This document shows positions 1-51,580 of a stretch of 51,580 nucleotides of DNA, piece after piece. The position numbers were made by a program, and so were the translations under genes. The stretch spans positions 1 to 51,580 of IMG/VR virus record IMGVR_UViG_3300020061_000009. The stretch is one strand, 5' to 3'. This DNA comes from a virus. Its lineage: Duplodnaviria; Caudoviricetes. The number at the start of each line of letters is the position of its first letter. Positions within the stretch are counted from its first letter, which is position 1. The notes under the pieces were generated by a model. That model saw nothing but the letters and a program-made list of their open reading frames with translations. It did no database searches and was not told the origin of the DNA.

Positions 1-458
1 CGACCGCCGCACATCGTCGCGACCATCGAGAACAGCAGGTCGGCCTGCTCGAACGACGCCGCGGCGATCGGAATGTTCGGCGCCGGCACAGCGATCTGCG
101 GAGGCCCAGCGAACTCCAGCACCGCCAACGCAGCTATGAAGGTACTTTTCCCGCCACCAGTGGCCTCACCGCGAAGGGCCTCGTCGTAACGCCACTGGTC
201 GCAGTTCGGGCAGTACTCATACCAGCGGTAAAGGAACCTCTGCTGGTCCAGGCGAAGCCTGATCGGCTGGCCGTAATAGTCGCCATCGCCGCAGATACAA
301 AACTCCTCGATCCACGAGCAGGCGATGCCGCCATGAGACGGCCACAGATCCCCGACGACCGGCTTCCAACCGCAGGCAGAACAGCCAAGCTCAGCCTTCG
401 GCTTCGACGACCCGCGGGTCCGGCCGCGTGGACGCCTCGGTGCGACTGCTGTCGGCAT
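1..458 (-). CDS. terL: Terminase large subunit, N-terminal part (runs off left edge)
   Basis: Manual translation MPTAVAP...PIRLRLDQQRFL...GEATGGGKSTFIAAL (adenine-binding Q motif, Walker A); GGAGG RBS; overlaps terS. Confidence 0.85.
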   Translation of the reverse strand, partial: MPTAVAPRRPRGRTRGSSKPKAELGCSACGWKPVVGDLWPSHGGIACSWIEEFCICGDGDYYGQPIRLRLDQQRFLYRWYEYCPNCDQWRYDEALRGEATGGGKSTFIAALAVLEFAGPPQIAVPAPNIPIAAASFEQADLLFSMVATMCGG

Positions 459-909
459 CCGCACCTCCAGCGCTGTACCGGGCGTTCATGTCATGCAGCG
501 ACTTGCGTTCAGTGATCACCGCAATGCCCAGAGCCGACCTGTTCAACGCGCCCATGCCCATCTGCTTCTCACACGCCTGCACCGCGCCGAGCGCCTTGTA
601 GGCGGTCCCGTAGAGCGGGTTCTCGACTGGCTGTCCCTGCGATCCTCGCACCGAGGGCTCGAGGTCAGCCTCGGCGGAGAGGCGTACGTAGCGATCCATC
701 TCCTTGACCCAGCGGATCAGCACTGCCCGGTCAACGGGGGTCATGACAGTGGCGACTGTGTCATCCCAGTAGGCGTTCCAGGCATCCACGGCCTCGTCGC
801 AGAGGTTCGGGGGCGGGTCGAAGCGGGCCCCGGCCAGCGGGACCAGGTCCGCCCTGCGGCCGTTCCGGATGTCGACAGCGGTGCCTGCTGGCTTCTTCGT
901 CCTCGGCAC
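391..909 (-). CDS. terS: Terminase small subunit, P27-like
   Basis: PPPNL..A..AW, GSQGQPVENPL and MGMGALNRSAL motifs; directly upstream of terL. Confidence 0.8.
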   Translation of the reverse strand: MPRTKKPAGTAVDIRNGRRADLVPLAGARFDPPPNLCDEAVDAWNAYWDDTVATVMTPVDRAVLIRWVKEMDRYVRLSAEADLEPSVRGSQGQPVENPLYGTAYKALGAVQACEKQMGMGALNRSALGIAVITERKSLHDMNARYSAGGADADSSRTEASTRPDPRVVEAEG

Positions 910-1048
910 GACTGAACCCCCCCCTAAAAAGAGCGGGGCCCACTGGAGCCGCCTTGGTACCACGGAGAAAGATTCTGAGGCGAGGGGTCATCGGCCGGCG
1001 TGGATTCCGTATGGCATACCCCCTATGGGGTACGTCTATGTGTGCAGG

Positions 1049-1411
1049 TCAGAGTGTTGTGATTCGCCTGATTCTTGCACCAAGACTTGAGTTGCATGCT
1101 CTACATAGGAGGCTCGTGACGTGTTTGCCCCCATGTGCACGAGCTTGATCATGTTGCCCTGTAATAGGATTGCCCTTATTGATTGGTCTACTACATCTAG
1201 GGCAATGTGTGGGTACACCACCACATGCCTCTATGAGGGCCTCCACCTGGGCCCTATGTGCAGCCCCTAGGCCCCTCTGTGTGGTACTACCCCTGTGTGC
1301 ATCCCTGGCCCTGGTGTAGGCCTGCCTACAGGGGGGGCATCTATTGGCCCCTCTAGCAAGGCCTCTACAGGGCATCCCTGGTAGGCCTAGGCAGGGCCTC
1401 AGTGGAGGCAT
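1049..1411 (-). CDS. Packaging-associated HNH endonuclease
   Basis: CPRC...GQHDQARAHGG...LCRACNSSLG; RBS before ATG 1411; upstream of terS. Confidence 0.75.
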   Translation of the reverse strand: MPPLRPCLGLPGMPCRGLARGANRCPPCRQAYTRARDAHRGSTTQRGLGAAHRAQVEALIEACGGVPTHCPRCSRPINKGNPITGQHDQARAHGGKHVTSLLCRACNSSLGARIRRITTL

Positions 1412-2003
1412 CCCTGAGACCCCCCTCCACAGAAGGCCCCTTCCCAGGAAGGGGCCAAATAGGGCTCGCTCCTGGAGGCCCCTTTTTCCAGGAGGGGTTT
1501 CCGGAAAAGGGGGTTTGCCAGAAGGCGCCGTTTCCGGAGCCCCTGAAAAGGGCGTTTCCAGGAACCACCAAAAACGGGCCTTCGAGAAATGGCCTTCCGG
1601 GGAGCATCGCCTGCTTTTTCGGTGAATCCGGGCGTGCCATCCGACTCCAAGCAGACCTACGGCTGCGGCACCGAGTTCACCGCGTTCGCAACCCTCTACC
1701 AGGGCCCGCATGACCGAAACCGAAACGGCGAAAACGGCGAATAGTGCTATGGCGATCTTCTTGGCGCTCGCTCGCTTCTTGTTCTTGCCCGATCCGACCG
1801 AAAATGACCCGTCGCCGTTGCTGGAGACCCGAGCGCGGCTTCCGGTACCGGCACTGATGGCTTTCCCGACCGCCTGACCAGTTGAACGGCTCAAATCGCG
1901 GCCGTGAGCGCAGCCAGCGAGCCGGGACACCATCCGTGAACTTGCCGTCAGAGGGATCCCGCGGATGCCTCCTGAACGGAGGTGGAGGCTGCGGGAGCCA
2001 GCT

Positions 2004-2171
2004 CTAGCTGGGGCGGACGTTTGCGGCGAGCATCGAGCACAGGAGTTGCATCGCCTGCTGCTCGGTGAAGCCAGCGTCTACCCAGGCCCGAAACAGTTCG
2101 TGCATCTGCACCGCACCTGCGGCGAGTTCCGTCAGCGGCGAGATCGGCTCGTTCTTCTCGTTCATCGCCAT
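2004..2171 (-). CDS. Small conserved actinophage hypothetical protein
   Basis: HELFRAWVDAGFTEQQA motif; TGATG coupling with upstream ORF. Confidence 0.7.
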   Translation of the reverse strand: MAMNEKNEPISPLTELAAGAVQMHELFRAWVDAGFTEQQAMQLLCSMLAANVRPS

Positions 2172-2353
2172 CAGACCTTCGGGTGAGGGTGAATGGTCAT
2201 CCAGCGGACGTCGTCGAAGCGAAGTCTGCAGTCGCACGGAAACGCCTTGGTCTTCGGGTATTCAGACGGAGGTTTCGAAGGATCCCAAGGAGGGTCGTAC
2301 CGGAACAGGTACGCGTCGGTGCCATCGCAATGACGGATCACGCGCTCGCCCAC
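2171..2353 (-). CDS. Hypothetical protein
   Basis: ORF track; translationally coupled. Confidence 0.55.
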   Translation of the reverse strand: MGERVIRHCDGTDAYLFRYDPPWDPSKPPSEYPKTKAFPCDCRLRFDDVRWMTIHPHPKV

Positions 2354-2577
2354 ACTTCCGGTGGCTCATGGCGAGATTTGAGACAGTTGAATTCCACGAC
2401 GAGCCGTAGCCGGTGGTCAACGCCGGCCAGGATCACGACGCGGTCGTCGGCCAGGTATTGCATACCTCGGGGGTGGCTGAGGTCGCCGTACGCGCGGAAG
2501 TCGCGGGGGCGGAGACCCTGCGCACGTGCCCACCGATCGGCTTCCTGCTGGGTATGGGCGTACACGAAGACTGTCAC
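2338..2577 (-). CDS. Hypothetical protein
   Basis: ORF track; operon packing. Confidence 0.65.
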   Translation of the reverse strand: MTVFVYAHTQQEADRWARAQGLRPRDFRAYGDLSHPRGMQYLADDRVVILAGVDHRLRLVVEFNCLKSRHEPPEVWASA

Positions 2578-2835
2578 CGGCTAGACGTTTCGGCGGGAGG
2601 CTGCCAGCCGAGGCGAATCAGAAGGTCCCGCGCGTCGACCGAAATCCAGGCTTGCACCTGGATGTCTTCGGTCGTGGTCGTTTCCACGATCCCGAGTTCC
2701 AGAACCGCCCGTGGGTGCTCGCCGGCGCGCAGGTCGAGCTGCAGGCCGCGTAGCGCCCGCGAGATGTCCTGGCCGTCGAGCCCAACTTTGAAATCCCAAG
2801 GCCTCTCGCGCGGGGGTGATGCGTAGCTCGGTCAT
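2574..2835 (-). pseudogene. Frameshifted hypothetical gene
   Basis: MTELRITP start and WDFKVGLDGQDISRALRGL...LGWQPP body lie in different frames; 262-nt span between coupled start and stop. Confidence 0.55.
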
Positions 2836-3182
2836 GTGCCGTGAACCGCGTACATCCAGGGCGCGTTGCCCCACTCGACAGGCGGCATGCCGTACTGCTC
2901 GCGCCACTCATTCAAGGTCATGTACTTGACGCCGGATGCCGTGGACTCTTTTCCGTCAACGGTCCGTGTGGCCTTCGTCAGCCCGCCAGTAACGGCGACA
3001 TGACCCTGCACTGGGCCCTGTGTCCATGACGCCACCCAGCCGTCTTCGATTGTTGCCGGGAAGTGAGGGAAGCGGAACTCGACAAGCGCAGAGAGATCAT
3101 CCGGGTCGAACTCCAGATCGTACGTGGCACCCTGGTTGTTGGTGGCGACGACCTTGAAGCCGGTCCAGCGAAAGTCGCTCAC
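2832..3182 (-). CDS. Hypothetical protein with portal-like C-terminal motif
   Basis: GTGA overlap start; ends MTLNEWREQYGMPPVEWGNAPW. Confidence 0.6.
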   Translation of the reverse strand: MSDFRWTGFKVVATNNQGATYDLEFDPDDLSALVEFRFPHFPATIEDGWVASWTQGPVQGHVAVTGGLTKATRTVDGKESTASGVKYMTLNEWREQYGMPPVEWGNAPWMYAVHGT

Positions 3183-3457
3183 TCGTCGCGTCCGAAGGCC
3201 TGGTCGCGGGCGCGCCGGAGGTGCCGGATCAGATCGTTGATCTGCCACCGGTCCAAGTCCACGAAGGACCCCTCCCAGGCGTACCTGAGCGGCTCATCGT
3301 CGGTAGCTTCGACGAATTCGGCATTCCGGTCGGCGCCTTCGCGGAGCTTCCTCGTCGCGATCTGGACGTATTGTTCACGTGACCAGCCGACCTCAACCCG
3401 CACATCGGCGTCGGTGCCGTTCGGATTCGGGCGCGGGTAGACGATCTCTTTCGGCAT
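3179..3457 (-). CDS. Conserved actinophage hypothetical protein
   Basis: VEVGWSRE..VQIAT...LDRWQINDLIRHLRRARDQAFGRDE. Confidence 0.75.
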   Translation of the reverse strand: MPKEIVYPRPNPNGTDADVRVEVGWSREQYVQIATRKLREGADRNAEFVEATDDEPLRYAWEGSFVDLDRWQINDLIRHLRRARDQAFGRDE

Positions 3458-3523
3458 CTTGTTTCCCTTTCACGGGGGACGCCCATCACGGGCAGGTGGT
3501 TGTGCACGCGCCTGACGTTTGAG

Positions 3524-3829
3524 TCAGACGACGACGAAGCTGCCGGCGAGGGCGACGACTGTCTCCGGATCACGAATGATCTTGACCCACATGTCGTACC
3601 GGCCGGCGGCGAGCGTCGTAGCGAGACGACGCACGTAGTAGCTGACGAGGCTGTTGACAATCGCGGTTTCCCAGGTGGCTGCCGCGAAGTCCCCGGAAAC
3701 CGGGATCGAGCCGGCGGCGAGGAACGCGACCGTGACCGTGTCACTGGTTGGGTCGACTGTGGCGCCCGCGATGGTGGCCTTGACACTGGCTTTGATGTAG
3801 ACGGTGGCGAGCGACGAAATGGTGAGCAT
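3524..3829 (-). CDS. Beta-rich protein, probable virion accessory
   Basis: GGAGG RBS; beta-strand pattern; operon with 3839-5140. Confidence 0.7.
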   Translation of the reverse strand: MLTISSLATVYIKASVKATIAGATVDPTSDTVTVAFLAAGSIPVSGDFAAATWETAIVNSLVSYYVRRLATTLAAGRYDMWVKIIRDPETVVALAGSFVVV

Positions 3830-3838
3830 CGTCGCCTC

Positions 3839-4696
3839 CTACGTGCGTACCGGGCCGATGTGCCAGCTGATCTGCGGGCCGCCGATGTGCCATCCGGAGC
3901 GTGGTGCACCGACGATGACGTCCATGTCGGCCACACCCGGCTGGGCGACAGTCAGTCCACGCATCGTGGTGGTTTCGACGATGCGGCCCAACACGATCGT
4001 CTTCGCCAGCGACAGTCCACGCATCGTGGTGGTTTCGGTGACGCGGCCGACAGCGACAGTCTTGGAGACGCCCAACGCCCGGACCGTGTCCGTTTCGGTG
4101 ACCCTGCCCAGAGTCACCGACTTCGACAGCATCAGCGGCTGAACGGTGTCGGTCTCGGTGATGCGACCCAACGCCGCCGTTTTGACTGCGGCCAACGCCC
4201 GCATGGTGGTCGTCTCGGTGATGCGGCCGAGGTCGATGATGGTCGGCGCGGCGACGGTGTAGGCGAAGGCAACCCCGTGCAGACCGGACCACGTAGAGCC
4301 CGGATATCCGCCGGCGTTGAAATCGTAAATGCCCTGAGTGACCGTCACCAAACTGTCGCTTTGGGGCAGATAACCGCTGTTGTCGTACCGGTAGGTGCCG
4401 GACAGCGCCGCCACAAAACCAAGGGACGAGGTGCCGTCCCAGTTGTACGGGGTGTCCACCAGGGCGAGATTCCAGCCGGGAATCCAGCCGGACGTGGACG
4501 AGGTGCCGGACGTGATGAGCGTGTGCGACCCGTCATACAGCCGGGCAGTCACCGTAGAGGGACCGCCCGCAACAACGTAATAGACCCAGACGCCCACCGC
4601 GGTCAATGGCCCCGTTGACGAGACCGTGCCGCCCTGCCGCATGTTGTCCGGGCCACCGGCCGAGGCCGGTGCCCGATCGGGTACGCGCACGGTCAC
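3839..4696 (-). CDS. Probable virion fibre/appendage protein with five 20-aa repeats
   Basis: N-terminal beta domain plus LGR(I/V)TET(T/D)T repeats. Confidence 0.7.
   Translation of the reverse strand: MTVRVPDRAPASAGGPDNMRQGGTVSSTGPLTAVGVWVYYVVAGGPSTVTARLYDGSHTLITSGTSSTSGWIPGWNLALVDTPYNWDGTSSLGFVAALSGTYRYDNSGYLPQSDSLVTVTQGIYDFNAGGYPGSTWSGLHGVAFAYTVAAPTIIDLGRITETTTMRALAAVKTAALGRITETDTVQPLMLSKSVTLGRVTETDTVRALGVSKTVAVGRVTETTTMRGLSLAKTIVLGRIVETTTMRGLTVAQPGVADMDVIVGAPRSGWHIGGPQISWHIGPVRT
3945..4235 (-). repeat. Five 60-bp coding tandem repeats
   Basis: acagtccacgcatcgtggtggtttcg and tcggtgatgcg recur at 60-nt period. Confidence 0.8.
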
Positions 4697-4699
4697 GGG

Positions 4700-5140
4700 T
4701 CAGCTCGCCCGGGCGAAACCACCCGCGGGGATGGTGATGTTGGTGTCGTTGCCGTCCGGAGTCCAGGTAACCCCGAACTTACCGAGCGGGATGATCGCAC
4801 TGTCCACACTGGCAGTCGCCGGTTTGTAGCAGATAAGTACGGCCCCGACCGCGTTACCGGTCGGCGCTGTGTAGGCGACGTCGTCGCAGTCGATGTCTAC
4901 GCGGTCGTTCGTGTCGTCCACGGTGACGGTGACGGTGGTAAGCGTTTTGCGGCCGATTGTTGTCTGCTCGTTGCTCGCGCCAGCGAGTACCGCATCGAGA
5001 GTGTCGTAGTCGATCATTGTGGCGTCGGACACCAGACCCGATGACTCTAGGGGTACAAAGATGAGGCTGTCGGTGGCGGCGGGAAGACTGCCGTAGTAGG
5101 CCAACAGGCCCTTGACCGCGTTAAAGCAAACGTCCGCCAT
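4700..5140 (-). CDS. Minor tail/virion-like protein
   Basis: RKTL..VTVTVDDTNDRVDIDCDDV...TPDGNDTNITIPAGGF, typical of actinophage structural accessories. Confidence 0.7.
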   Translation of the reverse strand: MADVCFNAVKGLLAYYGSLPAATDSLIFVPLESSGLVSDATMIDYDTLDAVLAGASNEQTTIGRKTLTTVTVTVDDTNDRVDIDCDDVAYTAPTGNAVGAVLICYKPATASVDSAIIPLGKFGVTWTPDGNDTNITIPAGGFARAS

Positions 5141-5399
5141 GCGGCGACCTCCGCGTTTTTTATGAGCGCGGCGAGCACATCAAAACGGCTCCACACCGCG
5201 TCGAGGGTGGCCCAGAAACACGGAAGGCCCGCACTAGGCGGGCTCCAGGTATACGGGTCAACATCATGACAGTTCAGTTCTATCAGCGGTTGTCGGTGGA
5301 GTGCAACGACCTTTGGGAAAGGAGCCGGATCTTTCTTGCGGGCCACGTGGGCGGCCGGGTGTGCCCCTTCCCTCACAGCTCTTATCCTACCACAATGGG

Positions 5400-5429
5400 T
5401 TGCGTCCGCGTAATGCCTTACGCTATGCT
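5400..5429 (+). promoter_or_regulatory. Sigma70-type promoter with an operator palindrome in the spacer
   Basis: TTGCGT-N18-TATGCT; GCGTAA-tgcc-TTACGC inverted repeat. Confidence 0.55.
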
Positions 5430-5460
5430 GCAACCACGCCGAGAATGATGGGAGACCCGA

Positions 5461-5880
5461 ATGACCAACACAGTCCAAAGCCCGCGCACCCTCGTCGGTG
5501 CCGAGCCGCTCAACGGGTATGCGCTCCTGACGCTCCTGCACGACCACGCATTGAGGCTCAATGACAGCGGCGAACGTACCGACGAGGCCGATCACCACCT
5601 GACTCAGTTGGCGTTGTCGGCCGCTGTGGTGTCTTGGTGGTCGCGGTGGCAGCCGACCTCGATGCACCGAGCCCTGGTGGCTGGCTCAACGTTGGCTGAG
5701 GTTGCCGCAGCCGCAGGTGCAACTGAGGACGAGACTTTCGCCCGCTGGTCGGCTTGGGCGGAGCGGCAGACACGACTTTGGCTCCGAGGCGAGCCTCGCC
5801 TGGGCCTCGACCCTGCGGAGGCCACCTCCATCCGTACACGCCTCGGACGTTCAGACCGCGAAGGGAACCCCGATGCCTGA
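5461..5880 (+). CDS. Hypothetical protein, possible HTH
   Basis: RBS; AGSTLAEVAAAAGAT segment. Confidence 0.65.
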   Translation: MTNTVQSPRTLVGAEPLNGYALLTLLHDHALRLNDSGERTDEADHHLTQLALSAAVVSWWSRWQPTSMHRALVAGSTLAEVAAAAGATEDETFARWSAWAERQTRLWLRGEPRLGLDPAEATSIRTRLGRSDREGNPDA

Positions 5881-6466
5881 GACGACCCGAATCACCATAG
5901 AGTTCGACCAGCACGCGCTCCCCGGCTACGCGGACTCGTACCTCGCAGCCCTGTGGCATCTCGCGCAGGTCAACCCAGTCCCACACGGGGATAAGGCGGC
6001 AGGTGAGCTGGTCGAGCGGATCGGCCGGGAGATCATCCGCCGGTGGCTGCGCGGCGTCGGGCCAGAGTTGTGGCACCACCAAGGCAAAGATCATTACTGG
6101 GCGGAGCTGACCGGGCTGGCGAAGTACGAGCCTGGACCCGGTGCGGTGGACAGTCCTGGATGGCACGACGGGCGTTGGGTGCCCAAGGCCGCGTCGCCGG
6201 GGACGGCGACTCTTGTTGCGCCGAAGATCACCACGCGGCAGCTTCCGAACGGCAGCTATGCCGTTGACGCCAACGGTGTCGACCTCGGGACGGTTGGTGA
6301 AGACCTCGGCGGCAGATGGATCGCAGAGCCGTCGTCCGCGATCCCCGGGGCGCGCGTCTCGGGAGGGCACGCAACGCGGAAGCATGCGATCGACGAGCTT
6401 TACAACGCGCATCTTGCGGCGTCGGCGGAGCCGAAGGAGGGCGAACCGTGCGTGATCCGAACATGA
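5873..6466 (+). CDS. Hypothetical protein
   Basis: Starts MPETTRITIEF, overlapping the previous stop. Confidence 0.7.
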   Translation: MPETTRITIEFDQHALPGYADSYLAALWHLAQVNPVPHGDKAAGELVERIGREIIRRWLRGVGPELWHHQGKDHYWAELTGLAKYEPGPGAVDSPGWHDGRWVPKAASPGTATLVAPKITTRQLPNGSYAVDANGVDLGTVGEDLGGRWIAEPSSAIPGARVSGGHATRKHAIDELYNAHLAASAEPKEGEPCVIRT

Positions 6467-7164
6467 TTACGTGGTTCGCCCGGTACGAGCTCGCGTGGGC
6501 TGTCGACGACACAGAGTCCGCGACGCTCGAAGATGGGGGCGCGGTCGTTCACGTCGACCAGGTCGCTGGCATCACCGAAGTGACCACGGCCGTGCAGGCC
6601 ATCAACATCTCGCAAGCCACGCGGAAGGCGGTCACCGCGCTCGGCGCGACTGTGGGCGTGTCACCGCATCGCCTCATCGTTGAGGCTGCCGACGCACTGC
6701 CACCGCCGGTGCCATACCTGTCGACCAAAGCCGCCGCGGCCATGCTGGCGGTCTCGGAAGCCCGAGTCCGCCACCTCAGCCAAAACCATCCGCTGTTCCC
6801 TCAACGGGTAGTGATCCCGGGCGCTGAGGGGAGTTTCTACCGGACCGGCGAAATCCGGGAATTCAATCGCATGTGGGATCGGGCCGGTGCCCGCGGCCGG
6901 CCGAGACGCCAAGACATCGCCGCCATCGCCGTCGCCACCGTCATCCTGTCGGAGTTCAAGGGACTGGGACGGGACGACGCCACGACCCTTCAGTTCCTCC
7001 TCGCCGCGAACGAAAACGGGCGGTATCTCCGCGAGGAAGCCGGGATCCTCGTGTCCGTGGAGGGGCGATACCGCAACGCCCTTCGCGAGTCTCTCGACGA
7101 AGACCGACGGGAGCGGCTCGGCAAGGCCCTTGCCGTTGCCCGCCGGCTGCTGGAGGACGGCTGA
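6448..7164 (+). CDS. DNA-binding protein with AlpA/excisionase-like HTH
   Basis: AAGGAGG RBS; YLSTKAAAAMLAVSEARVRHL...FPQ...RGRPR. Confidence 0.65.
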   Translation: MRDPNMITWFARYELAWAVDDTESATLEDGGAVVHVDQVAGITEVTTAVQAINISQATRKAVTALGATVGVSPHRLIVEAADALPPPVPYLSTKAAAAMLAVSEARVRHLSQNHPLFPQRVVIPGAEGSFYRTGEIREFNRMWDRAGARGRPRRQDIAAIAVATVILSEFKGLGRDDATTLQFLLAANENGRYLREEAGILVSVEGRYRNALRESLDEDRRERLGKALAVARRLLEDG

Positions 7165-7191
7165 GTCCCGGGGGGTGAATGAGTGGGGGTG

Positions 7192-7213
7192 CCCCGGACT
7201 AACACGTCCGGGG
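7192..7213. terminator. Hairpin between convergent genes
   Basis: CCCGGAC-taacac-GTCCGGG. Confidence 0.45.
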
Positions 7214-7281
7214 CCCCGATCTGTTGGCCTGGATCAATCTCGGCCCCTCACCGTCGTCAGAGAAAGGTCGAGAGAGTTCGA

Positions 7282-7821
7282 TCAGACTGCGGAGTTCAGA
7301 AGGGCTGTGTCGAGCACAGTGTATGAGCCCCTGGAAATCCAGACGTAACCGTCGTTGTTGTCGTCGTCGAGCTTGAACATGGTGCTCTTGTCCACGTCGG
7401 TGGCGTACCCGGTCACGTGCTTTTGCTGGCGAAGGCCAGGATCGGGTTGTTGTTCTGATCGCAGATCTGTGCCACGCGTGCGGTGCCGGTGAAGACGGCT
7501 CCGCTCCAGGGCGGCGTACCGATCCTGGAGGTCAAGCAGCGGCGGAGCCCACACGGAGGAAATGTGCTCCGGCCCGACGTACCGCCGACATGCGCACGGC
7601 ACCCATACGCGGCCCATCCAAATGCCGCCCTGGTAGTGAACCCGATCCACGTCGGCAAGGCAGGCCCCGGTCTCCTCGTCGTGCTCTCCGAGCGAGTGGT
7701 CACAGGCGCAGATCGGCAACGACTCCACTGCGGCCCTCCTCCCTGGCCGAAGGATCCGGCCTATGAGGATGCCGAAGACGAGGATGGCCGCGCCGACCGC
7801 GAGCGATACGGCGTCGATCAC
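7282..7821 (-). CDS. Membrane-anchored Cys/His protein; C-terminus appears fused to a gene remnant
   Basis: N-terminal TM helix; CACDH...H, CAC motifs. Confidence 0.55.
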   Translation of the reverse strand: MIDAVSLAVGAAILVFGILIGRILRPGRRAAVESLPICACDHSLGEHDEETGACLADVDRVHYQGGIWMGRVWVPCACRRYVGPEHISSVWAPPLLDLQDRYAALERSRLHRHRTRGTDLRSEQQPDPGLRQQKHVTGYATDVDKSTMFKLDDDNNDGYVWISRGSYTVLDTALLNSAV

Positions 7822-7988
7822 CGCGCCACCTCGTTCGGCGTGGTGGTCTCGGACTCAGCCCGGTCGGATTCCTTCAGGTCTCGCCATTCGAGGTATGTGA
7901 TGCGCAGTTGCCAGCCGAGGTAGATACCGTACGCAGCAATACCGAGGCACGCGAGCAAAAAGATCACGAAAGTCACCACCAGGGCCAC
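7818..7988 (-). CDS. Small membrane protein (56 aa)
   Basis: Manual translation MALVVTFVIFLLACLGIAAYGIYLGW...; GTGA coupling. Confidence 0.6.
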   Translation of the reverse strand: MALVVTFVIFLLACLGIAAYGIYLGWQLRITYLEWRDLKESDRAESETTTPNEVAR

Positions 7989-8432
7989 CTAAGGGTTTGC
8001 CGTGCGCTCAAAGGGCGTTTCCGTCTTGACCAGGCTTTCGCCACACGGTCGGCAGCTGCCGAACCAGACCAGACGTGCGCCAGTACGGAAGACGCTGACC
8101 GAAATCCGGTTGGGCTTGTATCGCCGGCAGACATCGCAGGTCCAGTTTTCCACGCCGCTATCCGGTAGCAGGCCACCGCTCGCGGCGCACATCGAGCAGA
8201 CGGTAAGACCGGGCCGCCACACAGCGACGTGGAGAACCTGATGCGAACCGTTCACGTGACGGCATGCAATCCCGCGGCGAGCGGAGATCTCGGCGTCGTG
8301 CCGTTCGAGGAAGTCCCTCACGAACCTCGGCGTCGGCATGCCCTCGACGAATCGGCCGGTGAGGATTGGGCCGAGGGCCCTCAGCATCGACTCGGCCTCA
8401 GCATCGCCGGGGTCCTGCTCCGCAGTATTCAC
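7989..8432 (-). CDS. Cys-rich hypothetical protein
   Basis: CxH and three CxxC motifs. Confidence 0.65.
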   Translation of the reverse strand: MNTAEQDPGDAEAESMLRALGPILTGRFVEGMPTPRFVRDFLERHDAEISARRGIACRHVNGSHQVLHVAVWRPGLTVCSMCAASGGLLPDSGVENWTCDVCRRYKPNRISVSVFRTGARLVWFGSCRPCGESLVKTETPFERTANP

Positions 8433-9043
8433 GCGGTCTCATCCCCCCACCGCGTTGGCACAACCGTCAACTCGGGCACGGGGAGTCCGGCCACCTTCGC
8501 CACGAACACCCGCAACGACTCGATGATCGCCCCCCCGCAGGTGTGGGCGTAGTCCGTCATCACGGATGCCTTCTCCCCGCGGATGCGACGTACCCAACAA
8601 TCCGTCCCGTCTACGGTCGCCGCAACGACATATCGCCCTTCCAGTGATCCGGGCATGTCCGCGACGCGCACATCACCCTCGGGCTCGTCCTGGCTTTCTT
8701 CACGGTCCCAGGCCTCAAAGACCAAGGCCGCCCCGAGAAAGCCCGGCCGACGGAACATGTCCAGAAGCATCCCGGCAGCGCCGTCTTCGGTCTTTGACAG
8801 GACCAGAGCCAGTCCGAACATCCTGTGAGCCGCGTTACCTGGCAGCAGTACAGCCGTCTTGGCGGCGTACGCCCCACACCGGATCGGGTCGCCCTCAGTC
8901 AGTAGTCGGTATGCCCGCTCGGTCACTTGGTCGTGCCAGTCGTACAGCAGGCAGAGGCGGCCTTCAACGTCCCAACCTCGACGGTGGGCAGTCATCTCGA
9001 CGCGCAGCAGCAGGCGCTCCATCATGACGCGATCTACCGTCAC
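8429..9043 (-). CDS. Hypothetical protein
   Basis: GGAGG RBS; coupled to the next ORF. Confidence 0.7.
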   Translation of the reverse strand: MTVDRVMMERLLLRVEMTAHRRGWDVEGRLCLLYDWHDQVTERAYRLLTEGDPIRCGAYAAKTAVLLPGNAAHRMFGLALVLSKTEDGAAGMLLDMFRRPGFLGAALVFEAWDREESQDEPEGDVRVADMPGSLEGRYVVAATVDGTDCWVRRIRGEKASVMTDYAHTCGGAIIESLRVFVAKVAGLPVPELTVVPTRWGDETA

Positions 9044-9345
9044 GGCGCCTCCACACTCAAGGTGGTCACTGCGGCTTGCACGGACAGGACGTTACCGCGA
9101 CAACTTACGTACGCAACTCATCCGTTCGGAGGATACCCGCGAACGGACAGAAAGGGGTCGCCGGCCCCGGTGACGATCCGGGCAGTCCGCCCGTATGAAA
9201 GGCGACTGAGTCCCAACGCTCTCCGGCGAGGTCTCCACAACGGACAGCAGTTACGATCAAGCCTTCGGGGCGGAGAGGCCGGAGGAAGGCTGGCAAACGC
9301 CGCATCGGGGACGTGGTAGCAAACTGCCGCCTCCGCCCCACCTTG

Positions 9346-9416
9346 AGACCGAAGCCGGACTCGAACCGGCGTATCCCGTTTTGCAGACGGGCCCCTCACC
9401 ACTCGGGCATACGGCC
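9346..9416 (-). tRNA. tRNA-Cys(GCA)
   Basis: Cloverleaf; anticodon loop CT-GCA-AA; U73. Confidence 0.9.
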
Positions 9417-9419
9417 ATG

Positions 9420-9492
9420 CGCCCTCGACTGGGATCGAACCAGTGACACCCGCCTTCGGAAGACAGTGCTCTATCCGCTGAGCTACGAGGGC
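9420..9492 (-). tRNA. tRNA-Arg(CCG)
   Basis: Cloverleaf; loop TT-CCG-AA. Confidence 0.9.
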
Positions 9493-9515
9493 ATGCCCTG
9501 TCGTACTCTGACGCA

Positions 9516-9791
9516 ATGGCTGATCTCCGCCCGCGCGTCGTCCTGGACCTTGTCCAGGACGGCACACCGTCGTACTACACCCACGGCCGCGCCGCCTGCA
9601 TCGGCTGCCGGCGGTGGGTTTGGCTCGGCAGCGAGACCGTCGGCCCCGTATCGTCCCGCTCAGTCGACCCGTTGTGCGTGGAGTGCGCGAATCTGTACAC
9701 CCCGCCAACGGCTAAACGCCTCGGCCGGCTCAACGATCACCAACGCGACGACGGTCCTCACCCAGGGGGCTGCCCGGACGAAGCCCAGTAG
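9516..9791 (+). CDS. Small CxxC/CxxC protein antisense to the tRNA array
   Basis: CIGC...CVEC; fills a tRNA-free gap. Confidence 0.55.
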   Translation: MADLRPRVVLDLVQDGTPSYYTHGRAACIGCRRWVWLGSETVGPVSSRSVDPLCVECANLYTPPTAKRLGRLNDHQRDDGPHPGGCPDEAQ

Positions 9792-9811
9792 CAATAGGCT
9801 TCGTCCGGGAG

Positions 9812-9895
9812 TGTGGGTAGAGAGATTCGAACTCCCTGAGCGCACGCGCACCGGATTTACAGTCCGGCTCACCACACCATCGGTGACGTACCCAC
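9812..9895 (-). tRNA. tRNA-Tyr(GTA), long variable arm
   Basis: CCGGA-CTGTAAA-TCCGG. Confidence 0.85.
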
Positions 9896-9937
9896 ATGGA
9901 CAACAAACTGACCGGACGTCGAGAGGGGAGATCCACA

Positions 9938-10351
9938 ATGGGTGGTCTCTACAATATGGTCATCGGCGACGGACACGAGCACGAACGCGGCCAAATCCTC
10001 ATCGCATTACTCGGTGGCGTCGACCCTGGTCGCTTCCGCGACGCCTGGATCGAACGCGGCGAAGATGGCGATCCCGTCATTGCCATCTATACACGCAACG
10101 GCGGCGGCAACCGGGAGGAGTACAAGCCGGAAATCGAGGCCATGCGCGCCAACGCCCTGTACCTCCGCGACGCAGACGACACCTTCGACTCCACGTATGC
10201 CACGTTCTACTTCGCGGCGCCGCCGGAACACCGGGATGCCCTCCGCGGGCTCGCCGTCGACCCGGTCGACACGGACGAGGTGTGGCGACTGGCCATCGCC
10301 GCGCTCGACGCCGTATCCAGGGACGGCAAGGGTCCGTCAACGTTGGGGTGA
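9938..10351 (+). CDS. Conserved phage hypothetical protein
   Basis: GRFRDAW, YTRNGGGNR and DDTFDSTYATF motifs; GGGGAG RBS. Confidence 0.75.
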   Translation: MGGLYNMVIGDGHEHERGQILIALLGGVDPGRFRDAWIERGEDGDPVIAIYTRNGGGNREEYKPEIEAMRANALYLRDADDTFDSTYATFYFAAPPEHRDALRGLAVDPVDTDEVWRLAIAALDAVSRDGKGPSTLG

Positions 10352-10417
10352 CTGACCGGAATCGAACCGGCACCACCGGAGCCACATTCCGGCGCTCTAC
10401 CGTTGAGCTACAGTCAC
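10344..10417 (-). tRNA. tRNA-His(GTG)
   Basis: Loop AT-GTG-GC; C73-CCA. Confidence 0.9.
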
Positions 10418-10419
10418 AG

Positions 10420-10492
10420 TACCCGCGGAGGGATTTGAACCCCCGGCATCCGCTGTGTAAAAGCGGCGCTCTACCAGTTGAGCTACACGGGC
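10420..10492 (-). tRNA. tRNA-Val(TAC)
   Basis: CCGCT-TTTACAC-AGCGG. Confidence 0.9.
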
Positions 10493-10595
10493 ATGACGTT
10501 GTGCTAATCTCTCGCGGTCTCCTTGGCTTGAGGGTCGGGCTGACACGGGGCGGCGGCCGCCGCTAACTCCGCCGCCCCAACCAAGACGACGATTG

Positions 10596-10670
10596 TGCGC
10601 CAGGTGGGGATCGAACCCGACCGCGTCCTGTGTATAAGACAGGCCCCACCGACCAGATGGGCTCCGGCGC
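10596..10670 (-). tRNA. tRNA-Ile(TAT), unusual UAU anticodon
   Basis: CCTGT-CTTATAC-ACAGG; A73. Confidence 0.75.
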
Positions 10671-10671
10671 A

Positions 10672-10747
10672 TGGCTCCCTCGGCTGGTCTCGAACCAACA
10701 GCCTTGCGGTTAACAGCCGCCTGCTCCGCCAATTGAGCTACGAGGGA
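10672..10747 (-). tRNA. tRNA-Asn(GTT)
   Basis: TCCCTCG acceptor; CT-GTT-AA; GCCA end. Confidence 0.92.
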
Positions 10748-10752
10748 ATGAG

Positions 10753-10828
10753 AAGCGCGGACGGGGATCGAACCCGCAAGGTGTCCCGGGTGAAAACCGG
10801 GCGGCTCTACCAATTCGCCCACCGCGCC
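10753..10828 (-). tRNA. tRNA-Glu(TTC)
   Basis: CCCGG-TTTTCAC-CCGGG. Confidence 0.85.
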
Positions 10829-10834
10829 ATGGCG

Positions 10835-10906
10835 TGCCCCGGGCTGGTCTCGAACCAACGACCTCCGTCGCGTCAGGACGGCGTTCTCCCGCTGAACTAC
10901 CAGGGC
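10835..10906 (-). tRNA. tRNA-Val(GAC)
   Basis: CCGTC-CTGACGC-GACGG. Confidence 0.88.
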
Positions 10907-10907
10907 T

Positions 10908-10986
10908 TGGGAGCGGGACCGGGATTCGAACCCGGGAACCTCTGGGTTATGAGCCCAGCGCGCTTCCATAACTGCGCCATCCCGCA
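10908..10986 (-). tRNA. tRNA-Met(CAT), initiator-like
   Basis: GGG/CCC anticodon stem; U1.U72 mismatch. Confidence 0.85.
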
Positions 10987-10988
10987 AG

Positions 10989-11060
10989 TGGGCCGCCCGG
11001 GGCTCGAACCCGGAACCGTTGGATTAAAAGTCCACTGCACCACCGTTGTGCTAGCGGCCC
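10989..11060 (-). tRNA. tRNA-Lys(TTT)
   Basis: Loop CT-TTT-AA. Confidence 0.9.
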
Positions 11061-11069
11061 ATACTGCTG

Positions 11070-11142
11070 TCTCCCGCCCGCGATTCGAACGCGGAGCCTT
11101 CGCCCTAGGAAAGCCCTGCTCTATCCGTTGAGCTAGCGGGAG
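11070..11142 (-). tRNA. tRNA-Arg(CCT)
   Basis: Loop TT-CCT-AG; weak anticodon stem. Confidence 0.8.
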
Positions 11143-11146
11143 CCGG

Positions 11147-11219
11147 TCCCCGGGGTCGGAGTCGAACCGACAGCCGTTGGCTTAGAAGGCCACCGCTCGG
11201 TCCGTCGAGCTGCCCGGGG
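11147..11219 (-). tRNA. tRNA-Arg(TCT)
   Basis: Loop CT-TCT-AA. Confidence 0.85.
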
Positions 11220-11225
11220 GGAAAT

Positions 11226-11303
11226 TGGTGCGCCGCGAAGGATTCGAACCTTCGATCTTCCGATTAAGAGTCGGCTGCTCTGGCCAGGCTGAGCTAGCGG
11301 CGC
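11226..11303 (-). tRNA. tRNA-Lys(CTT)
   Basis: Loop CT-CTT-AA; ACCA end. Confidence 0.92.
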
Positions 11304-11321
11304 GGAGGGTATGCTGTAGGC

Positions 11322-11771
11322 ATGGCGTCCGAAGTGGAGCGTGCCTGGGTTGCGGGACTCATGGATGGGGACGGTTGCGTAACACTCGCAGGCGTCGGGG
11401 GTGCATTCCGCAAGCCGTTCGTCGTGGTCGACAGCACAGACAGCGAGATCCTCGCTGAACTGCAGCGGCTGTACGGCGGAAGCTTGGTCTCCAAGAAGAA
11501 GGCCAAGGAGCACCACAGGCAGGCTTGGTCCTGGCGCGTATACGGGTCGGACAAGATCATTAGCCTACTCGGCGACGTACTGCCGTACATGCGGTGCGAC
11601 AGCAAGGTCCGGCGGGCACGAATGCTGACCACTGAGTACAAGGCGATCACACCGAGGAACGGCAAGTACACCGAGGAGATGCGAGCCCGGAAGTTCGAGT
11701 TTGAGTCGCGCTTCATGGCCATTGGTGCGGGTCGCGGGAGCCAGTGCCGACCTGCTCAAGCGGAAGGCTGA
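11322..11771 (+). CDS. Free-standing single-motif LAGLIDADG homing endonuclease
   Basis: AWVAGLMDGDG motif; LQRLYGG and LLGDVLPYM..K patterns. Confidence 0.85.
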   Translation: MASEVERAWVAGLMDGDGCVTLAGVGGAFRKPFVVVDSTDSEILAELQRLYGGSLVSKKKAKEHHRQAWSWRVYGSDKIISLLGDVLPYMRCDSKVRRARMLTTEYKAITPRNGKYTEEMRARKFEFESRFMAIGAGRGSQCRPAQAEG

Positions 11772-11844
11772 CGAGTCGAACGCCCGGGTGTCATCCCGCC
11801 TCCGGTTTTCAAGACCGGCTGGCCACCACTGGCCGGAACCTTCC
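11761..11844 (-). tRNA. tRNA-Ser(TGA) with 8/4 acceptor/T-stem fold
   Basis: GGAAGGTT/AGCCTTCC 8 bp; GGCG/CGTC 4-bp T-stem; long variable arm; G73. Confidence 0.82.
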
Positions 11845-11849
11845 ATGCG

Positions 11850-11922
11850 TGCCCCGAGCAGGATTCGAACCTGCGACCCCCTGATCCGTAATCAGGTGCG
11901 CTATCCACTGCGCCACCAAGGC
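11850..11922 (-). tRNA. tRNA-Arg(ACG)
   Basis: CCTGA-TTACGGA-TCAGG. Confidence 0.92.
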
Positions 11923-11927
11923 ATGAG

Positions 11928-12001
11928 TCCCGTCGACAGGAGTCGAACCTGCTGTCTCCTCGTTATCAGCGAGGCGCCTCTACCACGCAGGCCGCGACGG
12001 G
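11928..12001 (-). tRNA. tRNA-Ile(GAT)
   Basis: CCTCG-CTGATAA-CGAGG. Confidence 0.85.
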
Positions 12002-12006
12002 ATGAG

Positions 12007-12095
12007 CGGAAGGACCGGGATTCGAACCCGGGGACCCGGTCGCCCGGGTCTCGGTCTTAGCAGGACCGCGCCTTAGACCCCTCGGCCACCCTTCC
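12007..12095 (-). tRNA. tRNA-Ser(GCT)
   Basis: CGGTC-CTGCTAA-GACCG; long variable arm. Confidence 0.92.
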
Positions 12096-12099
12096 ATTG

Positions 12100-12175
12100 C
12101 GCCTCGTAACGGATTCGAACCGTCGACCTCCGCCGTGACAGGGCGGCGCTCTAGACCTGACTGAGCTAACGAAGC
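12100..12175 (-). tRNA. tRNA-Asp(GTC)
   Basis: CCGCC-CTGTCAC-GGCGG; G73. Confidence 0.92.
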
Positions 12176-12180
12176 ATGCG

Positions 12181-12255
12181 TACCCGGGACAGGATTCGAA
12201 CCTGCACTGCCCTGCTCCTAAGGCAGGCGCCTCCTACCATTTGGGCTACCCGGGC
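12181..12255 (-). tRNA. tRNA-Leu(TAG), short variable loop
   Basis: CCTGC-CTTAGGA-GCAGG. Confidence 0.85.
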
Positions 12256-12256
12256 A

Positions 12257-12328
12257 TGGTGGACAACCTCGGTATCGAACCGAGCAGGCGCTGTTTGCAA
12301 AACAGCACTGCACACCTGTGCGTCGCCC
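12257..12328 (-). tRNA. tRNA-Ala(TGC), aberrant D arm
   Basis: G3.U70; GCTGT-TTTGCAA-ACAGC; ACCA end. Confidence 0.78.
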
Positions 12329-12329
12329 A

Positions 12330-12405
12330 TGGAGCCAGCGGACGGGCTCGAACCGTCTACCTCGGCGTTACGAATGCCGTGCACGACCCGTCGTGCTGCG
12401 CTGGC
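12330..12405 (-). tRNA. tRNA-Thr(CGT)
   Basis: Loop TT-CGT-AA; TCCA end. Confidence 0.87.
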
Positions 12406-12406
12406 A

Positions 12407-12481
12407 TGGAGCCGGTGGCAGGGCTCGAACCCGCTCCACCGAGGTACAGGCTCGGTGCTCCACCTGTTGAGCTTCACCGGC
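12407..12481 (-). tRNA. tRNA-Thr(TGT)
   Basis: CCGAG-CCTGTAC-CTCGG; TCCA end. Confidence 0.85.
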
Positions 12482-12521
12482 AAGTGGACAAACAGCGACG
12501 GTGCGACGTATGTAACCCATC

Positions 12522-12809
12522 GTGGACATGGATCGACCGCTTCCCTGCTTCGTCTGCAGAAAGAACCTCACCCTTGCGTTCTCGGGGAAGCCCAACGGCC
12601 AGCCGGCCGACGCCGTGATGTTCCACGCCTACGGGCAGTACGGGTCAACGGCATTCGACCCGCAGGACGATAGCCAACTCCAGGTCAACGTGTGCGACGA
12701 GTGTCTCAATGAGCGCCGCGACCTGGTGTGGCACGCGCGGTACATAAGGCAACCGGCTTTGGTGGTCTTCTCCGAGGCGTGGAACCCAGACCGGGAACCG
12801 CATGCCTGA
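12522..12809 (+). CDS. Small CxxC/CxxC protein antisense to the tRNA array
   Basis: CFVC...GQYGSTAFDP...CDEC. Confidence 0.65.
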   Translation: MDMDRPLPCFVCRKNLTLAFSGKPNGQPADAVMFHAYGQYGSTAFDPQDDSQLQVNVCDECLNERRDLVWHARYIRQPALVVFSEAWNPDREPHA

Positions 12810-12930
12810 GGAGTGCTGCTGTGCTTCGTCGGCAGGGGGTGGCAACGAACTGGTCGTCCCGTACCAGCCGCCTCCGGGATCCGTTCGAGTCCCACGCCCC
12901 TTGTCGGACTGGGGCGGGGTCTTCGCGACG

Positions 12931-13003
12931 TACCCGCGGCGAGAGTCGAACTCGCAACGACCAGGCCCTCGACCTGGCGCCTCTACCGTTGGGCTACACG
13001 GGC
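12931..13003 (-). tRNA. tRNA-Leu(GAG), short variable loop
   Basis: CCAGG-TCGAGGG-CCTGG. Confidence 0.85.
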
Positions 13004-13076
13004 ATGACGGAGACGGGGCGTCTGTAGATCGTTTAAGCTGCGGTCCTAAGACAGCCGGCAGCCCCCGTCCCCTGCG

Positions 13077-13149
13077 CTCCCCGGCGAGGATTCGAACCTC
13101 GATTTCTGCGTCCAGAGCGCAGCGGCCTGCCCAGTTAGCCGACCCGGGA
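13077..13149 (-). tRNA. tRNA-Gln(CTG)
   Basis: U1-A72; CTGCG-CTCTGGA-CGCAG. Confidence 0.88.
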
Positions 13150-13183
13150 ATGCGGCCGGCGGGTTCGCGGCCCGCCGACCCCG

Positions 13184-13627
13184 TCAGCGCTGGGCGAGCG
13201 ACGCCCACGTAGGGGCTGTCGGCTTGACCCTCAGCACCATGCCCGCCTCGGCGGGGGTGCGGTCGCCCTTGCGCTGGTTGCAGCCGTCGCACGCTGCGAC
13301 GGTGTTTGTCCACGAGTTCCGGCCGCCACGCGACGCCGGCTGAACGTGGTCGACAGTCGTTGCCGGCCGCGAGCAGTAGCCGCACTGACGGTTGTCGCGG
13401 TTGAGGACGCCGGGCCGTGACCAGGCCGGCCCGGCCGTATACCGCCACTTCGTGACCACGTACTGGATGAGCCTGACGACCCGCGGCCGCGGGAAGACGC
13501 CGAAGCGTATGTCGGGCTCCGCTTCGTGCACTACGGCGACTTCGCGGCAGAGCATTCGGATGGCGTGGCGCAGGCTGACCCGGTGCAGCGGGCCGAGGTC
13601 CGCGTTGAGTACAAGGACTGCTTCCAC
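13184..13627 (-). CDS. HNH endonuclease (McrA-like)
   Basis: VLVLNA...RDNRQCGYC...TTVDHVQPASRGG...N..AAC..CN..KG. Confidence 0.92.
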   Translation of the reverse strand: MEAVLVLNADLGPLHRVSLRHAIRMLCREVAVVHEAEPDIRFGVFPRPRVVRLIQYVVTKWRYTAGPAWSRPGVLNRDNRQCGYCSRPATTVDHVQPASRGGRNSWTNTVAACDGCNQRKGDRTPAEAGMVLRVKPTAPTWASLAQR

Positions 13628-13656
13628 CGGGATTCACCTCCTGGACGTGGTGGAAG

Positions 13657-13731
13657 TGGAACGGCTACCGAGAGTCGAACTCGGCTCTTCGCCATGGCGA
13701 GGCGACGCACTACCCGATGTGCTACAGCCGC
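13657..13731 (-). tRNA. tRNA-Gly(GCC)
   Basis: TCGCC-TCGCCAT-GGCGA; TCCA end. Confidence 0.87.
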
Positions 13732-13734
13732 ATG

Positions 13735-13995
13735 CTGTTGGGAACGGGGGCCCGCCTGCCGGTGGTCAGGCTCCCGGTGGTGCTTCTGTGGTTGGGGTGC
13801 CTTTTACCAGACTTCGCGCCTTCATGGCGGCCGGCAAGTCATTCCGGAACCTCGACGATCCCACCGTCGGGGACGGTCACCCCTATGGAAGCCTCCGAAG
13901 GGTGTTGACTGGTCTGGCGCGATGCCCAGGGCCGTCACGAGGATTGTTGGCTTGCTGGAAACCACAGACAGTGCCGGCCGGCGGCAGCAGTCAAC
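13735..13995 (-). ncRNA. Putative ~260-nt structured ncRNA inside the tRNA array
   Basis: Nested stems TCTGTGGTT/AACCACAGA and CCAGAC/GTCTGG; no convincing ORF. Confidence 0.5.
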
Positions 13996-13998
13996 GAG

Positions 13999-14071
13999 AG
14001 CCTTCGGAGAGATTCGAACTCTCAGCCTCCCGCGTACCGGGCGGGCGCTCTACCTCGTGAGCTTCGAAGGC
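13999..14071 (-). tRNA. tRNA-Thr(GGT)
   Basis: CCCGC-CCGGTAC-GCGGG. Confidence 0.86.
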
Positions 14072-14078
14072 ATGGGGG

Positions 14079-14152
14079 TGCCGCGGGCGGGATTCGAACC
14101 CGCAACCTCCCGATTTTGAGTCGGGCGCCTCTACCGTTTGGGCTACCACGGC
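14079..14152 (-). tRNA. tRNA-Leu(CAA), short variable loop
   Basis: CCCGA-CTCAAAA-TCGGG. Confidence 0.88.
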
Positions 14153-14157
14153 TTGAG

Positions 14158-14232
14158 CTGGGGGCGGGGGATTCGAACCCGAGCCATGACCTGAGCCAAA
14201 ATCAGGCAGCCTGCCGATTAGCTGAGCCCCCA
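14158..14232 (-). tRNA. tRNA-Gln(TTG)
   Basis: U1-A72; CCTGA-TTTTGGC-TCAGG. Confidence 0.85.
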
Positions 14233-14237
14233 TCGAG

Positions 14238-14309
14238 AGCGGCTGACGGGAGTTGAACCCGTTACTCCACTTTGGAAGAGTGGCATGTCGCCGTGGACAC
14301 CCCAGCCGC
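14238..14309 (-). tRNA. tRNA-Gly(TCC)
   Basis: CCACT-CTTCCAA-AGTGG; U73. Confidence 0.82.
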
Positions 14310-14414
14310 ATAGTTGCCTGGCCTTGCCCGCAACCCCATCCCGGTGGGGTTGCTGCACCTACCTGGGGCTGCAAGCAGCACCCATCCCAGAGCCAGGCCG
14401 GTAGGTTTCTAGCG

Positions 14415-14487
14415 CAGACCGTGCCGGAATCGGACCGGCCTTCTCCTCGCTGAGAACGAGGCGAGATCACCACTACTCCAACGGTCC
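14415..14487 (-). tRNA. tRNA-Glu(CTC)
   Basis: CCTCG-TTCTCAG-CGAGG; T-loop variant TCCGATT. Confidence 0.85.
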
Positions 14488-14491
14488 ATGA

Positions 14492-14568
14492 TGGTGTCCT
14501 CCCCCGGATTCGAACCGAGACCCGCTGGGCTTCAACCAGCTGCGCTTACCGCGTTACGCCAAGAGGAC
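14492..14568 (-). tRNA. tRNA-Phe(GAA)
   Basis: GCTGG-TTGAAGC-CCAGC; ACCA end. Confidence 0.9.
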
Positions 14569-14573
14569 ATGAG

Positions 14574-14646
14574 TGGACCAGCGGGGATTCGAACCCCGGA
14601 CCTCCGCCCTGCCGAGGCGGCGCGCTACCAACTGCGCTACAAGCCC
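14574..14646 (-). tRNA. tRNA-Ala(GGC)
   Basis: G3.U70; CCGCC-TCGGCAG-GGCGG. Confidence 0.88.
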
Positions 14647-14651
14647 ATGCG

Positions 14652-14723
14652 TCGGGGACCGGCGAATCGAACGCCGTGTCTTCTGCTCCCAAGGCAGACG
14701 GGTTGCCGGCTCCCTCGCCCCCG
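14652..14723 (-). tRNA. tRNA-Pro(TGG)
   Basis: C1-G72; TCTGC-CTTGGGA-GCAGA. Confidence 0.83.
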
Positions 14724-14826
14724 ATTGGTGTCCCGACCGTCGGCACCTACGCGCCGACGGTCGGGTACATCTCATGCTGTCCGCTGTGGAGTTGACAAGG
14801 TACGTCCCCGAGTTCGGGGTGCTGCG

Positions 14827-14899
14827 CACGGGCGGAAGGAGTCGAACCCACAACCTGCGGTGTTGGAGACCGCTGCTCTACCAGTTGAGCTACGCCCAT
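14827..14899 (-). tRNA. tRNA-Trp(CCA), first tRNA of the array
   Basis: GCGGT-CTCCAAC-ACCGC; G73. Confidence 0.92.
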
Positions 14900-14919
14900 A
14901 TGGAGTTGTCTGTTGGTAC

Positions 14920-14957
14920 AAAAAAGCCGCCCTTGTTCGGGTTCCCGGGGGGCGGCT
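14920..14957 (-). terminator. Intrinsic terminator (attenuator) between leader ORF and tRNA array
   Basis: AGCCGCCC...GGGCGGC followed by T6. Confidence 0.8.
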
Positions 14958-14977
14958 GGTTCGCGTCTGCGTGTTCG

Positions 14978-15082
14978 CTAGTCGCGCCGGCCCCGGGCCT
15001 GCTCATCCGTGTGGTAGCTGATTCGCCCGAATGTGGGCGTGGCCGCCAGCCGCTGCGGCTTGTTGGCGGTCGACCACAACAT
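14978..15082 (-). CDS. Putative attenuator leader peptide MLWSTANKPQRLAATPTFGRISYHTDEQARGRRD
   Basis: GAGGGAG RBS 8 nt before ATG; lies between promoter and terminator; 3' end pairs with the terminator arm. Confidence 0.7.
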   Translation of the reverse strand: MLWSTANKPQRLAATPTFGRISYHTDEQARGRRD

Positions 15083-15120
15083 GTGAACTACTCCCTCATC
15101 GGTGATGCGCTTCTCCAACG

Positions 15121-15149
15121 AGAGTACGGCCGGTTGAGCGGGAGGGCAA
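15121..15149 (-). promoter_or_regulatory. Housekeeping-sigma promoter of the leader/tRNA operon
   Basis: TTGCCC-N17-TACTCT. Confidence 0.65.
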
Positions 15150-15238
15150 CGGATAATGTCCACATCGACCGGACGAGCTTCCAGGGGCCAGTCATGACGT
15201 AAGTGCGAGGAGAGTCCTCGCCTCTGCATGGAGGCATC

Positions 15239-15640
15239 ATGTCCCGAACCGACAAGGACACGCCGTGGTGGGTTGCTGCCGAGTTGTGGGAGCCGTACCA
15301 CTACAGGTGCGAGGCCGCCCGAAGCGGCTGGGCCGGAATGTCCCGCGAGCGTGACTGCGACCTGCCCGCCGAACCGATCATCAGCGCATACCGTACGCCG
15401 CGGCGAGGCTTGCGAGCGTGCCTATGGGTGCCGGTGTGGGCGCCGTTCCGTAATCAGCGCCGACACGGACAACCGCCGCCGCCGCGCTGGTTCGTCGATC
15501 ACGTCTGGAACGCGCCGAGTCGACGCGCCGTCCGGGACGATTGTCGCGAGGCTGCGAAGGAGTACCGCGGAACCGGTGAGATCGACGTGGTTCCGCCGAC
15601 CACTCAGCACCGGCACTGCGCCGCGTGGTTGTACTGGTGA
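15239..15640 (+). CDS. Arg/Trp-rich hypothetical protein (MSRTDKD...WLYW), divergent from the tRNA operon
   Basis: GGAGG RBS; followed by a hairpin. Confidence 0.75.
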   Translation: MSRTDKDTPWWVAAELWEPYHYRCEAARSGWAGMSRERDCDLPAEPIISAYRTPRRGLRACLWVPVWAPFRNQRRHGQPPPPRWFVDHVWNAPSRRAVRDDCREAAKEYRGTGEIDVVPPTTQHRHCAAWLYW

Positions 15641-15726
15641 CTCGCGCCCGACCCCCCTCACTAGGCATAGAGCGGGCCCGCCAACCTCCCCGGGGTCTGG
15701 CGGGCCGCTCGCTGGTTGCGTCGTGT

Positions 15727-16851
15727 TCAGGCCAGAGACCAATCGTGGCTGCCGGGTTCGTCAACCCACAAGGTGTGCTTGCCCTCGGTGGTGACGGTTA
15801 GGCCGAAGCGGTCGTGGCTGGGCCTGCCGGCGAGCTCCCATCGCACGTGGGCGTAGCTGACGGTGTCCCACAGGTCGCGGGATCCGCCTTGCTGGACGAG
15901 GTCGGTGCGGTCGGGTCGGTAGGTGCCGACGGTCCATGAGCGGTCCGGGGAGGCGAACAGGTAGTGGATGTCGTCGCTGCCCTCGTATTTGATCTCGACC
16001 CAGGTCAGGTCCGGTGCGGCGATCGCCAGCCATGCCAAGAAGGCCGGGTCTCCATAGTCGGTGGACACGACGCGGCCGGACACGCGATGGTTCGACTTTT
16101 GGAGTGCGATCGCCTCCAGGTTGGACAGGCGCCGGGGTCCGTCAGCCGATCGGGCCTCGATGAATCCTGCGAAGCCGAGCGACTTGCCTTCGGCGCAGGT
16201 TCCGTCGTCGGCGACGGTGAGCTTCATGACGCCGACGCCGACGTTCGCGAGGACGACTCCTCCGGGTATGCATAGCTTGATCCACGCCGCGGGGACACGG
16301 TTGGTACTGCACGTCGCGATGACCCGGTCGTACAGTGCGCCGTCTTCGTAGTCGAGCCCGTCGCCGACGATCAGCGTCGGCGAGAAGCCCACGGCATCGA
16401 GAGCTGTCCTTGCTGAGGTGACCAGGTCCGGGTCGATGTCGATGCTGGTCACCTGCTCGTCGCCGAGGCGGTGACACAACAGGGCGCAGTTGTAGGCGGT
16501 TCCCGTGCCGATCTCGAGGACACGGTGATGATCCTCGAGCTCCAGAGCTTCGAGCATCATCGCGGTGACGCTCGGCTGCGTAGACGAGCTCGTGGCGGTG
16601 CCTTGCGGGTTGTGGTGGGTGACGAGCGAGTCGTCGGTGTAGACAACGTCCAGCCACCGTGCGTATTGCTCCGGGTCGCTGGAGTCGATCCACTCTTGCT
16701 CGCCGCCCGGTAGCACGTGGTAGAACCTGGGCGCGAACACGGTGCGCGGCACGGCGGCGAAGGCGTCGATCCATTCGGGTTGGGTGAGTGTGCCGGCCGC
16801 GCAGAGCGTCGCGACGAGGCGTTGACGGGGCGATTCCGTGGCGAGGGTCAT
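15727..16851 (-). CDS. PIMT-like O-methyltransferase of an ATP-grasp RiPP system
   Basis: AVPR..F, TSSSTQP, VLEIGTGTAYNCALL and YDRVIATC motifs; ATGA coupling to the ligase. Confidence 0.9.
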   Translation of the reverse strand: MTLATESPRQRLVATLCAAGTLTQPEWIDAFAAVPRTVFAPRFYHVLPGGEQEWIDSSDPEQYARWLDVVYTDDSLVTHHNPQGTATSSSTQPSVTAMMLEALELEDHHRVLEIGTGTAYNCALLCHRLGDEQVTSIDIDPDLVTSARTALDAVGFSPTLIVGDGLDYEDGALYDRVIATCSTNRVPAAWIKLCIPGGVVLANVGVGVMKLTVADDGTCAEGKSLGFAGFIEARSADGPRRLSNLEAIALQKSNHRVSGRVVSTDYGDPAFLAWLAIAAPDLTWVEIKYEGSDDIHYLFASPDRSWTVGTYRPDRTDLVQQGGSRDLWDTVSYAHVRWELAGRPSHDRFGLTVTTEGKHTLWVDEPGSHDWSLA

Positions 16852-17786
16852 GCGGGGTCTCCTTGGAGGTCTGCGGCGATAGCGTCGGCGATCGGTTGTC
16901 CGGTAGCGTCCTCGACCCAGCCCCACTGCCCGTTCGGGTTGATCTCCAGGAACCACCAGACGTCGCTGGGATCAACGACGAAGTCCAGCGCACCGAAGCG
17001 CAGCCGCAACGCCGCCATGAGTGCCCGGACTCCGGCCGCGACGTCGTCAGGCACGTCGATCGGGGTGAACTTCAGGGAGGCGTAGTCGGTTCGCCAGTCG
17101 AGCCGGGCCGCCTCGGAACCAGCGTCGATACGTGCAGCGAACAGGCGCTCGCCGACGACGGTGAGGCGCACCTCGTACTGCTTGGGCACGAACTCTTGGA
17201 ACAGGTGCGCGGTTTGGTCGACGCCAGTGAGAGTGGCGCCCCGGGGCAACGCCTGGGTGTAGATGGCGTGTCCAAGCACGGTCGACGGGCTGCCGGACAG
17301 TGTTTTGTAGACGGCTCCCTCGGCGTCGCCGAGAAAGTCCCGCGCATGTCGCGGGTCGTTGGTGATGAGGGTGGAAGGCACGGCGAGGCCGCTGCCGATC
17401 GCCGCGGCGATCTGCACAGGCTTGGTCGCGGCGGCCATGTGGTGCGGGTTGTTGACCCATCGGCAGTTGATCGCCGCAAGGACACCGCCGAAGCCGTGCC
17501 GGGCCTCTCGTACTGCCCACTCAGCCTCAGCGCCTGACATGTCGCCAGTCATTCGGAACGGCGATGGCCGCCGGTAGTAGACCGCAGTGATGTCGGCCAA
17601 GTCGATCGTACGGGGGCCGGCACTGATGACGCCTCGCCAGCCGTCCTCGCCGGTCGTGGCTGACATGCGCAGTGCTGTCGGGAAGTCGCCCAGGTCTATC
17701 CGGGCGACAGGGACTCTGCCATGTAGTTGGAGGACAACTCTGTCTGCGGTGAGGTCCTGCTCCTGGCTGATAACGAGGACTGTCAA
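16848..17786 (-). CDS. ATP-grasp RiPP maturase (graspetide synthetase)
   Basis: YYRRP, PSTLITND, FQEFVPKQYEVRLTVVG, LDWR and FLEINPNGQWGW motifs. Confidence 0.93.
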   Translation of the reverse strand: MTVLVISQEQDLTADRVVLQLHGRVPVARIDLGDFPTALRMSATTGEDGWRGVISAGPRTIDLADITAVYYRRPSPFRMTGDMSGAEAEWAVREARHGFGGVLAAINCRWVNNPHHMAAATKPVQIAAAIGSGLAVPSTLITNDPRHARDFLGDAEGAVYKTLSGSPSTVLGHAIYTQALPRGATLTGVDQTAHLFQEFVPKQYEVRLTVVGERLFAARIDAGSEAARLDWRTDYASLKFTPIDVPDDVAAGVRALMAALRLRFGALDFVVDPSDVWWFLEINPNGQWGWVEDATGQPIADAIAADLQGDPA

Positions 17787-17847
17787 GGGTCCGCTCCTTT
17801 AGGGTCCGCGTGGGAGCACATGGGCCCCCACGCGGTTCGGTCTGGTG

Positions 17848-18150
17848 TCAGTCGGTGTCGCTGTCCGTCCAGCTCTGGTGGTCGGCGGTGGTGGTGTACT
17901 GGGTGGTGGAGCCGAGGTTCGGCGAGTGGACGGCCGGCTTCCCCGTCAGGTCGACGTTGATGCCCCGTTCGGCGTCGTAGCGGATGCCGGTGAGGTCCCA
18001 GGGTTCGGATGCGGTGATCGGGGCCAGGCGCGCGAAGCCGAACGACCTGCCGGACGGTGGCTTCGCTGCCTTCGGACCAGCCTGCGGCCCGCGGGTGGTG
18101 GGCAGCATTGCTTGATCCGGCGCGACCGGGTCCGCGGTGGCGATGTTCAT
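17848..18150 (-). CDS. Graspetide precursor peptide
   Basis: SFG...YDAERGIN leader; Thr/Ser/Asp core STTQYTTTADHQSWTDSDTD. Confidence 0.85.
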   Translation of the reverse strand: MNIATADPVAPDQAMLPTTRGPQAGPKAAKPPSGRSFGFARLAPITASEPWDLTGIRYDAERGINVDLTGKPAVHSPNLGSTTQYTTTADHQSWTDSDTD

Positions 18151-18197
18151 GGTTTGTTCCCTTTCGTCGATGGCTCTTCGTGCCCAGTGAAGCGCAA

Positions 18198-18230
18198 GTG
18201 TTTGGAAGAGTCAATAACCCTTCCGAACAC
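18198..18230. promoter_or_regulatory. Inverted repeat (putative GntR operator) overlapping a TTGACT -35 on the - strand
   Basis: GTGTTtGGAAG...CTTCCgAACAC. Confidence 0.5.
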
Positions 18231-18331
18231 ACGGCGTGCCGGACTAAAGACGATCACCCTGATACGCTCACAGTTCAGAACAGTCTTGGCTGCTCAGCGC
18301 AGCCCCCTACCTGCAAGGAGGAGATCGAGGG

Positions 18332-19093
18332 GTGTCGGACCCGGCACCTGCCTACCGGCGGGTACTCACAGAGCTACGGACACTGATCCTGTCCGGCCAG
18401 CTCCAACCGGGGGAACGCCTGCCGTCAATACGGGAGATCGCCGAACGCTACGAGGTCACCCAAGGAACCGCCTCCGACGCGCTCCGCTGGCTCCGCACCG
18501 AGGGACACATCGTCAGCCGCCACGGCTCCGGAAACTACGTCCGCGAATACCGGGCCATCCCTCGCAGCTCGCCAGGACGACTCGCGAAACAGCGCTGGAT
18601 GAGTGGCCTGTCCATTCAGGAAGCCGACACCGGACAGCGACCGAACACCGCCGACGTTGAGGTCGGCGAAACCCCCGCACCCGATTGGGTCGCCGGCCCG
18701 CTCGGTCTGAAGGACGGAACCCCGGTTGTGTTCCGGGCACGCCGCTTCGTGGTTGACGGCCGCTACGTCCAGCTCGCGACCTCGTACCTGCCGACAGCGC
18801 TCGCCCGGGGCACCGCGATCATGCACACGGACTCAGGCCCTGGCGGCATCTACGCGAGGCTCGCCGAAACCGGCCACGAGCCGACTGCGTTCACGGAGCA
18901 TTTGCGCGTCCGGATGCCGCTCCCTGTAGAGGTCGAACGCCTCGACCTGCCGGACGGCACTCCGGTCCTGGAGATCACCCGCCACGCGTTTCAAGCGGAC
19001 GGCCTATGCGTCGAAGTCAACCGGATGGTCCTGGACGGAACGGCGTACGTTCTGGACTACTCGTTCCCTGCGGAGACCGCAGGCTCAAGGTGA
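18332..19093 (+). CDS. GntR-family regulator (wHTH + UTRA, KorSA-like)
   Basis: GQLQPGERLPSIREIAERY...G.GNYVR; UTRA-like C-terminal domain. Confidence 0.92.
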   Translation: MSDPAPAYRRVLTELRTLILSGQLQPGERLPSIREIAERYEVTQGTASDALRWLRTEGHIVSRHGSGNYVREYRAIPRSSPGRLAKQRWMSGLSIQEADTGQRPNTADVEVGETPAPDWVAGPLGLKDGTPVVFRARRFVVDGRYVQLATSYLPTALARGTAIMHTDSGPGGIYARLAETGHEPTAFTEHLRVRMPLPVEVERLDLPDGTPVLEITRHAFQADGLCVEVNRMVLDGTAYVLDYSFPAETAGSR

Positions 19094-19155
19094 CGCGGCT
19101 GGTCGCCGAGTATGTGGACGGCTTCTACGTCGAGACGAAGGGCGAAGACCACAAT

Positions 19156-19189
19156 GGACCCCGGGCCGCATATCCGACGACCCGGGGCC
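19156..19189. terminator. GC-rich hairpin, probable bidirectional terminator
   Basis: GGACCCCGGG...CCCGGGGCC between convergent units. Confidence 0.6.
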
Positions 19190-19600
19190 TTCTCATGTAT
19201 GCGGGATTCGAACCCGCAATCTTCGGTTTTACAGACCGATGGGCTGCCATTGCCCAAATACGGTGAGTGTTGCCGCCACATTGTCACACCAGCGACGTTT
19301 AAGGGCACCTCTTAGATCAAAGTGAGCGCGCTCTGCCATTGAGCTAGGGGAGCACGTGGAGCTCCCCGCGGGACTCGAACCCGCAACCTCGCGCAACGAT
19401 GGTGTCCGGGCGATCTGGTGGTGATCGACGGCAATGCTGAGTCTGGGACAAGAGCCTAAGTCTGCCGGCACCCGCTGCCTCTACCAGTTGGGCTACCGGG
19501 GCATGTGGAGCCCCGGGCCGGGATCGAACCTGCACCTTGGCGGGTGGTGTTGACGGCTGAGTTTGAGCCTGAACTTGTGTCCTTTACAAAGGGTGATTCA
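19190..19600 (-). ncRNA. Large structured RNA with two circularly permuted tRNA-like domains and a terminal tRNA-Tyr(GTA)-like domain
   Basis: T-arm > closed acceptor > D-arm order at 19470-19545 and 19326-19394; long-range stems; cloverleaf at 19192-19267. Confidence 0.8.
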
Positions 19601-19623
19601 TAGGGTCCTCGATGGGAAGGGCT

Positions 19624-20355
19624 TTACCCGAAGACGTAGGAGAAGATCTTCGCGCCGATCACCTGGTCCGTGACGAGTTCCATGTTGGCCTGCTCCCGGG
19701 CCACCTTGACCGCCTCGGCGAGCGTGACCACGCGGGCCTTGATTTCGGAGATCCGCGCCCGCGGCAGTGCCCCCGAATACTTGACGGTCGTCCAGTAGCC
19801 CGCGAGCACATCCTCGGAGTACATCTCGACCTGTGCGGGATGCCGGTCGGTGGCCTCTGCTCTCACGTGATTGCGGGGCACCTTCTTCGACCTGGTCGTG
19901 CTCGCCGGCGCCGTCGCCCAAGCCTCAGCGACGTCGTCATACGTCCACGCCTCCGACGGGTCTAGGGCCGGCAGCTTGCTGACGAAGGTGTGCAGGTCGA
20001 TGAGTTGCTTCTCCAGGAACAACAAGTACGTGACGGGCACGTCGTAGGCGAGCACGTCGCCGCCCACGATGATGTTGGCCTTCGCGATTCCATTCGCGAC
20101 GTCCTTTGTCAGAGTGACGTCCATCAGCCGCGTGAGTGCGGTCACGACCTCCTTGATGATGTCGTCGGACCGCAACTGGACCCGTGTCGACTCAGGCGGC
20201 AGTTGCTCGCCCTCGTCGTCCTTCGGCCGGTACGTGCGAGCAAGGCCCGACAGGAGCGGACCCTTCTGCAGCTGGTGGTGCGCGTCGGTGAGCGCCGCGT
20301 GCGCGCGGGACTTGACGCCCTTCTCGACGGCGACGATCTTATTGAGCTGACCCAT
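19624..20355 (-). CDS. Conserved coiled-coil hypothetical protein (recalled as DUF7873-like, unverified)
   Basis: LN.IVAVEKGVK, RTYRPKDDEGEQLPPE, DVPVTYLLFLEKQL and AVKVAREQAN motifs. Confidence 0.85.
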   Translation of the reverse strand: MGQLNKIVAVEKGVKSRAHAALTDAHHQLQKGPLLSGLARTYRPKDDEGEQLPPESTRVQLRSDDIIKEVVTALTRLMDVTLTKDVANGIAKANIIVGGDVLAYDVPVTYLLFLEKQLIDLHTFVSKLPALDPSEAWTYDDVAEAWATAPASTTRSKKVPRNHVRAEATDRHPAQVEMYSEDVLAGYWTTVKYSGALPRARISEIKARVVTLAEAVKVAREQANMELVTDQVIGAKIFSYVFG

Positions 20356-20365
20356 GACGGATACC

Positions 20366-21154
20366 CTAGGCAGGCGCAGAGCCGTCCTCTATGGGTTCGT
20401 GTTCGCCGTCGGCTGAATCGCCGAGCTCCGAAAGGTCAACGACGCGGATGTTGCGTGCCAGCCTGGTCCCGTCGCAGTCGAGGCCGACCACCCGGACCGG
20501 GCCGTGGCCCATGTCGGCGACGGTCTCGTACTGGCAGTGATAGTGGCCATGCCAGGCCCACGACGGGCGTACGGCGTCGGCGACCCTGCGTAGTTGGAGG
20601 CGTTGACTGTCGGCTCGGATCAGGTCGAGCGGTGGCCACAGGTGTGCGGACTCGGCAAGGCCCGGGATGTCGACGCCGGTTGGGCAGTCGTGGGACACGA
20701 GCACGTCAACCGGCCCGCCGGCGATTGCTTGCTCGACCTGCTCGTCGGTGATCTCCTCCTCCCTCCACCATGAGACGCCCGGTACCCGCCACTTGCGGTC
20801 GATCGAATAGGCGCCACCCAACGCCAGGAACGAAACGTCGCCCCACGTCCAGCGGAAGCCGCGGGGAAGGTGCCAGATCCGGTCGGTCAGCTGTCGCCGC
20901 CCGTCCTCACGGATGGGATACCGCAGCAAGGTCGGGAAGCACTCGTGGTTTCCGTCCACGAACCACAGCTCCAGCCCGGCCTTGCGGAGTGCCGCGTCGA
21001 CCCCCTTCACGAACCCCGGCGGGAATTCATAGCCGAAGTCGCCCAAGTGGACAATGATGTCCGCGTTCAACGAGCTGGCGTGCCTGATCGCCCTTCGCGC
21101 CCAGTCCCGGTTGCAATGCCAGTCGCCAGCGAAGGCGATCCGCTTAGGCTCCAT
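20366..21154 (-). CDS. Calcineurin-like metallophosphoesterase
   Basis: GDWH, GDFG, DGNHE, SHDCP and HGHYH motifs. Confidence 0.92.
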   Translation of the reverse strand: MEPKRIAFAGDWHCNRDWARRAIRHASSLNADIIVHLGDFGYEFPPGFVKGVDAALRKAGLELWFVDGNHECFPTLLRYPIREDGRRQLTDRIWHLPRGFRWTWGDVSFLALGGAYSIDRKWRVPGVSWWREEEITDEQVEQAIAGGPVDVLVSHDCPTGVDIPGLAESAHLWPPLDLIRADSQRLQLRRVADAVRPSWAWHGHYHCQYETVADMGHGPVRVVGLDCDGTRLARNIRVVDLSELGDSADGEHEPIEDGSAPA

Positions 21155-21377
21155 CGGAGTGCCCTCCGGCAGGCCGGGCCCGGTGGCACCAGCACACGCA
21201 TTTGATGTCGCAGACCTTGCAGTGGGACCGGTGCTTCGTGGATCCGTCGTACCGCTGCGCTTGGATCTGGCAGTATGCGTGTCCGTCGCCGCCATGCAGG
21301 CAGCCGGTAGATAGGTACCAGTGCCTCCCGCCGAGCAGCGTGACGAACCGCAGAACGTGGTACATCAACCTGGCCAT
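21144..21377 (-). CDS. Small Cys/His-rich protein
   Basis: YLSTGCLHG..H.YC...CKVC...C.C.CH. Confidence 0.7.
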   Translation of the reverse strand: MARLMYHVLRFVTLLGGRHWYLSTGCLHGGDGHAYCQIQAQRYDGSTKHRSHCKVCDIKCVCWCHRARPAGGHSDGA

Positions 21378-21380
21378 AAG

Positions 21381-22295
21381 TCAGAAGTCCCCCGGGGCGA
21401 CCTGGAAGACGGTAAGGCCGAGCGACCTCCACATGTCCACCACCTGCTGTCTGTCGTCGAGAACGCAGACCACATCCCAGTTCCGTCGGATGTGATTGTC
21501 AAACAGTTCCCGCTTGACCACGGCGTCCTTTCGCATGTCCCCGACCGGCCGCATCCACAACGCGGCGTAGGGCACGGCGACGTGCTCGGCCAACCACTTC
21601 TCGGTAGCGGCTCGGCACGCTTCGGTCCGGCCTGAGCAGAAGATGACTGCGTGGCCGGCCGCATGCATCGCCCTGACCGTCTGGACCACAGCCCGGTTCG
21701 GCCGGTCCTCCTGAACCCGGGTCTCGTCATACGGCGACCGGCCGCACATGAGGGCAACCGTGCCGTCCAGGTCGACCAGGACGGCCTTTGGGGCGCCGGC
21801 GTGCGGCACGTATGGCTCCGGTGCCTCGTCGACTGCATCGGTCTCCTCCGCGAGAGGCAGCGGGTACGGCCTGCCGGCGATGTACCGCTGGCGCATGTCC
21901 CGGATCCGGTCCTCCGGCACCCGGGCGACGCCTTCGCGGGCGGCGTTGCGGTCCAGGCACACCTGGAGCGGGACGTTGGTCAGATCCCAGACCCTGAAGT
22001 CGGCGCCAGCGAGCATTGCGAGGCGTCGGAGGTCCCGGGCGGTCCGGGAGGGCAAGTTGGTGTCGTCCACGATCACGTCAACGCCACGTTTGAGTAACGC
22101 GCCCACGGCAGCGTCCCGGATCACCTGGATCTGTTTCTCTGTGTCCTGCCCGAGAAACACAGAAGCATGCGCCATTCCCCGAATGTCGTCGCGGTTGATT
22201 CGCGCTCGCCCGGCCGGGTCCGCTGCTACCCAGTTCCGGGCGTACGTGGTCTTGCCCGAAGCCGGCAATCCACGGGTGATGGTCAGCGTGGTCAT
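21381..22295 (-). CDS. Polynucleotide 5'-kinase/3'-phosphatase (T4 PNKP-like)
   Basis: RGLPASGKTT, INRDDIR, DDTNL; HAD motifs DLDGT, SGR, DDR. Confidence 0.93.
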   Translation of the reverse strand: MTTLTITRGLPASGKTTYARNWVAADPAGRARINRDDIRGMAHASVFLGQDTEKQIQVIRDAAVGALLKRGVDVIVDDTNLPSRTARDLRRLAMLAGADFRVWDLTNVPLQVCLDRNAAREGVARVPEDRIRDMRQRYIAGRPYPLPLAEETDAVDEAPEPYVPHAGAPKAVLVDLDGTVALMCGRSPYDETRVQEDRPNRAVVQTVRAMHAAGHAVIFCSGRTEACRAATEKWLAEHVAVPYAALWMRPVGDMRKDAVVKRELFDNHIRRNWDVVCVLDDRQQVVDMWRSLGLTVFQVAPGDF

Positions 22296-22522
22296 GCGCG
22301 GACGGTACACGTGTCTCCCTTTCGCCGCTGAGCGAGTTCGGCATCAACGCCGGCGAGCAGTGCGAGAGTCAGGTGTCCGGACTGTGATGGTGGGGAAGCC
22401 TTGCCGGCCGCGATCGTCTCGAACGTTCCGTCGTCGATGTGACCGGCGACGAGGTCCAGGCCGCGGAGGAGGTTGAGCCGGATCGCGACGAGCGTGGCCG
22501 TGGTGGCGTCCGCGAAGCTCAT
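22292..22522 (-). CDS. Hypothetical protein
   Basis: ATGA coupling on both sides. Confidence 0.6.
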   Translation of the reverse strand: MSFADATTATLVAIRLNLLRGLDLVAGHIDDGTFETIAAGKASPPSQSGHLTLALLAGVDAELAQRRKGDTCTVRA

Positions 22523-23592
22523 GATGTCGGTCCCTTCCGTCGTGGCCGCAGTTGCGGCTGAAGCCCCCACATCTTCTCGGCGCAGGCCTTGACGTCCGCC
22601 AACGAGAAAAGCACATGTCCGCGCTCGTCGCGACGGGGTTTCGGCTCAACGCCCGGACGCTCCGGTTCGGCCATAAGCCGTGCGAGCTTCCCCCGGGATG
22701 CCCAGTTGGCGACGACCGAGGGACGGACATCGCGGTACCAGTGCAGGGACAGCCACGACGCGGCCATCTGCGCGTCGACAACGCCGCCGGTCTCGCCCAC
22801 AATCTCCCGCTGCCACCACTCCACCGTCTCCGCCGTGTCGCAACCGGGGCAGGTGATGAGGGCAGTCTTGCCGTCCCAGTCGAGCCGCTCGTCACAACGC
22901 CCCGGTGCCAACAGCTGCTTGCCGCCGAGATCCTCCGTGACATAGGTGACCATCAGGGGGCACTGGCCGATGTAGATACTCGTCGGGCCGGACGGGTATG
23001 CGAGTGCCCAAACTCGTCCGTGGGAAATTGCCCGCAGGTCCGCGGCGTGCTTCCCCGCGTCGGGGTGCGCGGCCAGCCACTCGGCGCTTCGCGCGACGAA
23101 GGCACTCAGCGCCTGCATGGACGTATCTGCGTACCAGTGGCGCCACATCGGGCCGATAAATCCCGGCGGCCGACGGTCAACGACCCACCTTCCCGGCACC
23201 GAGAAACCCCGAGAGACCTGGATGAGTTTCGCGATACGGCGAAGCGTGGTGGCGATCTGGGCTCGGATCTCGACCACGCCTGCGTCCACTCCGGGCGAGC
23301 AGTCCCTGGACCCGGAGGTGTGTTCACCGTGGCCGGCGCGGCGCAGCTGCACGGCGAGGTCGCGGTGCAGTGTCGCGGCTGTCACCGGGTCGTGGACGAG
23401 ACAGCCGCCGCACTTGGCGGGGTCGTCGCATCTGGCGCACCGGTCGCAGAGGCGTAGGCCCGGTGCGGCCTGGGCCGGCAGGCAGCCGCGGCAGGCGTCG
23501 GGGCCGTCCTGCCGGTCGCATTCGCTGCGGTGGCGGCGTGGCAGGTAGCAGCCGGGGTTGGCGCACGGCGGAGCGGTCGTTGGTCGTGGCAT
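22519..23592 (-). CDS. Zn-binding protein with C-terminal HTH, possible late regulator
   Basis: Several CxxC motifs; VVANWASRGKL...FSLADV. Confidence 0.75.
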   Translation of the reverse strand: MPRPTTAPPCANPGCYLPRRHRSECDRQDGPDACRGCLPAQAAPGLRLCDRCARCDDPAKCGGCLVHDPVTAATLHRDLAVQLRRAGHGEHTSGSRDCSPGVDAGVVEIRAQIATTLRRIAKLIQVSRGFSVPGRWVVDRRPPGFIGPMWRHWYADTSMQALSAFVARSAEWLAAHPDAGKHAADLRAISHGRVWALAYPSGPTSIYIGQCPLMVTYVTEDLGGKQLLAPGRCDERLDWDGKTALITCPGCDTAETVEWWQREIVGETGGVVDAQMAASWLSLHWYRDVRPSVVANWASRGKLARLMAEPERPGVEPKPRRDERGHVLFSLADVKACAEKMWGLQPQLRPRRKGPTS

Positions 23593-23715
23593 GCGATCTC
23601 CGATCGCGCGAGGGGTTGTACGCTGCGATTGGGTCCGGAGATCGTTTCTTAAAGTGGGGAAGCGCCGCGGCCGGCTCGGGCGGGCCGGTCGCGGATCTCC
23701 ATTCCAGACTAGCGA

Positions 23716-24315
23716 TCACGAGACGCTGAATTCTCTGACGAGACCGGTGAAGTCCCGACCGTTGACGTAGAGACGACCGACGCCGCTGACGACGACCCTG
23801 GCGACTCTCTCGGGATGGGGCAGCGGCCACGGCTCTCTCAGCTGACGTGCCAGCAGCGTCAGTCGTGGGTTACCCGTGGCGGGATCGACCTCATGACTGC
23901 GACCGTCGCCGCACCGGACGTACGACTCGATGGTGATCTCGGTGCCGACAATGATGATGGTCGTAGCGAGGGGGACATCACGGGGCTCGACGTCGTGCAA
24001 TTCGAGCCAAGTATGCAGTGTCTGGCGTGCCTCATTTGACAGCGCCATGTATTGGTAGGGCTGGGGGGTGCCGGCGATGTGGACCGTGAACGAGTCGGCG
24101 AGGCTGGACACACCTCCCACAAAACGAGTTCGTCGAGACGTACTGGGGGCGGCGAAGTCTTCGGGTAACTCCTTCGCCCCGGTGAGTTTCCGTGTGCCCG
24201 CCCGCTGGCAGGACTCGCTCGCCCAATAGGCGGACGGCCCGTACAGCAAGCGGCCGCAGCCACATGCACACTGCTCTGCTACGGCCGCGTCGATGCGGTC
24301 GAGGATGTCGGTCAT
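23716..24315 (-). CDS. Hypothetical protein
   Basis: MTDILDRIDAAV..CACGC. Confidence 0.65.
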   Translation of the reverse strand: MTDILDRIDAAVAEQCACGCGRLLYGPSAYWASESCQRAGTRKLTGAKELPEDFAAPSTSRRTRFVGGVSSLADSFTVHIAGTPQPYQYMALSNEARQTLHTWLELHDVEPRDVPLATTIIIVGTEITIESYVRCGDGRSHEVDPATGNPRLTLLARQLREPWPLPHPERVARVVVSGVGRLYVNGRDFTGLVREFSVS

Positions 24316-24331
24316 CGGGCCATCGCCTGGA

Positions 24332-24544
24332 TCACTGCCTCGGTGAGCTTGTCGACGCGCTTGCGTTGGTGCGGTACCAAGCAAGCGCGTCGCGGCGGGC
24401 GTAAGCATTGGCGGGGTTGGCGGTGACTGCCTCGCGCAGATCCACGGGCAGCCGCTCCGTGCACGGCCCACACGCGACCATGCGGTGGATGATCCTGCGT
24501 CTGCACCTGCCGGGGCAGTCCTTGCGCTCGTGAACCGTCGGCAT
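24332..24544 (-). CDS. Small Cys protein, paralogue of 27504-27755
   Basis: CPGRC.RRII..M.ACGPC...LP..LR.A...ALAWYR. Confidence 0.65.
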   Translation of the reverse strand: MPTVHERKDCPGRCRRRIIHRMVACGPCTERLPVDLREAVTANPANAYARRDALAWYRTNASASTSSPRQ

Positions 24545-24546
24545 GC

Positions 24547-24861
24547 TTAGCCCCCCGTCTCCTTTGCCTTCGGCTCCGCCAGGTAGCCCTCGCCGCCGCC
24601 CATGTTCATCGGCGACATCTGCCAGCCCTTCCGCTCGGACGCGAGACCAAACGCCGGCCCTTCGCTGGGCGCTTTCGGTCCGTCCGTCCGGGACCACAAC
24701 TCCAGGACTTTGTCGGCTACCTGTTCGTAGGTGACGTTGGTGTCTGGGCATTCGATCGTCACCTCGCGGCCTCCGGCGTCGATGGTGACCTTCACCGGTC
24801 CACTTCGGCCGGGCTGCGGCGATGACGAATGCTGACCCTCGGCCAACACCAACTCAGTCAT
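24547..24861 (-). CDS. Hypothetical protein
   Basis: ORF track; operon packing. Confidence 0.6.
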   Translation of the reverse strand: MTELVLAEGQHSSSPQPGRSGPVKVTIDAGGREVTIECPDTNVTYEQVADKVLELWSRTDGPKAPSEGPAFGLASERKGWQMSPMNMGGGEGYLAEPKAKETGG

Positions 24862-25033
24862 GCTCGACCCCTTCCGCGATGCGCGCGGCGACCGTCAGAC
24901 CGACCCGTGCCGTGTCGCCCTCGAGGTGCTCGACCGAGCTGGCGCAGACCGAGCGCCTGAAGCCGCTCTTCGAAGAGAGCGCCGTTGTGCGATCCGCCCC
25001 GCACAACACGCAGGCCCCCGCCGCGTCAGGCAT
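24854..25033 (-). CDS. Hypothetical protein ending AARIAEG
   Basis: Coupled ORF. Confidence 0.5.
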   Translation of the reverse strand: MPDAAGACVLCGADRTTALSSKSGFRRSVCASSVEHLEGDTARVGLTVAARIAEGVEHD

Positions 25034-25307
25034 GGTCCGGTCCCCCTTCCGCGATACGTGCGGCCTTGTCCATCGACATCGCGTGTGTCTTGACGAACTC
25101 GCCGTCGCCAAGGCCGTGGTCAACGAGGCGTTGGATGTCCTCTCGGCAAACTTCCCGGATGTCGGCCGCAGCCTGCCGCCGTTCCTCCGCCACGGCTAGA
25201 GGCCAGACGGTGTCAACCGTGGCTCTGATCGCGTCCTGGAGCGTGCCGCCGGGCGCCTGGAACGCGACTCTGGCCGCCTCGTACGCGGCCTCTGTCGGAT
25301 CACTCAT
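25026..25307 (-). CDS. Hypothetical protein ending AARIAEG
   Basis: Coupled ORF. Confidence 0.65.
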   Translation of the reverse strand: MSDPTEAAYEAARVAFQAPGGTLQDAIRATVDTVWPLAVAEERRQAAADIREVCREDIQRLVDHGLGDGEFVKTHAMSMDKAARIAEGGPDHA

Positions 25308-25786
25308 GATGCCCTCCCCTCCGCGATGCGGGCTGCGGCCTCGCCCCAGAAGCAGATCGCATGCGTCGCGCCGCCGCGACTCGTACCGTGGTCCCTCTCA
25401 TAGACGTTGCAGCAGCACACCAACTCGCGTCGAATCTCTTCAGCGATCACTCGCCCGGCAATACGACGCGCATCCGCGACGAGTCGTGCCCGAAGCTCGC
25501 CGTGTTCGTCTGGCCCTGCCGGCGTCCAGGTACTACCCATCTGGTCGACGGCGGCGATGATGGCGCGCTCCAGTGGCGAGAAGAAGTCCTTGGGGTACTC
25601 GGCGATCGGAGCCGACCCGTAGCGGATGCGCCGCCACGCCTGGGCCGCCTCGACCACGGGCATCGTCTTCTCCCGGTCGGTCTCGTACCAGTCAAGTGCC
25701 TGTAGTGCCAATGCGAGCCGGTCGGCGACGGGCACCATGGGGTTGTGGAGGGCGGCTGCCTGCTGGCCTGGAGGGAGGTTATACAT
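25304..25786 (-). CDS. Hypothetical protein ending AARIAEG
   Basis: AGGAG RBS; coupled ORF. Confidence 0.65.
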   Translation of the reverse strand: MYNLPPGQQAAALHNPMVPVADRLALALQALDWYETDREKTMPVVEAAQAWRRIRYGSAPIAEYPKDFFSPLERAIIAAVDQMGSTWTPAGPDEHGELRARLVADARRIAGRVIAEEIRRELVCCCNVYERDHGTSRGGATHAICFWGEAAARIAEGRAS

Positions 25787-26861
25787 CGATGTTCTCCTTC
25801 GCGGGCATCTGGCGGCCCACCTCGTCGTCAAGTGCGGTGTGCTGGTCAAACCAGTGGTCCCGGTCTGCCATCAGCCACGCCAGCAGCGTCCCTAGGTCGG
25901 GCAGGGTGCTCACGCGTTCGATCGGTGACTCCTGCCTCCACCGCTCTGCGGCGGTCTGCATGCAGGTCCACTGGAGGTCGAAGAGTGCCTGCAACTCGTC
26001 CCGCTCGGCGATGAGCCGTTCCCACTCGCCCCGATCTCCAAGAATGGCTGCCTCCGCCCGCCGCACCTCGGCCAGCACCCCTTCCAGCCGTGCGACGTCG
26101 GCCTGTAGGGCGGAGACTTGGGCGAGCGTGGCCGCCATGACCTCGGAGACCGTGGCCGCCGAGGCGTCGCGCGTCTTGTAGCCGTGCAACGGGGCGAGGC
26201 GCTCGTACGCCTCATGGAAGAGCTGGGCGACCTGCTCGGCCATCCGCTCCTCCGGCTCCGGTCCCGTGGGAGCGGGCAGGCGTGGTTGGTTGTCGGCGTG
26301 CCACCCGCCGTCGCACCCGGCCGCCGCCGCGTTGAGGATCGACCCGCACTTGGGGCAGCCGAATCCCTGGGCGGCGAAAGGGCCGACACGGACGTCGTGG
26401 CAGGTGCAGACGCAGTCGTGGTCGGTGCAGCCGTCGAGGCCGAACGCGCAGCGTGTGTTGATCCAGCCGTCAATGTCGCGGCCGTGGCGGGACGTGGGGG
26501 CGGTCATCGGGCACCCACCATCGTCAGGTGCAGGAACCGGTCCGACGTGTGCCGTGACGGCTGGGTCGACTCGGACGGGGATGCTCATCGCGTCTCTCCT
26601 TCTGGCCTCATCTGGCGCAGGGTGCTGATAGCCACGGTGCGCATCGGCCTGCGGCACATCCACAGTCAGCGCCCGGCCGTCGCGGCTGGCAATGAGACGC
26701 AGCGCAACTTTGGTGAGGTCGAACAGGTTTTGCGCCCGGCGGGGATCCTTGACGGCAAGCAGCCTCAGCGCGGCGTCGACCCCTTTCACATCACCCTGTC
26801 CCAGAGCGGCGTGGAAGATCCCCTCCAGGTCATCTGCGGTGATCTCATCGAGTTCCGTCAT
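25779..26861 (-). CDS. Mosaic hypothetical protein, possibly several fused small genes (internal start near 26507)
   Basis: Long ORF with internal RBS/ATG and unrelated segments. Confidence 0.55.
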   Translation of the reverse strand: MTELDEITADDLEGIFHAALGQGDVKGVDAALRLLAVKDPRRAQNLFDLTKVALRLIASRDGRALTVDVPQADAHRGYQHPAPDEARRRDAMSIPVRVDPAVTAHVGPVPAPDDGGCPMTAPTSRHGRDIDGWINTRCAFGLDGCTDHDCVCTCHDVRVGPFAAQGFGCPKCGSILNAAAAGCDGGWHADNQPRLPAPTGPEPEERMAEQVAQLFHEAYERLAPLHGYKTRDASAATVSEVMAATLAQVSALQADVARLEGVLAEVRRAEAAILGDRGEWERLIAERDELQALFDLQWTCMQTAAERWRQESPIERVSTLPDLGTLLAWLMADRDHWFDQHTALDDEVGRQMPAKENIDV

Positions 26862-27169
26862 TGCTCACCGGTTTCGATCGCGGCCGCCAGGCGCAGCATG
26901 TCCCGGATGAGGATTGGCACCGTGAGACCGTCCTCCTCAGCCCCCGGCTCGATCTCGCCGCTGTACTCCAGCAGTCCGCGCATGACCTCCAGCCGGATCG
27001 ACTGCCCAGCGGTCAGCGCGGTGGCCGGCATGTCGCGCAGATCGACCGATGCCCCGTGCTCCTCGCCGGCCGCGTAGGCGCGGCCGATCTCCTGGACAAC
27101 CTCACGGTATGTCATGTCCGTGACGTGCTCATCCGGTACGGCGGTGATGATCCGGTCGGTGATGCTCAT
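26858..27169 (-). CDS. Hypothetical protein
   Basis: Coupled ORF. Confidence 0.6.
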   Translation of the reverse strand: MSITDRIITAVPDEHVTDMTYREVVQEIGRAYAAGEEHGASVDLRDMPATALTAGQSIRLEVMRGLLEYSGEIEPGAEEDGLTVPILIRDMLRLAAAIETGEQ

Positions 27170-27195
27170 TTCGTGGCTCTCGCTCTCTCCGGCTC

Positions 27196-27507
27196 TCACC
27201 GGCGTAGGGCTTCGTTGATCTGGGCAAGTTCCGCCACACCATGTGCAACGTCGGGGAGTAGGTGCGGGCGGATCTGGAATCCGAGCATGTCTGGCCACTC
27301 GTTGGCCGGCTTCACCACGATCAGCCCTTCACCTAGCAGGTAGCCGACCGCGGCCTCCACGACCAGCTTGGTGTGCGTCGCCGCCGTCACCCGGCGCAGG
27401 TCGTCGTTGTCGTGGACAAAAGTATCGACGGCGAAGCAGGCTGCGTACACGGCCCGGTCGCGGTCTTCTCGCTGTTGCTCTTCGGTGCTCCCTTGTGGGT
27501 GACTCAT
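27196..27507 (-). CDS. Hypothetical protein
   Basis: AAGGAG RBS; ATGA coupling. Confidence 0.65.
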   Translation of the reverse strand: MSHPQGSTEEQQREDRDRAVYAACFAVDTFVHDNDDLRRVTAATHTKLVVEAAVGYLLGEGLIVVKPANEWPDMLGFQIRPHLLPDVAHGVAELAQINEALRR

Positions 27508-27755
27508 GATTCGGTGGTCTCCTTGGTGTGGGCAGCACGGCGGTACCAGGCGAGGGCTGCGGTGACGGCCTGGCGGTGGGCGCGGATGAGGTCGGGGCCG
27601 GCGAATCCGTGTGCGCGCATGTCGTCGGCCTTGGTGATGGCGTCGCGGAGGTGTTGGGGCAACTCCAGCCAGCAGGGTCCGCAGGCGAGCATGGTGGGGA
27701 TGATCCGGCGGTCGCAGCGGCCCGGACAGGCATGTCGTGCATTGAACGTTGCCAC
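27504..27755 (-). CDS. Small Cys protein, paralogue of 24332-24544
   Basis: HACPGRC...MLACGPCW..LP. Confidence 0.7.
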   Translation of the reverse strand: MATFNARHACPGRCDRRIIPTMLACGPCWLELPQHLRDAITKADDMRAHGFAGPDLIRAHRQAVTAALAWYRRAAHTKETTES

Positions 27756-27758
27756 CGC

Positions 27759-28292
27759 TCACCCGTCCTGGCGAGGCTGGGTGAGAGCGCGTAGCTCGCG
27801 TTCGATGCGGCCGCTACGAAGGTCCGACGGCCGCCACTCCGTCGCATCCACACCGGCGGTGTACAGCGCGGCCCGCCAAGCGACCTGCTCCGGGGTAAGT
27901 CGACCCTGCTCCGACTTGAGCTCCCGGGCGATGACGCGACTCCCGACGATGATCAGGTCGGGGAAGCCCTGACCGTCGCCGGCGACCGACGTACGCCAGC
28001 CCTTCTCCGTCCTGGCCGGCCGGAAGTGGGCAGTGCGCAATGAAAAGACGCGACACATTTGCAGGACCGCGGCGAGGAGGTCCTCTTCAGACATAGCTAC
28101 GGCGAGTAGGTCGCGTCCGTGCTCACGCGCGGAGTGTTGGGCGGCCTTTCCTTCGATGCGGGCCTCCTGAATGACTTTCCGGTCGGTGGCTTTCCTGGCG
28201 TGTCGGGTCTTGTATTCGGTGGCATTCCGTCTCATGCGATCGACTATTTCGTTGTCGATTGCTGTCGGGTCGATGTCCATTGTTTGTCTCAT
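27759..28292 (-). CDS. VRR-NUC family endonuclease
   Basis: SEEDL, GFPDL, ELK..GRLTPEQ..W and WRPSD motifs. Confidence 0.88.
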   Translation of the reverse strand: MRQTMDIDPTAIDNEIVDRMRRNATEYKTRHARKATDRKVIQEARIEGKAAQHSAREHGRDLLAVAMSEEDLLAAVLQMCRVFSLRTAHFRPARTEKGWRTSVAGDGQGFPDLIIVGSRVIARELKSEQGRLTPEQVAWRAALYTAGVDATEWRPSDLRSGRIERELRALTQPRQDG

Positions 28293-28564
28293 GTCAGGGT
28301 TGGTTGTGGGCAGCGGTGTTGAGCGTGAATGGTGCCGTGGAGGTATCCGCCTGCGATCCGGTCGGCGTCACGATAGGTGAGGTATTTGCCGGAGGAGAAG
28401 GTGTATGTACGAAGTCCGGTGAGGAGAATTTCGACTTCGGTGCCGGGGATTGGTTGGGCGTCCGCGATAACGGTCAGTCCTTCGTCAATTGCCTTGAGGG
28501 TGGTCGTGCCACAGCCGGGGCAGGACTTGACGGCGGCCGCGGTTGAGACAAGGTGGCGGCTCAT
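28289..28564 (-). CDS. Small Zn-finger protein
   Basis: CPGCG...H.QH.C. Confidence 0.65.
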   Translation of the reverse strand: MSRHLVSTAAAVKSCPGCGTTTLKAIDEGLTVIADAQPIPGTEVEILLTGLRTYTFSSGKYLTYRDADRIAGGYLHGTIHAQHRCPQPTLT

Positions 28565-31479
28565 GGGGTCGCTCCGTGGTGGCAGGAGGGGTGGGTGGCG
28601 ATGGCGTGCCAGCGGTCGGCGAGGGCAGGGTCGAGTGGCCGGCCGCACACCTGGCAGGGGGCAGGGGGGGGCAGGTGGGGCAGTTTTTGCCCATACCCCC
28701 CCGCGCGAGGCAAATCCCCTTCTTGATCAACTCCAACTCCTCCTTGATCAACTTCTGCTACGTGGGGGTAGTGAGAATCTGCCCCCCCTGCCCCCTGGGG
28801 GGTTGTTTTGGTATCTGACCTGCCCGGGGAGGGGGGCAGGTACTCGCCGGTAACCTGCCCCCCTACCTGCCCCCTACCTGCCCCCCCGTCACTGTCTGTG
28901 TCGCCCCACATGCGTTGTGTGGTGGCGTCGAGGGGGCGGGGCGGATCGGCCGGGTCGACGATGCTGAGGCCTCGGAAGCCGCGTGCCCCCCTGACTTTGG
29001 CGGGCGTGGCGCCGATAGATTCAAGACGGTCGAAGAGTTTGCCTGCGGCGAGGGGGCGGCGGTGCCCGTCGCGTGCGCACCATTGCCGGTATGCCTGGTA
29101 CAGCACTGCCCTGGGCATCAGCGGGTGGGTGGCGGGGTCGTGCGGGGCGGGCACGAGGTCGCAGCAGTCGCCGACCCAGGTCCGCACCTGGTCGACGCGG
29201 CGGGCGAATTCTTCGTATGCGTCGTTCACGGATTGTGGTTCCGGGAATTGTCCGCGGGTCATGAGTTGGCGTAGTGCGGGAATGGCCTTGGCTGCGATCC
29301 CGGGTAGCTCGGAATAGAGTTTCGCGTCGAGTTGCCGGTCTTCTGTGCCAGTGAATGAGTGGGGGAATGGGATGATGAGCCAGCGGGATAGGTAGCCGGT
29401 GGTGGTGTCGGCGGATGAGGGTATCTCGTTGGCGGAGAAGACTGGCACTGCCCATGGCGTGAACTCGAACCGGTCGCGGCCTTTATGCTCGGCCGAGATT
29501 TGGTCTTGGCCGGTGATGGCTTTGAAGATTGCGGTGGATTCGAGGTAGGCGGAGTCGATGTCGCCGGCGATGTTGGCGAGCTTCCCGAACAGGGAAGCGG
29601 TGGAGAATCGGTTGGAGACGAGGTCGTGGAGGGTGACGCTTGTGGTGTTGTGCCGGCCGAGGAGTTGGGTGAGGACGCGTAGCAGGGTGCCTTTGCCGTT
29701 GCGTCCGGTGCCCATCAGCATGACGGCCTTGTGTAGCGGGTTGCCGGAGTACATCAGGTAGCCGATGAGTTCCCACACGACGGGCACGACGTCGATGGGT
29801 ACGACTTGGTGTAGGAAGGTGTTGAACGTGGGGCAGGTGGCGTCCGGTGTCCATGGTGTGGGGAGTTGGACGGTGGAGGGGATGTCGGCGGTGTGGGGGG
29901 TGAGTTCGCCGGTGCGCCAGTCGAGGAGGCCGTTGGCCATGTTGATGATGTCTGCGATTGGCTCGCTGGTGATGCGCCGGGCCTGGCTGCGGATGATGTC
30001 CTCTGTGTTGACGAGGTGGGTGCGGCGGTATCGGTCGCCGAGGAGTGCGGTGGTGCGGTTACGGACGACGTGCCGGTCGGATGACCACACTCCGGTGCGG
30101 TAGGCCCAGACGAGGTCGTCTGCGCCGGTGGCGAGTGGCCCTATTTGGAGGACGGCGGTGGCGAGGGCGTTCGCGAATAGGGAGCCGGCCTTGTCGAAGA
30201 ACCGTGACGGCGGGCCGCCGTCTGCGTTGGCTTCGGCGGCGGTTGGCGGTAGTTGGATGGCGGCGGCCTGGTCGCCGAGGATGCCTGCGAGGAGGTGCCG
30301 TTGGCGTGCGCCGTGGTCGATGGGTTGGCCGTAGCCGGCCGCGGCGAGTGCCCGGGTGGCGGCGGTGTAGTCGCCGCGGTGGTTGAGGAGGGTGTGGGCC
30401 GCGAACTTGTGGTACGACTCGTCTGCTTCGAGGGGTGCGGCGTTGGTGGTGAAAATATGGAGTCGGTCGGTGCCGAGGACGTTGGTGGTGGCGGAGGTGC
30501 CGGCGGGTTTCCCGGGCCGGGTCCAGTGGACGGCCTGGTCTTGGCGGTAGTGCTCGCGCCAGCCGTGGGGTTCGAGGACCTCGTTCCAGGTGGCGCGGTC
30601 GTTGTAGTCCTCGCCGGGGTCGGCGGAGGTGCGTGGCCCGTTCGCGGGCGGGGCGGGGGTGTGGTTGGTTGGGGCGGTTGGTGTGGGTGGGGTGATGGCT
30701 GCGGTGGCGGTTGCGAGGGCGAGGCGCAGTTCGGTGAGGGTCCATCGGGGTCCGGTCGATTCGAGGACGCGGCAGGGTCTGGCCAGGCCGGCTTTGCGGT
30801 TGATTGTGCCGGGGATGCGTAGGACGCGGGCGAGGTCGCCGACGCCGGATCCGTATACCCAGCCGAGTCGGGTGGCGGTTGCGGTGATGACGCGTTGCCA
30901 TTCGGTGGCGAGGTGTTTGATGACTCCGCGGTCTACGTCGGTGTTGACGGGGGCGGGGGTGTCCAGCATCCAGATGGGGTAGAGGCCGCCGCCGCTGTGG
31001 ATCCACAGGGTGGGGGTGGGCAGGCCGGAGATGGCGATGATGGCCCGGGCGGCGCCCTCGGATGGGGGTAGGGGAAGGAGGATGGGCGTTCCGCCGGTGG
31101 GGCGGGTTGCGGCGTGTGCTGGGCAGGCGACGCCCGGGGCGCATGGTGTGTCGGGGGTGCAGGTGGTGTGCTCGTGGCCGGGGCCGGCGATGTCGATGTC
31201 TGCCCATAGTGCGGGTAGGGCGGCGGTGTCGGCGGCGCCGCCGCGTCGGCCGGGTGGGAGTGCGGCTTTGAGGGTGGTGATGCGGGCGTAGATGCCCTCT
31301 TTGCCTTCGCCGTTGAGGTAGCGGGTGTAGCGGGTGGCGGCGTCGAGGTCGGTGAAGGTGCGGCCGGTCCAGTCGTCGGTTGAGCAGATGTGGGTGAGGC
31401 CGGGGGTGGCGCCGTGGATGAGGGTGAGCCATTCGTGTACGGCGTGCTCGTTGTATGTGGCTGTGGCCGTAGTAGTCAA
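28561..31479 (-). CDS. Primase-helicase (RepB-like primase + P4/D5-type SF3 helicase)
   Basis: LWADID, HSGGG, DLARVLRIPGT; NGLLD; GTGRNGKGT Walker A; FKAITGQD; TTG start with GGAGG. Confidence 0.92.
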   Translation of the reverse strand: MTTTATATYNEHAVHEWLTLIHGATPGLTHICSTDDWTGRTFTDLDAATRYTRYLNGEGKEGIYARITTLKAALPPGRRGGAADTAALPALWADIDIAGPGHEHTTCTPDTPCAPGVACPAHAATRPTGGTPILLPLPPSEGAARAIIAISGLPTPTLWIHSGGGLYPIWMLDTPAPVNTDVDRGVIKHLATEWQRVITATATRLGWVYGSGVGDLARVLRIPGTINRKAGLARPCRVLESTGPRWTLTELRLALATATAAITPPTPTAPTNHTPAPPANGPRTSADPGEDYNDRATWNEVLEPHGWREHYRQDQAVHWTRPGKPAGTSATTNVLGTDRLHIFTTNAAPLEADESYHKFAAHTLLNHRGDYTAATRALAAAGYGQPIDHGARQRHLLAGILGDQAAAIQLPPTAAEANADGGPPSRFFDKAGSLFANALATAVLQIGPLATGADDLVWAYRTGVWSSDRHVVRNRTTALLGDRYRRTHLVNTEDIIRSQARRITSEPIADIINMANGLLDWRTGELTPHTADIPSTVQLPTPWTPDATCPTFNTFLHQVVPIDVVPVVWELIGYLMYSGNPLHKAVMLMGTGRNGKGTLLRVLTQLLGRHNTTSVTLHDLVSNRFSTASLFGKLANIAGDIDSAYLESTAIFKAITGQDQISAEHKGRDRFEFTPWAVPVFSANEIPSSADTTTGYLSRWLIIPFPHSFTGTEDRQLDAKLYSELPGIAAKAIPALRQLMTRGQFPEPQSVNDAYEEFARRVDQVRTWVGDCCDLVPAPHDPATHPLMPRAVLYQAYRQWCARDGHRRPLAAGKLFDRLESIGATPAKVRGARGFRGLSIVDPADPPRPLDATTQRMWGDTDSDGGAGRGQVGGQVTGEYLPPSPGRSDTKTTPQGAGGADSHYPHVAEVDQGGVGVDQEGDLPRAGGYGQKLPHLPPPAPCQVCGRPLDPALADRWHAIATHPSCHHGATP
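28652..28888. repeat. Clustered GGGGCAGG/CCTGCCCC iteron-like repeats, candidate origin
   Basis: About ten copies in both orientations near the helicase 3' end. Confidence 0.55.
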
Positions 31480-31576
31480 CGTGGGTCCTCCCTCGGCCGT
31501 GGTGCGGGTGGTGCATGTCGATGTGCCCCGCCCCGGGGGTGCAACTGGTTCCCGGGGCGGGGCTGGGGTTGCCGGC

Positions 31577-32293
31577 CTAGAAGGGGGCGACCTGGGCGGC
31601 CGGGTTGGCCATCGCGGCGAGGACGGCCAGTCGTTGTCCCTCGGGCAGGGTGGCCCACACGCCCGGGTCGACACCTTGCGGTGGCGGCGTCAGGGCGGTG
31701 TTGACCGGGGGCGCCGCTGCGAGCATCCCTGTGGGCGGTGCCGCGGTCGGGGTAGCCATGGCCGGCGGGGCCTGGGTGGTTGCGGCCTGGACCGGTGGCA
31801 CTGTCGGCGCTGCCGACAGTGGTGCGGCGGACTGAAGCGGCGGGGGCGCAGCGGCGGGGGTGCCGGTGAGGAGGCTGCCGGGGTCGACGACCGGGGCGGC
31901 GTAGTCGGCTGCGAACTGGCGGGCGTTGCCCTCGCCTTCGCCGGAGCCGGAGATCCAGCGCACCGCGATCCGGCCGCCGATGGCTAGACCTTTCGCGCCT
32001 GCCTTGACGATTGCCTCGCGGACTGGCGGCATCATGCGGGGGGTGATGTAGAGGCGGCGTCGGCCGTCGTCGGTTGGGTCTCCTGGGTCGCGGTTGTCGG
32101 TTTGGATGGTGACGATCACCTGCATCATCGGGTCGCCCGACTTCCAGAAGGCCGGCTCGTCGGTTTTGTATTTGTTCATCTGGGTGGCTTTGGGTTCGTC
32201 GACGATGGTGCCGATGACGGTGTCGCCGATTGTGTCGAACTTGACCGACGGCACGCCGCCGGACATGAGTAGGTCGTTGCCGCTTTGCGTCAT
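31577..32293 (-). CDS. Single-stranded DNA-binding protein (actinophage type)
   Basis: KF..IGD...GTI, W.SGDP..Q, DDG.RRLY; Pro/Ala tail ending PF. Confidence 0.8.
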   Translation of the reverse strand: MTQSGNDLLMSGGVPSVKFDTIGDTVIGTIVDEPKATQMNKYKTDEPAFWKSGDPMMQVIVTIQTDNRDPGDPTDDGRRRLYITPRMMPPVREAIVKAGAKGLAIGGRIAVRWISGSGEGEGNARQFAADYAAPVVDPGSLLTGTPAAAPPPLQSAAPLSAAPTVPPVQAATTQAPPAMATPTAAPPTGMLAAAPPVNTALTPPPQGVDPGVWATLPEGQRLAVLAAMANPAAQVAPF

Positions 32294-32349
32294 AACTGTG
32301 ACTCCTTTGTGGATGGATGGACGGGGTGTTGGTGGTCAGGTGGTGGGCG

Positions 32350-32622
32350 TTACGCGTGCGGGCAGATGGGGTAGTTGCCTGTGCAGTCCGGTGGGCATCT
32401 GTCTGTTGGGTCCGGGACGATCGGGTTGTCCTCGGGCCATGAGATGGTGATTGTGGCTTTGTTGATCAGTTCGTCGATGGCTTCGGTGGCGGCGTTGTGG
32501 GCGTCGTCGCCCATGTCGAGGTCTTCGAGGTGCTCGGAGATGGACAGGTTTCCGATGTCCTGGGCGTGGTTGAGGATGATCGTGACCGCGTGTTCGCGTA
32601 GCTGTTCGGCGGTGAGTGCCAT
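32350..32622 (-). CDS. Hypothetical protein
   Basis: ORF with RBS. Confidence 0.6.
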   Translation of the reverse strand: MALTAEQLREHAVTIILNHAQDIGNLSISEHLEDLDMGDDAHNAATEAIDELINKATITISWPEDNPIVPDPTDRCPPDCTGNYPICPHA

Positions 32623-32647
32623 AAGGGGGTTGCTGCTTCCTCTCGGG

Positions 32648-33445
32648 TCAGGCGATGAGGCCGGCCATCTGCTTGTCGATCTTGGCCTCGGTGTTGCCGG
32701 GGCAGCCGGTGGCGTCGGCGGGGCCGGCTCTCTTGAATGGGCACCAGGTGCAGGCATCGCCTGGCGCGGCGGGTACGGCACCCCACAGGGTGGGGTTGGC
32801 TGTGAGGGGTAGGGCGGTGATGAGGTCTTTGGTGGCGTAGTAGCGGACGATGGCGTCGAATGCGACGTCCGGCTGGTAGGTCTCGGTCCATTCGGCGGAC
32901 TCGTCGTAATCATGGCTGCGGGCGAGGAACACGATCCGGACCCATTTGACGGGCCGGCCGGCGAGGGCATGCCCGTAGCCGTACAGGTGGGCTTGCACCC
33001 GGTAGTCGGGTGCCACCAATGATTCGACGGGTACCGTTTTCCGTTTGACTTTCTTCAATGCGGTGCTGCCGACGTATTTCCAGTCAATGACCATGTCCCA
33101 GTCGTTGTCGTAGGCGTCGCCGTGGCCGCCAAGTTCGTCATCGAGGCGGAGTTTCTGCTCGGGGAGCCAGCGGGCACGGTTGATCTGCCCGTTGTGGAAG
33201 TGGAGTACGTCCTCCATCAGGGTGTGGATCGCGGTGCCTTGCATCGGTGCCCACGGCACTCGATGCTCCGGTTGTTCTGGGACGCCGGCGAGTTTCATGG
33301 CGATCTGCCGCTGGCAGGGGGTGCCGAGTTCGGACGGGCCCAGCGCGGTCTGTTGGCTGCGGTCGCGGCTCGCGTCGTAGCTGATGAGTACGTCGCGCAG
33401 TTCAGCCACGGTGGACGGGGGCGCACCGGCGATGATCCCGCTCAT
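32648..33445 (-). CDS. Cas4-like PD-(D/E)xK exonuclease
   Basis: GPSELG..C.R, GTAIH, G..D...IDWK, Q.HLYG and C.WCPF...CPG motifs. Confidence 0.87.
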   Translation of the reverse strand: MSGIIAGAPPSTVAELRDVLISYDASRDRSQQTALGPSELGTPCQRQIAMKLAGVPEQPEHRVPWAPMQGTAIHTLMEDVLHFHNGQINRARWLPEQKLRLDDELGGHGDAYDNDWDMVIDWKYVGSTALKKVKRKTVPVESLVAPDYRVQAHLYGYGHALAGRPVKWVRIVFLARSHDYDESAEWTETYQPDVAFDAIVRYYATKDLITALPLTANPTLWGAVPAAPGDACTWCPFKRAGPADATGCPGNTEAKIDKQMAGLIA

Positions 33446-34770
33446 GTGAGGACTCCGGTGAGTCGCGGAATGATGGTGATCTGCTCCGCGGCCCGGGTTG
33501 CCGCGGTGTACAGCCACCGTTGTCCGGCTTTGTGGCCCGCGGCCCGGGAGTGCCCGTGGTCGGGTAGGCCGACGTTGCGGCGGGCCTTGGCCTCGTCCCT
33601 CTCGGCGATGGACGCGAACACCCCGGACTCGTCCACGACCAACACACGTGCCCACTGTGACCCTTGGGCTTTGTGGACGGTGACGGCCTGCCCGTAGGTG
33701 GCCGCGGCCACGGACCCGTGACCGTCACGCTTCGCGAGTTTCTCCCCTTCGACGCCGCCGAAGCCGGCCCGCCAGGACACGATGGAACGTTCCTGGCCTT
33801 CCTCGTCGGTGACGTCAAGCCGGATGCGATCGGGGTAGCCGTCCACGTCTGACGAGGTTCGGACTTCGAACTGTTGGCCGTTGAAGACTTCGGCGTTGGC
33901 ACTGTTGGCGAGGATCATGATGCGGTCGCCGGCGGTGGGCATGTCGCCGGTCAGGCCACGCAACGCGCGAAGTAGGTGGATGGCTTGCCAGCGGGTTTTG
34001 TTGGTGCCGCAGAGGACCTGGTCGGCTGCGAGGAGGTTGGGGATCGTGATGCGGTCGGTGCGGCCACTGTCACCATCCAGGCCGCAGATGCCGTAACCGG
34101 ACTGGCCTAGGGTCGCGGACCGGATGGTCGTCGCGATCCGGGTGACGGGCGAGTCGAGCGCGGATCGGTGAATCTCGGTCAGTAAATGGTCTGGTTCGGC
34201 GTCGATGAAGTAGCCGCCGCCGTCTACGGGAGGCAGTTGGGCCGGGTCGCCAAGGACGAGGGTTTTCCGGCCGAAGGAGAGCAGGTCGAGGGCGATGCGT
34301 TCGCCGACCATGGACACCTCGTCGATGACGAGGAGGTCCGCGTCGGTGAGTTCGGTTTCGTCCTCGTCGCGCAGGATCCATGTGGGCGATTCAAGTTTTT
34401 TCCGTTCGAGGTCGATTTGGCGTTGCAGGATACGGCGTTGCCCTTCGTCGGTTTGACCTTCGAGGGTTTCGAGGAGGGTGGTGAGGTGTTTGCGGGCTTT
34501 CTCGGCGGGGAGGTAGATGAGGCTGTGGATGGTGGACGCGCCGACGCATCCTTTGCTGCGCAGCACGTAGGCGGCTTTGCCCGTGTAGGCGGCGTAGATG
34601 GTGTTGGATGCGTTGAGCTGGTCGACGAGGTAGCTCGCCACTGTCGATTTGCCGCTCCCGGCGTAGCCGAACAGGCGGAACACCTGGTCGCTGTCGGACT
34701 GGTACCAGGTTCGGAGTTTGTCCGCACCCTGTGACTGTTGTTCGGTGAGTTGGATGGTGGCTGTGGTCAC
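33442..34770 (-). CDS. RecD/Dda-like SF1B helicase
   Basis: GYAGSGKS, TIHSLIY, DEVSM, GDPAQLPPV, TVHKAQGSQW and YTAATRA motifs. Confidence 0.92.
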   Translation of the reverse strand: MTTATIQLTEQQSQGADKLRTWYQSDSDQVFRLFGYAGSGKSTVASYLVDQLNASNTIYAAYTGKAAYVLRSKGCVGASTIHSLIYLPAEKARKHLTTLLETLEGQTDEGQRRILQRQIDLERKKLESPTWILRDEDETELTDADLLVIDEVSMVGERIALDLLSFGRKTLVLGDPAQLPPVDGGGYFIDAEPDHLLTEIHRSALDSPVTRIATTIRSATLGQSGYGICGLDGDSGRTDRITIPNLLAADQVLCGTNKTRWQAIHLLRALRGLTGDMPTAGDRIMILANSANAEVFNGQQFEVRTSSDVDGYPDRIRLDVTDEEGQERSIVSWRAGFGGVEGEKLAKRDGHGSVAAATYGQAVTVHKAQGSQWARVLVVDESGVFASIAERDEAKARRNVGLPDHGHSRAAGHKAGQRWLYTAATRAAEQITIIPRLTGVLT

Positions 34771-35003
34771 GTTGTCTGCTCCGTCCGGTGGAACCACGTC
34801 CAGGCCGTGAGGTTGCGCCACGACTCGTCAACGGGTACGGCCGCGGCCAGGACGATGGCGAGGCTGAGCCAGTCCTTGCCTTCCATCGTGGTGGCGAGCC
34901 AGCGGTGGACTTCGGTTGGCGGATCGTCCCGGACTCGTGTCACGAGTTCCACCGCGATGGTGGCGAGGGGCTCCGCGAGCTCGTCAGGTCCGGCCTGCGT
35001 CAT
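34767..35003 (-). CDS. Hypothetical protein
   Basis: Coupled ORF. Confidence 0.65.
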   Translation of the reverse strand: MTQAGPDELAEPLATIAVELVTRVRDDPPTEVHRWLATTMEGKDWLSLAIVLAAAVPVDESWRNLTAWTWFHRTEQTT

Positions 35004-35467
35004 CGTGGGCACCGGGGGGCTAGGTCGGTGGGTACGAACCGGGCTGCGTCGTCGGAGAGGCTCTGGTCGCCGTAGGTGTGGTCCGTGCAGCCTGGCCACC
35101 AGCCGCGGCAGTCCGTTGAGGCGCTGTGGGTCAGCCGCAGGGAGAAGACGGGCTGCGGGTTGGTGTCCGTCGGGTTCTCCACGTCAACATGGCATTTCGG
35201 CCAAAGTTTGTTGCCGTTGGTGTAGGTGAGTCGCCGGTACCAGCAGTTGCCACACCGTCGTCCCGGCGCGGCGCGGTCGTCAGGTGGCGCCGCTTCAGGA
35301 TGGAGCCGGCCGCCGAGAGGGTGCCGACCCTTCGCCAGGGAGGCGGACTGGCGAAGGGTGCGGCGCCGGTCCGCGGACAGCCTCTCGACAGGCACAGGGG
35401 GCACCGCTGCACCGTCGGGCAGGTCGAAGAGCCCGCAGTCGGGTGGCGTCGCGGGATCAGAAATCAT
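35000..35467 (-). CDS. Cys-containing conserved phage protein
   Basis: LSADRRRTLRQ...GRHPL...CGNC...KC. Confidence 0.65.
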   Translation of the reverse strand: MISDPATPPDCGLFDLPDGAAVPPVPVERLSADRRRTLRQSASLAKGRHPLGGRLHPEAAPPDDRAAPGRRCGNCWYRRLTYTNGNKLWPKCHVDVENPTDTNPQPVFSLRLTHSASTDCRGWWPGCTDHTYGDQSLSDDAARFVPTDLAPRCPR

Positions 35468-35777
35468 GTCCGCACTCCTGGCAGCCGTAGATCCGAGACG
35501 CGCGTGGTACGAGGACCCTTCGGCGCAGCGCGCCGAACCGGGTACCGAATCCGTTGCCGCGCAACCATGGCATTGAACCCCGACCGCGGGACGCCTCACG
35601 CCGGTAGGCGCGGCGCAGGTCCCGCCTCGTCCGATAACAGTGAAAGCACTCGCCGCACACAACGTACTCAGAGCCGTCCACGAGCTCGTCCACGCCGCAG
35701 CTGTGGCAGTGCACGTGGTGGCAGGCGTTGGTGACCTCGTGCCGTTCAGTGAGGCGGTAGGCCGGATGTAGCATCAC
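35457..35777 (-). CDS. Zn-finger hypothetical protein
   Basis: CGECFH and CQECGHDF motifs. Confidence 0.65.
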   Translation of the reverse strand: MMLHPAYRLTERHEVTNACHHVHCHSCGVDELVDGSEYVVCGECFHCYRTRRDLRRAYRREASRGRGSMPWLRGNGFGTRFGALRRRVLVPRASRIYGCQECGHDF

Positions 35778-35917
35778 TCGTCGCTCCCTTCGCTCACGAT
35801 ACGGTGGGAGACGTCACCCGCAGGTCGATCTGGTAGGTCGTGCACCGGAACCCGTCGCGTCTCTCTCGTGGTTGGTGGGCGCGGAACCCACGGGGGGTGC
35901 CGCGCCCACAGCGCGGA

Positions 35918-36844
35918 TTACTTCGTGCCGAGGAGAACTTGGCCGTCAACGCCGAGGATGAGGGTGCAGTTCGGGTTCGCGGAACATGCCTGAATTGCCT
36001 GCAGTTGCAGCTTTGCCTTCTCCAAAGCCATCCAGGACTCGTTGCGGTACAACGCATCCTGCGCCTGGGCAGCCTTGACCTGGCCCTCCGCGGTGGCGAT
36101 CTGCGCCGCGGCCTGCTCCAAGGCTTTCTGCTTGTCGTTGCGGGCCTGCTGAATGCCGGGGTCTGCGTAGTCGACGTCCTTGACGAGGATCTCGACCTGC
36201 GGGCAGGTCTTACCGCCTCGGACGAACGCCGGGCCGCAGAAGTAGTCCTCGCCCGTGACCCGTTTCAGTTCCTTCGCGAATTCCTCCGACACCTTGGCCT
36301 GAACGTCCGGCAGTGCTGTGCCTGCGACCAGTTCGTCGGCGGAGTAGTTGCGGACTACGGTCCGTTTTGCCTTCTCCAGTGCGGGGACCACGGTGTTCAG
36401 GAGCATTTTCTTCCAGCCGTCTTCGTTGTCCGCCCCGTATCGGCGGCCGAGTCGCTCCCAGAACTTGACGATGACGCTGTCCTGGCCGTCGTTGCAGGTC
36501 GTGTTCAGGGTGAGGTTTGTTTGGCTCCATACGTTGACTTGGACGCCGGACGGCTGGTTCGGCTCGGGTTTGCTTGCCACGGTGATCGGGACGTTGGTGT
36601 CGCCTCCCTGCGGGGCGATGTTCCAGGTTCGGATGTTGTTCGGCAGCCACACCACACTGTTGTTGGCGAGCCATTCGTCGGACGCACCGGGGTCAATGCA
36701 GTGGTCGAATTTGTAGCCGTCGCTCTGCCCCTGCGCGTAGTAGAGACCGACGCTGTCCGGTTCGGCGATCTCCGAGCATGCGGACGCGGCTCCGATGGTG
36801 AGTACGGCCAGTGCCGCGACGATCGCGGCGCGAATCCGGTTCAC
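35918..36844 (-). CDS. SPFH/band-7-like lipoprotein
   Basis: Signal peptide with ASAC lipobox; C-terminal coiled coil. Confidence 0.75.
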   Translation of the reverse strand: MNRIRAAIVAALAVLTIGAASACSEIAEPDSVGLYYAQGQSDGYKFDHCIDPGASDEWLANNSVVWLPNNIRTWNIAPQGGDTNVPITVASKPEPNQPSGVQVNVWSQTNLTLNTTCNDGQDSVIVKFWERLGRRYGADNEDGWKKMLLNTVVPALEKAKRTVVRNYSADELVAGTALPDVQAKVSEEFAKELKRVTGEDYFCGPAFVRGGKTCPQVEILVKDVDYADPGIQQARNDKQKALEQAAAQIATAEGQVKAAQAQDALYRNESWMALEKAKLQLQAIQACSANPNCTLILGVDGQVLLGTK

Positions 36845-37158
36845 AGTTCCTGTGCCTTCCTGTTTCTGTAGCGGGCCGTCCACGCCGCGATTTCGCGGCG
36901 GGTGGAGGTGCGAATGATCTCGGGGTCCGTCATCTGCTCGACGGTGTTGTTGACACCGATGGCGGTGAGGATGCGGTGTGCGTCGAACAGAAGCTCTCCG
37001 AGTTCACGTTCCTGTGTTGCGTTCAGGTCGCCCTTGATGGGGCGCCCTGCCCGCTTGTCGTCTTGCTTGTCGCTGCGGCGGGCATCCCATGCCAGCCACA
37101 CGAGCACGGCGATCATGGACACCACGAATATGGTGCCGACTACGACCACTCTGCCCAC
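36841..37158 (-). CDS. Single-TM protein
   Basis: N-terminal hydrophobic helix; GTGA coupling. Confidence 0.7.
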   Translation of the reverse strand: MGRVVVVGTIFVVSMIAVLVWLAWDARRSDKQDDKRAGRPIKGDLNATQERELGELLFDAHRILTAIGVNNTVEQMTDPEIIRTSTRREIAAWTARYRNRKAQEL

Positions 37159-37159
37159 G

Positions 37160-37369
37160 TCATTCCCCCCGCCCCAGCGCCGCCATGACGACTGCGAACA
37201 CGGCGACGGCGAGGCAGCAGTAGACGAAGAGGACGACGGAGATCCACAGTGGCGATAGGACCCACAACCAGGACCAGGCGATGACGTGGGTCAACTTCAG
37301 CACCACGAACGTGATGGTCAGCAGCCCCGCGAACGAGATGCTGGTGCCTCCGACGTTGTTGCTTGCCAT
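37160..37369 (-). CDS. Small phage membrane protein
   Basis: LLTITFVVLKLTHVIAWSWLWVLSPLW. Confidence 0.8.
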   Translation of the reverse strand: MASNNVGGTSISFAGLLTITFVVLKLTHVIAWSWLWVLSPLWISVVLFVYCCLAVAVFAVVMAALGRGE

Positions 37370-37599
37370 CAGTCGAGCTCCTCGTCATCGATGGGGATGC
37401 CGTTGGCCGCGAAGGCGTTCATGATGGCGGCGTCGCCGCGGAACTCGGTAACGGACTCGTCTTCGGTGTCCCAGTCCGCGTGCTGCAAGGCCTCTATCAG
37501 CACACTCGCCAAGGCGGTCCGGGTGTCGGCGTCCGGCACCCGGGCCTGGAGCGCCCGTACGACCGGGTCGAAAACGTAGCTGCCGCAAGCCCAACCCAT
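37369..37599 (-). CDS. Hypothetical protein
   Basis: MGW..G...F...DWDTEDE; TGATG coupling. Confidence 0.7.
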   Translation of the reverse strand: MGWACGSYVFDPVVRALQARVPDADTRTALASVLIEALQHADWDTEDESVTEFRGDAAIMNAFAANGIPIDDEELD

Positions 37600-37961
37600 C
37601 AGTCGCCTTCTCCGGCAGCGTCGTACAACGGCTCGCCCCACGAGCGCATCGTGTGTCGGATCAGGTCGGCGACATTGCGGCCGTCGGGTCCCGTCAGTCG
37701 CGATGTGAAGACGGGGCACATGGTTCCTGTCGAGTCCTTTCCGGCGTAGACGAGCGCGGTCATCAGCGTGGTAGCCGGCATCTGCTGTCCGAACGGGTCC
37801 TTCGCCCTGTCTTTCGCCTCAGCATCGGCGATGCGGCGGTCAATCTCCGCCGTCGACATCGTCGGGGGCTGGACGCACAGTCGATCCCACGGGCACGTCG
37901 CGCAGATCGCCTCCGCTGGCGTTCCCGCCGCGAGCTCGGTCCTGGCCTGCTGGTGCGTCAT
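37599..37961 (-). CDS. Hypothetical protein
   Basis: CATCPWDRLC; coupled ORF. Confidence 0.65.
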   Translation of the reverse strand: MTHQQARTELAAGTPAEAICATCPWDRLCVQPPTMSTAEIDRRIADAEAKDRAKDPFGQQMPATTLMTALVYAGKDSTGTMCPVFTSRLTGPDGRNVADLIRHTMRSWGEPLYDAAGEGD

Positions 37962-38776
37962 GAGCCGACCGCCGGTGTGCCACGCAACACCGGTGCCGCG
38001 ATGCTGCCGCCGATCTGATCCACGATCGCATCGAACGCGGACCGTACCTTCTCCTCGACCTCATCCAGAATGACGCCGAGTTGTAGTTTCCCGTCGCCGG
38101 TCCGGTAGCGAAGACGCGCCGTGATCGCCTCGGCCGAGTCGTCGCCCTCGAAGACCAGCAGCGCGAGGGTCAACGCGTCGGGGATCGGCATCCGTTTCGT
38201 GTGCCCGGCGGTCGCGTCGATCGTCTCCTGGTATTGGAGCTCACGCTGTCCCGACTTGAGGATCGTTCCGGACTTGAAGACCGCGGTTGTCGTCGCCTGG
38301 AACGATTCGGCGAGTTCCAGGACGTCCGCCGCGTCCGGCTCGATGATGTCGGGACGGTGGTCCTCGATGAACTCGGCGAAACGCAGCTGCGGCATCATCG
38401 TGCCTGAGATGCCGCGCCACGCGTTCAACGACGGGCTGTGCCGCAGCGCGAGGACGAGCCGGTGCGCCGCCCATCCAGCCGCAGTGGTTGAGTGCGCGTC
38501 GAGCACTGCGGTGACCGTCCGCCTCGTGAGGTCGGCGTACACCTCGGACATACCCTCGGTGTGGTGCTTTTCCCAGTACGCGAGGAACGATCCGACGTTC
38601 TCGACCACTGTGGTCCCCTTCTTGCGGCGCGGGAGGTCGCGGTACTCGTCGCCGGTGAAGTCGAACTTGACCCAACCGGTGGGGGTCGGTGCGAGCCATA
38701 CCTTGTCGACGTCCAAGGGGACGGGTGGGGTGGCGACGCGGGTGGCTTCGATGACGGCGTGTGCGTCACTCATCAT
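37958..38776 (-). CDS. DUF2303-like phage protein
   Basis: SF.AY, AVLD.H, Q..FAEFIED and ARLRYR motifs. Confidence 0.8.
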   Translation of the reverse strand: MMSDAHAVIEATRVATPPVPLDVDKVWLAPTPTGWVKFDFTGDEYRDLPRRKKGTTVVENVGSFLAYWEKHHTEGMSEVYADLTRRTVTAVLDAHSTTAAGWAAHRLVLALRHSPSLNAWRGISGTMMPQLRFAEFIEDHRPDIIEPDAADVLELAESFQATTTAVFKSGTILKSGQRELQYQETIDATAGHTKRMPIPDALTLALLVFEGDDSAEAITARLRYRTGDGKLQLGVILDEVEEKVRSAFDAIVDQIGGSIAAPVLRGTPAVGS

Positions 38777-39132
38777 GCTGTCTCTCCGATCGTGGCGACG
38801 CCGCGGATCTCCATACGCGGCTGCCGCGGGTCATCGCGGGTGAGGTTGCCTTGCCCATCGGCGAAGAACACCGATGTGGGTGTTGCGGTGTCGTCCTGTG
38901 GTGCCTTGACGACGACTTTCGTGCCCAGCTTCAGCGCGCCGGCGGCGCCCTTAGCGACGGGCTCGATCGTGATGGTCAGCGCGAGGGTGCCCTTCTTGCC
39001 GGTTTCCGCCACGGCGGCGGTGAGGTCCGCGAGTTGCTCCGACAGGCTTGCGTGGACAACGCCTCTCGCGTGCTCGGTGAGGACCGCCGCGAAGGGCCGC
39101 ACTTGCCGGCCAGCGTCCTTAGGGTCTGGCAT
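38773..39132 (-). CDS. Conserved partner of DUF2303
   Basis: LADL..AV.ETGKKGTL.L.I...FF....GNLTRDDPRQ. Confidence 0.8.
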   Translation of the reverse strand: MPDPKDAGRQVRPFAAVLTEHARGVVHASLSEQLADLTAAVAETGKKGTLALTITIEPVAKGAAGALKLGTKVVVKAPQDDTATPTSVFFADGQGNLTRDDPRQPRMEIRGVATIGETA

Positions 39133-39786
39133 GTTTCCTCGTTCTCCCTCTCAGTTGTCGATGCTGCTTCCTCGGCCGCTGCCGATTTCCGTCGTCATGC
39201 GCCTCTGCCGCGTCGAGAGCGTCGAACAGGGTTGACACCGAGTTCTTCTGCGCGACCGCCTCGACGTACGCGACCCCGTCGCGGAAGTAGGTTGGCGCTG
39301 CCCTCGTACAGCCGCATGAACTCGCGGAACGTCTTCGTTCCGCCGAGGCCGCGGAGGATCGCCGCCTCGTCCAGCGACACGACGTCGAAGCCGCGCGGGT
39401 CGAGCTTGCCGTCCCTGACGGTCTCGTAGTTGGTGGTGTAGATGCCGTTCTCGGCAGCTTTCGTTGACGCTGCGGATGAACGTCACCGACAACCCGAGCA
39501 TTCGGGCGTCGCGGGCGAACTCCTGGCGGACGCCCAGCGGTAGCACGATCAGGCCGCGGCCGCCGCCAAGCTTGTCGAGCACGACCCGCACGATCTCCAG
39601 CTGAATCAGGGTCTTGCCGAGACCGAAGGCGGCGAACACCGCACGGCGCCCACCCCGGACCGCCCACGCCACCGCATCCCGCTGATGCGGTTTGAGTATG
39701 GGGTTGACGTCCGATGCGTCAACGTCGAGTCCGGCAGCGGTCGCGAGTTGCGCCTTGGCCGCGAGAAACCCAGCGTAGGTCGTCAT
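39119..39786 (-). pseudogene. Frameshifted, internally deleted SF2 helicase-DNA methylase fusion gene
   Basis: PHQ...FGLGKT, then TNYE...LDEA in another frame, then methylase-like tail PTYFRDGVAY in a third. Confidence 0.75.
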
Positions 39787-41471
39787 ACGATCGCCGTCCC
39801 CGCCGACATCCCGTCGAGCGCGTCAGCTACCCGCTCGCCGATCCACTGGGCCACGTTCGCGGACACCGCATTGCCGGCCTGCATCGTCTGCTCGCCCTGG
39901 TTCCCGGTCACGATGTAGCTGTCGGGGAACCGCTGCGCCCGCAGGCTTTCCCGCGGCTGCACCATCCGGTACAGGCAGTCGGCCACCTCGATCGGCCGGG
40001 TCGGCTGGCCGGTGACGAGCGCGAACCGGTCGCGGGTCGAGATCGTGTCGAACGGCTCTCCGATCGGCCGGGCCACGCCCTTCGTGTAGTAGGGCACGAT
40101 CAGCGCGTGGTGCGTCCCGCCGGCCGCGATCGTGGCGAGCGGGGTACGGATCGACGTGGCAGTGCCGTTGCGGCGCAGCATCGCGATGAACGGCTCAGGG
40201 GTGACGACGGCCTCGAAGCCCTTCGGGTTGGCGGTCCGGGTGCGCAGCGGTTCATCGGTGGCCGAGGTGACGGCGTCGGCCCACGTGCCGCCGACCGGCA
40301 CCATCATCGGCGGCACAGTCAGCGCCTCCGCCGCGGTGCACGTCTGGGTCGGCAGCGGCGCGTCGCCGACGGGCCATGCCCGCAGGTAGCCGGAGCCGGG
40401 CCGCTCGTAGGTGTTGCCCTTGACGGTCGTCAGCGTCGGCTGGCCGAACATCTGCAGCCCGGTCTCGACGCGCTGGATCGTGGTGGGCTTCAGGTTCAGG
40501 TCGCCCATGCGGGTGCCGAGGTCCGACCAGTTGATCGCGGAGGCGGCCGGCAGGATGTACGGCTCGACCCGCCTGGCGCAGGTGGGGCAGGCGTACCAGT
40601 ATTGGCCGTAGCTCGACGTGGGGATGCGCCGGTACCGGCCGACCTTGAGGTGACGCTTCAGCATCGACGGCGCCCACGTCTGCACACCTTGGACGTCGCC
40701 GTCGCAGCTGGCGCAGTACGACCGGGGCCGTGGGGCTACGTCGGGCAGCGGGATGCCGGTGCGGGTGAACACCAGGTACAGCCGGTCGCGCCACTGTGGG
40801 GCGTACGGGTTGTCGTCGTCGCCGACGTGGGCGGAGGACACGGAGACGAACTGGACGTTGTAGCCGAGTAGCCGCATGCCGTCGACCCACCAGTCGAACA
40901 GTGCCCACCGGTCGACGACGTCGGGGACGTTCTCGACCAGCACCGCCCGGTACCGGTGGACTTCGGTGGCGCGGATGATGTCGTGGAACGTGGCCCGGGT
41001 CCGTTCGAACCCTTCCTGCGCGACGTGGCCGTGCTCCTGCAAGAGGTCCATCTGGCCGGCCTTGGACTGGGTGCTGCGTTTGTAGCCGGTCTGCCGTCCG
41101 CCGGCGGGTGAGATTTCGGTGCAGATGGGTGAGGCCCAGAGGATGTCGGTGGTGGGTAGGCGTCGCATGTCGTAGTTGTTGATGTCGGCGCATCGGTGTT
41201 CGGCGTCGGGGAAGTTGGCTTGGTGGGTGTCGATGGCGCGCTGCCAGTGGTTGGCAGCGAGCTTCAGTTCGAAACCGGCGGCGTCGAGGCCGATGGAGGA
41301 TCCGCCGGCGCCACAAAACCCGCACTCCACACAGGACCCGGGACGGCCGGCCTGGAACCACCCGCCGACCTGGCGGAGCAACTCGGGCGGGTCCGGGATC
41401 CGGCGACAGTGGGCGCAGTCGCTTTGCATCAGCTCCGTGAGCGGGCACCGCTCGTACGTTGTGGCGTTCAT
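39783..41471 (-). CDS. C5 cytosine DNA methyltransferase; N-terminus fused to an unrelated Cys-rich segment
   Basis: FCGAGG, AANHW, SPICT, ENV, Q.RDR and QAGNAV motifs. Confidence 0.88.
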   Translation of the reverse strand: MNATTYERCPLTELMQSDCAHCRRIPDPPELLRQVGGWFQAGRPGSCVECGFCGAGGSSIGLDAAGFELKLAANHWQRAIDTHQANFPDAEHRCADINNYDMRRLPTTDILWASPICTEISPAGGRQTGYKRSTQSKAGQMDLLQEHGHVAQEGFERTRATFHDIIRATEVHRYRAVLVENVPDVVDRWALFDWWVDGMRLLGYNVQFVSVSSAHVGDDDNPYAPQWRDRLYLVFTRTGIPLPDVAPRPRSYCASCDGDVQGVQTWAPSMLKRHLKVGRYRRIPTSSYGQYWYACPTCARRVEPYILPAASAINWSDLGTRMGDLNLKPTTIQRVETGLQMFGQPTLTTVKGNTYERPGSGYLRAWPVGDAPLPTQTCTAAEALTVPPMMVPVGGTWADAVTSATDEPLRTRTANPKGFEAVVTPEPFIAMLRRNGTATSIRTPLATIAAGGTHHALIVPYYTKGVARPIGEPFDTISTRDRFALVTGQPTRPIEVADCLYRMVQPRESLRAQRFPDSYIVTGNQGEQTMQAGNAVSANVAQWIGERVADALDGMSAGTAIV

Positions 41472-41674
41472 AGCCGGTCACGTCGCCGCGCCTGGTCGGC
41501 TTTTATCGCCCGGGTGTGCAGGTCCGTAGCCAACTCCCTCAAAAGCAGCGCGCGCAGCCCGTGCACCATGGGGACATCACAGTGGGCGTGGCCTTCGCCG
41601 CGGGCAAGGAGATACTCCTCATCGCTGCGGGCTTGTAGCTCACGGGCCAACTCTCGGATCGTCTGCGAGTCCAT
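41468..41674 (-). CDS. Hypothetical protein
   Basis: GAGG RBS; ATGA coupling. Confidence 0.55.
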   Translation of the reverse strand: MDSQTIRELARELQARSDEEYLLARGEGHAHCDVPMVHGLRALLLRELATDLHTRAIKADQARRRDRL

Positions 41675-41694
41675 CCGTCACCTCACCAACCGGG

Positions 41695-41979
41695 TCACCG
41701 GGAGGCTCGGCGGCGGTGGCGCCTGATCTGTCTGGGGCTCAGACCACCCCAGATTCCGAATTCCTGACCGGTCGCGATCGCCCACGCTGCACACGGGTTG
41801 AGCAGTTCGCAGCCGCTACATACCTTCCGGGCTCGGGTGAAGGCAGCGGACCCGACGCTTTTTCCATAGCGTATTTCGGGGAACCACCACTCCGGGTCGA
41901 CGTCGTCTGCCGCGCAGCTCGCGGTGCCCTGACTCAGGAACGGCGGGTAGATCACAGCGCCACCTCCGGGGTAGATCAC
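41695..41979 (-). CDS. whiB: WhiB-family transcription factor
   Basis: C...DPEWWFP...ARKVCSGC....C...GIWGG. Confidence 0.9.
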   Translation of the reverse strand: MIYPGGGAVIYPPFLSQGTASCAADDVDPEWWFPEIRYGKSVGSAAFTRARKVCSGCELLNPCAAWAIATGQEFGIWGGLSPRQIRRHRRRASR

Positions 41980-42362
41980 AGCGCCAACGTGACGGCGAGT
42001 TGGACAGTGGCGGCGGATGCGCCGGCGACGAAACCTTGCCGCCAGGCGGTACTGAACCAGGCCGGTAGCACGCCAAGCCCGACCAGGAGGTCCACCGCGG
42101 CGGCCACCGAACGGGCCCGGTAGTACCGGGCGAAGGTAGGCCACCGGCCACGTTGGTCCGCCTCCCGGACACCGACCTCGTCCGCGAACTCTCGCCACCG
42201 ACGCGCTTTCGGGTCCCATTCGGGTGGTTCTATCCGCCACTGCGCGTCGACGGTCTCGTAGCCGTAGAGGAGCGTCGGTGGGTACACCCTGCCTGCGTTG
42301 TGGTGCTCGTCGCGTCGCCACCGGTTGATGGCAGCGAGAAGCCGCCGCTCGTCGTCGTTCAT
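41976..42362 (-). CDS. Hypothetical protein
   Basis: Coupled ORF. Confidence 0.6.
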   Translation of the reverse strand: MNDDERRLLAAINRWRRDEHHNAGRVYPPTLLYGYETVDAQWRIEPPEWDPKARRWREFADEVGVREADQRGRWPTFARYYRARSVAAAVDLLVGLGVLPAWFSTAWRQGFVAGASAATVQLAVTLAL

Positions 42363-42604
42363 TTCCGCTCCGCGAGTTGAAGTAGGGCCACAGCACAGAC
42401 GGCTGCGAGTTTGCTGTGGTCGAACTGGTCGAGTTGGTGCAGATATCCCGACACGATGCGGGTCGGATCGCGCAGTTCCACGATCGCCGCGGCAACGACC
42501 TCCACGATGTCGTTCACCGCCTGCCGGTATGCCGCGAGTTCCTGGTCCATGCCGCCCCGCATTGCCGGCGGGATGTCAGCCCACGTCCTGAAGTTGCCCG
42601 TCAT
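42359..42604 (-). CDS. Hypothetical protein
   Basis: GGAGG RBS; ATGA coupling. Confidence 0.65.
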   Translation of the reverse strand: MTGNFRTWADIPPAMRGGMDQELAAYRQAVNDIVEVVAAAIVELRDPTRIVSGYLHQLDQFDHSKLAAVCAVALLQLAERK

Positions 42605-42993
42605 GACGCCTCCGGGGCGTATCGGCCATCGGCGGTGAGGAACACCCGGCGGTGCTGGGAGGCGACGTAGACAGCAACCGTGAGCGGATCGGTGCCGGCG
42701 ACCCGCGACAGCCACCATCCGTTTGCTTCCGCCTCCGCTCGCTGTTGGTGGATCCTGCCGTGGCAGGCCGCGACGTTGGATGCTCCGCACACCGCGATGA
42801 GGTTCTGCGCACTGTGACTGTCGGGCTTGCCGTCGCGTCCCCGCCGATGGTGCAGGCACCAATACTCGCCGCGGTCGCCGAACAGTTGCATGCCGCACGG
42901 GACACATCGGCCCCGATCGCGGAGCACCACCAACTCAACCGTTAGTGGGTCAGGGCCGGAGGCCCGCCGCGGTTTCGTCGCGGTTCGCTTCAT
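42601..42993 (-). CDS. HNH endonuclease
   Basis: RD.GRCVPC...HHR...NL.AVC....CH..IH. Confidence 0.82.
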   Translation of the reverse strand: MKRTATKPRRASGPDPLTVELVVLRDRGRCVPCGMQLFGDRGEYWCLHHRRGRDGKPDSHSAQNLIAVCGASNVAACHGRIHQQRAEAEANGWWLSRVAGTDPLTVAVYVASQHRRVFLTADGRYAPEAS

Positions 42994-42997
42994 ACGG

Positions 42998-43534
42998 CTA
43001 CGGGTGAGCATCCGCCGCCTCCAACTCCGCCAGGACCACCGGCACGGCCGGACCGGCGACGAGGGCCATCTGACGCAGCGCCTCGCCCGCCACCGCGCCG
43101 AAGGCGGCCTTGGCCGCGGCGGTGGCTCGAATAGCGATGCCAGCGAAGTCGCCCCCGGCCCGCACCGACAGGCCGGGCACAACCTCGCCGGTATCGGGCA
43201 GACATGCCACCTCGCCGTTGACCACTGCCTGGGTGAGCAGGTAGGCCCTCCACGCTGGACGGACGACGGTGACCGTCTCAACCTCGGTCGGGTACCGTAC
43301 CGCAACCCACGAAACGAACGCGGCGTCGTCGGCGACGCCAACGGACTCGTGCGTCACCGACGCGGTAATCGTGGCCACGTCCGGGATCCGCCACGTGGGC
43401 GCGGTGCCCTGCTCGACGAACTCGGCCCGGGCATCGACGGCGAGATCCGATCGCAGCTTCGCGGACTCTTCCTTCGCCTTCGCCGCCACCTGGTCAAGCC
43501 AGATGATGGCCTGAGTCAACTCGGTCCGGGTCAC
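42998..43534 (-). CDS. Conserved actinophage hypothetical protein
   Basis: D..AFV.WV...YPTEV...TGEVVPG. Confidence 0.7.
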   Translation of the reverse strand: MTRTELTQAIIWLDQVAAKAKEESAKLRSDLAVDARAEFVEQGTAPTWRIPDVATITASVTHESVGVADDAAFVSWVAVRYPTEVETVTVVRPAWRAYLLTQAVVNGEVACLPDTGEVVPGLSVRAGGDFAGIAIRATAAAKAAFGAVAGEALRQMALVAGPAVPVVLAELEAADAHP

Positions 43535-43536
43535 GA

Positions 43537-43886
43537 TCAGTCCACTCCAGCCTGGGAAAGGTTCAGTTCCGCCCGGATCGCGGCCCCGTAGCTCCGGCCG
43601 ACATCGATGCGGGTCTTCACCGCGTCAATGCGGCGCCGCAGATGCCGCACCGCCGCATCTGCCACGTCGGCGGCGAGTCGTTGGGTGTGGGTCTCTATCA
43701 CCGCCGTGTGCTTGCGGGCATCGACCGACCCGATTGCGACCATGAAACTGCGCGAGAACGCCAGGTCGGCTGCCGCCCGCAGTTCCGTCGCCTCACGATC
43801 GGCGGCATCCGCACGGTGTCAGCGAGTTCGTTCGCCAACCGTGACAGCTGCAACGCCACCTCGTTCGGAGTCGCTGGCGCCGTCAT
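43537..43886 (-). pseudogene. Frameshifted coiled-coil phage gene
   Basis: MTAPATPNEV start and GSVDARKH...IDVGRSYGAAIR body in different frames; 350-nt span. Confidence 0.6.
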
Positions 43887-43923
43887 GTCCCCGCCACCAT
43901 CTCCGCCCTCCGGGTGTTGGCGG

Positions 43924-44850
43924 TCACGACGTCCACCCACAGCGACAGTCGGTGTAGATGCACAGGCCGTACTCGTCGTGATGGCAGTTGCCGGCCGAGC
44001 AGGAAGGGCACACGTTCCGCGAGGGCCACAGGCGCCGCGACCACACGGCCGGCCGGGTCACAATCCACAGCCACAAGTGCCGCAACGCCGTCATGCGGCC
44101 ACCCCCATCGGCTGACGTGCCTCGCGGTGCGCTACGGCCGGCAGGACCAGTGGTGGACGCCCGAACGTTGGGGTGCGCTCGATAGCCATGGCGATCCGGA
44201 TCACGGCGAAATCGGCAGCCCACTCGGACCGGACTGCCTTCACCGCCGCCGGAGCCGGCTCCAGTTCGGGGCACCACACCAGGCGCCGCGGCGGCACGTG
44301 CATATCGATCCGGTCGGAGGCGATCATGCCGCCAACCAGCAACATGTATACAGGCACGGGCAGCAAGACGACGATCGCATAGATGGTTGTCGTCACGGGG
44401 TCTCCGTTCCGGTGGCCGGGAGTTGGTACAGCGCTTCCAGGGCATCAACCTCGTCGAGGCGGCGGGTGGCGCAGTGGCCCAAGTCCTCGATGCCTCTGTG
44501 CGGCGCGGCTGAGAAGGCGCGCCCGAGCTCGCTGATATGCAGGTAGGCGCTCCCCAGCACGACCAGCATCAGGAGAAGGAAGGTCGCGGTCATGACAATC
44601 CACTTGCTCCGGCTGCGACCGCGGCCAGAAGGGCGACCGCTGCGAGCATGCCCGCGCCGAACCAGGCGGCCGCCCGGGCGCGCCGACCTGCCCGGGCGAG
44701 GCGCCGTCGGCAGCAGGCCGGTGAACGGCCAGCGCGTTCGCAACGCACACACAGGTCGTCCACGCGAAGTCGGGCGCCGTATAGGGCGCTGTAGCTGGGA
44801 GCTGGAGCGGATGGTGTGCGAAGCGTTGCCACGACGGGGAATCCCTTCAT
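43924..44850 (-). CDS. Four small coupled genes (43924-44094, 44091-44396, 44393-44593, 44590-44850), several with TM helices
   Basis: ATGA/GTGA overlaps. Confidence 0.5.
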
Positions 44851-44922
44851 GTGGGTTCGGGTTTGCTGTTGGGTTCCGGTGCGGGCCGCGGAAGGGTCGG
44901 TCCCGCACCGGACCCGTCGGGG

Positions 44923-45732
44923 TCAGGCCGCCTCGGCCTCGGCTGCCTCTGCCGGGGCGGCTGGCGCCTCGGACGTCTCCGAAACCTCCTCCGCCGGTTC
45001 GGCGGACTCGGGGCTCTCGGTCGTGACGTTGCCCATGGGTGCTCCTTTCGTTGGCCTGGTCCGCTGACGCGGACCAGGGGTCTGTGGCGCGGTCGGATCC
45101 ACCACGCCCGGGGTCGCGGCGATCACGTCACCAACGTCAGCCGGGGCTGTGCCGGCGGCGTATGCGACCGTCGCGGTAGCGAGGCCCGTGTACGTGGACT
45201 GAGTTGACCTGCCGGTGTGCGCGCTGCGAAGCACCTGTGTGGACGGACCGAACTTGGCGCCCTGGTCCCAGGCGTCGATGCCCTGTCCTAGGTAGACGAT
45301 TGACCACTGGCCCGTCTTCTGACGGACTTCGAGGAGTTTGCGGATGCGGCCCCAGCTGAAGTCGCGTGAGTGGTTCTCGCCGCCGTCGGTTTGGATCACG
45401 AGGAGGACCCGGTCGTCGTCGCTGAGGGTCGTCGCGGCTTCGAACTGGGTGATGGTCTTGCCGACCGCGTCGAGTAGGGCGGTCATGCCGGTCGGGGTGT
45501 AGTTGGTGTGGGTGAGTTCCGGGACCGCGGCCAGTTTCGCTGCGACGCACAGGGTGATGAACCGGTCGTCGAACAGGGTCACCGTGATCCGGTAACGCGT
45601 GCCGGTCTCTGCCTTGTTCGTCCTCAGCTGTTGCAGGTACGAGTTGAACCCGCCGCGTACGTCCTCGGCGAGGGTGCGCATCGAGCTGGACATGTCAGTA
45701 ACGAATAGGACGTGGGTCGTTGCTTTGCTCAC
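44923..45732 (-). CDS. vWA-domain protein with acidic tail (possibly a fused small gene)
   Basis: MIDAS DMSSSM, T.LLDAVG, TDG.EN. Confidence 0.85.
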   Translation of the reverse strand: MSKATTHVLFVTDMSSSMRTLAEDVRGGFNSYLQQLRTNKAETGTRYRITVTLFDDRFITLCVAAKLAAVPELTHTNYTPTGMTALLDAVGKTITQFEAATTLSDDDRVLLVIQTDGGENHSRDFSWGRIRKLLEVRQKTGQWSIVYLGQGIDAWDQGAKFGPSTQVLRSAHTGRSTQSTYTGLATATVAYAAGTAPADVGDVIAATPGVVDPTAPQTPGPRQRTRPTKGAPMGNVTTESPESAEPAEEVSETSEAPAAPAEAAEAEAA

Positions 45733-45806
45733 ACTGTTCCCTTTCCTTTGAGAGCCGGCCGGCGTCGAAGGCGCCGGTTCAGTCCGTCGACCTGGCGGTT
45801 TTTCGT

Positions 45807-46631
45807 CTACCCCACATCGCTTTTCCACCAGTTCGGCAGTTTCTTCCCACCGCGACCGCTGTTGTTTATGTCCACCGCGGCGGCGGCGATACAGTGGGCC
45901 CGGGGATTGCCTGTCGCAAGACGGATGTTCTCCGCTTTGCCGAGAAGCCCATTCACGCCGCCGAGTGCGCCACCAAGGCGTTTGACCAAATGGGCATCGT
46001 CGAGGTCGCCGTTGAAGCGGTCGCAGAGCATCCCCAGCCCGTCGATGACCTGCGCTTCCAGGCCCGGGTCGCCGTAGGCGTCGCGGATGACACGGAGAGT
46101 TCGGCCCAATGTCGCGCCGCCTGCCCGGCGGTACACCCGCATCAACGTGCCAACGGCGGAGATCGCGCCGTTGCCCTTGTCCGAAGACACCCGCAGGCCG
46201 TTGCTGCGAACGATTCGGTCGACGTCGCTCTCGTCGATCCGCCCCGCGTGAACCCCGACCCGAAACTTGGCGAACGCGGACACTGTCAGGGTGTCGTTGA
46301 GTTTGAGGAATACGTCAGCTTCCTCGCCCTCGGAGAGGCCGTCGTAGGTCCAGCATTGGATCTGCTGGTCTTCCCACCCGCCGTCCCCGAACCATTTCTT
46401 CAGTGCCTCTGTTCGGTGTTGGCCGTCGATGGTGTAGAAGTATTCGCCGCGGTGGTTGACGGTGGGGGCACCGAATTGCTCGAGGTCGAATTCGGCGACG
46501 AGTTTGTCGACGCGGGCCTGGTTGATGTCTCGTTGCGCCAGCGGGTTGACGCGCATCTTGATGAGGGGTACCCACTTCAGGTGAGCCGTCCGCTCGACCT
46601 TGGTGCCTGTCTTAGGCCTGGTGTTGATCAC
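45807..46631 (-). CDS. ParB/Srx-like protein (DUF6551-like)
   Basis: QR...V...IDGQHR motif. Confidence 0.75.
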   Translation of the reverse strand: MINTRPKTGTKVERTAHLKWVPLIKMRVNPLAQRDINQARVDKLVAEFDLEQFGAPTVNHRGEYFYTIDGQHRTEALKKWFGDGGWEDQQIQCWTYDGLSEGEEADVFLKLNDTLTVSAFAKFRVGVHAGRIDESDVDRIVRSNGLRVSSDKGNGAISAVGTLMRVYRRAGGATLGRTLRVIRDAYGDPGLEAQVIDGLGMLCDRFNGDLDDAHLVKRLGGALGGVNGLLGKAENIRLATGNPRAHCIAAAAVDINNSGRGGKKLPNWWKSDVG

Positions 46632-47775
46632 GGACGATCTCCCTCATTCGCTTATTGAGTTCGGTGAGAACCCGGATGGATTTGGTGAGGGACGTGGCCA
46701 GCGCCGGTAGCTCCGTCGCGTCCAGGTCGTTGTAGTTCACGAGTCCGAGGGCCATCTCGGCGTCGGCGAGGTTTTGGATGGTCACCCGGACGATGCGATT
46801 GGAGTCGATGGTTTTGGTGGTGTTTCTTCCCATGGCGCGGTCGGCTGGCAGTTCGATGCCTCCGTCGCGGGCGATGCGTCGTACGGACTCGGCCTGCAAT
46901 CCGATCTGTTCGCCGATCTGGTGGGAGCTGTAGCCGCGGGGGGCGAGTTCCCGGATCAGGTCGTGTCGCCGCTCGACCGCGGCCCGGCTCTTGTCGGTTG
47001 GGGCCGGGATCCAGTCGGCGTTGCGCTCCGACTCCGACCCGATCTGAGTGGGCGGGTCTGCGGACCCGGCCGCGCCGCGCGCCGCGTACAGCGCCTCAGG
47101 GTCAGCCGCAGGCGGCGCGGTGGCGGGGGAGTCCTCCTCCTCGTGGGCACGTAGCTTCTCGCGTAGTCGGCGGGCTTCGCCGACGAGGCCTGCGCCCTGG
47201 TCCATGGCGTTGAGCGCCTTCTCGGCGAGGTCCCGGGCCTCCGCGTCCTGGCTTGTGGCGATCTGGTGGACGTAGCGGAGTTCGGAGTAGGCCCGGCCGG
47301 ACATGCCGAGGGTTTCGCCGACAGCGTCGTTCGTCCGTTCAACTTGTGGGTACGCCGTACCCAGAGGTTCGCGGCCCAGATCTGTTCGGGCGCCCTGACG
47401 CGCTCGCGACGACCGGACCTCCAACTCGTACAAGGCGGCGCCGAGGGAGGCTAGCTCCGATGGCAGCATGTCCTTGCGGCAGCTGTTCTCGTGAAGTTCC
47501 GCGCGGAGGAGCGTTACGGCATCGCCGAAGTTGTCGACGAACCGGACCGGGACGGCGCCCCAGCCGAGGAACCGACACGCCTCGAGTCGCCGCTGCCCGG
47601 CGATGAGACGGCCAGTCCGCGTCAGGGTGATCGGGTTGAGCAGCCCAACGTCGTTGACGGATGCGGCGAGTGAGGCAATGTCTCCCAGATCCTTGCGGTG
47701 CCGGCCGACAACCTGAATGACGTCGATGTCGACGAACGCGTCTACCGCCGTCGAGTTGATCGTTGCCGACGTCAT
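46612..47775 (-). CDS. ParB N-terminal domain protein with C-terminal HTH
   Basis: LAASV..VGLLNPI...LIAGQRRLEA, EN..RKD. Confidence 0.82.
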   Translation of the reverse strand: MTSATINSTAVDAFVDIDVIQVVGRHRKDLGDIASLAASVNDVGLLNPITLTRTGRLIAGQRRLEACRFLGWGAVPVRFVDNFGDAVTLLRAELHENSCRKDMLPSELASLGAALYELEVRSSRARQGARTDLGREPLGTAYPQVERTNDAVGETLGMSGRAYSELRYVHQIATSQDAEARDLAEKALNAMDQGAGLVGEARRLREKLRAHEEEDSPATAPPAADPEALYAARGAAGSADPPTQIGSESERNADWIPAPTDKSRAAVERRHDLIRELAPRGYSSHQIGEQIGLQAESVRRIARDGGIELPADRAMGRNTTKTIDSNRIVRVTIQNLADAEMALGLVNYNDLDATELPALATSLTKSIRVLTELNKRMREIVRDQHQA

Positions 47776-48080
47776 GCCGCACCGCCCGACATCAGGTGCG
47801 CTACCCGCCACAGGGCGGCATGTGCGACTCCGCGGGGTGTGTGGACGGGCGCCGTGTACGTTGTGACGCCCGGCGGGTCGAAGTCGACGCGCTCAAGGGT
47901 GGTTAAGGCCCGGACGTATATCCCGGATGCGAGTTCGGTGACCTTGCCGGCGCGGGCCATCAGCGCCCATCCGAATCTGTCCATGACCGCGTACGCGACC
48001 CGTTCGGGTTCGAGCTGGGGCCGGTGCACGTACGCTTCGAGGCGGTAGCCGGAGTCGACGATCCGGACCACGGCCGTCAT
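47772..48080 (-). CDS. Hypothetical protein
   Basis: Coupled ORF. Confidence 0.6.
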   Translation of the reverse strand: MTAVVRIVDSGYRLEAYVHRPQLEPERVAYAVMDRFGWALMARAGKVTELASGIYVRALTTLERVDFDPPGVTTYTAPVHTPRGVAHAALWRVAHLMSGGAA

Positions 48081-48265
48081 GACGCGGCCTCCGCCTGCTG
48101 CTCGACCCAGGCGTCAACGTCGGCCCAGTAGTAGCGGATGTGGCGTCCGACGCGGAATCCCTTCGGGCCGGTGTCTCGTTTCCGCCAGGTGTAGAGGGTC
48201 TGCACCGGCACCGCGAGGTACGCGCTGACCTCATCGACGCTGGCGAGGGGGCGCCGGGCGCTCAC
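48077..48265 (-). CDS. Excisionase-like HTH protein
   Basis: EVSAYLAVPVQTLYTWR...GPKGFRVGRHIRY..ADVDAW. Confidence 0.88.
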   Translation of the reverse strand: MSARRPLASVDEVSAYLAVPVQTLYTWRKRDTGPKGFRVGRHIRYYWADVDAWVEQQAEAAS

Positions 48266-48519
48266 TTGGCCACCTCGACGACTTCGAAGAGGTCGCTGAA
48301 GGCCACGTCGGGATGGCCCGCGAAGGCGTTCATGACCGTGGCGACGAAGGTCGCGCCGGGCCAGTTCACGCGTTTCGTGACGCGGGAGTACGTCGACAGT
48401 TCCAGGCCCAGAAATTTGGCTTTGTCTGTCTTGGTGAGGATCCCCTGCGCGGCTGCCCAACGGTCGAACACGTCGACTCGGAAGCGGAGCCTGCGAGTTG
48501 ATTCGGTTCGAGTGGGCAT
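48262..48519 (-). CDS. Cro-like HTH protein
   Basis: AKFLGLELSTYSRV...PG..F; divergent from the repressor. Confidence 0.75.
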   Translation of the reverse strand: MPTRTESTRRLRFRVDVFDRWAAAQGILTKTDKAKFLGLELSTYSRVTKRVNWPGATFVATVMNAFAGHPDVAFSDLFEVVEVAK

Positions 48520-48600
48520 GCGCGCACGCTAACAGAGTCGGGCGTGCACGCAAGTGGCGCTCGCGCACGCCCGAACTTGATTGCGCGCGTGCAACCCAGC
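48518..48600. promoter_or_regulatory. Lysis/lysogeny switch region with repeated operator-like motifs
   Basis: CG(C/T)GCACGC three times plus TTGCGCGCGTGCAA near-palindrome between divergent HTH genes. Confidence 0.55.
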
Positions 48601-48612
48601 ATCATCTATTGC

Positions 48613-49098
48613 ATGAACGCAATAGCCAAGGTCACGGACGGCGGCGGGCGGTCGACCACGACACGCCAAACCGTTGGTAACGATTCGGCCACGACGAGCT
48701 TCGCCGCGTACCTGCGCGCTTTCATGCGCGCGAACGGGATGACGCAGAACGCCGAGCTTGCGCGTTACGTCGGTGTCGAAGCGTCCGCGATCGGTCGGTG
48801 GCTGTCTGGACAGCAGCAGCCGAGCTTCGACAACCTCAGCAGGATGGCGCCCCGCCTCGGCAGCCTCCCCGACCTCCTGATCGTGGCGGGGTTGGCGACG
48901 GCCGAGGCTTTAGGGGTGAGCACGGAGCCGCGGGAGCCGCTGCCACCCGGGGTTGAATGGGCCAATGCCCTGGTCCGCGACAAGACCATCTCCAGGGAGC
49001 ATCGCAGGCATCTCGACCAGATCGTCGGGTATGCGATCACGATGTGGCAGGAGGCGCGCAATCCGCCCCAGGAGGCCCAGCACCGCGAGCGGACATGA
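48613..49098 (+). CDS. XRE-family immunity repressor
   Basis: ELARYVGVEASAIGRWLSG...PS...L. Confidence 0.82.
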   Translation: MNAIAKVTDGGGRSTTTRQTVGNDSATTSFAAYLRAFMRANGMTQNAELARYVGVEASAIGRWLSGQQQPSFDNLSRMAPRLGSLPDLLIVAGLATAEALGVSTEPREPLPPGVEWANALVRDKTISREHRRHLDQIVGYAITMWQEARNPPQEAQHRERT

Positions 49099-49229
49099 CC
49101 CGCCCTGCGGCTTGACCACGCCCCCCGGGCCCCAGCCTGCACCCACAACTCAACCCGGTTGTCCGCCCGGGGAATCACCGGGTATCGTGGCCGATCGACC
49201 CCACCAGTCGCCCTTGGAGCGGAGATCGT

Positions 49230-49496
49230 ATGCCCACAAGCGCCCGCACGACGCCACCGCCAACTACTGATCCAGATGTTCCTACCGGAGGAGGGCAGTC
49301 CAAGTACACGGTGATGCTGACGCCCCGGTCCGTCGCAGCCCTGGCTGAGGCTGCGAGCAACAACCATGAGACCCGGACCAACGTAATTAACCGGGGCATC
49401 CAGCTCTATTTGCTGATCACCCGATTGATCAGCAATGGCTGGAGCATCGTTGCTCGCGACAAGGATGGCCACGAACAGCAGATCCAGCTCCTCTAA
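49230..49496 (+). CDS. RHH/CopG-like DNA-binding protein
   Basis: TVML...AL..A......T.VINRGIQLY. Confidence 0.6.
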   Translation: MPTSARTTPPPTTDPDVPTGGGQSKYTVMLTPRSVAALAEAASNNHETRTNVINRGIQLYLLITRLISNGWSIVARDKDGHEQQIQLL

Positions 49497-49599
49497 ACAA
49501 TCCCCCGCCGGGGGACGGGGAGGACATCACACCCGATCGCCCGACGAGGACATCACACCCCGATCACCCGACTGCCGATCAAGGAAGGGCTCTGTCACC

Positions 49600-50079
49600 G
49601 TGGACATCATGACTGACCACCCCACAATCGTGCAGCGTCGGCCGCGCACGTCGGCCGTCCTGGCGTTCGCCGTCCTGGCCGTGGCCGCACTCGCCGTCGG
49701 CGCCTACATCGTGACGCGGCAGACGACCATCGACAGCACCCCCACCGGGCCGGGCGTTGGCCTTGGAGCCGCATCCGCAACGCCGGCCGCACCCACAACG
49801 GCGGCCCGGGTACGTGTCGCGGACCTCATGGCCCGGGCGGGCTGCAACGGCCAAGTAATCGGCACACAGCTCTACTCGTATGAGACCGGTCGATGCGACG
49901 TCGTCGGCACGTCGGTGACGATCGCCGTGTTCGACACCGACCAGCTGCGGGACCAATGGGTCGAGGCTGGTCGCCAGTTCGGTGGGACGTTCGTGGTCGG
50001 GACGGGGTGGGCTGCCGGGTTGGAGAATCCCGACGCTGCCGCCGGTGTCGCATCGAAGCTGCAAGGGCGGGTCCTGTAG
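49600..50079 (+). CDS. Membrane-anchored exported protein, possible superinfection exclusion
   Basis: N-terminal TM helix; C...C...VVG.GW. Confidence 0.65.
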   Translation: MDIMTDHPTIVQRRPRTSAVLAFAVLAVAALAVGAYIVTRQTTIDSTPTGPGVGLGAASATPAAPTTAARVRVADLMARAGCNGQVIGTQLYSYETGRCDVVGTSVTIAVFDTDQLRDQWVEAGRQFGGTFVVGTGWAAGLENPDAAAGVASKLQGRVL

Positions 50080-50187
50080 GGAGGCGAGTTGCTTTCGTAC
50101 CGTCGGCCCCCGGTTGCTCTGCCGGGGGCCGTTTCATGCTCATCCGCTTGGCGCAAGCCCGGCCGTCAGGCGGTGCTCGCCCTGCCG

Positions 50188-50221
50188 GAAAAAAAAGACC
50201 CGGCCCACGAGGGACCGGGTG
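50188..50221. terminator. Hairpin with flanking A-tract
   Basis: AAAAAAAG-ACCCGG...CCGGGT; imperfect copy at ~50239-50268. Confidence 0.45.
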
Positions 50222-50344
50222 AGTTTTGTCTGGAGCAAGACCCAGACCACGAGGGACCAGGTGGGTTGTATTGGGAGCATACGACTGTGCATGGCGTCGG
50301 TGTCAAGCGCGCACACTCAGGTGCCAGGTCGGGCCTGTGGGTAA

Positions 50345-50587
50345 AAACCGGGACTAAACCGGGACCCAAAGATCAACTTGACTTGTGATCAAGGCGCTGA
50401 CCTGGACTTTCGCTCTCCCGTTTGGACCCGAACACTGAACCTGCTGGATACTATGTCCTTGTGAGTCGACAGTAGTCAGTGATGGTCGAAACACGTTGTG
50501 ACCAGGCGCCATCCGGCCCCCGCTTCCATCAACATCGATCACCTGTGGTTGACATTTGGCGTTGTTTTCCGGGACTATTCCGGGGAC
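50345..50587. other. attP-like site: paired arm-type repeats flanking a core resembling a tRNA 3' end
   Basis: AAACCGGGAC x2 (50345-50365); TTTCCGGGAC/ATTCCGGGGAC (50566-50587); core revcomp GTTCGGGTCCAAACGGGAGAGC. Confidence 0.6.
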
Positions 50588-50613
50588 GCCAACGAACGAT
50601 CAGGGGTGACGTG

Positions 50614-51580
50614 ATGGGTAGGCCGACGCTTGCGGTGGGCACGTACGGAGCGATCAGAACCAAGAGGGAAGCGACGAAGGGCGGCAGTCGTTACAGCGCC
50701 CGGGCGCTATACCGAGACTTCGACGGCCACACTCGGGAGGTGGAGCGCCACCGGCCGACCCAGGCTGCCGCGGAGCGGGCGTTGAAGGAGGCCTTTCGCG
50801 ACCGTAGCCGCGCCACCGGTGGCGCGGAACTCACGCCGGACACTCGCGTGAGGGATCTCGCCACCGCCTGGTGGACGGAGTTCGAGCGGTTGCAGCGAAG
50901 TCCTACCACTGTCGAGCGTTACCGCGCCCGACTCGATAAGCAGATCTTGCCGGGTGTCGGCGCCCTACGGGTGCGGGAGTTGACGACCGGCGCGGTGGAG
51001 CGTCTCCTGCGGGTGGTCGAGACCCGCCACGGTGCCGCCGCGGCGAAGATGACCCGGACCGTCCTGTCGGCGCTGTGCAGGTACGCCTGCCAGCACGATC
51101 TTGTCGATCGCAACCCGGTACGGGAGACGTCGGCGATCTCTGTCAAGCCAAGGCGGGCCCCATTCGCGTTGGCGTTGGCGTGCGCACGCCAACTGCTGGC
51201 GGCGTTGACCTATGACCCCAAGGCGGTGAGGTGTGACCTCGTTGACCTCGTTGCGGTGATGGCAGCCACGGGTATCCGAGTTGGGGAGGTACTCGCGCTG
51301 CGGTGGGATGCCTTCGACTGGGAGGCGGGGACGTTGGAGGTGCGTGGCACCGTGATCCGCATCAAGGGCTTGGGCCTCGTGATCAACCAACCAAAGACCC
51401 GGGCCGGTTTCAGAAGACTTGAGCTGTCGGCTTGGTGTGTGCGGATGTTGGTGGAGCGCAGGCTCGCGGCACCGGCCCCGCCGAAGGACCGGACCGTCAC
51501 CGTCCTCCGGGATGACGGCACGCTCGACAAGGTCAAGCTGACCGAGACGAATATGCTCGTCTTCCCGTCCCCGGTGGTGA
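50614..51580 (+). CDS. int: Tyrosine integrase (runs off right edge)
   Basis: Manual translation MGRPTLAVGTYGAI...RNPV...ATGIRVGEVLALRW...PKT. Confidence 0.92.
   Translation, partial: MGRPTLAVGTYGAIRTKREATKGGSRYSARALYRDFDGHTREVERHRPTQAAAERALKEAFRDRSRATGGAELTPDTRVRDLATAWWTEFERLQRSPTTVERYRARLDKQILPGVGALRVRELTTGAVERLLRVVETRHGAAAAKMTRTVLSALCRYACQHDLVDRNPVRETSAISVKPRRAPFALALACARQLLAALTYDPKAVRCDLVDLVAVMAATGIRVGEVLALRWDAFDWEAGTLEVRGTVIRIKGLGLVINQPKTRAGFRRLELSAWCVRMLVERRLAAPAPPKDRTVTVLRDDGTLDKVKLTETNMLVFPSPVV

What the first reader, a model, noticed from the sequence alone, without database searches (positions are those of the whole stretch)
14920..15149. Codon-sampler leader peptide and attenuator controlling a 35-tRNA operon
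Seen on the - strand, in order: promoter TTGCCC-N17-TACTCT, RBS GAGGGAG, a 34-codon ORF (MLWSTANKPQRLAATPTFGRISYHTDEQARGRRD), an intrinsic terminator, then the first tRNA. The ORF uses 18 of 20 amino acids (no Cys or Val), and 25 of its first 27 codons are distinct (manual count). Its last codons (CCCGGGGCCGGC, 14986-14997) can pair with the terminator 5' arm (GCCGCCCCCCGGG), and an upstream GCGGCTGG can pair with CCAGCCGC. Established: this is the geometry of trp/his-type attenuators, which use runs of a single amino acid. Inference: a ribosome reaching the stop masks the antiterminator and transcription terminates, whereas stalling at almost any codon (tRNA cleavage by anticodon nucleases, starvation, antibiotics) allows read-through into a full replacement tRNA set. 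I know of no described pan-codon attenuator for tRNA arrays.
Basis: partly seen in the sequence, partly recalled or inferred. Interest (0 to 1): 0.92.

Follow-up and report, generated by a model that had tools for sequence, protein, structure and literature searches.

The report
Translation-sensing leader before phage tRNA array
A soil phage places a tiny, unusually codon-diverse reading frame and a transcription stop signal between the promoter and the first of its 35 tRNA genes, an arrangement that probably lets the phage make more tRNAs when translation falters.

Summary
The anatomy is real. On the - strand lie a promoter-like site, a strong Shine-Dalgarno, a 34-codon ORF (15082-14978), one of only two hairpin+T-run terminators on that strand of this 51.6-kb virus record, and 20 nt later tRNA-Trp, the first of 35 tRNAs.

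For an attenuator:
- The promoter is shared with the one homologous array found (L003), where it sits 38 nt before tRNA-Trp with no ORF or terminator.
- A natural ~95% variant in other soil runs keeps the frame through +15 and +3 nt insertions. It changes 4 codons non-synonymously and 1 synonymously, keeps both terminator arms and the T-run, and still pairs the ORF end with the terminator 5' arm.
- Folding with a modelled ribosome gives termination only when the ribosome sits on the last ~10 codons.
- An unrelated 42%-GC phage (L008) has the same design: a 42-codon ORF using all 20 amino acids, with 0 of 477 shuffles matching its switch.

Against:
- 15 of 300 shuffles match the window's switch.
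- The variant shows no equilibrium switch.
- L003 lacks the element, and there is no expression data.

Verdict: probably a ribosome-dependent attenuator of the whiB7-uORF kind, with a new cargo. The pan-codon sensing is inferred.

The parts
15121..15149 (-). Promoter-like site: -35 TTGCCC (15149-15144), 17-nt spacer containing CCGCTCAAC, -10 TACTCT (15126-15121)
   Evidence: Read. It is one of 2 TTGNNN-N16-18-TANNNT matches outside tRNA genes on the - strand of 9000-15300. It shares 20 of 29 positions with the L003 site at 9342-9370, which lies 38 nt before that phage's tRNA-Trp. The pattern occurs once in the window even with 3 mismatches allowed, and in 0 of 100 shuffles. The tool's stricter consensus scan did not call it.
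15091..15097 (-). Shine-Dalgarno GAGGGAG, 8 nt before the ATG
   Evidence: Read. Only 7.3% of 151 small ORFs (28-42 codons) in the record have an SD-like motif at that distance.
14978..15082 (-). Leader ORF: 34 codons plus TAG
   Evidence: GC3 0.91, 28 distinct codons, 18 amino acids. In a natural variant the frame is kept through +15 and +3 nt insertions. No family or homologue was found.
14986..14999 (-). Antiterminator 5' strand: the last codons of the ORF
   Evidence: It pairs with 14940-14956 in the fold of the nascent transcript. In the nascent-transcript ensemble, 5 of the 8 terminator-arm bases pair with the last 10 codons plus stop at P >= 0.83. In the variant 5 of 8 do so at P >= 0.98.
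14963..14985 (-). Small hairpin spanning the stop codon, enclosed by the antiterminator helix
   Evidence: Folds. No difference is listed here in the variant.
14920..14957 (-). Intrinsic terminator: arms 14957-14950 and 14932-14925, loop 14949-14933, T6 14925-14920
   Evidence: Forms in the MFE fold; hairpin alone -18.4 kcal/mol. It is one of 2 hairpin+T terminators on the - strand of the record. In the variant the arms and T-run are unchanged while the loop carries 2 substitutions and 2 one-base deletions.
14826..14899 (-). tRNA-Trp(cca), first gene of the array, 20 nt after the T-run
   Evidence: ARAGORN. A variant contig bridges leader, terminator and tRNA-Trp (X4 record 9, 14769-15133).
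9155..14899 (-). Array of 35 tRNA genes with an HNH endonuclease gene (13627-13184) and several strong hairpins in its gaps
   Evidence: Gene order is homologous to the 36-tRNA array of L003.

Best explanation
The 230-bp stretch is a ribosome-dependent transcription attenuator at the head of the phage's tRNA array.

Proposed mechanism:
- Transcription starts at the promoter around 15149-15121.
- The 34-codon leader is translated while RNA polymerase moves on.
- If the ribosome runs to the end of the ORF, it covers 14999-14986. The terminator (14957-14925 plus the U-run) then folds, and most transcripts stop 20 nt before tRNA-Trp.
- If the ribosome is absent, slow, or stalled within roughly the first 24 codons, the ORF's 3' end pairs with the terminator's 5' arm. 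The terminator cannot form, and polymerase reads into the tRNA genes.
- Because the leader uses nearly every amino acid once or twice, shortage of many different charged tRNAs could slow it. tRNA output would then rise when translation capacity falls, which is a feedback on tRNA supply.

Shown by computation: the parts, their rarity, conservation of the frame and the helices in a natural variant, the alternative folds, and a second independent example.

Inferred: that the ORF is translated, that the terminator works in the unknown host, that read-through depends on ribosome position, and that codon diversity is the sensed feature.
For: 1. Position. The terminator lies between the only recognisable promoter and the first tRNA, with 20 nt to spare. 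That promoter is homologous to the one that directly precedes tRNA-Trp in L003.

2. Terminator rarity. It is one of 2 hairpin+T terminators among 6 T5+ runs on this strand of the 51.6-kb record.

3. Natural variant in runs X3, X4 and X5 (one study, different from the source's).
- Both indels inside the ORF are in frame (+15, +3), giving a 40-codon ORF with the same stop and the same 20-nt distance to the arm.
- Of 9 indels listed outside the ORF, 8 are single bases.
- The 6 substitutions in the ORF fall at codon positions 1, 2, 2, 2, 3, 3. That is 4 non-synonymous codons and 1 synonymous, so the frame is conserved but the peptide is not.
- By contrast, 6 of 9 listed substitutions in the neighbouring + gene are at third positions.
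- Terminator arms and T-run are unchanged; 4 changes fall in the loop.

4. Antiterminator.
- In the nascent-transcript ensemble the 5' arm pairs with the ORF end in the window (ddG -7.9) and in the variant (ddG -9.75), despite a 3-nt insertion in one strand and a 1-nt deletion in the other.
- Modelled P(terminator) is 0.94-0.995 with the P-site at codons 25-35.
- It is mostly 0.0-0.5 (range 0.002-0.88) at codons 1-24.
- It is 0.36 in free RNA.
- The result holds across four footprint sizes.

5. Codon diversity. 28 of 34 distinct codons and 18 amino acids; the variant has 31 of 40 and 19. Null frequencies are 0.2-2.8% depending on the null model.

6. Second example, L008 (42% GC, unrelated).
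- ORF 9231-9359 has 42 codons, all 20 amino acids and 37 distinct codons (null 0.56% and 0.14%).
- A terminator lies 27 nt after the stop and 8 nt before tRNA-Gln.
- The ORF end AGCCCCUU is complementary to AAGGGGCU of the terminator arm.
- The switch profile is the same, and 0 of 477 shuffles reach it.

7. Specificity. Of the hairpin-preceded tRNA blocks with a small upstream ORF that I modelled (7, 1), none shows the clean ribosome-position switch or unusual diversity.
Against: - Window switch. 15 of 300 dinucleotide shuffles of ORF plus spacer reach it, and 44 of 300 reach its 5'-arm sequestration energy. G+C-rich sequence finds partners easily.
- Variant. At equilibrium the terminator dominates whatever the ribosome position (free P 0.99, most positions 0.65-1.0). 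Only the kinetic (nascent-transcript) form of the antiterminator is conserved.
- L003. The closest array relative found has the promoter but no leader or terminator, so the element is lineage-specific and no covariation test is possible.
- No homologue of peptide or DNA among:
  - 50,697 phage records;
  - 100 fetched loci;
  - the protein databases;
  - viral, metagenome or genome contigs.
- Frame argument. It rests on two indels. Chance is about 1/9 if lengths are random, and about 1/81 using the local indel spectrum.
- Diversity statistics are post hoc.
- Promoter. It fails the tool's sigma-70 consensus scan, and the transcription start is unknown.
- Rarity. The design is rare: 2 of 166 tRNA blocks in 26 loci.
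- There are no expression, Term-seq or ribosome data, and the host is unknown.
Confidence: 0.5

Rival explanations
1. A stand-alone mini-gene. Promoter, SD, a fast-evolving 34-40 aa phage peptide (for example an accessory or anti-defence factor) and its own terminator happen to lie next to the array. The tRNAs are made by leaky read-through or from promoters that the consensus does not recognise.
For: - It is a complete transcription unit with a strong SD, an ATG start and GC3 of 0.91-0.93.
- In-frame indels with many amino-acid changes also fit a rapidly diversifying protein.
- Small ORFs between tRNA genes are common and are annotated in other phages:
  - Pantoea phage AAS21 and Cellulophaga phage phi17:2;
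  - three ORF-terminator-tRNA modules in L104.
- Actinobacterial promoters often lack a -35 element (my recollection, no call), so the scan can miss them.
Against: - No homologue or family exists at any sensitivity tried.
- The substitution pattern shows no purifying selection on the peptide.
- The promoter is the homologue of a tRNA-Trp promoter.
- Only 20 nt separate the T-run from the tRNA.
- This reading does not explain the ORF-end to terminator-arm pairing being kept in the variant, nor the parallel design in L008.
Confidence: 0.2
2. A constitutive, partly efficient terminator, acting as an insulator or dosage valve or awaiting a phage antitermination factor. It sets or times tRNA expression, and the ORF is incidental or only keeps the leader RNA free of Rho.
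For: - The terminator is canonical and rare in this genome.
- 14 of 166 tRNA blocks surveyed have a hairpin+T-run within 45 nt upstream, and most show no switch.
- In the variant the terminator is predicted to form regardless of ribosome position at equilibrium.
Against: - Frame conservation through two insertions and the retained SD and ATG.
- The pairing of the ORF end with the terminator arm in three sequences.
- The unusual codon diversity in both examples.
Confidence: 0.17
3. The hairpin is an RNA processing or stability element of the tRNA precursor, like the other strong inter-tRNA hairpins. The ORF and the alternative pairing are chance products of G+C-rich sequence.
For: - Many gaps in the array hold strong hairpins, for example a 15-bp stem between Trp and Pro and another after Tyr.
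- 5% of shuffles reproduce the switch.
- About 130 places in the record reach 28 distinct codons in some frame.
Against: - None of the other inter-tRNA hairpins in the gaps folded is followed by a T run of 5 or more; only 6 such runs exist on this strand.
- SD plus ATG plus GC3 of 0.91 together are unmatched: only 1 of the 151 first-start small ORFs of 28-42 codons (a set that does not include the leader itself) has GC3 >= 0.88 with an SD, and it starts with TTG.
- The indels in the ORF are in frame.
Confidence: 0.08

Closest known systems
whiB7 5' leader of mycobacteria (uORF-mediated transcription attenuation)
   Same: It has a uORF followed by a rho-independent terminator. Efficient translation gives termination; translation stress gives an antiterminator and read-through. 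[quoted passage not shown] Knock-down of tRNAs and tRNA synthetases activates it. I read the abstract and the passages of PMC10274678 shown. It is an actinobacterial setting, like the probable host range of this 65%-GC phage.
   Different: The cargo there is a transcription factor, not tRNA genes. That uORF is enriched in alanine and is described as longer. The leader here has no enrichment, only near-maximal diversity. There is no sequence similarity. This element is phage-borne and lineage-specific.
trp/his/leu/thr-type leader-peptide attenuators of amino-acid operons
   Same: Order of parts: promoter, SD, short ORF, alternative helices, intrinsic terminator, regulated genes. A ribosome at the end of the ORF masks the antiterminator strand.
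   Different: There is no run of one regulatory codon (the most frequent codons occur 3 times). There is no clear 1:2 'pause' helix. The cargo is RNA genes, not biosynthetic enzymes. The description of the classical systems is from textbook knowledge and the listing.
Antibiotic-sensing regulatory uORFs (for example toiL of E. coli, bmrB-bmrCD, mef/mel leaders)
   Same: A short ORF acts as a general sensor of ribosome stalling and controls downstream transcription. I saw only titles and abstracts (PMC12121999, PMC4191407, PMC4335068).
   Different: Those control resistance or toxin genes and respond to drugs. Some act through Rho or through translation rather than an intrinsic terminator.
T-box riboswitches
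   Same: A leader RNA with a terminator/antiterminator choice that reports on tRNA charging.
   Different: T-boxes bind the uncharged tRNA directly and need no ORF. No Rfam family matched 14880-15260 at E <= 1.
Small ORFs, promoters and terminators interspersed in phage tRNA regions (T5-like and Cellulophaga phages)
   Same: Small ORF, then hairpin+T-run, then tRNA modules exist elsewhere (L104 three times, L009, L110/L117, L112). Tiny ORFs are annotated between tRNAs in Pantoea phage AAS21.
   Different: Those ORFs are not unusually diverse (P 0.24-0.89), and the terminators of the cases modelled show no ribosome-position switch.

Membership tests
Ribosome-dependent (leader-peptide) transcription attenuator | Short ORF with a ribosome-binding site in the 5' leader, downstream of the promoter | tested here: met
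   SD GAGGGAG lies 8 nt before the ATG. The 34-codon ORF begins about 32 nt after the inferred start. The promoter is homologous to the L003 tRNA-Trp promoter.
Ribosome-dependent (leader-peptide) transcription attenuator | Intrinsic terminator between the ORF and the regulated genes, with no promoter in between | tested here: met
   The hairpin (-18.4 kcal/mol) plus U6 ends 20 nt before tRNA-Trp. No TTGNNN-N16-18-TANNNT site lies downstream within the array until 9116. Promoters lacking a -35 element cannot be excluded.
Ribosome-dependent (leader-peptide) transcription attenuator | Antiterminator helix mutually exclusive with the terminator and masked by a ribosome at the end of the ORF | tested here: inconclusive
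   The helix is present and behaves as expected in the model, and it is kept in the variant's nascent transcript. However, 15 of 300 shuffles do as well, and the variant has no equilibrium switch. In L008 the feature is clearly met, with 0 of 477 shuffles.
Ribosome-dependent (leader-peptide) transcription attenuator | Conservation of the ORF's frame and position rather than of the peptide | tested here: met
   The variant carries +15 and +3 nt in frame, the same stop, and the same 20-nt distance to the arm. It has 4 non-synonymous and 1 synonymous codon changes. This rests on one variant lineage only.
Ribosome-dependent (leader-peptide) transcription attenuator | Read-through depends on translation of the leader | not testable with these tools
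   No RNA holder was listed among the sequencing runs, and the host is unknown.
trp/his-type amino-acid attenuator | Run or cluster of codons for the amino acid made by the operon | tested here: not met
   28 of 34 codons are distinct, and the commonest codons (GCC, CGG) occur 3 times and are scattered.
whiB7-type broad translation-stress uORF attenuator | Diverse uORF, variable between relatives, followed by a rho-independent terminator, with the logic efficient translation = termination | tested here: met
   The architecture and modelled logic match the description read in PMC10274678. This is a resemblance in how it works, not homology.
whiB7-type broad translation-stress uORF attenuator | Alanine enrichment of the uORF and a whiB7 gene downstream | tested here: not met
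   There are 4 Ala in 34 residues, read from the peptide. tRNA genes lie downstream.
T-box / other Rfam leader | Match to a curated covariance model | tested here: not met
   0 matches at E <= 1 in 14880-15260 on both strands.
Graspetide precursor (considered because an ATP-grasp RiPP cluster lies upstream) | Match to TIGR04186 (ATP-grasp-modified RiPP precursor) | tested here: not met
   The leader peptide matches no NCBIfam family. The cluster's precursor is the ORF 18150-17848 (26.3 bits, cut-off 25).

The most novel reading that the evidence does not exclude
Some phages gate their tRNA arrays with a 'codon-sampler' leader. This is a short ORF selected to contain nearly every amino acid or codon once, so that depletion of almost any host tRNA (by anticodon nucleases, tRNA-cleaving toxins, host shut-off or starvation) stalls the lead ribosome, opens an antiterminator and switches on the replacement tRNA set. 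It would be a self-correcting tRNA-supply circuit that arose independently in a 65%-GC and a 42%-GC phage.
Probability: 0.3. Interest if true: 0.9.

Novelty: new variant of a known kind. Interest (0 to 1): 0.78.

Why it matters
Phage tRNA arrays are now read as counter-measures to tRNA-targeting defences and to loss of host tRNAs. How their expression is controlled is barely studied. My five literature searches found no paper linking a tRNA array to a leader peptide or attenuator.

A translation-sensing attenuator in front of an array would be a direct feedback from decoding capacity to tRNA supply. That is the logic of amino-acid operon attenuation applied to the adaptor molecules themselves.

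It would also give a compact, portable sensor of general elongation stress. It would offer a testable reason for an otherwise odd property, a leader ORF that maximises codon diversity instead of repeating one codon. Two independent examples make the idea testable with simple reporters.

Tried and rejected
Searches that found nothing
- Homologues of the leader:
  - tblastn of the peptide against phages gave one E = 6 hit.
  - The word-indexed protein search found none among proteins of 30-57 aa.
  - phmmer against 1.84 billion representatives gave 2 hits, both to a repeat in long proteins of 1140 and 1790 aa with no shared context; I judged them not meaningful.
  - Pfam, NCBIfam and PHROGs gave no family.
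  - The leader DNA found nothing in L003, L008 or L009 records or in 100 loci.
- Relatives by neighbouring proteins: the methyltransferase and the 133-aa + gene found none in viral contigs. The methyltransferase hits in Streptomyces and Saccharomonospora phages are not syntenic.
- Promoter pattern: it matched only L003's contig in viral contigs and nothing in metagenome contigs.
- A 36-nt leader stretch found nothing in viral contigs or genome contigs.
- L008 leader: no protein homologue, no blastn match in phages, and only its own contig by its terminator sequence.
- Rfam: no match.

Other points
- MAFFT did not align the two promoters. The similarity was seen by eye and then tested by pattern.
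- Graspetide-precursor idea for the ORF: rejected.
- Sequencing runs: no RNA holder is listed, so nothing can be said on expression.
- Parts of the stretch without contig cover in X3-X6 carry no meaning.
- 50 further differences were not shown. Up to 5 substitutions of X4's contig, 1 of X3's and 11 of X5's are unlisted, and some may lie in 15085-15177. Conservation of the SD, the -10 and the -35 in the variant is therefore not established.
- Supplementary files of papers were not consulted.
Full report
What the window is

The window is a whole virus record of 51,580 bp at about 65% G+C. It has no close relative among 50,697 phage records or the plasmid collection.

Most genes lie on the - strand. 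Among them are a D5-type primase-helicase, a RecD-like helicase, a cytosine methylase, a polynucleotide kinase-phosphatase, a metallophosphatase and a DUF7873 protein.

ARAGORN finds 35 tRNA genes on the - strand from 14899 to 9155, and one more at 19262-19193.

Directly upstream of the finding on the same strand is a complete graspetide cluster:
- precursor 18150-17848;
- ATP-grasp maturase 17786-16848;
- PIMT-like methyltransferase 16956-15727.

After that comes one + strand gene (15239-15640, no family), which diverges from the leader.

- TTGCCC-N17-TACTCT at 15149-15121;
- GAGGGAG 8 nt before ATG 15082;
- a 34-codon ORF ending at TAG 14980-14978;
- a hairpin at 14957-14925 with a U6 run;
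- tRNA-Trp 20 nt later.

The tool's own consensus scan lists neither the promoter nor the terminator. The hexamers are too weak for its rule, and the 17-nt loop is too long for it.

Is it more than chance?

- T runs of five or more occur 6 times on the - strand of the whole record, and only two follow a stable hairpin. One of those is this site.
- A relaxed actinobacterial promoter pattern (TTGNNN-N16-18-TANNNT) outside tRNA genes occurs twice on the - strand between 9000 and 15300: here, and at 9116, beyond the last tRNA.
- The ORF has GC3 of 0.91.
- Among stop-free 34-codon windows in all six frames, 2.1% have at least 28 distinct codons, 0.5% have at least 18 amino acids, and 0.19% have both.
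- Among windows with GC3 of at least 0.85, 0.05% reach 28 codons.
- None of 5368 windows from 16 confident genes does.
- Independent draws from the genes' codon usage give 0.6% for codons and 2.8% for amino acids.
- These figures are post hoc. About 130 places in the record reach 28 codons in some frame.

Relatives

The leader peptide and the leader DNA have no detectable homologue anywhere I could look.

Using DUF7873 as an anchor I found one clearly homologous array, L003, on a 98.9-kb viral contig. It has 36 tRNAs, and its gene order in the second half is identical to the window's.

Its tRNA-Trp is preceded at 38 nt by TTGCAC-N17-TAGGAT. The spacer of that site shares CCGCTCAAC and, in all, 20 of 29 positions with the window's site. 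The pattern is unique in the window even with three mismatches, and occurs in 0 of 100 shuffles.

L003 has six such promoters along its array, and no ORF or terminator before Trp. So the promoter is ancestral to tRNA-Trp, and the ORF-terminator cassette is either an insertion in the window's lineage or a loss in L003's.

A natural variant

Contigs from three soil runs of one study, different from the source's study, cover the leader at roughly 95% identity. One contig bridges 14769-15133, that is, from the Trp-Pro spacer through tRNA-Trp and the terminator into the ORF and 5' leader.

Differences inside the ORF:
- +15 nt behind 15047 and +3 nt behind 14986, both in frame;
- substitutions at 15055, 15051, 15039, 15033, 15032 and 14999.

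Working by hand from the table, and confirmed by rebuilding the variant in a script, these give:
- Q10K, R11Q, T15M, T17N and a silent change in codon 28;
- a 40-codon ORF with the same stop, still 20 nt before the terminator arm;
- 31 distinct codons, 19 amino acids (only Cys absent) and GC3 of 0.93.

Of the 9 indels listed outside the ORF, 8 are single bases.

Both terminator arms and the T-run are unchanged. The loop has two substitutions and two single-base deletions.

In the neighbouring + gene, 6 of 9 listed substitutions are at third positions, as expected of a protein under purifying selection. In the leader only 2 of 6 are.

So the frame and the structure are kept, and the peptide sequence is not.

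Some differences were not listed by the tool. I therefore cannot say whether the SD and promoter boxes are identical in the variant.

Folding

The full leader folds with the terminator in the MFE structure (z = -3.3).

Prefixes that end before the 3' arm fold into a helix between 14999-14986 (the last codons) and 14940-14956 (the 5' arm and part of the loop). That helix encloses a small hairpin over the stop codon.

Modelled probability that the terminator forms, with a 30-nt ribosome footprint made unpairable:

| Ribosome P-site position | P(terminator) |
|---|---|
| Codons 25-35 | 0.94-0.995 |
| Codons 1-24 | mostly 0.0-0.5, range 0.002-0.88 |
| No ribosome (free RNA) | 0.36 |

Four footprint sizes give the same picture.

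Control for the window: 15 of 300 dinucleotide shuffles of ORF plus spacer reach the same switch, and 44 of 300 reach the same sequestration energy. The structure alone is therefore only suggestive.

In the variant the terminator hairpin is stronger (-22.4 against -18.4 kcal/mol), and at equilibrium it forms almost regardless of ribosome position.

In the nascent-transcript ensemble, however, the 5' arm is still paired with the ORF's last ten codons. The sequestration energy is -9.75 kcal/mol in the variant against -7.9 in the window.

A second, independent example

While surveying other arrays I found the same design in L008, a 56.8-kb viral contig at 42% G+C. L085 and L086 carry identical sequence.

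- The ORF 9231-9359 has 42 codons, all 20 amino acids and 37 distinct codons. In its own six-frame null these occur at 0.56% and 0.14%.
- Its stop lies 27 nt before a strong terminator.
- The terminator's T-run starts 8 nt before tRNA-Gln.
- The ORF end AGCCCCUU, which overlaps the stop codon, is an exact complement of AAGGGGCU in the terminator's 5' arm.
- The nascent-transcript fold again shows an antiterminator enclosing a small hairpin.
- The modelled terminator probability is 1.0 with the ribosome on codons 36-43, and mostly 0.05-0.5 on codons 6-35 (range 0.05-0.98, with codons 20-23 at 0.87-0.98).
- 0 of 477 shuffles reach this switch.

Survey

I examined 166 tRNA blocks, each a tRNA after a gap of at least 100 nt, in 26 loci from viral contigs, metagenome contigs and 15 named phage records.
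- 14 of the 166 have a hairpin plus T-run within 45 nt upstream.
- Apart from the window and L008 9231, the small ORFs before those hairpins are ordinary in diversity (P 0.24-0.89).
- The eight such cases I modelled show no clean ribosome-position switch.
- L003 and L101 start with a promoter alone.

The two unusual properties, diversity and switch, therefore occur together in the same two loci and in none of the others. The design is also rare.

Interpretation

The best reading is a ribosome-dependent transcription attenuator. Efficient translation of the leader to its end lets the terminator form. An absent, slow or stalled ribosome in about the first two thirds of the ORF lets the ORF's 3' end capture the terminator's 5' arm, and polymerase runs on into the tRNA genes.

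That would raise tRNA output when decoding is impaired.

The diversity of the leader fits a sensor that is not tuned to one amino acid. It is present in the window, in its variant (where the inserted codons add Val and three previously unused codons) and in L008.

All of this is inference from sequence. Translation, termination and their coupling are untested, and the host is unknown.

The main rivals are:
- a fast-evolving mini-gene with its own terminator;
- a constitutive dosage terminator;
- a processing hairpin with a chance ORF.

What is known

The mechanism is that of leader-peptide attenuation.

The nearest described system is the mycobacterial whiB7 leader. There a variable uORF precedes a rho-independent terminator. 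Efficient translation terminates, translation stress antiterminates, and knock-down of tRNAs or tRNA synthetases induces. [quoted passage not shown] I read the abstract and passages of PMC10274678.

Antibiotic-sensing uORFs are a further parallel. I saw only abstracts.

No Rfam family matches the leader.

Five literature searches found no paper that links a tRNA array or tRNA operon with a leader peptide or attenuator. The library covers open-access papers and bioRxiv only, and older work on phage T5 tRNA regions, which I recall, is not in it.

I therefore file this as a new variant of a known kind: a known switch with a new cargo and a distinctive leader composition.

Noticed in passing
window 15727-18150 (- strand): A complete graspetide (ATP-grasp RiPP) gene cluster sits in a phage. 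The precursor 18150-17848 matches TIGR04186 (26.3 bits, cut-off 25). The ATP-grasp maturase 17786-16848 matches TIGR04187 (395 bits). The PIMT-like O-methyltransferase 16956-15727 matches TIGR04188 (330 bits, below its 380 cut-off). This is the gene set of aspartimide-forming graspetides, an identification I recall rather than tested. Related methyltransferases occur alone in small Streptomyces phages.
   Followed up: partly
window 19624-22310 (- strand); L003, L008, L009, L111, L112, L113: DUF7873 (window 20355-19624) lies next to or inside tRNA arrays in every array-bearing relative examined: L003, L008, L009, Gordonia phages Phendrix and Keelan, and Arthrobacter phage Mimi. In the window it follows a polynucleotide kinase-phosphatase (22310-21381) and a metallophosphatase (21295-20366). 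This suggests a tRNA repair or maintenance module.
   Followed up: partly
L008 9200-9420 (also L085, L086, L114): A second 'diverse leader ORF, then antiterminator/terminator, then tRNA' element occurs in an unrelated 42%-GC viral contig. Its 42 codons use all 20 amino acids, and 0 of 477 shuffles match its switch.
   Followed up: yes
window 14733-14768 and 9774-9810 (- strand), and other gaps of the array: Very strong perfect hairpins of 13-15 bp without T-runs lie between tRNA genes, for example between Trp and Pro and just after Tyr. They may be processing or I-shaped termination signals.
   Followed up: no
window 13184-13627 (- strand): An HNH endonuclease gene (Pfam HNH_5, 1.3e-13) sits inside the tRNA array between tRNA-Gly(gcc) and tRNA-Gln(ctg).
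   Followed up: no
window 15239-15640 (+ strand): A 133-aa ORF with no family in Pfam, NCBIfam or PHROGs diverges from the leader. 6 of 9 listed substitutions in the soil variant are at third codon positions, so it is probably a real gene. In the variant contigs 182 nt (15295-15478) are replaced by 176 other letters.
   Followed up: partly
L003 7675, 7869, 9342, 12530, 13081, 16235: Six near-identical promoters, TTGCAy-N17-TAnnaT, are spread through the 36-tRNA array of the related phage. The window's array has only one recognisable site.
   Followed up: partly
L104 (Cellulophaga phage phi17:2_18) about 4700-4835, 5628-5809, 7569-7378: Three repeated modules of small ORF, hairpin+T-run and tRNA occur here. 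Two of the ORFs begin with the same residues (LLYVCQ) and share the same upstream 16 nt. They have ordinary codon diversity and no predicted switch.
   Followed up: partly
window 19193-19262 (- strand): A lone 70-nt second tRNA-Tyr(gta) lies 4.3 kb upstream of the array, between DUF7873 and the graspetide cluster. It is separated from the array by what looks like inserted cargo.
   Followed up: no

Follow-up and report, generated by a model that had tools for sequence, protein, structure and literature searches.

An RNA with two permuted tRNA-like domains is genetically coupled to DUF7873 genes in phages and bacteria

The window analysed here, a stretch of 51,580 nucleotides from a virus of the Caudoviricetes (IMG/VR record IMGVR_UViG_3300020061_000009), encodes on its minus strand a 243-aa protein of family DUF7873 and, directly downstream of it, a structured RNA of ~430 nt. 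Two soil-metagenome DNA runs probably gave rise to this record, the runs listed for it including none of RNA. Genes for a metallophosphoesterase and a polynucleotide kinase-phosphatase (PNKP) lie upstream of the DUF7873 gene on the same strand, and the window contains 35 tRNA genes 4.3 kb from the RNA, 8 of which encode CCA. The features are listed below in the order of transcription.

21381-22310, minus strand: polynucleotide kinase-phosphatase (PNKP) gene (Pfam, PHROGs)
20366-21295, minus strand: metallophosphoesterase gene (Pfam, PHROGs)
19624-20355, minus strand: DUF7873 protein gene, 243 aa (Pfam PF25283, 343.2 bits)
19157-19590, minus strand: structured RNA as a whole; a 5' scaffold followed by permuted units 1 and 2, the third tRNA-like element and the 3' hairpin (matched by profile HMM and by covariance model; covariation over 10 helices)
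19434-19585, minus strand: unit 1, comprising helix P1, CUGA/UCAG-type repeats and permuted module 1 (covariance model R1)
19469-19546, minus strand: module 1, permuted tRNA-like (sequence; YrlA match of 19.9 bits)
19270-19434, minus strand: unit 2, comprising an outer helix, two inner helices, a UUAAACG motif and module 2 (alignment helices)
19324-19394, minus strand: module 2, permuted tRNA-like (YrlA match of 36.4 bits, E 2.7e-6)
19193-19262, minus strand: third tRNA-like element, not permuted, GUA in the anticodon loop (ARAGORN; Rfam tRNA)
19157-19189, minus strand: 3' terminal hairpin, stem 19188-19181 with 19165-19158 (helix 10 of the alignment)

The first-pass annotation had described two circularly permuted tRNA modules here, together with helices continuing from them into a scaffold, and every one of these sequence elements and helices was recovered in place on the minus strand. 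In both modules a T arm precedes an acceptor stem of 7 bp, whose loop contains U-CCA, and a D arm, the whole being held together by a closing stem. In module 1 the T arm (19533-19517, GCAGG-UUCGAUC-CCGGC, with one A.G mismatch) is followed by an acceptor stem in which CCGGGGC (3' strand, 19516-19510) pairs with GCCCCGG (5' strand, 19502-19496) across the loop UCCACAU (19509-19503), then by the D arm (19493-19477); all 5/5 pairs are formed in the closing stem CACCCGC/GCGGGUG. Module 2 has the same order, with a T arm at 19384-19368 (GCGGG-UUCGAGU-CCCGC), acceptor strands GGGGAGC (3' strand, 19367-19361) and GCUCCCC (5' strand, 19353-19347) joined by the loop UCCACGU (19360-19354), a D arm at 19344-19330 (GCUC-AAUGGCA-GAGC) and a closing stem paired at 4/5 positions in canonical geometry. 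Neither module is called as a tRNA by ARAGORN or Rfam. The scaffold of unit 1 includes helix P1 (GGACA/UGUCC, 19582-19578 with 19450-19446), and the CUGA/UCAG repeats around module 1 allow several pairing registers. Unit 2 is enclosed by an outer helix (UUGCCGUC/GGCGGCAA, 19434-19427 with 19277-19270), inside which lie the helix CACCAG/CUGGUG (19420-19415 with 19292-19287), a third helix (19407-19401 with 19309-19303) and the UUAAACG motif (19302-19296).

The same stretch holds two elements absent from the earlier description, namely the third tRNA-like element and the conserved 3' hairpin. ARAGORN reports the former as a tRNA-Tyr(gta) of 70 nt, and it matches the Rfam tRNA model with 53 bits over model positions 4-67 only; having just four acceptor base pairs and lacking a long variable arm, it is evidently not a working tRNA-Tyr. 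A matching insertion also occurs in two related loci, L004 and L084. The 3' hairpin is probably the end of the transcript.

The minimum-energy fold of the single RNA sequence is no more stable than those of shuffled sequences (z 0.06), so that support for the structure comes from comparison with relatives and not from folding energy. An alignment of 70 relatives with 59 pairs in 10 helices gave the strong covariation that had been named as a check on the RNA: 94.6% of cells are paired as compared to 75.3% in shuffles, 53/59 pairs show compensatory changes, and the covariation score of 0.549 was reached by none of 500 shuffles (0.190) and compares with 0.09-0.14 for slid partners. In these sequences the T and acceptor helices of module 1 are 99% paired, and the acceptor helix of module 2 is 99.6% paired with all 7 of its pairs covarying. 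Compensatory changes also occur in the scaffold, at 4/5 pairs of P1 (80.8% of cells paired), at 14/14 pairs of the unit 2 helices (alignment columns 360-365/531-536 and 373-382/510-518) and at 8/8 pairs of helix 10, the 3' hairpin (87.7% paired). Among 205 modules with a D arm, the closing stem forms at least 4/5 pairs in 177 and 5/5 in 114, a shifted control yielding no case of 5/5. A covariance model built from the relatives (R1) matches unit 1 of the window with 117 bits (E 3.8e-26). A simple pattern for the permuted module has 189 matches in the 2.72 Mb of flanking DNA, yet 131/147 DUF7873 loci contain one or more in the 900 nt that follow the gene.

With 35 tRNA genes only 4.3 kb away, the region could in principle be debris of the tRNA array that looks permuted by chance, and tandem tRNAs are known to mimic YrlA in searches (PMC4201824). 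However, the strand after each T arm complements the strand before the next D arm at 7/7 pairs, which is unexpected for tandem tRNAs; 70 sequences of several phyla show covariation in this arrangement; and 73/80 genomic loci have no tRNA gene within 5 kb. We regard this explanation as next to impossible.

The RNA and the gene travel together. Of 147 homologous loci in phages and at least six bacterial phyla, 137 have the RNA on the strand of the DUF7873 gene and beginning no more than 400 nt downstream of it, and a further 5 have it nearby, bearing out the earlier proposal that the upstream protein is the genetic partner of the RNA. The conserved core spans ~330 nt. No RNA was found near the gene in five loci (L007, L012, L013, L059 and L143); the genome holding L059, the only one of these to be searched in full, carries the RNA elsewhere. 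Sampling of 151 Actinomycetes genomes gave a consistent picture, in that DUF7873 is present in 5, all 5 have a model match directly downstream (four at 124.8-134.6 bits and one at 47.2), and none of the 151 has a match above 50.5 bits away from DUF7873. A D-arm pattern scan of viral contigs, which is unspecific (it returns mostly true tRNAs) and served only as a blind sample, produced six full-length RNA matches, all with a DUF7873 gene directly upstream. Permuted modules directly follow the gene even in phages whose homologue has 27-39% protein identity, with two modules in each of Ralstonia phiRSL1, Klebsiella KpLz-2_45 and the Pseudanabaena (cyanobacterial) phage Pam2, and one found in each of Rhizobium RHph_Y65 and Vibrio D505. 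These comparisons show directly how the RNA is built, that it is conserved and that it is coupled to the gene. The region of the putative RNA gene is left as an unannotated gap, or is given tiny mis-called ORFs, in published genomes of phages such as GodonK, NiceHouse, Mimi, Guey18 and phiRSL1. Several of the carriers are phages used in teaching laboratories and grow on safe hosts.

Such close linkage would also be expected of a cis-acting 3' UTR, in which the tRNA-like folds act as processing or stability signals (RNase P/Z sites or exonuclease blocks) of the DUF7873 mRNA. The RNA begins a median of 97 nt past the stop codon on the same strand, no promoter or terminator was seen between gene and RNA in a consensus scan (which is uninformative on this point), and tRNA-like 3' processing signals have precedent in mascRNA, according to preprint 10.1101/312249. 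Against this, the Herpetosiphon aurantiacus genome has a complete RNA (model score 122.8 bits, nhmmer score 189 bits) flanked by unrelated genes and separated by 1.8 Mb from the DUF7873 gene, indicating that the RNA is not merely a 3' UTR. Further departures from a UTR arrangement include an RNA located upstream of the gene (L141), displacement by 2.45 kb (L065 and L071) and two RNA copies at a single locus (L008). Moreover, ~330 nt of RNA with single-stranded motifs and two differentiated modules, conserved across phyla, exceeds the needs of end processing. A purely cis-acting role is in our estimation very improbable indeed.

Bacterial Y RNAs have so far been defined by their partner Ro60, and we know of no factor that reads their tRNA-like domain. 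The window RNA resembles the YrlA class of these RNAs, whose permuted tRNA-like domain likewise comprises a T arm, an acceptor-like stem-loop, a D arm and a helix replacing the anticodon arm, and retains the D- and T-loop bases of the tRNA elbow (Chen et al., 2014, PMC4201824; Wang et al., 2018, preprint 10.1101/312249). The two systems also share an RNA gene beside that of its protein partner, and occurrence in both bacteria and phages. In a search of Rfam with cmscan, proposed in the first-pass annotation, YrlA (RF02553) matches both modules below its gathering score of 69, module 2 with 36.4 bits (E 2.7e-6) and module 1 with 19.9 bits (E 0.16). We found the DUF7873 RNA to differ from YrlA in having two modules within one conserved ~330-nt RNA with scaffold motifs of its own, and its protein, a 243-aa alpha/beta protein, is unrelated to the Ro60 ring. 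These comparisons uphold the earlier view of an RNA that carries more than one tRNA-mimic domain and, though akin to YrlA, is distinct from it.

We considered whether the RNA could nonetheless be an ordinary Ro60-type Y RNA (a YrlA/YrlB pair) served by a Ro60/Rsr protein whose gene lies elsewhere or in the host, with DUF7873 a mere neighbour. The YrlA score of the window (36.4 bits) resembles those of Rsr-linked actinobacterial YrlAs, which themselves fall below 69 (46.0, 39.7 and 37.9 bits), and tandem pairs of YrlA-like RNAs are likewise seen at Rsr loci. TROVE is present in 6/10 and 4/5 tested DUF7873 genomes as compared to 16/151 overall, so that Ro60 may have a role in those hosts. However, the record has no TROVE gene, in agreement with its reported absence from the window, and TROVE is missing from 4/10 tested genomes with the pair and never adjacent to DUF7873, being 74 kb away in one genome (G001). 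The covariance model also splits the two classes, DUF7873-linked RNAs scoring 100-135 bits and Rsr-linked YrlAs 31-50 bits, and the profile match of the latter is limited to 54-81 nt of the tRNA-like part, indicative of a different scaffold. The Ro60-binding motif GNCGAAN0-1G has no match in the window RNA and occurs somewhere in 40/141 relatives without a fixed position. Taken with the near-complete linkage of the RNA to DUF7873, these differences make a Ro60-type Y RNA very improbable.

The acceptor loops bear on how such an RNA might be processed. N-CCA opens the loop in 76/205 modules (42/80 viral, 30/120 genomic and 4/5 reference modules), making a loop-encoded CCA frequent but not universal, and we saw no association between CCA in the loops and CCA encoded by local tRNA genes. 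The base preceding G+1 is U in 33/78 loci for module 1 and 49/78 for module 2, and the discriminator is A in 67/78 for module 1 and U or G in 77/78 for module 2. The YrlA of Mycobacterium smegmatis, an Rsr-bound RNA encoded beside rsr whose acceptor stem is likewise 7 bp long, has been described as being cut by RNase P and then trimmed and given CCA (PMC4201824; preprint 10.1101/312249); many loops of the DUF7873 RNA differ from it in already encoding N-CCA. The idea that RNase P opens the acceptor loop to expose CCA ends hence has a published precedent (PMC4201824), but its CCA component does not extend to all modules.

A more far-reaching possibility is that the modules are precursors of split acceptor RNAs, the loop being excised and the exposed CCA ends charged with an amino acid, by analogy with two-piece tmRNA or with red algal permuted tRNA genes, and with DUF7873 acting like SmpB in place of the anticodon arm. 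Two-piece tmRNA has the same order of T arm, acceptor 3' strand, CCA, intervening loop and acceptor 5' strand, and with SmpB it likewise has a dedicated small protein partner. The 7-bp stems and the correctly placed N-CCA of 76/205 modules are compatible with this proposal, as are the 24-38-nt loops that follow the acceptor 3' strand in proteobacterial phage versions, phage relatives giving weak matches to the intervening-segment part of the beta_tmRNA model (20.5-25.1 bits, threshold 84), and the in vivo CCA addition to M. smegmatis YrlA (PMC4201824). Unlike two-piece tmRNA, however, the DUF7873 RNA has a full D arm and lacks a tag reading frame, the pseudoknot set and G3:U70, the position 3 pairs of the window modules being C-G and U-A. 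The modules also have no anticodon loop, and CCA is absent from 90/120 genomic modules. ARAGORN found no tmRNA in the window, and no tmRNA family of Rfam matched 19050-19700 at E up to 10. We judge split acceptor RNAs to be quite unlikely.

GOLLD and ROOL are large structured phage RNAs often located beside tRNA genes. The DUF7873 RNA is comparable to them as a large conserved non-coding RNA of phages and bacteria that often lies beside tRNA genes, but is distinguished by being built of tRNA-like domains and by its fixed protein partner; neither family matched the window at its gathering score, nor 19050-19700 at E up to 10. In type III toxin-antitoxin systems a tandem-repeat RNA precedes the toxin gene; the DUF7873 RNA is downstream and its two modules are differentiated. 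We found no description of DUF7873 or its RNA in the literature, as represented in part by titles and abstracts, and the tables of YrlA loci in PMC4201824 might include some of these RNAs.

The protein had been annotated as a coiled-coil protein, and a search by HMM and structure had been suggested for its identification. The HMM search assigned it to DUF7873 (Pfam PF25283, 343.2 bits with the curated threshold at 27, residues 1-242 aligned to profile positions 1-242 of 244), which is the sole Pfam match at E up to 10; PHROGs and NCBIfam returned none. The family is large and well conserved, with 5116 relatives at E<=1e-3 and 60-74% identity across phyla. An AF2 model (pLDDT 87.5) has an alpha/beta fold with four long helices and is not a simple coiled coil. 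The structural part of the search gave no usable match: Foldseek against the PDB and a search of BFVD found nothing at E<=1e-3, a wide fold search yielded only generic helical bundles (best Z 8.7), a sequence profile search of the PDB had a best E of 0.18, and ESM Atlas neighbours are exclusively unnamed phage and Bacillota proteins (TM 0.43-0.56). A second fold search was headed by TolC, with Z 8.3 at an rmsd of 13 A, and was of no more use. Domain searches revealed no recognisable RNA-binding or catalytic domain, and the pI is 6.6. Modelling of two copies gave an ipSAE of 0.67 (0.67, 0.66 and 0.68 in individual runs) against 0.00 for the best of three controls, with at least 97% of contacts agreeing between runs and a partner pLDDT of at least 87, predicting that DUF7873 is probably a homodimer. 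In calibration the ipSAE mark was reached by 20/30 proteins solved as one-chain pairs and 1/23 single chains, counts that apply only approximately since a custom alignment was used for the DUF7873 model.

The genomic context varies between loci. The association with RNA end-healing enzymes, read as co-transcription in the first-pass annotation, is particular to the window, as homologues of the PNKP or metallophosphoesterase occur in fewer than 6/150 loci, and no other protein gene is conserved near the pair in these 150 loci. PADLOC families at E up to 0.01 match neither the DUF7873 protein nor four neighbouring proteins. At least three tRNA genes lie within 5 kb in 13/67 viral and 2/80 genomic loci. 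A hairpin resembling an anticodon loop, with varied 'anticodons', is present in at most 29/52 viral and 6/70 genomic loci, some of these being true downstream tRNAs.

As hypothetical functions the first-pass annotation had suggested a tRNase decoy, a modulator of the ribosome or RelA, or templated assembly. The context of the pair raises the possibility of a decoy in phage-bacteria conflict, in which the tRNA-shaped domains and the phage hairpin soak up tRNA-directed nucleases or toxins and DUF7873 stabilises or loads the decoy. The pair is found in 75 phage records with very diverse hosts, often inside tRNA islands, the anticodon-loop-like hairpin is commoner in viral loci, and the window pair adjoins PNKP, an enzyme of the tRNA-repair type. 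However, most copies, among them roughly 600 or more genomic loci, belong to bacterial chromosomes and have neither a phage context nor conserved neighbours, and the permuted modules have no anticodon loop, the usual cut site of known tRNA nucleases. A decoy function seems unlikely; it overlaps with the explanation we prefer and differs only in the target.

The explanation we prefer, and hold to be somewhat probable, is a new Ro60-independent, tRNA-mimic ribonucleoprotein formed by DUF7873 and its RNA. The RNA would represent an undescribed and widespread family genetically coupled to DUF7873, presenting two YrlA-type permuted tRNA-like domains, each on its own helical scaffold. We infer that it is transcribed and bound by the protein, probably a symmetric dimer, in a stable particle, and the processing and biological role of that particle may be sketched as follows. 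The acceptor loops would probably be opened by RNase P and then trimmed or extended to CCA, as for M. smegmatis YrlA (PMC4201824). The particle could offer its two tRNA-shaped domains to RNase P, the CCA-adding enzyme, modification enzymes or nucleases, and by analogy with Ro60-Y RNA particles may serve as a tether or competitor in tRNA metabolism; phage-borne particles might serve the phage's own tRNA islands. A bolder version, which we consider doubtful, envisages a new class of ribonucleoprotein in bacteria and phages of many phyla, in which the dimer holds an RNA cut by RNase P and the CCA enzyme into paired pieces with two free acceptor ends, possibly a chargeable mimic that manipulates translation or tRNA processing or escapes tRNA-directed immunity.

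If the preferred explanation is correct, DUF7873 would be a second, independent and very strongly conserved protein partner for YrlA-type tRNA mimics, in a pairing that spans actinomycetes to jumbo phages of enterobacteria. A likely role could then be assigned to more than 5000 uncharacterised proteins, and the gaps downstream of DUF7873 genes in phage genomes would become a testable RNA gene.

The 430 nt past the DUF7873 stop codon, taken on the minus strand, contain exactly what the first-pass annotation had described, namely two tRNA-like modules with circularly permuted arms (module 1, 19469-19546; module 2, 19324-19394). Each begins with a closing-stem strand and a variable region, followed by the T arm, the 7-nt acceptor 3' strand, the loop, the acceptor 5' strand, UA, the D arm and the other closing-stem strand; the acceptor strands are complementary and flank a 7-nt loop, U-CCA-C-R-U, and each module is enclosed by longer helices. 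Past the modules lies a third tRNA-like element (19193-19262) with normal arm order, a GUA anticodon loop and only four acceptor pairs, identified as tRNA-Tyr by ARAGORN and matched by the Rfam tRNA model at 53 bits over model positions 4-67 only, after which a GC-rich hairpin ends the structured stretch. The fold of the single sequence was not found to be unusually stable (z 0.06). In the comparison with Rfam proposed in the first-pass annotation, which had likened the modules to YrlA, YrlA gave the only relevant matches in 19050-19700 at relaxed thresholds (36.4 and 19.9 bits vs a threshold of 69), and tRNAs were the sole matches in the window at gathering scores.

The window, a 51,580-bp virus contig from IMG/VR, encodes replication-type phage genes (primase-helicase, Dda-like helicase, DNA methyltransferase, ParB-like protein and HNH endonuclease) together with the following features.

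Features around the DUF7873 gene and its RNA
9155-14899, minus: 35 tRNA genes, most amino acids covered
15727-16956: PCMT-like methyltransferase, a bacterial-looking gene in a virus record
16848-17786: MvdD-type pre-ATP-grasp protein, also bacterial-looking in a virus record; its ORF call overlaps that of the methyltransferase
18332-19093, convergent: GntR/UTRA regulator, bacterial-looking, its end abutting the 3' hairpin of the RNA
19624-20355, minus (same strand as the tRNA array): DUF7873 ORF, 243 aa, full-length Pfam match of 343 bits
20366-22310, minus: metallophosphoesterase and T4-type polynucleotide kinase-phosphatase (PNKP), directly upstream of DUF7873
22519-23592, minus: 357-aa ORF, next after PNKP, its sole match being PHROG 908, of unknown function

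Pfam and PHROGs searches recognised no RNA ligase among these genes. Only 8 of the 35 tRNA genes in the array encode a 3' CCA.

RNAalifold predicted 54 pairs on a 70-sequence alignment, 49 of them with compensatory changes, and in our own 59-pair structure 94.6% of cells pair, with both-side changes in 53 pairs. The covariation score was 0.549, as against 0.190 for shuffles (0/500 as high) and 0.09-0.14 when partners were slid by 1-3 columns. In both modules, the acceptor and T helices pair in at least 99% of cells with many pair types, and around module 2 every one of the 14 scaffold-helix pairs covaries. MAFFT leaves the closing (anticodon-like) stems unaligned because their positions vary; evaluated per sequence in tRNA geometry, 5/5 pairs form in 114 of 205 modules and 4/5 in a further 63, with no module reaching 5/5 in a shifted control. 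The two modules are differentiated: at the discriminator position, 67/78 copies of module 1 have A and 77/78 copies of module 2 have U or G. Among the unpaired motifs that are conserved are CUGA/UCAG-type repeats flanking module 1 and UUAAACG past module 2. The stem of the 3' hairpin (19157-19189; columns 665-711 of alignment A2) covaries and its loop keeps a UGG..UA-like core across phyla, a degree of sequence conservation that would exceed the needs of a plain terminator.

The analysis shows that the RNA has a conserved structure and is coupled to DUF7873. It covered the 80 best genomic loci among at least 595 confirmed matches and 67 viral loci, together with records of two phages and one plasmid. 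At least one permuted module, scored as a 7-bp hairpin coming after a T arm, lies within 900 nt downstream of the gene in 131 of the 147 loci having enough sequence, usually as two modules ~147 nt apart; the same test gave 189 matches in the remaining 2.72 Mb, both strands included. With a profile HMM built from the conserved core, the RNA was located on the gene's strand and no more than 400 nt downstream in 137/147 loci; copies that are displaced or duplicated were found in L008, L065, L071, L105 and L141, and none was found near the gene in L007, L012, L013, L059 and L143. L008 carries two tandem copies (+900 and +1470), the RNA is displaced by 2.45 kb in L065 and L071 and by 0.7 kb in L105, L140 has only a partial match at +500, and in L141 the RNA is upstream of the gene. 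No conserved neighbouring protein gene was found across the 150 loci compared, and fewer than 6 of these loci have homologues of the PNKP and phosphoesterase seen in the window. Among 151 sampled Actinomycetes genomes, DUF7873 occurs in five, all with a match directly downstream to R1, our covariance model of helix P1, the repeats and module 1 (four at 124.8-134.6 bits, one at 47.2), and no R1 match above 50.5 bits was found elsewhere in the 151. Herpetosiphon aurantiacus has no RNA beside DUF7873; its full RNA, scoring 122.8 bits with R1 and 189 bits with nhmmer, is found 1.8 Mb off, flanked by genes for a chloride channel and a glycosyltransferase. DUF7873 is absent from the 3.2 kb examined there, and the RNA can therefore be a free-standing gene, co-kept with the protein in the genome.

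In published work, YrlA RNAs are defined by a tRNA-like domain, a stem with a Ro60-binding motif and location beside Ro60 (PMC4201824; preprint 10.1101/312249). We found no gene for TROVE, the Ro60/Rsr partner of YrlA, in the 51,580-bp record. Six of ten genomes bearing the DUF7873-RNA pair encode TROVE, in none of them adjacent to the pair. The window RNA lacks the Ro60-binding motif GNCGAAN0-1G, which occupies no fixed position in the others. Because YrlAs adjacent to TROVE in two pair-bearing genomes themselves score 46.0, 39.7 and 37.9 bits, the Rfam gathering score cannot separate Rsr-linked RNAs from DUF7873 RNAs. R1 does distinguish them (window, 117 bits; phage and plasmid relatives, 100-134; Rsr-linked RNAs, 22.6-50.5), and the profile of the DUF7873 RNA matches only the tRNA-like part of Rsr-linked RNAs. 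TROVE is present in 16/151 Actinomycetes genomes, and most weak R1 matches fall within 3 kb of a TROVE gene. Four of the five DUF7873 genomes encode TROVE, as against 16/151 overall, and in G001 and G124 (Streptomyces-like) the two genes are ~70 kb apart on one contig; this co-occurrence may be due to shared ancestry or genome size. Beside the H. aurantiacus TROVE gene (L272, minus strand), two unusually long tRNA-model matches (6469-6576, 108 nt; 6730-6861, 132 nt) probably represent tRNA-like Y RNAs that are linked to Ro60 and carry inserts. Outside supplementary lists of YrlA loci, we found no description of the RNA or of the DUF7873 protein in the literature.

DUF7873 is encoded in 75 phage records, seven of which were examined. 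R1 clearly matches Arthrobacter phage Mimi (114.9 bits), Gordonia phage Guey18 (64.8) and Pseudanabaena phage Pam2 (60.1). At ~30-32% protein identity, the phages of Ralstonia, Klebsiella, Rhizobium and Vibrio carry permuted modules immediately 3' of the gene in an unannotated gap or beneath tiny ORFs, two each in the first two and one found in each of the others. Their acceptor-closing loops are longer (24-38 nt), with hairpins in the Vibrio, Ralstonia and Klebsiella phages (L274, L276 and L277), and in Rfam they give only sub-threshold YrlA and weak beta_tmRNA permuted-junction matches (the latter 20.5-25.1 bits in the same three, vs a threshold of 84). In Gordonia phage GodonK (L001), a tmRNA match of 90.3 bits (7816-8344, minus) overlaps an annotated 62-nt tRNA-His that is apparently mis-annotated, and the RNA region downstream of gp152 carries an annotated small opposite-strand ORF, gp151.

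N-CCA opens the loop in 42/80 viral, 30/120 genomic and 4/5 reference modules, a fixed position at which it is far commoner than chance, though not universal; no link was found to CCA encoding in local tRNA genes. The base preceding G+1 is most often U. An extra anticodon-stem-loop-like hairpin or whole tRNA-like element precedes the 3' hairpin in at most 29/52 viral vs at most 6/70 genomic loci, the viral additions bearing varied 'anticodons'; the window's third element is such an addition, also present in L004 and L084. At least three tRNA genes lie within 5 kb in 13/67 viral and 2/80 genomic loci.

The protein has 5116 relatives at E<=1e-3 among 6855 candidates from a protein collection, with 60-74% identity to the window protein in sequences labelled Actinomycetota, Chloroflexota and Oceanobacillus; structure and sequence searches with DUF7873 found no informative relative. 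Its AF2 model, a confident one (pLDDT 87.5), predicts four long helices packed on a sheet with long hairpins. A two-copy model passed its controls, reaching an ipSAE of 0.67 vs 0.00 for the best of the three, and its runs share at least 97% of contacts at pLDDT of at least 87. That mark is reached by 20/30 proteins solved as one-chain pairs and 1/23 solved as single chains, counts that hold only roughly here because our own alignment was supplied. The predicted interface is symmetric, pairing strand 184-197 of one copy with strand 35-45 of the other, and the model supports, rather than demonstrates, a homodimer.

We read the DUF7873-RNA pair as related to Y RNA particles but independent of Ro60, and infer the transcription, binding, processing and role of its RNA. 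The bipartite RNA, displaying two tRNA-shaped domains, would carry a dimer of DUF7873. Its acceptor loops would probably be opened by RNase P by analogy with Mycobacterium smegmatis YrlA, which has a 7-bp acceptor stem and was shown to be cut by RNase P and to receive CCA (PMC4201824; preprint 10.1101/312249). Such a particle would act on, or compete for, tRNA-recognising proteins.
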